32,000 nt of DNA from Pedobacter ginsengisoli (GCF_002736205.1 NZ_CP024091.1:2383555-2415554); one strand, 5' to 3'. Shown: positions 1 through 32,000, numbered from the stretch's first letter. The notes: generated from the sequence alone by a model not told the origin. Program-made: numbers and translations.

Positions 1-154
1 AAAAATCGTGATGAACAGAAAGAGTTGTCTTCCTCCTCCAAGAGCTTAATAATTAATCTGTGCTGTACCTATAGTTTTTGCTTTAGCTACATCCTTAGTT
101 TATTTATTAATATTTAATACTTGTGCTTAAAACAAGTAAACAGACAATTCTTTT

Positions 155-1042
155 ATGAAAAAATCATATTTAATTTTACATTTTGCAGTATTACTTGCAG
201 GCTTTACCGGAGTATTTGGCAAACTCATTTCTCTTAACGAAGGGCTTCTGGTTTGGTATAGAGTGTTTTTCTCTTCAATTATCCTTTTATTTATTTTAAA
301 ACTTTTCAAAGTCCGCAACAATACAACCACGAAAGAGAAATTTGGTATTGCAAAAGTTGGTCTTTTTATTACCATACACTGGGTATTCTTTTACGCCAGT
401 ATCAAATACTCAAATATCTCAGTGGGTGTGGTGTGTTATTGCCTTACCAGTTTTTTTACAGCAATTTTTAGCCCTTTAATTAACCGTCAGAGATTCAACC
501 TAACCGAGCTGCTATTAAGTCTGCTAACACTAGTTGGTATTGGATTGATATTCCATTTTGATTCCTCATACCAGTCGGGAATAATTCTGGGTGTAATATC
601 CTCTTCTTTTGCTGCGCTCTATACAATTTACAACGAGAAACTTGTTAAAAAATACGACAGCAGGATTATCAATTATTACCAAATGATTGGGGGAACTGTT
701 GCTTTGGGTATCTCCCTTCCGTTATATCTGCACTATTTTCCTGCACCATCAATCATTCCCGGACTTAAAGATACTATATATCTTATCTTATTGGCTTCTA
801 TTTGCACGGTAGGTCTTTATGTACTTTTTGCAGAATCATTAAAACGGATATCCGCATTTACGGTTAACTTAAGCTTTAACCTCGAACCGGTATATGCCAT
901 AATACTTGCTTTTCTGTTCTTTAACGAAAGTAAAGATCTTAACATCTCCTTTTATGTTGGTTTACTCTTTGTAATGGCTTCGGTTATTCTGCAGACAATA
1001 CTTTCAATTAAACGGCCTAACAGGGATCTTGTTTCTCTATAA
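155..1042 (+). CDS. EamA/DMT-superfamily permease
   Basis: ATG-initiated 295-aa ORF. It is almost entirely hydrophobic, with about 10 predicted TM helices in two similar halves, as in EamA-domain drug/metabolite transporters. The substrate cannot be inferred. Confidence 0.8.
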   Translation: MKKSYLILHFAVLLAGFTGVFGKLISLNEGLLVWYRVFFSSIILLFILKLFKVRNNTTTKEKFGIAKVGLFITIHWVFFYASIKYSNISVGVVCYCLTSFFTAIFSPLINRQRFNLTELLLSLLTLVGIGLIFHFDSSYQSGIILGVISSSFAALYTIYNEKLVKKYDSRIINYYQMIGGTVALGISLPLYLHYFPAPSIIPGLKDTIYLILLASICTVGLYVLFAESLKRISAFTVNLSFNLEPVYAIILAFLFFNESKDLNISFYVGLLFVMASVILQTILSIKRPNRDLVSL

Positions 1043-1057
1043 GTATCTAAGAAACTT

Positions 1058-1080
1058 CCGGTAAGCTATTTACTTACCGG
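1058..1080. terminator. Candidate bidirectional terminator hairpin at a convergent gene junction
   Basis: Inverted repeat CCGGTAAG-N7-CTTACCGG (8-bp perfect stem, 7-nt loop). It lies in the 23-nt gap between two convergent genes and overlaps the stop codon of the minus-strand gene. There is no clear U-tract, and stems of this length can occur by chance in 32 kb. Confidence 0.3.
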
Positions 1081-3741
1081 CTGAAATTCTTTACTATCTT
1101 TATTTCCACCAGAAATCAAATAAGCCATCAAATCTTTCAATTCTTCTTTATTTAGGCTATTGATCATACCAGGCATCATAATAGATAATTTAGATACAGA
1201 AGTGATTACAATATCTTTTTTCTTAATTGCACGAAGCGTTTGAGGAGAAAAAGGGTTTTGGGATATATATATATTGTCTTTTGTCTCCTTTTTATATCTT
1301 CCATAAATAGAGCTTCCATCTTTTAAATAATAAACTTTAGCTGCGTATTGATCTGAAATAACCTTGCTAGGTGTTATGATTGATTCGAGTATGTCTTTTT
1401 CAGAAAACCTGGTGCCCAAATGCGTAAGATCAGGCCCTGCAGAACCCCCTTCGCCACCTGAAGTGTGACATGAAATACACAATGTGGCGGCAAACATCAT
1501 TTTGCCATTTTTAAAGTCCCTGCCTACCAAACTGTCCTTCACTACTGCCAATGCATCTTCCAGTTTCCAATCCTTTCCAGGGCCTTTTGGCTGTGTTACA
1601 TCAGCAAGTTTAAGCTGCTTATTGTCAACCAAACCATCTCCAGACATTTTGTTATAATGAGCATATTGCTCTTTAGGCACATTCCTTAGTGCTATTTTAC
1701 GCGCCTCATCAATAAAGCCGATATAACTGTTGCCACCCTTATAGCCAAATGCTTTAAAGAACCATTTAAAATATTTGCTGCGTAGTGCAGGTGTCCATCC
1801 TTTTTTAGCTTCGCTTAAAGCTACTGCATAATAAATTTGCTGTGAGGGTGGGGTTTTAGAAAGTGTTTTTGCAATATCCAGCCCATACTGAGGGTTTTTT
1901 AAAATCAGATCTGTTGAACTGGTAATACCTTTTTGATCAGATTCATCATCTTTGGCCAGATCAATTATGGCCAAGGTTTTTGGTACCACCCGCTCATCAC
2001 CTATATAAACCAGAATTTTAGTCATGAATCGATTAATTTCATTACTCTTTGCCGGAAAATGAGCATTCAGATAATTACTTAACTTCAATCTGTCTGAAGA
2101 TTGTGGTTTACCTGTACGCAGCAATGTTAACTCAATTGTTCTTAACAGATCCATTTTTTGTGATTCTGACAATAACGAATAATTGATTTTCATCAAAGCA
2201 TTTAACATTTTACTGTTCAAATCTTTGCTGCCATTCCTGGCTAATGCCGTCATTGATTGCATTAATGCAACAGGATCCTTTTCATTTAAAGCCTTGTCTT
2301 GCCATTCAGCTACTGGCTGATGTTCAACAGCAATCCTTGCCGCATAGCGAATAAAGCGATCTTTATTTTTAAGGTTTGGCCATGCAAGTTTAATAGCTTC
2401 AGGATCAGGCTTACCATGAAATTCTTCCAATTGTTTTCTTAAATTGCGTGCTTCAAGTATACTTGCAGTAGCATTAGAAGGCAAGTCGTTATTTGGCAAA
2501 GAATTATCTCCATAATAAACCCTGTACAAATCTGACTCAAGTTCACGGCCCCCAGTTAGAAAATATAATGCTCCATCAGGCCCTATTACACCATCTGTAA
2601 GCGGTAAAGGCTGACCCGACAAGAATTCCTCTGCTGTTGTTTTATAAGAAGATCCATCAGGAATAAGCTGTACTGAGTAAATTATACCGAAAGTCCAGTC
2701 GAAAGCCAATAAGCCACGGCGATACTTTTCAGGAAAACGGGCATTGTAGCTACTTACAAGGTTTGTAGGTGAGCCCTGCCCTATATTTAATATTGCCGGA
2801 AGATTATCTATATAACTTGGCGACCAGTTGGTATTTCCCGAACGCCAGCCAAATTCGCTTCCACTGGTAGCATGAGAAATCCGGGTTGGTTTATACCAGG
2901 GCATCCCCAAATCCCACTCCATATCGCCGTCATAAACAAACATTTCTCCATCTTCATTAAAAGTAAAATCATATGGATTTCTATATCCTGCACTTACCAG
3001 CTCCCATTTTGCTCCATCCGGGTCAGTCTTCATTACAAAAGCCCCGGGTGCAAACCGATCTGTAGCATGGCCATTTGGGTCTTTTATAGTTGCAAGAGCA
3101 TTATCCTCTTTCCAGGTTCTTGGCAAGCGGTAATTGTCCATATCCGGCATATCTGTATAATTACCAGCAATCATGTAAATTGATTTTTTATCGGGAGAAA
3201 GGACAATACTGTGTGGTCCATGTTCGCCCTCTCCGGTTAGCGCCTTCAGCAACGTCACCTTATCAAACTGATCATCACCATCGGTATCCTGCAACCGGTA
3301 AAGGCCACTGCCACTTTTAAATTTGTCATCACTATTGTGATTAACCATTACGTACAAACTGTTAAAAGCATAGAGCAGGCCATGTGCATATCCCATACCC
3401 ACTTTATTGTTTGTTGAGTCGCCAACAATCAACTTTTCTACTTTGACTTTAACTTTAGTTGTGTCAGAGCCTATTGGCGGTATTACAAGTCTATATAAAA
3501 AACCATATTGGTCTGACGTAATTATCCTACCCTTATCATCAAAAGTCATTGATACCCATGACCCCGTCTTGCTTCCAGATGGGCTGTACAAATGCTCAGC
3601 TTTGAAATTTGGCAAAAGCTTTAGTTTTTCAACTTTTGGGCCTGGATTATACTTCTGAAAAGTGGTAAAGGAAACCCCGATAAGTATTAGTAGCAAAAGG
3701 GCAACAGACAATTTAACAGACCTGGTTCTGTTCGATTTCAT
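1066..3741 (-). CDS. PVC-type membrane-bound-dehydrogenase-domain / HEAT-repeat / cytochrome c fusion protein
   Basis: The ORF track starts at 3828. I prefer the ATG at 3741 (MKSNRTRSVKLSVALLLLILIG..., a signal anchor). The N-terminal half resembles a soluble glucose/sorbosone-dehydrogenase-type beta-propeller (GYRNPYDFTFNEDGEMFVYDGDMEWD...SGSEFGWR). The central region is alpha-helical and HEAT-like. The C-terminus carries the haem-c motif CISCH (nt 1465-1479) followed by GPDLTHLG. This architecture matches the family usually annotated as putative membrane-bound dehydrogenase domain plus putative haem-binding domain. Confidence 0.8.
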   Translation of the reverse strand: MKSNRTRSVKLSVALLLLILIGVSFTTFQKYNPGPKVEKLKLLPNFKAEHLYSPSGSKTGSWVSMTFDDKGRIITSDQYGFLYRLVIPPIGSDTTKVKVKVEKLIVGDSTNNKVGMGYAHGLLYAFNSLYVMVNHNSDDKFKSGSGLYRLQDTDGDDQFDKVTLLKALTGEGEHGPHSIVLSPDKKSIYMIAGNYTDMPDMDNYRLPRTWKEDNALATIKDPNGHATDRFAPGAFVMKTDPDGAKWELVSAGYRNPYDFTFNEDGEMFVYDGDMEWDLGMPWYKPTRISHATSGSEFGWRSGNTNWSPSYIDNLPAILNIGQGSPTNLVSSYNARFPEKYRRGLLAFDWTFGIIYSVQLIPDGSSYKTTAEEFLSGQPLPLTDGVIGPDGALYFLTGGRELESDLYRVYYGDNSLPNNDLPSNATASILEARNLRKQLEEFHGKPDPEAIKLAWPNLKNKDRFIRYAARIAVEHQPVAEWQDKALNEKDPVALMQSMTALARNGSKDLNSKMLNALMKINYSLLSESQKMDLLRTIELTLLRTGKPQSSDRLKLSNYLNAHFPAKSNEINRFMTKILVYIGDERVVPKTLAIIDLAKDDESDQKGITSSTDLILKNPQYGLDIAKTLSKTPPSQQIYYAVALSEAKKGWTPALRSKYFKWFFKAFGYKGGNSYIGFIDEARKIALRNVPKEQYAHYNKMSGDGLVDNKQLKLADVTQPKGPGKDWKLEDALAVVKDSLVGRDFKNGKMMFAATLCISCHTSGGEGGSAGPDLTHLGTRFSEKDILESIITPSKVISDQYAAKVYYLKDGSSIYGRYKKETKDNIYISQNPFSPQTLRAIKKKDIVITSVSKLSIMMPGMINSLNKEELKDLMAYLISGGNKDSKEFQPVSK

Positions 3742-3932
3742 ACGTATTTGGTTTATTTGTGTGTTTGGTATAACAAGAATACCATAAATACGTGAAATTC
3801 GCATCCTGTGCTGTCCTGTATCAACCAATTAAAAATAGCTATCATTCTAAATCAATAAGAAATACCATACCGTTCTTACAATTTGCACTTTTTGATAAAA
3901 TAATTAGCTTTATAAATGAAGCCAAATTTAAA

Positions 3933-4814
3933 ATGAAGAATTACCAGAAGTATCTTACTGTTAGTGAATTTGAAAAAAACTGGGGATTTTATGTAAATAC
4001 AGTTGGCTCAGCAAAAGTAGAGCCTAATAAAAACTACCCTAACAACCGCGAACATCCAATAGACCATTCATTTACCTGGGATAAAGGAAGAATACTTGAT
4101 GGTTATTACCTTGTTTTTATTACAAAAGGTGAAGGTTTGCTGGAATCTGCAAAAACCAAAGCACACAATATTAAAGAGGGCACCTGTTTCTTTTTATTTC
4201 CGGGTGTATGGCACCGATACAAACCCCACCCTAAATATGGATGGGAAGAGTATTGGGTAGGTTTTAACGGAACTTACCCCGATGAATTGATGAAAAAAAG
4301 AATATTTACCCCCGAGAATCCATTTATTGATGTTGGCCTTAATGAAGATCTGCTTCAGCTTTTTCATACACTTATTAAAACTGTTGCCGCAGCAGAAATA
4401 GGTTATCGACAAATTGTATCTGGACTTACTCTTCAAATTTTAGGCCTGGTAAATGCAATATCAAAATATAAAACACCTGAAATTGGAAACCAGTCTAAAC
4501 TCATCTCAAAGGCAAAATTTCTTTTACAGGAATCCATTGAGAACCCAGTAAATTTAGAAGAAATGGTAAAGGATTTGCCCATGGGCTATTCGAGATTCAG
4601 AAAGCTCTTTAAAGAAACAACCGGTTTATCACCAAATCAGTACCACCTTAATCTTAGATTAGATAAAGCAAAGGATTTACTTACCTCAACCAATTTAACA
4701 ATTAATGAAGTAGCTTACCAAACCGGCTTTGATTCTATATTTTACTTCTCTCGTCTGTTTAAGAAAAAGAATGGACTGCCCCCTAAAGAATACAGGCTTG
4801 GCAAACACCCCTAA
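3933..4814 (+). CDS. AraC-family transcriptional regulator (cupin-like sensor domain + HTH_AraC)
   Basis: The C-terminus has a double helix-turn-helix AraC signature (LEEMVKDLPMGYSRFRKLFKETTGLSPNQYHLNLRLDKAKDLLTSTNLTINEVAYQTGFDSIFYFSRLFKKKNGLPPKEYR). The N-terminus is a cupin-like ligand domain. I moved the start from 3792 to the ATG at 3933 (MKNYQKY...), because the 47-aa extension reads through the divergent promoter region. Confidence 0.85.
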   Translation: MKNYQKYLTVSEFEKNWGFYVNTVGSAKVEPNKNYPNNREHPIDHSFTWDKGRILDGYYLVFITKGEGLLESAKTKAHNIKEGTCFFLFPGVWHRYKPHPKYGWEEYWVGFNGTYPDELMKKRIFTPENPFIDVGLNEDLLQLFHTLIKTVAAAEIGYRQIVSGLTLQILGLVNAISKYKTPEIGNQSKLISKAKFLLQESIENPVNLEEMVKDLPMGYSRFRKLFKETTGLSPNQYHLNLRLDKAKDLLTSTNLTINEVAYQTGFDSIFYFSRLFKKKNGLPPKEYRLGKHP

Positions 4815-4841
4815 CCGAGTCTTTAAGTAATGAATATATTG

Positions 4842-7319
4842 CTATTTTGACAATCTAACAGATTCATCAAAAAATATCCCGCTCACTGCAGCATTTTCGC
4901 CCCTTACATGGTTAATCCGAATTCTTATGCTTCCTGAATAATTAAAGATCAGGTATTTTCCCTTTTGATAGTTCTTGATTAATTGAACCGGGGATATAAG
5001 TTTGAGCGTTTTTGCATCGAACAACTCCACAGCCGATCTTCTTTCTTTATTGTCCCAATCTAAAAAATACAATGCTATTTGGTGGTGTTCAGCTCCCCTA
5101 ACCTCCACATCCATTGTTATGGTTTGTAAAGTAGGGTTAGGATCTTTGGTTGTAATTGCCCCAAAGCTGCCACTGCGCCCTAATGTATCACTTAATACCC
5201 TCTTATCTGCAGGGAGCTTCAAGTAAACATTGTTTTCATTTTTTAACTTTACAGAGGATACATATAGAGGTAGTTTCTCTAAGTGCTTTTTATTCTCGAA
5301 GGAATTAAACAAAATAAATCCTTCCTTTCCGTAACAACCTTTCCAGTTTCCTGAAGTTAAGCTATCCTGTAAAAATGTATTAACAGGATAGCTCCACGGC
5401 AAACTTTTAACTTGCACAACCTTGTTAACAGACTTGTAGACTACTTTATATTCATATTTCCCTGGCTTCAGATTATCTATATTGATGTAACCATCTTTAA
5501 TTTTAAATCCATTTTCATTCAAAATTGGCTTTCCGTTTAAAAAAAGAGCCTTAACAGTATTTCCTCCTATCGGAATAGCAACCCGTTTAGCAAGAGTTCC
5601 TTTAGGTATTTGCAATGTAGTTAGCCCTGATTTTACATTAAAACTGGCGTAGATTAATCCTTTTAATGTTGGTGTGCTTCCGTTAACATACGAGATTGTA
5701 TCTCCAAGGTGAGGTACAATTTCAAAAACCTTAAAGCCCGGTTCCATTGGTTTTATACCCAGCACCTCTTCGGACAACCATTTAACAACTCCTGCACTCC
5801 ATGGGTGTGTTAAACTTGTATATCCACACTGGTTATTAGGTGGAGCATCATTTTTATCCAAAATTGCATTCCAGCTTGGCCTGTATACTTCAAAAAATGT
5901 CGTTCCACCGTATTTTATTTGCCCGCCCCAGCAATCCTTAACCGCACTTATCGCTTCTTCATACTTCTGCATTTTTGCCATGGCCCCTAGGATGAAGTAT
6001 TCATTAAATGGAGAATATGATAAGCGGTTTACCCGATCCGTATAATTACGCTGATAAAACAGTGCATTTTCTTTAGGTGTTGTGAGGCCTGTATTAATGG
6101 CATCTGCAGAGGCATGAAGGCCAAAATCATTTTGCCAATTCTTTTTCTTTCTTTCTTCAGCAAATTTTTCGCTGGCATAAGTGGTATATTTCTGTGCCAG
6201 ATCAGACCTTCCAATTTGTTTCATTAGATGAGCAAATTCTACCCATGATCGTATAGTAAGCATAGAATAAGCATATTGAGATTCCCGGATATTAGGATTT
6301 TCGAAGCCTGCTCCCAAACGCTCATCCCAACCATAAAAACCTAACTTAGGAGATTTACCAAAATGCTGATAAGCTATATTAAGTTTATTGCAAGCGTTAT
6401 CAATGTATTTTTGGACGAATTCAAGATCGCCTGTATAATTTGCATAATCGATAAGACTTAAAACCCAATACAGAGAATAGCTTAAAATACCATTATTTAA
6501 ATCTGCTGTATTGATAGTATTGGCTTTAACAAAATCATAATTCCCAAAGGCAACCATTGATGCGGCCTGTGATGGATAAGCATCACCAGTCCATGAGTGA
6601 CGGTCACTTCTTTCCATTAATATTGCTCCAAAATAATCTTTCTGAAGATTTAGCTTAACGGTATATGCCCCGGTATACCATATTCTGGTCAATTCCGAAT
6701 CGCTACAGGAAAAGCTCCCTTGATAGTTTACCGGTTTAACCTGGCAAATCAAACGAAAGTTCTTAATGTGCCAGGTTTGTTTATGCGAGTGCACATTTAT
6801 CCAACCAAACCTAACTCCTTCATAAAGCTCAGGATTTAATTCTAATCGGTAAGTCTGACCATGTTTTACAGGAACCATAGTTTTAAGTGGACGTAATGCA
6901 CCGCTATTTACAATTGCAGGTTCATTATATTCACTGATACTCATTGTTATACTATCCATTAAATCGTCCGATTCAAATTCAAGCCAACCAGCATTAGTCT
7001 GCCCAAAATCGAAACAAACGGAGCCCTTTCCCTGTACAACAATAACATTATTTTTCTTAAACTCCCCCATCTTAAAGGCTTCAGGAGTAGAAGTTTTCCA
7101 GCTAATTGGCCGGAGATTATAACTTTCTAAACCATCTGATGCTTTAGGAACAGCCCAGCTATAACTGATAAGCGGGTCAGGTGAAAATGGGTTTTCAGTT
7201 AAGTTCTTCTTAGCGGAAATTGGTGGATAGATTCCACTTTGCGCATATACAGCTTGGATGCAAATTACAGAGAATACCAAAAAAGTAATAACAAAACGTA
7301 CACGCGCTATATAGATCAT
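4842..7319 (-). CDS. Secreted six-hairpin glycoside hydrolase, alpha-L-rhamnosidase (GH78)-like, with an extra C-terminal domain
   Basis: Sec signal peptide (FLVFSVICIQAVYAQ). The motif MERSDRHSWTGDAYPSQ resembles the GH78 (D/E)R..WTGDA motif. SLYWVLSLIDYANYTGDLEFVQKY and SLTHPWSAGVVKWLSEEVLGIKPMEPGF match the (alpha/alpha)6 rhamnosidase-type core. The family assignment comes from motif memory only. Confidence 0.6.
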   Translation of the reverse strand: MIYIARVRFVITFLVFSVICIQAVYAQSGIYPPISAKKNLTENPFSPDPLISYSWAVPKASDGLESYNLRPISWKTSTPEAFKMGEFKKNNVIVVQGKGSVCFDFGQTNAGWLEFESDDLMDSITMSISEYNEPAIVNSGALRPLKTMVPVKHGQTYRLELNPELYEGVRFGWINVHSHKQTWHIKNFRLICQVKPVNYQGSFSCSDSELTRIWYTGAYTVKLNLQKDYFGAILMERSDRHSWTGDAYPSQAASMVAFGNYDFVKANTINTADLNNGILSYSLYWVLSLIDYANYTGDLEFVQKYIDNACNKLNIAYQHFGKSPKLGFYGWDERLGAGFENPNIRESQYAYSMLTIRSWVEFAHLMKQIGRSDLAQKYTTYASEKFAEERKKKNWQNDFGLHASADAINTGLTTPKENALFYQRNYTDRVNRLSYSPFNEYFILGAMAKMQKYEEAISAVKDCWGGQIKYGGTTFFEVYRPSWNAILDKNDAPPNNQCGYTSLTHPWSAGVVKWLSEEVLGIKPMEPGFKVFEIVPHLGDTISYVNGSTPTLKGLIYASFNVKSGLTTLQIPKGTLAKRVAIPIGGNTVKALFLNGKPILNENGFKIKDGYINIDNLKPGKYEYKVVYKSVNKVVQVKSLPWSYPVNTFLQDSLTSGNWKGCYGKEGFILFNSFENKKHLEKLPLYVSSVKLKNENNVYLKLPADKRVLSDTLGRSGSFGAITTKDPNPTLQTITMDVEVRGAEHHQIALYFLDWDNKERRSAVELFDAKTLKLISPVQLIKNYQKGKYLIFNYSGSIRIRINHVRGENAAVSGIFFDESVRLSK

Positions 7320-7401
7320 AGCGTAAAGTTACATGCTACCTTTAAAACATCGTTGCCATTAAGCAGCTTTTATTTGCACTTTTTGGCACTAATCTATAAG
7401 A

Positions 7402-8220
7402 TTACCAGCCTTTAATGGCACCTCCCTTAAATTCTGTTTCGGCGGCCCGGGCTACTTCATCAGATTGATATGCCTTTACAAAGTTTTTTATTTCAGTTCT
7501 ATCTTTATCATCTGCCCTTGTAACTATAATATTCACATAAGGAGATTTTTTATCCTCAACAAAGATACCGTCACGTTCTGCAACCAGGCCAACAGGTGTA
7601 GCAAAAGTATTATTAATGATGGCTACAGTTACATTCTGATCATCTAATGCTCTTGGCAGTTGAGGAGCTTCAAGCTCAACAATTTTAAGTTGTTTTGGGT
7701 TTGCTATAATATCATTTACAGTAGGCAATAATCCAACACCATCTTTTAGTTTCAACAGATTGGCTTTTTGCATCAACAGCAATGCTCTTCCACCGTTTGT
7801 AGGATCATTAGGTATAATGATCGTGTTGCCATCTTTAAGCTCTTCAATCTTTTTAATCTTTTTAGAATAACCAGCAAGAGGATAAACAAATGTATTGCCT
7901 ACAATTGCAAAATTATAACCACGCTGCTTGGCTTGCACATCTAAATAAGGTTTGTTTTGAAATGCGTTAGCATCAATATCTCCCTGATGAAGTGCTTCGT
8001 TGGGCATTACATAATCATTAAATTGCACCAATTCTACCTCTAAGCCATATTTCTCTTTAGCAACCTTTTGGGCTACCTGAGCTATTGTGTATTCCGGCCC
8101 TGACTCAACTCCAACTTTTATATGGTTAGGAGTATTCTTTTTTGAAGCGCCACCGCAGCCAAATAAGCCAACAGAAGCTACAATTGTAAATATTGCCAGT
8201 GCTTTAATTTCTATTTTCAT
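7402..8220 (-). CDS. metQ: Methionine ABC transporter substrate-binding lipoprotein (NlpA/MetQ family)
   Basis: Lipobox (VGLFGC). Typical MetQ/NlpA sequence (IKVGV...GPEYTIAQVAQKVAKEKYGLEVELVQFNDYVMPNEALHQGDIDANAFQ). It is the last gene of the metNIQ operon. Confidence 0.9.
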   Translation of the reverse strand: MKIEIKALAIFTIVASVGLFGCGGASKKNTPNHIKVGVESGPEYTIAQVAQKVAKEKYGLEVELVQFNDYVMPNEALHQGDIDANAFQNKPYLDVQAKQRGYNFAIVGNTFVYPLAGYSKKIKKIEELKDGNTIIIPNDPTNGGRALLLMQKANLLKLKDGVGLLPTVNDIIANPKQLKIVELEAPQLPRALDDQNVTVAIINNTFATPVGLVAERDGIFVEDKKSPYVNIIVTRADDKDRTEIKNFVKAYQSDEVARAAETEFKGGAIKGW

Positions 8221-8229
8221 AAGTACTTT

Positions 8230-8886
8230 TTATTTTCTGTGATCTACTTTTTTTGCTATAAAATCGCCCGTAAACTGGATAAAGAACACCAAAGCTACAA
8301 GTGAGACTAAAACAGTATTCATTACCGTTACATCATAACCAACATATCCATACTGATAGCCTATTTGCCCCAATCCACCAGCTCCAACAGCACCACCCAT
8401 TGCAGAATAGCCTACAAGAGTTATTAAAGTAATGGAAGCAGTATTGATTAAAGAAGGAAGTGCTTCAGGAAGCAATACTTTGTAAACGATTTGAAAAGGA
8501 GTTGCACCCATTGCCCTTGCTGCCTCTACTAAACCATGAGGAACCTCGATAAGGCTATTTTCTACCATACGGGCAATAAATGGCGCCGCACCAATACTTA
8601 AAGGAACCAATGCTGCTTCTACACCTATAGAGGTACCCACCAGCATCCTTGTAAAAGGTATCATCCAAACAATTAATATAATAAAGGGAATAGATCTGAA
8701 TACATTAACAATAACAGACACAGTATTATTTAGCCCCCTGTTTTCTAAAACCTGGCCCTTACGGGTCAAAAATAACATTACACCTGTTGGTAGGCCAATA
8801 ACAAATCCAAAGAAACCTGATACAAAGGTCATTATTATTGTTTCCAAGGCTCCTTTAAAAAGCAGTAAAATCATTGAATCAGACAT
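8230..8886 (-). CDS. metI: Methionine ABC transporter permease
   Basis: 218-aa protein with 5 TM helices and a BPD_transp_1-type EAA loop ([31 protein letters not shown]). Its start overlaps the metN stop by 8 nt, suggesting translational coupling. Confidence 0.9.
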
Positions 8887-9910
8887 ACCCCAATACCTCC
8901 ACTCTTATTTGTTTGCTGTTATAAAATTCAATTGCCTTTTCATGATTTCCTTCGGTGCCTGAAACCTCAATTACCATTGCACCAAATTTAACACCACCGG
9001 CATATTCAATTTGAGCAAAAATTATGTTGTTGTCCAGCTCGAATAAGCGGCTCACTTCAGATAATACGGGATCGTCTGCGGATTGCCCAGTAAACTCCAA
9101 TTTTAATAGTGGTTTTTTGTTGCCTTCTTTCTTTGCACTTAATCTTTCCAGATATTCAACCGGGATATTAATTTTTAATGAGGAAGCAATAAACTCCTTT
9201 GTAATTTCCATTTTAGGGTGTGCAAAAATCTCACTAACAGATCCCTGCTCAATAAGTTCTCCCCCACTTATTACTGCAACCTGATCACAAATGTTTTTTA
9301 CCACATCCATCTCATGCGTTATTAGTAAAATGGTGATATCTAATCGTTTATTAATATCTTTTAATAGATCAAGAATAGACTTTGTTGTTGCCGGATCAAG
9401 GGCACTGGTAGCCTCATCGCACAAAAGTACCTTAGGGTTACTGGCCAGAGTACGGGCAATAGCTACACGTTGTTTTTGTCCGCCGGATAAATTTGCAGGG
9501 TAGTCGTTATGTTTTTCTTCCAATCCAACTAATGCCAGCAACTCAGCAACCCTTGTATTGATTTCTTGCTTAGGTAATTTATCCAGCTCTAATGGAAAAG
9601 CTATATTCTCTGAAACTGTTCTGGAAGATAAAAGATTAAAATGTTGAAAGATCATTCCAATCTGTCTTCTTTCTTTAGCCAGATCTGCTGCAGATAGCGC
9701 CATCAAATTTCGTCCATCAACAATCACCTCGCCCGAAGTTGGACGTTCTAATAAATTAACGCAACGGATTAACGTACTTTTACCAGCCCCTGAAGCCCCA
9801 ATTACACCAAATATCTTTCCCTTAGGAACCGTTAGTGACACCTCTGACAAAGCTGTGATTTCTTTGTTTTTCTGGTGAAACTTTTTAGTTATGTTTTTTA
9901 ATTCAATCAT
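8879..9910 (-). CDS. metN: Methionine ABC transporter ATP-binding protein with C-terminal NIL domain
   Basis: Walker [13 protein letters not shown] signature [13 protein letters not shown], Walker [12 protein letters not shown], and a C-terminal regulatory NIL-type domain ([23 protein letters not shown]...VIEVSG). Confidence 0.93.
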
Positions 9911-9963
9911 TAAACTTATTGCAGTATTGAACTTAATTTACATAGATAAAACTAAGTTTGCTG

Positions 9964-9971
9964 CAAAAGTA
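9964..9971 (-). promoter_or_regulatory. Candidate Bacteroidota -7 promoter box for metNIQ
   Basis: The minus-strand sequence TACTTTTG matches the TAnnTTTG consensus and lies 53 nt upstream of the metN ATG. I found no convincing -33 TTTG element. Confidence 0.3.
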
Positions 9972-10022
9972 AGAATAATCATTAATAGTCTAGTATATCA
10001 ATAGACTTTTACCTGTAATTCA

Positions 10023-10931
10023 TTAAAATGTCTCGTCAACAAGTTCTTTATTGATCATAGCTCCTGCTTTTGTGCCTGCGGCGGTTACTACAGATACTGC
10101 ACGAAACATAGTAGTGTTATCTCCTGCGGCATAAATTCCGGGGATTGTTGTTCTCTGAAAATCATCAATACTAATAAAGCCATGTTCATTGATGTTACAT
10201 CCAAATTCTTCTGGCAATACTGAGTGTTGCTTAAACCCTATTTTAGCAAAAACGGCAGTAAGCTTTTGCTTACTTCCATCTTTAAAAACAACATTTGTCA
10301 TATACCCCTCATAGTGTTCAATCTCTACAATCTCCTTTTCTATAATTTCAATGTTATGCTGTTTAATTTTTTCAGTTTGCTCCTGTGTTAAAGCAGATGG
10401 CCCATTGGTAAGCAAAACCAGATCTCTAGTCCAATTACTAATCAGCCTGGAAAATTCGAAAGCTAAATCGCCATTCGCAATTACTCCCATCGAGGTATGT
10501 TTTACTTCATAACCATGACAATATGGGCAGTGTAAAACAGAAATACCCCAGCATTCTGCGAAACCAGCAATATCAGGCATCTGGTCACTTATACCCGTTG
10601 CAAACAATAACTTACCTGCGCCAAATAATTCTCCGTTTTCAGTCTTTATTGTAAAACCATCATCCGTTTTTGTTCCTTGAACTGCAAGGCCTTCAAAAAA
10701 AGTTACTGTACTGTACTTTAATACCTGGGCTTTTGCAGCATCAGCTATTTGTTTAGGAGTTTGCCCATCCTGAGTTATAAAATTATGTGAGTGAGGGGTT
10801 TGCCTGTTGCAAGGCTTTCCGCTATCTATAATCAAGACTTTCCTTAGCGAACGTCCAAGTGTCATAGCGGCCGATAGGCCAGCATAGCTACCTCCTATTA
10901 TAATTACATCAAATTTTTTATTGTCTTCCAT
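10023..10931 (-). CDS. NAD(P)/FAD-dependent oxidoreductase, thioredoxin-reductase-like, with a CPYC redox motif
   Basis: N-terminal dinucleotide-binding motif VIIIGGSYAGLSAA, redox dithiol LHCPYCHGYE, and C-terminal GIYAAGD. The fold is TrxB-like, but the CPYC motif differs from the canonical TrxB CATC. Confidence 0.8.
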   Translation of the reverse strand: MEDNKKFDVIIIGGSYAGLSAAMTLGRSLRKVLIIDSGKPCNRQTPHSHNFITQDGQTPKQIADAAKAQVLKYSTVTFFEGLAVQGTKTDDGFTIKTENGELFGAGKLLFATGISDQMPDIAGFAECWGISVLHCPYCHGYEVKHTSMGVIANGDLAFEFSRLISNWTRDLVLLTNGPSALTQEQTEKIKQHNIEIIEKEIVEIEHYEGYMTNVVFKDGSKQKLTAVFAKIGFKQHSVLPEEFGCNINEHGFISIDDFQRTTIPGIYAAGDNTTMFRAVSVVTAAGTKAGAMINKELVDETF

Positions 10932-10975
10932 TGTTGTTCATTTAAGTATAAAAATTTCATCGCCTTTTACAGCTA

Positions 10976-10983
10976 CAAAATTA
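10976..10983 (-). promoter_or_regulatory. Candidate -7 promoter box for the TrxB-like gene
   Basis: The minus-strand sequence TAATTTTG matches TAnnTTTG and lies 44 nt upstream of the ATG at 10931. Confidence 0.3.
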
Positions 10984-11053
10984 AATACAATAACCAACAA
11001 TGCAACATAGTTGCAAGTAAAGTATGTTAAAAGAATCTCATTTTTTTTGGATT

Positions 11054-12073
11054 TTAATTTGAAGAATGTTTCCTCAAAGTCTTATTCCCAAATATGTTAT
11101 ATCGAATAGCAAAAGCCTGCTGACTATCAATAACACCATCAAGAAAATGAAATGACAACGTAAACTTTCCTTCAATTCCTTTATATATTTTTGGTCTCCA
11201 GCTCAAATCTAACCTGTTATATGATTTAGCTGTATAAAATTGATCTCCATCTTTTATATGGTGCGCTTCACCTTTATAAAATGAATTAGTAATACCAAAT
11301 CTGTGGTATTCTGCAGCCATTTCCAACAATAATCCTTTTGGTGTTTTCCACCCCCCTACACTTCGTTCACGCTCAAACGACATTAAGCCGCCTGTATTAA
11401 AAGTTAGCGAATCTAAAAATGTTTTCCCACTAAAATCCAAACCTACCTTTACGGCAAGCGCTCCATTATCTTCAATATGATCACCAGGAATATCTATTGC
11501 CGGACCAGCATTATGCAGCATCATGGCATAATGGGAAATAAAGAACATGTCCTTTTTATATTGACCTGATAAGCCAAATATAAAATTCTCTCTATCTGTG
11601 GCAGTTTGGCGGCTTGTCCAATCTATAAACAATAACTGTTTCCAGTTTTCATTTTCATATTTCAGCAACATACCTTCTACATTAGGACGGTAATAACTTA
11701 GGGTATCATTTAAAACGGCCCTCGGAAAATCTGAAAGCAAATCGCGTCGCGGAAACATCCCCATATAAAAATTCCAGTTTTGTTTGGTAAACTGATAATA
11801 CACTACGGGGTCTATTTTATTGGTAAACTTAGGCGAACCAAATTCATGGAGTGCATTAAAACCTACTCTTATCCGGTGGGTGCTATCAAGTAATAATCCC
11901 AGCTCAGGAGAAAACCTTAATCCAAATATAGTTTGAGAAAATCTATTTGATCTGGCATACTCCCTGTTGTCTGCAAAAGTGTGAATATTGAGGTTCCCTT
12001 CGATTTCCTGAGCATAAATTTTCGTTATAGCAGAGGACAACAGAATGATAGTTAACAGAATTTTAATTCTCAT
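11054..12073 (-). CDS. Hypothetical outer-membrane beta-barrel protein
   Basis: Sec signal peptide (LLSSAITKIYAQ). The mature part is rich in aromatic and alternating amphipathic stretches typical of OM beta-strands (RIRVGFNALHEF, FIFGLSGQYK, LAVKVGLDFSG, KFTLSFHF). I recognised no named family. Confidence 0.5.
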   Translation of the reverse strand: MRIKILLTIILLSSAITKIYAQEIEGNLNIHTFADNREYARSNRFSQTIFGLRFSPELGLLLDSTHRIRVGFNALHEFGSPKFTNKIDPVVYYQFTKQNWNFYMGMFPRRDLLSDFPRAVLNDTLSYYRPNVEGMLLKYENENWKQLLFIDWTSRQTATDRENFIFGLSGQYKKDMFFISHYAMMLHNAGPAIDIPGDHIEDNGALAVKVGLDFSGKTFLDSLTFNTGGLMSFERERSVGGWKTPKGLLLEMAAEYHRFGITNSFYKGEAHHIKDGDQFYTAKSYNRLDLSWRPKIYKGIEGKFTLSFHFLDGVIDSQQAFAIRYNIFGNKTLRKHSSN

Positions 12074-12227
12074 ATATTTAAGATGTGTTTTAAGGTCTGA
12101 TTTCTTGTGTTATTGTAAATAGCATGGTTCAATATTTCCATTTCAAAAACACTGGCAAATATTAGATAAAATAGTCTTATTTTAAAACTTAATAAATGTT
12201 AGTTTTTAAAATTTAATTTTTAGACTC

Positions 12228-13139
12228 ATGACAATAAATCAATTGCGCTTAATCGTTCCCTTCCTATTGTTTATGATCTCAGGTGTAGGCCTGGCACAAA
12301 ACAAAATTATTGTATTCCAATCAGATTTCGGCTTAAAGGATGGCGCTGTTTCTGCCATGAAAGGGGTGGCAATGGGGGTATCGTCAGATCTTAAACTTTA
12401 CGATCTTACACATGAAATTCCTGCTTATAATATATGGGAAGCTTCATATAGACTGATGCAAACTGTACCATACTATCCTAAAGGAACGGTTTTCGTTTCC
12501 GTTGTAGATCCAGGAGTTGGCACAGAAAGGAAATCGGTAGTATTAAAAACTAAAACAGGGCAGTTTATAGTTACCCCTGACAATGGAACTTTAACATTAA
12601 TAGCCGAGCTATCAGGCATTGAGGAGATAAGGGAAATAAACGAAGCTGTTAACAGGCGAAAGGATTCTGGAAAATCTTATACCTTTCATGGAAGGGATGT
12701 ATATGCATATACCGCAGCACGCCTTGCATCTGGCACAATTTCTTTTAGCCAGGTAGGAAAAGTATTGCCCAATGAAGTGGTTAGCATCCCTTATCAAAAG
12801 GCGATAATTAATGGCAAAACACTTAAGGGCAATATTCCAATATTAGATATACAATACGGTAATGTATGGACCAATATAGATGCAGAACTTGTAAAAAAGT
12901 TCAATCTAAAATATGGAGATCGTTTAAAGGTATCAATTTTTCATAATGACAAAAAGGTGTATGAAACTGAGGCACCATACAGCGAAACCTTTGGCAATGT
13001 ACCAAAAGGCAAGCCCTTATGTTACCTCAATAGCTTATTACAACTTTCATTTGCACTAAACCAGGACAACTTTGCCACTACTTACAAAATACAGAGTGGA
13101 AGTGAGTGGAATGTTGAAGTAACCAAACTAGACTTCTGA
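12228..13139 (+). CDS. DUF62-family SAM hydrolase (S-adenosyl-L-methionine hydroxide adenosyltransferase-like) with an N-terminal signal peptide
   Basis: Family motifs are present: FQSDFGLKDGAVSAMKGVAMG, VSVVDPGVGTERK, TPDNGTLT, TFHGRDVYAYTAARLA. The Asp/Arg/His triad positions are kept. The N-terminal 24 aa (MTINQLRLIVPFLLFMISGVGLA-QN) look like a Sec signal. An alternative internal ATG lies at 12273. Confidence 0.8.
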   Translation: MTINQLRLIVPFLLFMISGVGLAQNKIIVFQSDFGLKDGAVSAMKGVAMGVSSDLKLYDLTHEIPAYNIWEASYRLMQTVPYYPKGTVFVSVVDPGVGTERKSVVLKTKTGQFIVTPDNGTLTLIAELSGIEEIREINEAVNRRKDSGKSYTFHGRDVYAYTAARLASGTISFSQVGKVLPNEVVSIPYQKAIINGKTLKGNIPILDIQYGNVWTNIDAELVKKFNLKYGDRLKVSIFHNDKKVYETEAPYSETFGNVPKGKPLCYLNSLLQLSFALNQDNFATTYKIQSGSEWNVEVTKLDF

Positions 13140-14411
13140 CAATTGAAGCTCTTCTTTTGATGTTTCCTGAAATGCATTAGCCTGTTTCTTTTTGACCATA
13201 ACACTAACCCGATAAACAAAAATGCAGCACACGGCAATAATAATTGAAACCACAAGCCCCAACATACCATAATTTTGAAGCGGACTTGTACTGTTTTTTT
13301 GCGTAACTATAAGCCCTGCACATAAGGCGGCTATACCGCCAGCCATCTGTTGAAGAGAAGAATTAACACTCATAAAAGCCCCCCTGTCTTTCATATCAGG
13401 TATACTCATTGTTAGTGTAGTTGCCGGTATCATTCTACTCATAATACCCATAAATAGTACCATATTAATTAATACAACTTGCCAAAGCGGTATGGGTACA
13501 AGATTGGTATAAATCAATATCATTACTATTGCTAAAGCAGAACCGGCAGTAAACAACATAAATTTATCGACCTTATCGCTTAGCTTTCCTATTAGCGGCA
13601 TAATTATAATTGATGCAATACCGGTAAACATAAACACCATTGGCAACTGATCAGGAGTTATTTTTATATTGTTGATGAGGTATGCGCTGCTAAATGGCAT
13701 AAGCATAAAACCACCAACACTTAAAAAAGCTGTAGCTATAAAACCCGTTTGATAAGATTTATTTGATACCGCATGCCATAAGTGTAAAAAAGCGCTTTTA
13801 TCTGATTGAAGAGCAAGGTGCTTATCTATCGGCTTAACCTTAATTACAATAACTATAGCTATCACTATGGCCAAAGTAACGATCATTAAAAAAGATGAAT
13901 GCCAGCCCCATAAATTTGCAAAATAAAGTCCAATTGGAATACCCAATACCTGACTGGCAGCAAACGCCATTTGTACAAAGCCCATTACTCTACCTCGCTG
14001 ATTAACCTCAAACAGATCGGTCATAATTGTCATTGAAATTGCGCCAATAACACCTCCAAATAATCCGGTAATGATTCTGGCACCCAACAACATCCAATAT
14101 GTAGTTGCCAGGGCACAGCACAGGGTTCCAACAATAAAACCTGCATAGAAAAACAGTAATATTTTTTTACGATCGAATTTATCTGCAAAACCAGCTGCAA
14201 GTATTCCTGATACTCCTGCGCTAAATGCATAAGAAGATACAACTACTCCAAAGCCCTTTGGAGTAATTGAAAGTGATTTCATTAAATAATCGCCCAGAGG
14301 TGCTAGTACCATAAAATCAAGCACCACAGTGAATTGAAGCAGCGCCAATAAGGCTATTACTAATTTCTGATAATTGTTAAAGGGCAATATTGTATTAGAT
14401 GATTGTTCCAT
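13128..14411 (-). CDS. MFS transporter (drug/H+ antiporter-like, 12 TM)
   Basis: 427-aa polytopic protein with the MFS loop motif GFADKFDRKKILL between TM2 and TM3. It is the last gene of the TetR operon. Its 3' end overlaps the convergent SAM-hydrolase gene by 12 nt. Confidence 0.85.
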   Translation of the reverse strand: MEQSSNTILPFNNYQKLVIALLALLQFTVVLDFMVLAPLGDYLMKSLSITPKGFGVVVSSYAFSAGVSGILAAGFADKFDRKKILLFFYAGFIVGTLCCALATTYWMLLGARIITGLFGGVIGAISMTIMTDLFEVNQRGRVMGFVQMAFAASQVLGIPIGLYFANLWGWHSSFLMIVTLAIVIAIVIVIKVKPIDKHLALQSDKSAFLHLWHAVSNKSYQTGFIATAFLSVGGFMLMPFSSAYLINNIKITPDQLPMVFMFTGIASIIIMPLIGKLSDKVDKFMLFTAGSALAIVMILIYTNLVPIPLWQVVLINMVLFMGIMSRMIPATTLTMSIPDMKDRGAFMSVNSSLQQMAGGIAALCAGLIVTQKNSTSPLQNYGMLGLVVSIIIAVCCIFVYRVSVMVKKKQANAFQETSKEELQLSEV

Positions 14412-14423
14412 AAGTTCTTTTAA

Positions 14424-14648
14424 TTAAGTTAGTTCTTCGCATTGATATCCATTTTTTGAAACCAGACTGATTACCTCGTCGAGCTTCAATTCCGGAGAAA
14501 CAATACGCAATACGCAATCAACATCTTGTTGATCAACTGTCCACTGTTCTATTTTATGCTTTTCCATTACCTTGGCGATAAGAATTTTATCGTCGGTGGT
14601 TTGGATGTTAGTTTTAAAAAGCAAAATGTGTTTAAAATCGGGTTCCAT
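14424..14648 (-). CDS. Small (74 aa) hypothetical cytoplasmic protein, possibly with a ferredoxin/HMA-like fold
   Basis: ATG-initiated ORF lying 7 nt after the TetR stop and 12 nt before the MFS start. It has no signal peptide and no metal-binding CxxC. The secondary-structure pattern suggests beta-alpha-beta-beta-alpha-beta. The coding call rests mainly on operon position. Confidence 0.5.
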   Translation of the reverse strand: MEPDFKHILLFKTNIQTTDDKILIAKVMEKHKIEQWTVDQQDVDCVLRIVSPELKLDEVISLVSKNGYQCEELT

Positions 14649-14655
14649 AGGTGCT

Positions 14656-15246
14656 TTACTTTTTTAGCGCTTTTAGTACCAATTCAAAGGTTTCCCAAAG
14701 CGCTTTTTCTGTTAAAATAAATGGCTTACCTCCAATACTACGACCTTCAAAATGAAATCTTACAAGGTTATATAAAGGAGCAAAAGCAACAGACCAGTAA
14801 ACCTCTAGTTGCATTGGATTAATTTCGCCCCTATTGATTGCATTGGTCATAAATTTACCAAGTGTTACTTTAAAATTATTCACAATTGTTCCATAAACCT
14901 GTTCCTGATACGTAGAGGTTCTCAATTGCTCAAGAAACTGAGCTGATATTGGATTTTCGAGCATACACTTTGCCCTGTTTTTCCATTGCTGTTTCAGCCC
15001 GGCGGCAAAAGAAGCCTCCGGATCGAAATTCTCGAGCATTATATTGCTCATTCGTTCTGCTTCTTCCATTGCAACCTGCAAAATCAAGTCGTCCTTATCC
15101 TTATAATAGATGTATAACGTAGCTACTGATATTTTGCATTCTTTAGCTAACTTATTCATGGTAAAACCTTCAAATCCTATCTTCACCAGCAACTCCATTG
15201 CCTTCTGTTTTACCAGCTCTACTTTATTCAGATCTCTCGCCCGCAT
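14656..15246 (-). CDS. TetR/AcrR-family transcriptional repressor
   Basis: N-terminal HTH (GFEGFTMNKLAKECKISVATLYIYYKDKDDL). I chose the ATG at 15246 (MRARDLNK...) rather than 15288, because the 14-aa extension overlaps the palindromic operator region. Confidence 0.85.
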   Translation of the reverse strand: MRARDLNKVELVKQKAMELLVKIGFEGFTMNKLAKECKISVATLYIYYKDKDDLILQVAMEEAERMSNIMLENFDPEASFAAGLKQQWKNRAKCMLENPISAQFLEQLRTSTYQEQVYGTIVNNFKVTLGKFMTNAINRGEINPMQLEVYWSVAFAPLYNLVRFHFEGRSIGGKPFILTEKALWETFELVLKALKK

Positions 15247-15275
15247 AGTTCTTTGTAAATAACACAACAAATATA

Positions 15276-15289
15276 AATGAATATTCATT
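15276..15289. promoter_or_regulatory. Candidate TetR operator (perfect 14-bp palindrome)
   Basis: AATGAATATTCATT is its own reverse complement and lies 30-43 nt upstream of the TetR ATG. It is embedded in a longer, alternative inverted repeat, TATAAATGAAT-N4-ATTCATTTATA (15272-15297). Confidence 0.4.
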
Positions 15290-15361
15290 CATTTATAAAT
15301 ATATTTAAAAAATAATTTAACTCCCTAAATTTTACCTAAGGCTACAGATTAAAACTTTCAA

Positions 15362-15375
15362 TTCCGATATCGGAA
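15362..15375. promoter_or_regulatory. Second perfect 14-bp palindrome in the TetR/DUF4142 divergent region
   Basis: TTCCGATATCGGAA is self-complementary. It lies 92 nt upstream of the DUF4142 ATG (15468) and 115 nt upstream of the TetR ATG. The binding protein is unknown. Confidence 0.25.
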
Positions 15376-15467
15376 AATGCACTCAGAACTAAAATAGTTT
15401 ACCAATTCAGAAACATTTTCAAGTTTAAACTGTAGATATGTTAACTAAACACTTAAACTTTGAAATC

Positions 15468-16040
15468 ATGAAAACTAGAATTCTATTACCAGCTGTGTTA
15501 TGGTGTATGCTTAGTTTAAATGCCTGCCGAAATACAGACAACAGCACAACCAATACTTTGGCAGATTCTTCACTTGAACAAACAATGACCGATACTTCGG
15601 CAGTAAACCGGGGCGAAGGAATGCAGTTCTTTTTAGAGAAAGCCGCTATTGCTGGTAATATGGAAGTAGAAATTGGTAAAATGGCTGAATCAAAAGCCAG
15701 CAACCCCAGAGTTAAAGAATTTGCCGAAAAAATGGTTAAGGACCACACCAAAACAAACAATAATTTAAAAAAACTGGCCGACAATAAAAAAATAACAATC
15801 CCCACATCTATTCCTGAGGCAGATCAAAATCATATAAATGAGATGGCAAAATTATCTGGAGCTCAATTTGATAAGCACTACATGGATATGATGGTAAAAG
15901 ATCATGTAAAAACACTTGATCTGTTCAAATCAGCTACAACTTCTGGAGATATAGATGTAAGGAGATTTGCAGCCAGAACACTTCGTATGATAGAAGGGCA
16001 TTATAAACTTGCTACTGATTTAAGCTTTGACTTAAAATAA
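15468..16040 (+). CDS. DUF4142-domain lipoprotein (ferritin-like four-helix-bundle family)
   Basis: Start moved to the ATG at 15468 (MKTRILLPAVLWCMLSLNAC, containing a lipobox). Two repeats of the DUF4142 pattern are present (AIAGNMEVEIGKMAESKASNPRVKEFAEKMVKDHTK... and FDKHYMDMMVKDHVKTLDLF). Confidence 0.75.
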   Translation: MKTRILLPAVLWCMLSLNACRNTDNSTTNTLADSSLEQTMTDTSAVNRGEGMQFFLEKAAIAGNMEVEIGKMAESKASNPRVKEFAEKMVKDHTKTNNNLKKLADNKKITIPTSIPEADQNHINEMAKLSGAQFDKHYMDMMVKDHVKTLDLFKSATTSGDIDVRRFAARTLRMIEGHYKLATDLSFDLK

Positions 16041-16068
16041 GAAAGAAGAAGTACCAGGTATCTGTCTA

Positions 16069-17214
16069 CTAGCGTAATAATGCAGTTGCACACCATAACA
16101 ATGGAGCCTGTCCATGTAGGTCTCCTATGTTCCGCTTGCGATCCAAATAATACTGGCGATCATTCTTCTTATTTGTACCCTCGCAAACCTCTCTTACCTC
16201 ATCATTTTCATTGATGTACGTAATTAGGGCGAGCCAGCCTTTCCGTGCCGCTTTGCCATAAACTTCCTTATCTAACCAACTGTTTTTTACCCCGGTAATC
16301 ATTGCAAAAGTAAACATTGCGGTTGATGATGTTTCTTCCCAAGCCTCAGGATCATCAATCAACTGCCGCCACATACCATTAGGAGCCTGATACTTAAGAA
16401 GCGAAGCCATCATGTCTTTGTACCCCTTCATAATTCGTTCATAATTTGGATTACTTTTGGGTAATGACCTAAGCAGTTCAGCCATACCCGCTGCCATCCA
16501 ACCATCGCCCCTACCCCAAAAAAAAGGAACATCCGGTGCATGATAAAACAAACCATTTGGTTCCTGAAGCTTAGCTAAATAAAAAACCATCTCTTTAGCT
16601 GCCCGATCTATATACTTTACCTCTCCGGTTGCCCTGTATGCTTGAGCTTGAACAGCTGTTATCATAAACATATCGTCTATCCATAAACGCGTTTGCCAGG
16701 TATAGCCTTGATTGTAAAACCCATGCGATTCAGCTTTAACCCTTGGTCCTTCAGGCGGCCCCCACTGTTTATCTGCAATTGACAATCCGAGATCAAGATA
16801 TTTTTTACCCTTTGTTTGCATGTAAAGTTCTAAGGGCACGGCTCCAAAAACACTATAATCAACATGATCAGGTATGGGAATCATTTTTGCTTCTTCACCA
16901 AACAAAGGCTCAAACCTATTGGCTAATTTCCTAACCAGCTCTTTATTATTACTTTGCTTTGCAAATGTTAATGCTCCATACCACGTACACGTTTCTGGAT
17001 AAGTGATCACCTTAGGCGGTCCTTGCTTATTAAAATTTGTATGCGGTGTTATGATAAAACGATTTGCTATTCTAATTCCAATTTCTTTTGGAGATGTTCC
17101 AATTGGCCAATTCTTCAAATCAGCTTCTTTTGATTGCGCCTTTACACTTCCCTGCCCAACAATCATAAAGCCGGAAATAAATGCTATTACACTAAGAATT
17201 TGGTTTTTACTCAT
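16069..17214 (-). CDS. GH105/GH88-type unsaturated rhamnogalacturonyl/glucuronyl hydrolase
   Basis: Signal peptide, then WIDDMFMITAV, FWGRGDGWMAAGMAELL and TSSTAMFTFAMITG. These are hallmarks of the YteR/UGL (alpha/alpha)6 family. Confidence 0.85.
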   Translation of the reverse strand: MSKNQILSVIAFISGFMIVGQGSVKAQSKEADLKNWPIGTSPKEIGIRIANRFIITPHTNFNKQGPPKVITYPETCTWYGALTFAKQSNNKELVRKLANRFEPLFGEEAKMIPIPDHVDYSVFGAVPLELYMQTKGKKYLDLGLSIADKQWGPPEGPRVKAESHGFYNQGYTWQTRLWIDDMFMITAVQAQAYRATGEVKYIDRAAKEMVFYLAKLQEPNGLFYHAPDVPFFWGRGDGWMAAGMAELLRSLPKSNPNYERIMKGYKDMMASLLKYQAPNGMWRQLIDDPEAWEETSSTAMFTFAMITGVKNSWLDKEVYGKAARKGWLALITYINENDEVREVCEGTNKKNDRQYYLDRKRNIGDLHGQAPLLWCATALLR

Positions 17215-17280
17215 GGCTCTTTATTCTCTTTAGTTCAATGGTAATTTATTCATTCTGAATTGCAAGTGCAATTTGAGTAA

Positions 17281-17317
17281 TACTTAGGGCTAATCTATGG
17301 CCACGATTAGCTAAGTA
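17281..17317. promoter_or_regulatory. Imperfect 13-bp-arm inverted repeat centred in a divergent intergenic region
   Basis: TACTTAG(GG)GCTAATC - 9 nt loop - GATTAGCTAAGTA, giving 7 + 6 paired bases with a GG bulge. Its centre is within about 2 nt of the midpoint of the 168-bp GH105/amine-oxidase intergenic region. Confidence 0.35.
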
Positions 17318-17382
17318 CTCAACTGTATTGGCATATTTAGTTCATCAAATTTTTTTGATCCTGAAAATGTTTATCTTTAATT

Positions 17383-18756
17383 ATGAGTTCTCGCAGACGG
17401 TTTCTTAAAGAGGCAGCATTGCTAGCTGGAGGTACATTTATAGCGTCATCTTCTGTAGGAAATTTTTTCATCCCTAAAAAGAAAAAAGTCATTATTATAG
17501 GTGCAGGATTTGCTGGTTTGTCTGCCGGCTATGAACTCTATAAGAGAAACATTGATTTTGAAATTATTGAATGCCGAAAAGAAGTTGGGGGCAGGGTATT
17601 TTCCCATACAATAGATGAAAAGGAAAAGCTCATCATTGAACTGGGAGCAGAATGGGTTGGAGAAGATCATACACTGCTTCGCAGTCTTTGCAATCAGTTT
17701 AATCTTCCGCTGGATAATAATCAGTTTAAAACCCAGGTTATCTACAAAAACAACTACTACCAATCACTTGATGAAATTATAACACCACAATGGAGTGAAA
17801 CGTATGACAAATTGATTTCAGGCTATCAGAAATTAAATGAAGCTCAAAAGGATACCCTTGGAAAAAAGCTTGACAAAATTGATTGGTGGCGTTACCTTGT
17901 AAACAATGGTTGCAAAGGGGTTGATTTGGATTTAAGAGAGTTAATAGACAGCACAGATTTTGGTGAAAGTATACGCAATGTATCTGCATATTCAGCTCTT
18001 GATGAATATGCAAAAAGCAGTAAAAATTCCATGAACGAAATGGATTACAAAATAAGAGGAGGAAATCAACAACTGGCATTTAAATTTAAATCATTATTTT
18101 CTGACAAGATAAAACTAAACACCAGGGTAAAAAAGGTAGTACAAGGCAACAAGGTACATGTACATTGTGAAGGTGGCTACATTGCCCAAGGCGATAAACT
18201 AATCTGCACTGCTCCTACTTTTGCTGTAAAAAAGATTGACTGGCAGCCAGCTCTTCCATCATCCATGGCTTATGCAATAGATGCGTTACAATATGCACGT
18301 ATCAACAAAAATGCATTCGAATTTAACAGCCGTTTCTGGAAAGATGAAAGTTTCGATATGATTACAGACACATCGGGTCATTATTTCTATCATGCCACAA
18401 AAAATCAAAAGTCAGAAAAGGGTGTTCTAATTTCATATACTATCGGAGACAAAGCGGCTGTTGTTGCCAACCAAACTGAAAAATGGAGAGCTGAGATGGT
18501 ACAACAGTCTTTACAAGCCGCTTTTCCTAATGTAAATTCAATGTTAGAAAACCAGGTAAACTATTATTGGGGCAATAATGAGCTATCGATGGGCGCCTAT
18601 GCAATGTATGGAAAAGGGCAATGGTTTGATTTATTTCCCAAATTAAATGCACCTCATATCCATACTCATTTCGCTGGCGAACACTTGTCTGAAAACTGGC
18701 AAGGGTTTATGGAAGGTGCATTGGAAACAGGCAAACAAGCAGCTCATAAAATATAA
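17383..18756 (+). CDS. Tat-exported flavin-containing amine oxidase family protein
   Basis: Twin-arginine signal SRRRFLKEAALLAGG. FAD motif VIIIGAGFAGLSAGYEL...ECRKEVGGRV. C-terminal HFAGEHLSENWQGFMEGALETGKQAA, typical of the monoamine/polyamine/L-amino-acid oxidase fold. Confidence 0.8.
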   Translation: MSSRRRFLKEAALLAGGTFIASSSVGNFFIPKKKKVIIIGAGFAGLSAGYELYKRNIDFEIIECRKEVGGRVFSHTIDEKEKLIIELGAEWVGEDHTLLRSLCNQFNLPLDNNQFKTQVIYKNNYYQSLDEIITPQWSETYDKLISGYQKLNEAQKDTLGKKLDKIDWWRYLVNNGCKGVDLDLRELIDSTDFGESIRNVSAYSALDEYAKSSKNSMNEMDYKIRGGNQQLAFKFKSLFSDKIKLNTRVKKVVQGNKVHVHCEGGYIAQGDKLICTAPTFAVKKIDWQPALPSSMAYAIDALQYARINKNAFEFNSRFWKDESFDMITDTSGHYFYHATKNQKSEKGVLISYTIGDKAAVVANQTEKWRAEMVQQSLQAAFPNVNSMLENQVNYYWGNNELSMGAYAMYGKGQWFDLFPKLNAPHIHTHFAGEHLSENWQGFMEGALETGKQAAHKI

Positions 18757-18774
18757 AAGAACAGACAACAAGAA

Positions 18775-19572
18775 ATGAGGTTAAATAATATTGGTTTTAG
18801 CTTGATGCTACTTTGCGGCTCTATATCTATTGCAAATGCACAACAGAGTAAAGTAGTTACCCTTGACAATTTCTTTAATCATGAAACAAAAAAAGACAAG
18901 GATGGAAATGATATCAGGTTTCATTATACATGGGAAGATCAAACACTAAATGGATATTCCATACTTGGTAACATTTTTAAAGCGAATGGATTTCAAATTA
19001 AAAACCTTGATAGCGGGCCAACGCTTACTTCCCTAAAAAGCACCGACATATACATTATTGTTGATCCGGACAATACCAGGGAAGCACCAAATCCAAATTA
19101 CATTAACAAACAACATATCCATACTATTACCAAATGGGTAAAAGCCGGAGGCATCTTGGCATTACTTGCCAATGATAGTGCTAATACTAACTTAACTCAG
19201 TTAAATGTTCTGGCAAAAAACTTTGGTATTAATTTTTCCAATAAAAACAGAAACATGGTAAAAGGGAAAAATTATGAAACAGGAACAGTAAACGTTCCAC
19301 AAGGAAATGATGTATTTACTGCCTCTAAAAAATTCTATATAAAGGAACTTTCAATTCTTCAGTTAAATGCACCAGCCCAAGCTTTAATTACAGAACAGAA
19401 TGACATCATTATGGCTACGGCAAAATATGGAAAAGGCTTTGTTTTTGCCCTTGGCGACCCATGGATTTATAATGAATATGTTGATGGAACCCGAATTCCA
19501 TCAACATACGAAAACTATAATGGTGCAGTTGAACTGGTAAAATGGCTTAGTTCAAAAATATCTCATCAATAA
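18775..19572 (+). CDS. Secreted hypothetical protein, DUF4350/class-I glutamine-amidotransferase-like fold
   Basis: Signal peptide (LLCGSISIANAQ). The pattern DIYIIVDPDN...ITKWVKAGGILALLAND...LAKNFGINF resembles DUF4350/ThuA-like domains. It lies 18 nt downstream of the amine oxidase. The family call is tentative. Confidence 0.45.
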   Translation: MRLNNIGFSLMLLCGSISIANAQQSKVVTLDNFFNHETKKDKDGNDIRFHYTWEDQTLNGYSILGNIFKANGFQIKNLDSGPTLTSLKSTDIYIIVDPDNTREAPNPNYINKQHIHTITKWVKAGGILALLANDSANTNLTQLNVLAKNFGINFSNKNRNMVKGKNYETGTVNVPQGNDVFTASKKFYIKELSILQLNAPAQALITEQNDIIMATAKYGKGFVFALGDPWIYNEYVDGTRIPSTYENYNGAVELVKWLSSKISHQ

Positions 19573-21703
19573 ATAACCAGGCCGGCTGTCCTTTACCCGG
19601 ATGCCATTCGGGTAATTTTTTAAAGTTTTTGCCCACTATCTTTACGCACGAAACATTTCTAGGTTCAAATTTCGCATCCAATTTTAATAGTGCATTCCCT
19701 TCATCTTTAACCGGCATTTGGTTCTTTATAACCTTCAATAATTTAAGACTTTTTTTATCAGCCCCACCCCAAATCTCTACCTCTTGCGGAAGCAAAATAT
19801 AAGCCTGTACCTGTCGCATTACATTAAGCGTTACAGATTTTAAAGATATTGGTTGCTTAAAGAACATTATAGCCTCCATATTATTCTCTCTAAAACCAAT
19901 CCATTTACCATTATTAACATCAAAATCACCTAGCTGATTATCAAGCAGCACCTTTGGCCCCTCAGATTTGTACTTTTCATTTGCCGGTAATAGAAATGCC
20001 ATACTATCGGGTTTATAATTGCTCTGATAAAAGTTAAAACTTACCACATCGCTGCTATACCATCCCGCTTTATAAGCTTTTACTTTAAGGGTAGCAGTTT
20101 CCTTAATCACAATTTCCTTATCATACAAAAGAGATTTAAGACTATCTGGTTCTGAGCCATCAGTAGTATACCTGATTTGTACCCCATTTATAGGATGCTT
20201 AACCTGAAGGGACAAAGAACTTTTAAAAATAGAAACATCGGTAGTCAAACGAGGCTGATTTAATTTAACCGGATTCTTTCCATCATCTTTAAACCCACCT
20301 ATCACCGTTAGCTCCTTATTCATTTTCTGTAGCTGGGCTATCTCAGTCTCTTTTAAACCGGTATTCCATAAGGTCAGTTCTTTAAGGCTTTTCATACCAA
20401 TAAGCTGCTTTACTGAACCAAAATTAACCTTAGTTCCCGACAACGATAAGGCATTTAAATGATTTAAAGATTTTAGATACTTGAGCCCATCACCTTTAAC
20501 ATCAGTAAAATTCAGATTTAATTTACGCAGGTTTCCAAACCCTCCAATTATCTTTAACTCTTCGTCTTTCACCGGTAAATTATTCAGATTTAATGATACA
20601 ATCTGCTTTTTAAGCGGTTCCAGTTCTTTAACCGCCTCAGGCTTATAAATACTTCTGTTATATATATTTACCTCCAAAGCTGGCGAGACTTTATCCAACG
20701 GATAAATTACGCGGTAATTATTGTTTAGCTTCTTAACCGTGGACTCATCAGCAGCTGCGAAGTCATAATTTTCCTCAACAGCACCTACAGGTCCAAGTAA
20801 CGAGGCCGATAGCACCCTTAAAGAATCACTTTTTGGTAATTCAATAACCTTTTTCTTTAAATCGGCATTATCTTTTACCCATAATGCTAAAATGGTAATT
20901 TCTTCAGGTGTTAACTGAGATTTACTCTTAGGAGGCATGTGCTTTTTATCATCAACCGGAAGATGTATCCGTTCTAGCAATAAGCTTATTTCAGGTTTCC
21001 CTGGCACAAACAATTTACCATTCTTGCCACCTTTAAGCATAGATTTGGCATCAGTAAGAATTAAACTACCCTTCGCTTTTTCTAAGTTATGACAGCTTAA
21101 ACACTTCTCATTAAATATGGGCATTACCACATCATCAAATATTACAGCTTTGTCAACCGGAACCTTTTCTTTAGCCGGTATTAAAGCTGCCAGTACAAAA
21201 TTATCTCCGTGCGTTAATGTAGCACCATAATGGCCTGTAACAATTAAACACAAAACAGTAATAACGGCACCTGCTTTTGCTACAGAAGCCTTATACCACG
21301 AAGAATTTCTGGACCAATAGATAATTGAAGAAAAAAATACAATACTTACCCCTGTCCATTTATGCCATTGCAAAGTGCTGCCACTATACCCCTCCTCTTT
21401 AGACAGGAACAGCCCCATAATAACAGTTACTGCAGCCAGTAATACCCCTGTTAGCAATAACCCGGTAGTGAAATTTTGATACAATTTCTCTCCGGTATAT
21501 GATTCCTTAAAGCGAAAGAATTCCAGAAGCATTGCCAACAACAAAAGCACAATCGGAAAATGCAGAATCATTGGGTGCAACCTTCCTAGTGGCTGTAGCC
21601 AATATGGAACGGCAATCTTCTCTCCAAATATTAATAAAAAGACAATAAAGATATTTAACGCAAATAATGCATTTTCTGTAAAACCCTTAAGCGTAATTCT
21701 CAT
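19547..21703 (-). CDS. Membrane-anchored cytochrome c-domain protein: His-rich 5-TM (DUF2231-like) + PSCyt1 CxxCH + LRR + chitobiase-C-like + discoidin-like domains
   Basis: Five N-terminal TM helices carry conserved-looking histidines (RLHPMILHFP, WHKW, GHYGATLTHG). CLSCH lies at nt 21089-21103, followed by KGG..G...PG......LL.RI....MPP. Four ~24-aa leucine-rich repeats are present (NLRKLNLNFTDVKGDGLKYLKSLNHLNALSLSGTKV...). It also has VQIRYTTDGSEPD...LKVKAYKAGWYSSDV and a C-terminal F5/8-type-C-like region ending in WLFIDEIFLN. Confidence 0.75.
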   Translation of the reverse strand: MRITLKGFTENALFALNIFIVFLLIFGEKIAVPYWLQPLGRLHPMILHFPIVLLLLAMLLEFFRFKESYTGEKLYQNFTTGLLLTGVLLAAVTVIMGLFLSKEEGYSGSTLQWHKWTGVSIVFFSSIIYWSRNSSWYKASVAKAGAVITVLCLIVTGHYGATLTHGDNFVLAALIPAKEKVPVDKAVIFDDVVMPIFNEKCLSCHNLEKAKGSLILTDAKSMLKGGKNGKLFVPGKPEISLLLERIHLPVDDKKHMPPKSKSQLTPEEITILALWVKDNADLKKKVIELPKSDSLRVLSASLLGPVGAVEENYDFAAADESTVKKLNNNYRVIYPLDKVSPALEVNIYNRSIYKPEAVKELEPLKKQIVSLNLNNLPVKDEELKIIGGFGNLRKLNLNFTDVKGDGLKYLKSLNHLNALSLSGTKVNFGSVKQLIGMKSLKELTLWNTGLKETEIAQLQKMNKELTVIGGFKDDGKNPVKLNQPRLTTDVSIFKSSLSLQVKHPINGVQIRYTTDGSEPDSLKSLLYDKEIVIKETATLKVKAYKAGWYSSDVVSFNFYQSNYKPDSMAFLLPANEKYKSEGPKVLLDNQLGDFDVNNGKWIGFRENNMEAIMFFKQPISLKSVTLNVMRQVQAYILLPQEVEIWGGADKKSLKLLKVIKNQMPVKDEGNALLKLDAKFEPRNVSCVKIVGKNFKKLPEWHPGKGQPAWLFIDEIFLN

Positions 21704-21708
21704 AAAAA

Positions 21709-22734
21709 TTATGCGCGCGTAAATTTATATGGATAAACTTTTCCAGATGCCCATTGAGCTACATAAAGGTTTTCATCATCATCTACACATACATCATGTG
21801 GGTTCAGGAAAATCTTTTCAGCCTGAGACATTGGCTGTAATAAGCCATCAGTATAAACCGGTGCAGAACCACCAATATTAGATACTACCTTATTATTCTT
21901 ATCTAAAATGGTAACAAAACCACTGTTTTCTTTATTCAGGTCCGGCGATCTAAGTACCGCTGCATATAAGTAATCATTTTTAATAACCGGTCTGCATACA
22001 CAGGCTCCCGGAAGAGCAATTACCTCTTTTAAATTACCTGCCATATCAAAACGTTTAAAACAATTACGTGTACGATCTGTAACAATCAACGATGCTTCTC
22101 CATGCCTTTTATCAATGCAAACGCCATGTGCATTATCCAGGTTCTTTGTTTCCGGGCCTCTTCCACCAAAATAGCTTAACAATTTACCTTCAGCATTATA
22201 ATGCAAAACATACTGCAAACCGTAACCATCGGCAATAAAGAAATCACCATTATCTGCAACTGCTACCTCTGTAGGCACATATTCTTCATTCTTTTTATAC
22301 AAACCCGTTTCCATCGGACAATCTAGTGTCATCAGGATCTTCCCTTCCAAAGTAGTTTTATATACCTGATGCCTGTTGGTATCTGTAATAAAAAGAAACT
22401 CTTTGCCACCTTCTTTCGAAAGCGTTAATCCATGCGCACCAGGAAACTCATGCCCCCATGAATCCAACAGCTTTCCTGATTTATTATAGATAAGAACATT
22501 ATTTTTGGTCTCGTTAGTTAACAAAATAATTCGTCCTTTTTTATCCTGCACCATTTCGTGGCAATCGTTTACAGGGTTCTTTAAGGGGTTTAATTGTCCC
22601 CATTTAGCATCCATGGTATAGCGCATATTGTCGTGGCCATACACAGGTCCTTTTGAATTTGCCAATGTATCTTTCATAATAAAAAATCCTGCAGAAACTG
22701 CGGTTGTATGTTTTAAAAATTCTCTTCTTTTCAT
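21709..22734 (-). CDS. Tat-exported six-bladed NHL beta-propeller, peptidyl-alpha-hydroxyglycine alpha-amidating lyase (PAL)-like
   Basis: Tat signal MKRREFLKHTTAVSAG. The blade motifs resemble PAL: GAHGLTL...ITDTNRHQVYK, VPTEVAVADNGDFFIADGYGLQYVLHYNAEGK, NAHGVCID...VTDRTRNCFKRF, NPHDVCVDDDENLYVAQW. The three His, the Tyr and the Arg positions appear retained. This comparison is from memory of the PAL sequence. Confidence 0.7.
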   Translation of the reverse strand: MKRREFLKHTTAVSAGFFIMKDTLANSKGPVYGHDNMRYTMDAKWGQLNPLKNPVNDCHEMVQDKKGRIILLTNETKNNVLIYNKSGKLLDSWGHEFPGAHGLTLSKEGGKEFLFITDTNRHQVYKTTLEGKILMTLDCPMETGLYKKNEEYVPTEVAVADNGDFFIADGYGLQYVLHYNAEGKLLSYFGGRGPETKNLDNAHGVCIDKRHGEASLIVTDRTRNCFKRFDMAGNLKEVIALPGACVCRPVIKNDYLYAAVLRSPDLNKENSGFVTILDKNNKVVSNIGGSAPVYTDGLLQPMSQAEKIFLNPHDVCVDDDENLYVAQWASGKVYPYKFTRA

Positions 22735-22743
22735 AAAATATTG

Positions 22744-24195
22744 TTATGCTATAATGTCTTTAATTACTTTACCCGCTACATCAGTTAATCTATACCTACG
22801 GCCCAGATGCTTAAATGTAAGCTTCTCATGATTTAACCCCAATTGATTAAGAACTGTTGCATGAAAATCGTTTACATGCACAGGATCTTTTACAATATTA
22901 TATCCAAACTCATCCGATTCTCCGTATACAATACCGGGCTTAATTCCGCCCCCCGCCATCCAAATACTAAAGCAGCGCGGATGATGGTCACGACCATAAT
23001 TATCTTTGGTCATAGCCCCCTGGCTGTAATTGGTACGGCCAAACTCACCTCCCCATATCACCAGCGTTTCATCAAGCAATCCTCTTTGCTTCAAATCAGT
23101 TATTAAAGCTGCCGATGCCTGATCCACATCTTTAGCCTGTCCGGCCATTTCATTAGGTAAATTACCATGCTGATCCCATCCCTGATGATACAATTGTACA
23201 AAACGCACCCCATTTTCACTTAGTTTGCGCGCCAGTAAACAATTGGCAGCAAAAGTTCCTGGAACCAGACAATCTGGGCCGTAAAGTTTTATAATATCGT
23301 CAGGTTCTTTAGATAGGTCTGTTATTTCGGGAACCGCAGTTTGCATCCTGTATGCCATTTCGTACTGCTGAACTTTGGCATTTATCTCCGGATCGCCAAA
23401 TTCCTTGTACGACATTTCATTCAGCTCAGCCAGTTTATCAAGCATTTTTCTTCTCTCAAACCTGTTCAGGCCTTCCGGATCTTTTAAATAAAGCACCGGA
23501 TCCTCTCCGCTGCTAAACTGCACACCCTGATGTGTGGAGTCAAGAAATCCATTAGTCCACAGTTTTGAGTATACACCTTGCCCATTACCTTTACCTCTTG
23601 AAAGAAGTACAGTGAACGCAGGCAGGTTTTTATTTTCACTGCCTAAACCGTAACTAAGCCATGCTCCCATACTTGGCCTATTTCCCTGCTGCGCTCCTGT
23701 CTGAAAAAAGGTTAATGCCGGATCATGATTTATTGCTTCCGTAAACATCGACCTGATAATGCAAATATCATCAACAACTTTAGCCGTATGCGGGAATAAA
23801 TCACTAATCCACGCCCTAGACTGGCCGTATTGCTTAAAATCATAATAAGAACCTACCAACGGAAAAGACGATTGATTGGCTGTCATACCTGTAAGGCGCT
23901 GCCCAGCCCTGATAGATGCAGGAAGCTCCTGCCCCATCATTTCTCTAAGCTTTGGCTTATAATCAAACGATTCCAGTTGTGAGGGTGCACCGTTCTGAAA
24001 AAGATAAATCACCCTTTTTGCTTTAGGGGCAAAATCCGGAATCCCAGGCGGAAGCCCTGCTTCTTCAAAACTACCGGCAAACAGATCAGGAATTAATAAA
24101 GATCCCAATGCAACACTCCCCAGCCCCAAACTTAATTTTGAAAGGAAACGGCGTCTGTTAAAGTTAAGCCCATGCTCCAAAATATTCTTTTCCAT
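22744..24195 (-). CDS. DUF1501-domain protein (alkaline-phosphatase/sulfatase-superfamily fold), Tat-exported
   Basis: Tat signal NRRRFLSKLSLGLG. Signature VIWGGEFGRT...GRDHHPRCFSIWMAGGGIKPG. It begins 2 nt after the upstream DUF1553 gene. Confidence 0.85.
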   Translation of the reverse strand: MEKNILEHGLNFNRRRFLSKLSLGLGSVALGSLLIPDLFAGSFEEAGLPPGIPDFAPKAKRVIYLFQNGAPSQLESFDYKPKLREMMGQELPASIRAGQRLTGMTANQSSFPLVGSYYDFKQYGQSRAWISDLFPHTAKVVDDICIIRSMFTEAINHDPALTFFQTGAQQGNRPSMGAWLSYGLGSENKNLPAFTVLLSRGKGNGQGVYSKLWTNGFLDSTHQGVQFSSGEDPVLYLKDPEGLNRFERRKMLDKLAELNEMSYKEFGDPEINAKVQQYEMAYRMQTAVPEITDLSKEPDDIIKLYGPDCLVPGTFAANCLLARKLSENGVRFVQLYHQGWDQHGNLPNEMAGQAKDVDQASAALITDLKQRGLLDETLVIWGGEFGRTNYSQGAMTKDNYGRDHHPRCFSIWMAGGGIKPGIVYGESDEFGYNIVKDPVHVNDFHATVLNQLGLNHEKLTFKHLGRRYRLTDVAGKVIKDIIA

Positions 24196-24197
24196 AA

Positions 24198-26519
24198 TTA
24201 GGATTTTGTAATGGTTTCTTCTAAATTATATATTGCTGCAATTACCTCCATCATTGCTGCAAGTTCAGTTTTATTGTTTTTTTGTGAAAGCGGATATTCT
24301 CCAACGGCCAAAACTTTATCTGCATTTGCCTTTTGTTTAAACACTTTCAACTGATCTGCATAGTAAGCGGTAAGCACCTGTACTTCCTCTTTCTTAGGCT
24401 TTCTGCATACAATTCTTCTAAATGCTGTACCTATCTTAGCTTCTGCAGTTCCTTTACCTTGTAATAACTTATCGGCCAAAACGCGCGAGGCTTCCAACAC
24501 GGTTGGATCATTCATCATTGCCAAAGCCTGAAGCGGAGTATTTGTTTTTAATCTTTTAACCTCACATTGGTCTCTGTTACTGGCATCAAAAATTCCCATT
24601 ACCGGAGGCGGAACAGTTCTTTTAATAAAAGTATACATGCCTCTGCGATACAGGCTTTCGTTATGATCCTGCTTATAGTTAGCCAATAATCCCCTACCTG
24701 ATGTTGCGGCTTCCCAAAGGCCAGGTGGCTGATAAGGCTTAACACTTGGCCCGCCTATTGTTTTAACCAACAAACCACTGCTTGAAAGCACTACATCTCT
24801 AACAAGTTCGGCAGGGATACGATAGCGTGGAGCCCTGGCCAGAAGTATGTTCTCAGGATCTGTCTTCAATTTTTCTGCTGATACAACAGCTGATTGTCTG
24901 TACGTTGCCGATGTTACTATTTGTTTAACCAGGCGCTTAATGTCCCATCCATGGTTAATAAAATCAACCGCAAGCCAGTCTAGCAATTCAGGATGCGAAG
25001 GTAATTCGCCCTGCATACCAAAATCTCCGGAAGTTTTAACAATGCCCCGTCCAAAAAACTCTTGCCAAACCTGATTTACAAATACCCTTGATGTAAGCGG
25101 ATTTTTCTTATCAAACAGCCATTGTGTTAGCCCCAGTCTATTTTTAGGATATTTGTCGCTAAATGAAAGTAATGATTTAGGAGTTCCAGCTTCAACCACT
25201 TCGCCATGAGCATCATACACCCCTCTTTTTAGCAAATAAGTTTTACGAACCGTATCCTGATCGCCCATAACAGAAACGATTAGCTTATTCGTATCCTGCT
25301 TATTTACAAATTTCAGTATTTCCTTAACGTCAGCATTGCTGATTTCCATTAGTGGTTTTTTGGCATAAGTTTCCGGACCACCTACAACCGACTCAAGCCC
25401 TACTTCTTTTACATTATTGAAAAAGGCAAATACCTGATAATATTCTTTTTGTGAAAATGGATCGTATTTATGATCATGGCAATGTGCACACTCTAACGTA
25501 ACACCAATGATGGCTTTTCCAAAAGTATTTGTCCTATCGGTAACATACTCAACCCTATATTCTTCATCAATTACCCCGCCCTCTTCCGTTATCTTATGGT
25601 TTCTGTTAAATCCTGTTGCCAAAAGCTGCTCTTTTGAAGCATTTGGCATCAAATCGCCAGCAAGTTGCCAGCTAATGAATTTATTATAGGGCATATTTTC
25701 ATTAAATGCATGAATTACCCAATCTCTCCATGGCCACTGACTACGGTAATTATCATCCTGATAACCATGAGAATCTGCATATCTGGCAACATCCAGCCAG
25801 TGTAACGCCATTCTTTCGCCATAAGCCGGACTTGCTATCAAAGATTCCACAACTTTCTCGTAAGCATTGCTGCTGGAGTCGGCTAAAAATTTATCCATCA
25901 TCTCTACAGATGGTGGCAAACCGGTAATATCCAGGCTTGCGCGTTTTAACAACCTTTCCTTATCCGCTTCCGGATTTGGTGCAATCCCTTTATGCTCGAG
26001 TTTATCAAGCACAAAATAATCAATCTCATTTTTAGCCCACTTCGCATCTTTTACTTTTGGTGTTTGAGGTAATTTAGGAGGTGTAAAAGCCCAATGTTTC
26101 TCATATTTCGCACCCTGCTTAATCCATTTCTCTATTATAGATATCTCGTGGGCAGTTAATTTAAGATTAGATGACTTTGGAGGCATTATGTATGCAGTAT
26201 CCTGCGTAGATATCCTTAAAAATACTTCAGAAGCATTAGGCTTAAATGGCACTAGCGCATGTGCTGATGGGTTTTCTTTTAAAGCTTTATAAGCTTCTGA
26301 TGCAATATCCAATCGCAAATCGGCTTCCCGTTTATTTGCATCGGGGCCGTGGCAGGCGAAACATTTATCAGAAAGAATTGGCCTTACATTAAAATTATAG
26401 CTGATGCTATCTGGCATCTGTTCTTCACCAACCTGATTAGAAGACGGACCATTACATGCCTGTATAACATATACAATAGCAAAAAAAATCAGCATTAAAT
26501 AAAAAAGCCTACGACACAT
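24198..26519 (-). CDS. PSCyt1 + PSCyt2 (DUF1549) + PSD1 (DUF1553) planctomycete-type cytochrome c protein
   Basis: The ORF-track start at 26552 is a TTG. I prefer the ATG at 26519 (MCRRLFYLMLIFFAIVYVIQAC, a lipoprotein-like signal). CFACH lies at nt 26349-26363 with the downstream MPP motif. The DUF1549 block is ERLLKRASLDITGLPP...HWLDVARYADSHGY. A second CAHCHDHKYDP lies at nt 25476-25490. The C-terminus is DUF1553-like. Confidence 0.85.
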   Translation of the reverse strand: MCRRLFYLMLIFFAIVYVIQACNGPSSNQVGEEQMPDSISYNFNVRPILSDKCFACHGPDANKREADLRLDIASEAYKALKENPSAHALVPFKPNASEVFLRISTQDTAYIMPPKSSNLKLTAHEISIIEKWIKQGAKYEKHWAFTPPKLPQTPKVKDAKWAKNEIDYFVLDKLEHKGIAPNPEADKERLLKRASLDITGLPPSVEMMDKFLADSSSNAYEKVVESLIASPAYGERMALHWLDVARYADSHGYQDDNYRSQWPWRDWVIHAFNENMPYNKFISWQLAGDLMPNASKEQLLATGFNRNHKITEEGGVIDEEYRVEYVTDRTNTFGKAIIGVTLECAHCHDHKYDPFSQKEYYQVFAFFNNVKEVGLESVVGGPETYAKKPLMEISNADVKEILKFVNKQDTNKLIVSVMGDQDTVRKTYLLKRGVYDAHGEVVEAGTPKSLLSFSDKYPKNRLGLTQWLFDKKNPLTSRVFVNQVWQEFFGRGIVKTSGDFGMQGELPSHPELLDWLAVDFINHGWDIKRLVKQIVTSATYRQSAVVSAEKLKTDPENILLARAPRYRIPAELVRDVVLSSSGLLVKTIGGPSVKPYQPPGLWEAATSGRGLLANYKQDHNESLYRRGMYTFIKRTVPPPVMGIFDASNRDQCEVKRLKTNTPLQALAMMNDPTVLEASRVLADKLLQGKGTAEAKIGTAFRRIVCRKPKKEEVQVLTAYYADQLKVFKQKANADKVLAVGEYPLSQKNNKTELAAMMEVIAAIYNLEETITKS

Positions 26520-26548
26520 GCGATAAATATTTGGTTTCACTTGTACAG

Positions 26549-26564
26549 ACAATCTATAGATTGT
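26549..26564. promoter_or_regulatory. Perfect 16-bp palindrome upstream of the four-gene operon
   Basis: ACAATCTATAGATTGT is self-complementary. It lies 30-45 nt upstream of the preferred ATG (26519), within the 166-bp region shared with the divergent GNAT gene. Confidence 0.35.
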
Positions 26565-26685
26565 ATGCTTTTATAAATGTAAAACAAATACTTTAAAATA
26601 TCAATTTTTTATTTTTTAAAACAAAAGAATCATATTTATAATTCTTAAATTGTATAGAACATTTCTCAACTAATATTTTCTAATT

Positions 26686-26994
26686 ATGAATCCAGAATTT
26701 AACGATGTACCTCTGATAAAAAATTCAGAAAAAAACAGATTCGAACTTAAAACAGATGATTATGTGACTCTTATAGATTACAAGGAACGTAACAATAAGA
26801 TATGGTTAATCCATACGGAAGCACCCGAAGAACTTAAAGGCAGAGGGACGGCAACTGCTATAGTTGAGAAAACATTAGCCTACCTGGAGGACAACAATTA
26901 CAAGCTCATCCCTCTATGTCCATTTGTAGTAACATATTTAAAAAGACATACCGAATGGAACAGAATTTTAGATGAAAGCGTAACTCCTTTCTAA
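26686..26994 (+). CDS. Small GNAT-family N-acetyltransferase (YjdJ-like single-domain type)
   Basis: 102-aa protein with the pattern ...NRFEL...IDY......I.L.HTEAPEELKGRGTATAIVEKTLAYLEDNNYKLIPLCPFVVTYLKRH, typical of the ~100-aa GNAT-like family. Confidence 0.7.
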   Translation: MNPEFNDVPLIKNSEKNRFELKTDDYVTLIDYKERNNKIWLIHTEAPEELKGRGTATAIVEKTLAYLEDNNYKLIPLCPFVVTYLKRHTEWNRILDESVTPF

Positions 26995-26996
26995 TT

Positions 26997-29450
26997 CTAT
27001 TTTATAAAGTACCGCCCCCCTTTAACAGTATTAAAGCTAACCACGGTGCTTTTTTCGGCATTTAATGCCATCTTCTTACCTGCATTATTATAAACCGAAG
27101 TACCTGCAGGCAACTGAACATAGCATTCAGCACCGCTTACCGACAAGATTTCTGCTTTAGTTAGTTTACTATTATTCCAGCTAAAACTAACTTCAAAGCC
27201 ATTTCTTGTGCGCATTCCTTTTATGCTACCCTTACTCCAATCGGCACTGGTAGGCAAAGCAGGCAATAAACGTATTACGGAATGCTTACCGTTACTTTGC
27301 AATAGCATTTCGGCTATAGCTGCTGTACCACCAAAATTCCCATCAATTTGAAATGGCGGATGTGCACAAAACAGGTTGGCATAAGTACCGGCACCACTGG
27401 TCATCGAAATTTCACTTCCGGCAACAGCAGGTGTAAGCAGTGCTTTAAACACCTTCCAGGCATGATCTCCATCGCCCAATCTGGCCCAGAAATTCACTTT
27501 CCATGCTCTAGACCAACCAGTTCCACCATCACCTCTTCTTTCCAGGGTTTTTCTGGCAGCGTCCATCAACAAAGGCGTTTCTAACTGAGTAATTTCATCG
27601 TACGGATACAAGCCATATAAATGAGAAACATGACGGTGGGTTACTTCAGGATCTTCATAATCTCTTATCCACTCCTGTATACCGCCTGTTTTTTTACTAA
27701 TCTGATTTGGGGCTAAACGCGACTTTAGCTGTTGCAAACTATCGGCCCAACTTTTATCTACCCCTAATAAATTAGCCGCAGCAATGGTATTACTTAGCAT
27801 TTCCCGTCCAATCTGCATGTCCATTGTTGGCCCCATTGTGGTTTGCCCCACAAAGCCATCCTCAGTTTTATAAGAGTTTTCAGGAGAATTAGAAGGTGCA
27901 GTTACCAGCCATTTCGTTTTCGGATCTTCAATTAAAATATCAGTATAAAACTTTGTTGCCCCCTTTAATACCGGATAAATCTCGGCCAATGTCTTTTTGT
28001 TTGGGTTATATAAATAATGTTGCCACAAGTGCCCGCATAGCCATGCACCGCCAGAAAGCACCGAACCCCAGGATGCATGCTCACCAGGAGCAGTAAAACC
28101 CCATGGGTTTGCAATTACATGGGCAACCCATCCTGTACTGTTATAATAAGCCTTTGCTGTTTTCTGGCCTGGTGCCACCAAAAACTTGGTAAATTCAATT
28201 AACGGCTTATGTATATCTCCTAAATTGGTATTCTCTGCAAGCCAGTAATTCATCTGCACATTTATGTCCAGGTGATAATCGCCATTCCATGGCGTTTGGT
28301 ATTCTTCGGCCCAAATTCCTTGCAGGTTAGCAGGCAGGCCACCCGGACGAGAGCTCGATATCAATAGATATCTTCCAAAGTTGAAATAAAGTGCAGGCAA
28401 GGTTACATCACGTTCTCCTTTAGCAAAACGCACTAACCGTTCTTCTGTCGATAAAGCCGCAATGTCGGGATCTTCCGTTTCGCCAAGTTGAATTTTACAA
28501 CGATTATAATAGGCCTGAAAATCTTTACGTTGCTCCGTTTTTAATGCCAGCCACGAAAGCTTGCTTGCCGCATCAACATATTTTTTAGCAACTGGTAAAG
28601 GTGCTGCGCCGCGCTGCATTACATTTGGCCAGTTCATATCTGTTGCAGCGCTGATTACAATAAGGCATTCTGTAGCTCCATTAACTGTAAGCGCATTGCT
28701 TTTTGCAGTTATTTTACCTGTTGATGAAATGGCTTTTGCATAGGCTGCAAAAAGAATCCCCTTATCGCCATTACCACCTGGCAATTGCCCCGTCATGGTA
28801 AGCCCATTTCCCTGAGCAGAAAACGTTGCATTCTCTTTTCTGCTTAACGACAGATCAAAATTTAGCGCTTTTGCTTTGCTCGAGGTTAAACGAATAACAA
28901 TAGCTTGCTGAGGGGCACTAACAATTACCTCTTCTTTAAAACTTATACCTGCCCTATTCCATTCCGTAACTGAAATGGCTTTATCTATACTCAAAGTTCT
29001 TTTATAACCCGTTACCTTTGCGGTTGTATCTTTCCAGTTAATAAACATATCTGAAAGTATCTGGTAACATCCAAATTTCACATTTGCACCATTACCAAAA
29101 CCAGAACCTGCTCCGGCACTTGTAAAATATTTTTGCAGCAGCTCTTGTGCTTCTTTGTTTTTACCTTCTTTTAATAATTGCTGAATTACCGGCAAATGGG
29201 CAGCTGCATCATCCCTGTTAGGGTTTTCTACACCGCCAGACCACATCGAAATTTCGTTTAATACGATCCGCTCCTTGTTTGGATTACCAAATACCATTGC
29301 ACCTAATCTACCATTACCAACAGGACTGGATTGGGTAAAATGAGTTGCCGGCGAATTAAATTTCACTTCCTGATCTGTTTGAGCGAACAAAAACAAACCA
29401 CTTGAGGCAAAGCAAAAAAACGATAAACAGGTTTTTTGTAATAAATTCAT
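26997..29450 (-). CDS. Glycoside hydrolase family 95 (alpha-L-fucosidase/alpha-L-galactosidase type)
   Basis: Signal peptide. N-terminal domain [13 protein letters not shown]...[10 protein letters not shown]. Core motifs [34 protein letters not shown]...[12 protein letters not shown] and [23 protein letters not shown]. Confidence 0.85.
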
Positions 29451-29552
29451 CTTTGGTATTTATTTGGTACTCAAAGAAAAGATATTACAGGGCTTATAAA
29501 TTATCGATTATTGTCAAATCATTAAGCGAAATTAGCATACTCCGGAAAAAAG

Positions 29553-31841
29553 CTATTCATAACCATTTTTTATTACCATTACTGAACCCGGCTTTGCGGT
29601 CAATTCTAAAAACCCATTTCCATCAGATTTAATTTTAAACCCTGTATTTGAGGAAACAAAGTGTGTTTTAAATGGAAGTTTCAATTTGGTTGCCCCACCT
29701 TTTTCTGAAACTATCTTAACCTCATCTACCTGTCCGTCTGCTTTTTTTGCACTTACAAGAAAAGCCCCCTCAGTACGCAGATTTTTAAACGAAGCATCTT
29801 TCCATTCGGCCGGTATGGCAGGCATAATTTCAATAAAACCGGCATAACTTTGTAATAGCATCTCTTGCAATCCCGATGCGAAGGCAAAATTTCCTTCAAG
29901 TGTAAAAGGTCTGTATTGAAATTTTGATAATCCTGATTTTGTTTGGTCACCATTTAAATGGAAGCTGTTTACAGAGCAAAAGGCCTTTGCAAATATCTCC
30001 AGGTCCTTTGCGGCGCCCTCTCCATCCTTAGCCCGAGCTTTCATGTTTGCCAGCCACGAATAAGAATACCCACACCAGTAATCTGGCCCAACCTTGTCTA
30101 ATAACTGTATGGTATTTTTAATAATAGATTGTGCTTTTGCCCCATCCTCCCATTTTATTAGCCCTAAAGGATGAATTGCCATCATATGAGAGAAATGCCT
30201 GTGCGATTCTTTATAATCTAAAGTTGGTGCAAATTTGAGTTCATCATTATTTGTTATCGAAAAATCATCAAATTCGTTTAGCAGTTTGCTCCACTTAGCA
30301 GCCTCGGTTTTTAATCCAAGCTCTGTAGCCAGTTCTGCAGCAGCCTTAAAAGTAAATTTCATTAGAGCCAGATCGTAATTAGTATTTTCCAAAAACCAGG
30401 CACTAAGGTCATTGTCATTAATCTCCGGACTAGAGCTAATTTTCAGTTTTCTATGTCCGCTTGCATCATTAACTGTTATATTTTCAAGAAATAAAGCCGT
30501 TCCTTTAATCCATGGGTAAGCCTTATTTTTAAGAAAAGCCCTGTCCATGCTATAACGCCATTGAAGGTAATAATGCTGGGCCAGCCACGAAGAAACTGTT
30601 GGCGACAATGAATATTGTATCCATCCACCCATTTCTGTTCCGTCTAATGTAGTTACTCCCGGAACCGCAATCCCCTCTGCACCAAAGTAAAGTTTGGTAT
30701 ACCTTTTATAGTTTGCCTTATTTTGCTCCATATGATTAATGTATCCCATGGCTTCGGTAAGATGGTTCCCGCTGTAAGCAGGCCAGTAACTAAGCTGCGT
30801 ATTTAAATCATGATGGTAATCGCCTTTCCAGGGTGGTATCCTGCCGTTATCAGCAGTCCACACCGCCTGCAACGAAATTGGGGGCGCATCTGCCCTGGCT
30901 ACCGAACCAAATTTATATTGTTCCAAATACCACTGCTTTTCTATTAAAGTATCGGGCACATGAATTGCAGACTTGCTCCAAAAAACATTCCACCACTTGG
31001 TGTGGGCTGTAAAATCTTTATTAAAATCAGATAAAATGGCACTTTGAGTAACTACCGAAGCCTTTTTATTGATAGGTTTACCCGTATACTGCGAAGAGAT
31101 GCTCCAAACGCCCTCTACAGTTTTACTGTCAATTCTTTTCCACCTAACGTTAATATCATAAGTAAACCCGCCCCAGCCTTCCTGATGATAGGTAATACTA
31201 TTTTTTCCATCCTGCTTAATTGTTCCCTGTTTATATCCCAATCTCGACAAGTCATCGCCACCAACCGGATCGCCAGAAACTTTAACCTCGCCCTGATATC
31301 TTGGAGCTATCAAATGTGGTATAAAATCGCCACTTACATTTTCAAATCTGAACCAGCCAATTGGCTTTACAGCATCAACAAAGGTTTTAAGGGTAACTCC
31401 ATTAGCCCATTTAACTTCGCAAAGTGCATTGTTTACAGACAAATGAACATCTACGGCCTTGCCCCAATCTTTTGTTTCAAATTCGAGGGCCCCTGCGGGT
31501 ATTTTGGAAGGTGCAGGCTCATTATCATAAGGTGCATCAAAATAGTCTTGTACAGGCTTGTAATCCTTTTTATTTACCTGATCTATAACCCATTTATAGC
31601 TAAACTCTTTACGATGCAAACCTTTCATTGGGCGCATGTCCCAAATATCTACCCTATCTAAAGAAAACCTTAATCGTTCTCCCTTTTGCCAAATTAAAGC
31701 ACCTAAAGTTGCATTGCCTAAGGGAACAGCTTCGTCCCATTGGGATGCCAGCTTATTGAAGCGCAAATCATGTTGTGCAGATTGTCCGGTTGCTGTAATT
31801 GATGCAAATGTAAAAAGCAGTAATGCAATTGTTTTATTCAT
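29553..31841 (-). CDS. Divergent GH95-like glycoside hydrolase
   Basis: Signal peptide. N-terminal PLGNATLGALIWQ...LDRVDIWD. Core motifs LQAVWTADNGRIPPWKGDYHHDLNTQLSYWP, HRHFSHMMAIHPLG and RPFTLEGNFAFASGLQEMLLQS. It has the same scaffold as its neighbour but is clearly diverged at the conserved motifs. Confidence 0.7.
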   Translation of the reverse strand: MNKTIALLLFTFASITATGQSAQHDLRFNKLASQWDEAVPLGNATLGALIWQKGERLRFSLDRVDIWDMRPMKGLHRKEFSYKWVIDQVNKKDYKPVQDYFDAPYDNEPAPSKIPAGALEFETKDWGKAVDVHLSVNNALCEVKWANGVTLKTFVDAVKPIGWFRFENVSGDFIPHLIAPRYQGEVKVSGDPVGGDDLSRLGYKQGTIKQDGKNSITYHQEGWGGFTYDINVRWKRIDSKTVEGVWSISSQYTGKPINKKASVVTQSAILSDFNKDFTAHTKWWNVFWSKSAIHVPDTLIEKQWYLEQYKFGSVARADAPPISLQAVWTADNGRIPPWKGDYHHDLNTQLSYWPAYSGNHLTEAMGYINHMEQNKANYKRYTKLYFGAEGIAVPGVTTLDGTEMGGWIQYSLSPTVSSWLAQHYYLQWRYSMDRAFLKNKAYPWIKGTALFLENITVNDASGHRKLKISSSPEINDNDLSAWFLENTNYDLALMKFTFKAAAELATELGLKTEAAKWSKLLNEFDDFSITNNDELKFAPTLDYKESHRHFSHMMAIHPLGLIKWEDGAKAQSIIKNTIQLLDKVGPDYWCGYSYSWLANMKARAKDGEGAAKDLEIFAKAFCSVNSFHLNGDQTKSGLSKFQYRPFTLEGNFAFASGLQEMLLQSYAGFIEIMPAIPAEWKDASFKNLRTEGAFLVSAKKADGQVDEVKIVSEKGGATKLKLPFKTHFVSSNTGFKIKSDGNGFLELTAKPGSVMVIKNGYE

Positions 31842-31850
31842 AAGATTTCC

Positions 31851-31873
31851 TAACCTACTTTAAAAGTAGGTTA
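31851..31873. repeat. Perfect 23-nt palindrome (11-bp arms) in a 34-nt intercistronic gap
   Basis: In TAACCTACTTTAAAAGTAGGTTA every position i pairs with position 24-i. It lies between the stop of the truncated upstream gene (31876-31878) and the ATG of the GH95-like gene (31841). Confidence 0.6.
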
Positions 31874-31875
31874 TT

Positions 31876-32000
31876 TTATGATAAGTTTTGCATATCTTCT
31901 TCAACTTCATCTTCATCCCTAGTATCTATAAATTCAGTAGCGTGCTTAGCACGCATAATTGGTAATGCAGGCAGTATACCACCCAATCCAATACCAAAAC
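31876..32000 (-). CDS. 3' end of an unidentified gene (C-terminal hydrophobic segment + acidic tail), truncated by the window edge
   Basis: The minus-strand frame is open from the window edge to TAA (31876-31878) and reads ...FGIGLGGILPALPIMRAKHATEFIDTRDEDEVEEDMQNLS*. It is too short for the ORF track, and its identity cannot be determined from 40 aa. Confidence 0.35.
   Translation of the reverse strand, partial: FGIGLGGILPALPIMRAKHATEFIDTRDEDEVEEDMQNLS

What the first reader, a model, noticed from the sequence alone, without database searches (positions are those of the whole stretch)
19547..26564. Four-gene exported haem/metalloenzyme operon built around the uncharacterised DUF1549-DUF1553 + DUF1501 pair
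Seen in sequence:
- Four minus-strand genes (24198-26519, 22744-24195, 21709-22734, 19547-21703) are separated by only 2, 9 and 5 nt, so they are almost certainly one transcript.
- Every product is exported or membrane-anchored: a lipoprotein-like signal (VIQAC), two twin-arginine signals (NRRRFLSK, KRREFLKH) and a 5-TM anchor.
- Three CxxCH haem-c motifs are present (nt 26349-26363, 25476-25490, 21089-21103).

Established knowledge: PSCyt1/PSCyt2(DUF1549)/PSD1(DUF1553) proteins paired with DUF1501 proteins form a massively expanded gene pair in Planctomycetes and Verrucomicrobia, and the pair also occurs in Bacteroidota. To my knowledge the pair has no experimentally defined function.

Inference: here the pair is extended by a PAL-like lyase and by a membrane-anchored cytochrome c carrying LRR and discoidin-type binding domains. 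That combination suggests a periplasmic oxidative processing machine, linked to the respiratory chain, acting on a bound macromolecular (glycan or peptide-like) substrate. The operon is flanked by GH105 and GH95 genes. This is the best candidate in the window for an undescribed system.
Basis: partly seen in the sequence, partly recalled or inferred. Interest (0 to 1): 0.8.

Follow-up and report, generated by a model that had tools for sequence, protein, structure and literature searches.

The report
Conserved cytochrome, DUF1501 and PAL-like lyase operon
A four-gene operon in a soil Pedobacter joins the uncharacterised cytochrome + DUF1501 gene pair to an amidating-lyase-like enzyme and a membrane cytochrome; the set recurs in dozens of Bacteroidota species and, with two parts fused, in Planctomycetota, which gives a first chemical clue to what the pair does.

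Summary
Four minus-strand genes are separated by 2, 9 and 5 nt. The three CxxCH motifs sit at the stated coordinates, and the signal peptides and domains are as described.

- g1 is a lipoprotein with PSCyt1-PSCyt2-PSD1 domains.
- g2 is a Tat-exported DUF1501 protein.
- g3 is a Tat-exported six-bladed propeller. [quoted passage not shown]
- g4 combines a His-rich DUF2231 membrane domain, a PSCyt1 haem domain, LRRs and the C-terminal tail of a GH20 hexosaminidase.

The cassette is self-contained. All four genes are adjacent in 51 of 61 evaluable species-level Bacteroidota genomes, in three gene orders, with no conserved neighbours, so the flanking GH genes are incidental. In a Planctomycetota MAG, g4's membrane-cytochrome-LRR part is fused to g3, downstream of g1 and g2 homologues.

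No published function was found.

Best reading (confidence about 0.4, largely inferred): a membrane-tethered periplasmic machine for two-step oxidative cleavage. A haem-linked oxidation is followed by PAL-type splitting of the hydroxylated intermediate, with electrons exchanged with the membrane through g4.

It is a new variant of a known but uncharacterised module.

The parts
24198..26519 (-). g1: lipoprotein-type exported protein of 773 aa. Domains are PSCyt1 (nt 26175-26363), PSCyt2/DUF1549 (nt 25407-26027) and PSD1/DUF1553 (nt 24363-25142). Signal and lipobox are at nt 26454-26519.
   Evidence: Pfam scan. ORF and start codon. The Cys after the leader is conserved in about 48 of 56 orthologues. 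No relative in the PDB.
26349..26363 (-). CFACH haem-c motif of the g1 PSCyt1 domain. An IMPP motif downstream is the likely Met ligand.
   Evidence: Haem attachment itself was not tested.
25476..25490 (-). CAHCH motif of the g1 PSCyt2 (DUF1549) domain.
22744..24195 (-). g2: Tat-signal DUF1501 protein of 483 aa. It belongs to the alkaline-phosphatase/sulfatase-like superfamily but has no sulfatase C/S-x-P-x-R motif.
   Evidence: Pfam E 5e-154, covering the full model. The twin-arginine motif is invariant. Only marginal similarity to S1 sulfatases, over the 'VD..LK..GLLDETLVIW' segment. No [CS]x[PA]xR motif. Identity to orthologues is 72-94% across Bacteroidota and 56% to a Planctomycetota homologue.
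21709..22734 (-). g3: Tat-signal six-bladed NHL propeller of 341 aa, PAL-like. Putative metal ligands are H101, H203 and H313; Y171, R221 and D314 complete the site.
   Evidence: AF2 model with pLDDT 94.7. Foldseek top PDB hit is PAL 3FVZ, E 1.2e-15. Residue alignment to PAL. Invariance of the key residues.
19547..21703 (-). g4: inner-membrane cytochrome of 718 aa.
- DUF2231 membrane domain, nt 21194-21703.
- PSCyt1 haem-c domain, nt 20876-21118.
- LRR region, about nt 20294-20656.
- CHB_HEX_C_1/Fn3_assoc, nt 20033-20221.
- GH20-tail-like C-terminal domain, nt 19550-20020.
   Evidence: Pfam scan. Invariant H43, H48, H114, H158, H165, C201, C204, H205 and M256. C-terminal domain matches 6Q63 residues 624-774 at E 1.4e-22. 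Hydropathy profile.
21089..21103 (-). CLSCH haem-c motif of the g4 PSCyt1 domain.
26520..26685 (-). Upstream intergenic region of 166 nt, the presumed promoter and 5' leader of the operon. It contains GAAACCAAATA about 10-20 nt before the ATG.
   Evidence: This is the only sizeable non-coding gap. AAACC[AG] occurs in the last 70 nt upstream in 16 of 49 loci, against about 1.8 in shuffles; the pattern was chosen post hoc. No Rfam match. No exact TAnnTTTG here.

Best explanation
The four genes encode one envelope-located, membrane-tethered enzyme system.

**Shown**
- The operon architecture.
- Export or anchor signals on all four products.
- Three CxxCH sites within cytochrome-type domains.
- A PAL-type catalytic constellation in g3.
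- Conserved co-location of the four genes, and a g4N::g3 fusion in another phylum.

**Inferred mechanism**
1. A substrate is oxidised in the periplasm at a carbon attached to N (or O). The g1 (two haem motifs) + g2 (DUF1501 metalloenzyme) pair would do this.
2. Electrons travel between g1 and the PSCyt1 haem of g4.
3. From there they pass through g4's His-rich DUF2231 membrane domain, which probably binds a haem b or a metal near the periplasmic face, to or from the quinone pool.
4. The alpha-hydroxylated (carbinolamide or hemiaminal-like) product is split by g3, using a His3-bound metal plus Tyr and Arg, into an amide or amine and a carbonyl compound. PAL does the same after PHM in peptide amidation.
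5. g4's LRRs dock g3. Its GH20-like C-terminal modules hold the complex on a glycan or on the wall.

The substrate is unknown. The very high conservation of g2 and g3, and the absence of variable binding modules in g1, argue for one common compound rather than diverse polysaccharides.
For: **Operon.** Gaps are 2, 9 and 5 nt. Median gaps across 51 loci are 3, 18 and 18 nt.

**Linkage.**
- 51 of 61 evaluable species-level genomes have all four genes adjacent.
- Three orders occur: g1-g2-g3-g4 in 44 loci, g3-g1-g2-g4 in 4, and g1-g2-g4-g3 in 3.
- No flanking gene is conserved.
- Linkage persists at lower identity. L093 has g1 54%, g2 67%, g3 49% and a split g4C. L092, related to a Planctomycetota MAG protein, has g1, g2 and g3. 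L087 has g3 followed by g1.

**Fusion.** P0300 (Planctomycetota MAG) and P0313 combine a DUF2231-like membrane domain, PSCyt1, LRRs and a g3-like propeller. P0300 lies directly after a PSCyt1/PSCyt2/PSD1 gene and a DUF1501 gene that is 56% identical to g2.

**Independent redox context.** A g3 homologue sits next to a PSCyt1 protein, a prokaryotic cytochrome b561 and a PQQ quinohaemoprotein.

**PAL likeness.**
- Foldseek rank 1 is 3FVZ, TM 0.69/0.72.
- The phmmer alignment puts g3 H101, Y171, H203 and H313-D314 on PAL's PHGL, DGY, PHS and PHD motifs.
- H101, H203 and H313 are invariant, and Y171 is at least 90% conserved, in 37 sequences down to 28% identity.
- PAL is a Zn enzyme that cleaves the C-alpha-N bond after a redox hydroxylation (PMC6529398). 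Its active-site Arg binds substrate (PMC10303134).

**g4 membrane domain.** Five histidines and one glutamate (E61) are invariant across phyla. By my topology reading, the five histidines all sit at the periplasmic ends of helices.
Against: - No component has a recognisable hydroxylase or dehydrogenase cofactor domain. DUF1501 belongs to a hydrolase/mutase-type superfamily, so the oxidative first step is conjecture.
- Haem binding, metal content, complex formation and the direction of electron flow are all untested.
- Ten genomes keep a g3 orthologue away from the other three genes. L092 lacks an adjacent g4.
- PAL's other substrate-binding Arg (R533, numbering from memory) has no obvious counterpart in g3. 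This rests on my manual reading only.
- The R221-R706 equivalence rests on the NHL-repeat register and on my memory of the PAL sequence. No tool printed that alignment.
- The PAL step is spontaneous above neutral pH, so a dedicated lyase is not strictly required.
- I could not model g1 or g2.
Confidence: 0.4

Rival explanations
1. g3 is itself the redox catalyst. In this reading it is a mononuclear Fe, Mn or Cu propeller oxidoreductase supplied with electrons by the g4 cytochrome and the membrane domain. It would not be a lyase. The g1/g2 pair would do a separate, possibly hydrolytic, step on the same substrate. The cassette would then be a small periplasmic branch of the respiratory chain.
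For: - g3-type propellers are fused to, or adjacent to, c-type cytochromes and membrane cytochrome-b-like domains in three independent architectures.
- The Tat signal is conserved in the family. From general knowledge, Tat export is typical of proteins that must load a cofactor or a weakly binding metal in the cytoplasm.
- Conserved extra residues that I could not place on PAL (H34, C58-H59 in 'DCHEM') suggest a site beyond the PAL one.
Against: - The full PAL set is retained and invariant: His3, Tyr, the Ca-site Asp, and the Arg by motif register. That fits lyase chemistry better.
- No known redox propeller ranks above PAL in the fold search.
- In eukaryotic PAM the lyase is likewise fused to its redox partner, so fusion to a cytochrome does not require g3 to be redox-active.
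Confidence: 0.25
2. The cassette is an accessory of glycan or sulfated-glycan breakdown. g2 would act as a sulfatase- or phosphatase-like hydrolase. g3 would act as a lactonase- or hydrolase-type propeller. g4 would act as a carbohydrate-binding anchor. The haem domains would play a sensing or maturation role rather than carrying catalytic electrons.
For: - GH88/105-type and GH95 genes flank the operon in this window.
- The g4 C-terminus equals the tail of a GH20 hexosaminidase, and it also carries CHB_HEX_C_1.
- g2 is labelled 'sulfatase' in some records and shows a marginal sulfatase-like segment.
- PSCyt genes neighbour sulfatases and carry CBMs in Verrucomicrobia (PMC5615132).
- g3 has weak SGL/lactonase Pfam hits.
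Against: - The GH flanks are not conserved. The commonest flanking family occurs in only 9 loci and on either side. The Chitinophaga and other Pedobacter loci have unrelated neighbours.
- g2 has no sulfatase C/S-x-P-x-R motif, and the PDB similarity is not significant at E 0.28.
- g3 matches PAL, not lactonases, in its catalytic residues.
Confidence: 0.15
3. The adjacency carries no functional meaning. These would be four independent exported proteins that happen to be neighbours.
For: Ten genomes carry g3 alone. No experiment links the genes.
Against: - The genes are co-located in 51 genomes across several orders.
- Three different gene orders all retain adjacency.
- Intergenic gaps are tiny.
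- The set is conserved at 47-56% identity in other phyla.
- A gene fusion joins g4N to g3.

Confidence: 0.02

Closest known systems
DUF1501 + PSCyt1/PSCyt2/PSD1 gene modules of the PVC superphylum (Kamneva et al. 2012, PMC3542564; He et al. 2017, PMC5615132)
   Same: - g1 and g2 are full-length members of exactly these families, adjacent as in the published modules.
- They carry the same twin-arginine and signal-peptide features.
- They have the same predicted 'membrane-targeted electron transport' character.
- The function is unknown in both cases.
   Different: - The published 'most complex' cluster is DUF1501 + a PPC-like protein + PSCyt1/Big_2/PSCyt2/PSD1 + PSCyt1/WD40. Here the two extra genes are a PAL-like NHL propeller and a DUF2231-PSCyt1-LRR-GH20-tail membrane protein.
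- This cassette appears in the scan as one conserved locus in soil Bacteroidota, not as a massively expanded paralogue family.
- I found no description of this four-gene variant.
Eukaryotic peptidylglycine alpha-amidating monooxygenase system (PHM + PAL; PAL structure 3FVZ)
   Same: - g3 shares PAL's six-bladed propeller fold, ranking first in the fold search.
- g3 shares PAL's metal His triad, catalytic Tyr and Ca-site Asp.
- In both systems the lyase is genetically coupled to redox proteins. PAL is fused to PHM. From general knowledge, PHM is fed across a membrane by cytochrome b561. One g3 homologue sits next to a prokaryotic cytochrome b561.
   Different: - Sequence identity is only about 18%.
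- The cassette has no PHM-like copper monooxygenase. Its redox partners are c-type cytochromes and a DUF2231 domain.
- g3 is Tat-exported into a bacterial periplasm.
- The substrate is unknown and need not be a glycine-extended peptide.
- g3-family-specific conserved residues (H34, C58, H59) have no PAL counterpart that I could establish.
C-terminal region of Bacteroidota GH20 beta-hexosaminidases (PDB 6Q63)
   Same: g4 residues 562-718 match 6Q63 residues 624-774 at E 1.4e-22. They are preceded, as in such enzymes, by a CHB_HEX_C_1/Fn3_assoc domain.
   Different: g4 has no glycoside-hydrolase catalytic domain. In g4 the two modules are appended to a membrane cytochrome. In some relatives they are encoded as a separate small protein.
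S1 formylglycine-dependent sulfatases (a legacy annotation of g2)
   Same: Superfamily-level resemblance only. One helix-strand segment aligns weakly with arylsulfatase 7ALL and endo-4-O-sulfatase 6S21.
   Different: g2 has no C/S-x-P-x-R formylglycine motif. The PDB E-values are 0.28-1.9, which is not significant. g2 has GGEFG where sulfatases have SDHG or SDNG, by my reading of the alignment.

Membership tests
Pfam DUF1501 (PF07394) | Full-length match to the family HMM above the gathering score. | tested here: met
   g2 scores 513.6 bits (cut-off 27), E 5e-154, covering model positions 1-390 of 390.
PSCyt1-PSCyt2-PSD1 architecture (PF07635/PF07583/PF07587) | All three domains in this order, each above its gathering score, with a CxxCH in both PSCyt1 and PSCyt2. 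| tested here: met
   g1 scores 51.6, 297 and 341 bits against cut-offs of 22, 29.8 and 28.5. CFACH is at aa 53 and CAHCH at aa 344.
DUF1501/PSCyt gene pair (Kamneva 2012) | The two genes are adjacent and co-oriented. | tested here: met
   The gap is 2 nt here. The median is 3 nt in 51 loci.
c-type cytochrome | Haem covalently bound to CxxCH, plus an axial ligand. | not testable with these tools
   The motifs and candidate Met ligands (IMPP in g1, HMPP in g4, with M256 invariant) are present. Attachment needs haem staining or mass spectrometry.
[quoted passage not shown] | Six-bladed NHL beta-propeller fold. | tested here: met
   AF2 model with pLDDT 94.7. 3FVZ is the top Foldseek hit, E 1.2e-15, TM 0.69/0.72.
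PAL | Three histidines binding the catalytic Zn (H585, H690, H786 of rat PAM; numbering from memory). | tested here: met
   g3 H101, H203 and H313 align with the His of PAL's PHGL, PHS and PHD motifs. They are invariant in 37 homologues.
PAL | Catalytic Tyr (Y654) in the DGY motif. | tested here: met
   g3 ADGYG aligns with PAL SDGYC. Y171 is at least 90% conserved in A1 and invariant in A2.
PAL | Active-site Arg (R706 in rat, R703 in human) that participates in substrate binding. | tested here: inconclusive
   g3 R221 in 'VTDRTRN' is invariant in A2. It sits in the same NHL-repeat register as PAL's 'ADRENGR'. That PAL segment was not printed by any tool and is recalled from memory. The role of the Arg is stated in PMC10303134.
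PAL | Structural Ca site Asp next to the third His (D787). | tested here: met
   g3 PHD (H313-D314) aligns with PAL PHD. D314 is at least 90% conserved in A2.
PAL | Lyase activity on peptidyl-alpha-hydroxyglycine, and a partner PHM copper monooxygenase. | not testable with these tools
   No PHM-like gene is in the cassette or the window. Activity needs an enzyme assay. g3 is therefore filed as PAL-like, not as PAL.
Tat substrates | Twin-arginine motif (S/T-R-R-x-F-L-K) followed by a hydrophobic stretch. | tested here: met
   g2 has NRRRFLSK and g3 has KRREFLKH. The RR and F are invariant in orthologues. Actual Tat dependence is untested.
S1 sulfatase | C/S-x-P-x-R formylglycine motif and significant similarity to solved sulfatases. 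| tested here: not met
   No [CS]x[PA]xR motif in g2. The best PDB E-value is 0.28.
Polysaccharide utilisation locus (PUL) | Conserved SusC/SusD pair and glycoside hydrolases linked to the genes. | tested here: not met
   A SusC-like family occurs near the cassette in only 9 loci, on either side. No flanking family is conserved.
Kamneva four-gene cluster (DUF1501; PPC-like; PSCyt1/Big_2/PSCyt2/PSD1; PSCyt1/WD40) | A PPC-like secreted protein, Big_2 in the PSCyt protein, and a PSCyt1/WD40 protein. | tested here: not met
   No PPC, Big_2 or WD40 hit in g1-g4. The analogy 'second PSCyt1 protein + beta-propeller' holds only loosely, as seen in the P0300 fusion.

The most novel reading that the evidence does not exclude
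The cassette could be a haem- and quinone-pool-driven bacterial counterpart of the eukaryotic PHM/PAL (+ cytochrome b561) amidating machinery. In that reading the enigmatic DUF1501 + PSCyt2/PSD1 pair performs an alpha-carbon oxidation of an N- or O-linked substrate, and the PAL-like propeller completes the cleavage. This would assign a first reaction type (oxidative dealkylation or cleavage) to one of the most expanded unknown gene families of Planctomycetota and Verrucomicrobiota.
Probability: 0.2. Interest if true: 0.85.

Novelty: new variant of a known kind. Interest (0 to 1): 0.62.

Why it matters
The DUF1501 + PSCyt/PSD1 pair has been flagged since 2004-2012 as a highly conserved, massively duplicated, exported 'electron-transport-like' module of PVC bacteria. 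Nothing is known about its function.

This Bacteroidota cassette gives a tractable entry point:

- Each scanned genome's best g3 match lies in one compact, strongly conserved locus, and cultured hosts are available (Pedobacter, Chitinophaga, Mucilaginibacter).
- One partner, g3, has solved-structure relatives and a catalytic site that predict a specific chemistry. That chemistry can be tested with a standard substrate such as alpha-hydroxyhippurate.
- Another partner, g4, predicts a physical link to the membrane redox pool.

If the two-step oxidative-cleavage model holds, it would define a new periplasmic route for C-N or C-O bond cleavage coupled to respiration. It would also give a working hypothesis for the many PVC paralogues. 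If it fails, the cassette is still a well-delimited four-protein system for pull-down, haem and metal analysis.

Tried and rejected
**Led nowhere**
It gave pLDDT 32.6 and was unusable, so no fold search was run.
- Alignment A1 was too diverse for the genome scan, so A2 was used instead.
- PDB sequence or profile searches found nothing for g1 and nothing for the DUF2231 domain. For g2 they found only non-significant sulfatase hits.
- The PAL structure paper (PMC2993158 / PMID 19604476) is not held. PAL residue numbers are therefore from memory.
- Rfam found no RNA family in the window.
- The sigma-70 promoter and terminator scan was at background level and is not suited to Bacteroidota.
- No exact TAnnTTTG lies upstream of g1.

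**Considered and rejected**
- GH105/GH95 context as a functional clue. The flanks are not conserved.
- g2 as an S1 sulfatase. It has no formylglycine motif.
- 'Solo' g3 genes as a separate paralogue clade. In the NJ tree they are interspersed with cassette-linked orthologues.
- Identity with Kamneva's four-gene cluster. The accessory genes differ.

Full report
**1. Observation**

The window has 37.9% G+C. Its g2 and g4 are 100% identical to proteins labelled Pedobacter ginsengisoli.

Four minus-strand ORFs occupy 24198-26519 (g1, 773 aa from the ATG; a TTG at 26552 is an alternative start), 22744-24195 (g2, 483 aa), 21709-22734 (g3, 341 aa) and 19547-21703 (g4, 718 aa). The gaps are 2, 9 and 5 nt.

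Pfam confirms every domain call:
- g1: PSCyt1 + PSCyt2 (DUF1549) + PSD1 (DUF1553).
- g2: DUF1501, E 5e-154, full model length.
- g3: NHL-repeat propeller.
- g4: DUF2231 + PSCyt1 + weak LRR_8 + CHB_HEX_C_1/Fn3_assoc.

The signals also hold:
- g1's leader ends in a Cys that recurs in about 48 of 56 orthologues.
- The twin-arginine motifs of g2 and g3 are invariant among orthologues.
- g4 has five hydrophobic helices before its cytochrome domain.

**2. The neighbourhood is not part of the system**

In this window the operon lies between a GH88/105-type gene and two GH95 genes. A Tat-signal flavin amine oxidase, a DUF4350-like gene and a GNAT gene sit in between.

Elsewhere the flanks are unrelated. 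A Chitinophaga locus has gyrase and topoisomerase genes plus a two-component system. Another Pedobacter locus has a beta-helix protein and an MFS transporter. Clustering all flanking ORFs from about 70 loci gave no family present in more than 9 loci, and the commonest was a SusC-like family found on either side. The cassette is therefore autonomous, and the GH context is incidental.

**3. Conservation of the four-gene set**

A scan of one genome per species with a g3 alignment found at least 566 genomes with a relative. The best 80 are all Bacteroidota: Sphingobacteriales, Chitinophagales, Cytophagales and one Prolixibacteraceae.

| Category among the 80 loci | Count |
|---|---|
| All four genes adjacent | 51 |
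| g3 alone with at least 6.5 kb on both sides | 10 |
| On truncated contigs showing partial cassettes | 19 |

Three gene orders occur: g1-g2-g3-g4 in 44 loci, g3-g1-g2-g4 in 4 and g1-g2-g4-g3 in 3. Retained adjacency through rearrangement is good evidence of functional coupling. Median identities to the window proteins are g1 68%, g2 82%, g3 71% and g4 46%. The two Tat-exported putative enzymes are therefore under the strongest constraint. The 'solo' g3 genes are interspersed with cassette-linked ones in a neighbour-joining tree, so they are displaced orthologues rather than a paralogue clade.

**4. Beyond Bacteroidota**

The all-against-all representative search with g3 found 145 clusters at E <= 1e-30. 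Several are fusions.

- P0300 (813 aa, annotated from a Planctomycetota MAG) and P0313 (739 aa) consist of a DUF2231-like membrane domain, PSCyt1, LRRs and a g3-like propeller. This amounts to g4's N-terminal two-thirds joined to g3.
- P0300 lies in a three-gene cluster after a PSCyt1/PSCyt2/PSD1 protein (1219 aa) and a DUF1501 protein that is 56% identical to g2. The start and stop codons overlap, and the contig has 71% G+C.
- L093 carries g1 (54%), g2 (67%), g3 (49%) and a separate protein equal to g4's C-terminal modules. L092, whose g3-like protein clusters with a Planctomycetota MAG protein, carries g1, g2 and g3. L087 has g3 followed by g1.
- L091 has g4-like, g3-like and an extra CHB_HEX_C protein.
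- A more distant g3 homologue (39%) sits after a PQQ quinohaemoprotein, a stand-alone PSCyt1 protein and a prokaryotic cytochrome b561.

Two conclusions follow. First, g3 is a specific third partner of one subfamily of the DUF1501/PSCyt pair. Second, g3-type propellers are repeatedly wired to a PSCyt1 haem domain and a membrane cytochrome-like domain.

**5. What g3 is**

The AF2 model is confident, with pLDDT 94.7. Its best match among solved structures is rat PAL (3FVZ), at E 1.2e-15 and TM 0.69/0.72, ahead of the non-enzymatic TRIM and Brat NHL domains.

The phmmer alignment with 3FVZ matches four g3 motifs to PAL motifs:

| g3 motif | PAL motif |
|---|---|
| 'AHGLT' | 'PHGLS' |
| 'ADGYG' | 'SDGYC' |
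| 'AHGV' | 'PHSL' |
| 'PHDV' | 'PHDI' |

As I recall from Chufan et al. 2009, these correspond to the Zn ligands H585, H690 and H786, the catalytic Y654 and the Ca-site D787. That paper is not held, so the numbering is from memory.

H101, H203 and H313 are invariant in 37 homologues down to 28% identity, and Y171 is at least 90% conserved. R221 (invariant) occupies the register of PAL's active-site Arg, which participates in substrate binding (PMC10303134). That equivalence rests on motif register and memory.

PAL is a Zn-dependent six-bladed propeller. It cleaves the C-alpha-N bond of a carbinolamide made by a redox enzyme (PMC6529398).

g3 also has family-specific conserved residues that I could not map onto PAL: H34 and C58-H59 in 'DCHEM'. 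I therefore file g3 as PAL-like with an intact PAL-type site, not as a peptide-amidating enzyme.

**6. What g4 is**

The membrane domain has five histidines (H43, H48, H114, H158, H165) and one glutamate (E61) that are invariant from Pedobacter to the Planctomycetota fusions. Given that the c-type cytochrome domain must be periplasmic, my topology reading puts the five histidines at periplasmic helix ends. This is what a haem-b or metal site close to the haem c would look like. In L089 the corresponding place is taken by a bona fide cytochrome b561. No literature or PDB relative exists for DUF2231.

The rest of g4 runs as follows:
- PSCyt1, with invariant C201, C204 and H205, and M256 in HMPP.
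- LRRs, which score weakly here. Homologues carry precomputed hits to PF12799 (LRR_4) and PF13855 (LRR_8), and to PF23598, which I did not look up.
- CHB_HEX_C_1.
- A 157-residue domain matching the C-terminal domain of GH20 hexosaminidase 6Q63 at E 1.4e-22.

**7. What g1 and g2 are**

They are full members of the published pair. g2 has no formylglycine motif. It resembles S1 sulfatases only marginally, in one helix-strand segment. The legacy 'sulfatase' label in some records is therefore unsupported. g1 has no solved relative. I could not obtain a usable model of g2.

**8. Literature**

Kamneva et al. (PMC3542564) described DUF1501 + PSCyt/PSD1 loci as a conserved, probably membrane-targeted electron-transport module of unknown function. 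They also described a different four-gene cluster. He et al. (PMC5615132) catalogued PSCyt architectures in Verrucomicrobia and stated that nothing is known of their function. Searches for the Pfam names and accessions, DUF2231 and bacterial PAL-like proteins returned no functional study.

**9. Mechanism**

*Shown:* a conserved, exported or membrane-tethered four-protein set; three cytochrome-type CxxCH sites; a PAL-type catalytic site; and genetic fusion of the lyase-like propeller to the membrane cytochrome.

*Inferred (confidence about 0.4):* the g1/g2 pair carries out a haem-linked oxidation at a carbon bonded to N or O. Electrons move between g1's haems and g4's haem c, and through the DUF2231 domain to or from the quinone pool. 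g3, docked on g4's LRRs, splits the hydroxylated intermediate as PAL does. The GH20-like tail positions the complex on a glycan or the wall.

*Weak points:* no recognisable oxidase cofactor is present, DUF1501 belongs to a hydrolase-type superfamily, the substrate is unknown, and all biochemistry is untested.

*Main rival (0.25):* g3 is itself a redox metalloenzyme fed by the cytochromes. A glycan-hydrolytic accessory role (0.15) is weakened by the non-conserved flanks and the missing sulfatase motif. Chance adjacency is essentially excluded.

**10. Verdict**

It is a new variant of a known but uncharacterised module. It is interesting mainly because the PAL-like partner and the fusion evidence turn an old 'function unknown' family into a set of concrete, cheap experiments.

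Noticed in passing
window 1066-3828 (-): A 920-aa protein carries a TIGR02603 haem-binding CxxCH domain (88.5 bits, above the 68.15 cut-off) and a partial TIGR02604 'PVC-type heme-binding CxxCH protein' region. This is a second PVC-style cytochrome family in the same Pedobacter window. It lies next to an AraC regulator (3792-4814) and a rhamnosidase-like gene (4842-7319).
   Followed up: partly
window 17383-19572 (+): A Tat-signal flavin amine oxidase (PF01593) is followed by a DUF4350-like protein. The pair is convergent with the operon, and the second gene overlaps g4's 3' end by 26 nt. The oxidase is also adjacent in the P. ginsengisoli Gsoil 104 locus (L009) but in no other locus.
   Followed up: partly
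window 26520-26560 (-) and upstream regions of 49 loci: A short AAACC[AG] element (GAAACCAAATA here) lies within 70 nt upstream of the first cassette gene in 16 of 49 loci. Composition shuffles gave about 1.8 (maximum 8). Only 0-3 loci have it in more distal 70-nt windows. The pattern was chosen post hoc and the loci are related, so this is a lead only.
   Followed up: partly
L009 versus the window: The GTDB representative 'Pedobacter ginsengisoli Gsoil 104' has the syntenic locus (GNAT upstream, amine oxidase downstream). Its identity to the window is only 82% for g3 and 57% for g4. Yet the window's g2 and g4 are 100% identical to proteins of a 5.37-Mb record that is also named P. ginsengisoli. 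The two records probably belong to different species.
   Followed up: no
L035, L045, L052-L054, L060, L071, L076, L080, L084: Ten genomes carry a g3 orthologue (60-69% identity) with none of g1, g2 or g4 within at least 6.5 kb on either side. In a tree they sit next to cassette-linked orthologues. Whether the other three genes lie elsewhere in those genomes could not be checked.
   Followed up: partly
L089 32-4915: A g3 homologue (39% identity) follows a PQQ quinohaemoprotein dehydrogenase, a 318-aa PSCyt1 protein and a prokaryotic cytochrome b561, with a GMC oxidoreductase downstream on the opposite strand. This is an alternative redox context for the PAL-like propeller.
   Followed up: partly
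L088 6228-9053: A g3 homologue (42% identity) lies directly after a PF01663 type-I phosphodiesterase/NPP, another alkaline-phosphatase-superfamily enzyme. This echoes the DUF1501-g3 pairing.
   Followed up: no
P0300 residues about 455-500: Between the LRRs and the propeller, the Planctomycetota fusion has a Cys-rich stretch (CPISGDEV...GFCCANCPATF). By eye it resembles a YHS/TRASH-type metal-binding motif. It is absent from P0313 and from g3/g4, and Pfam did not report it at E <= 0.001.
   Followed up: no
L036 3755-8477: One Sphingobacteriales MAG has two tandem g1 paralogues (65% and 64% identity) ahead of g2-g3-g4.
   Followed up: no
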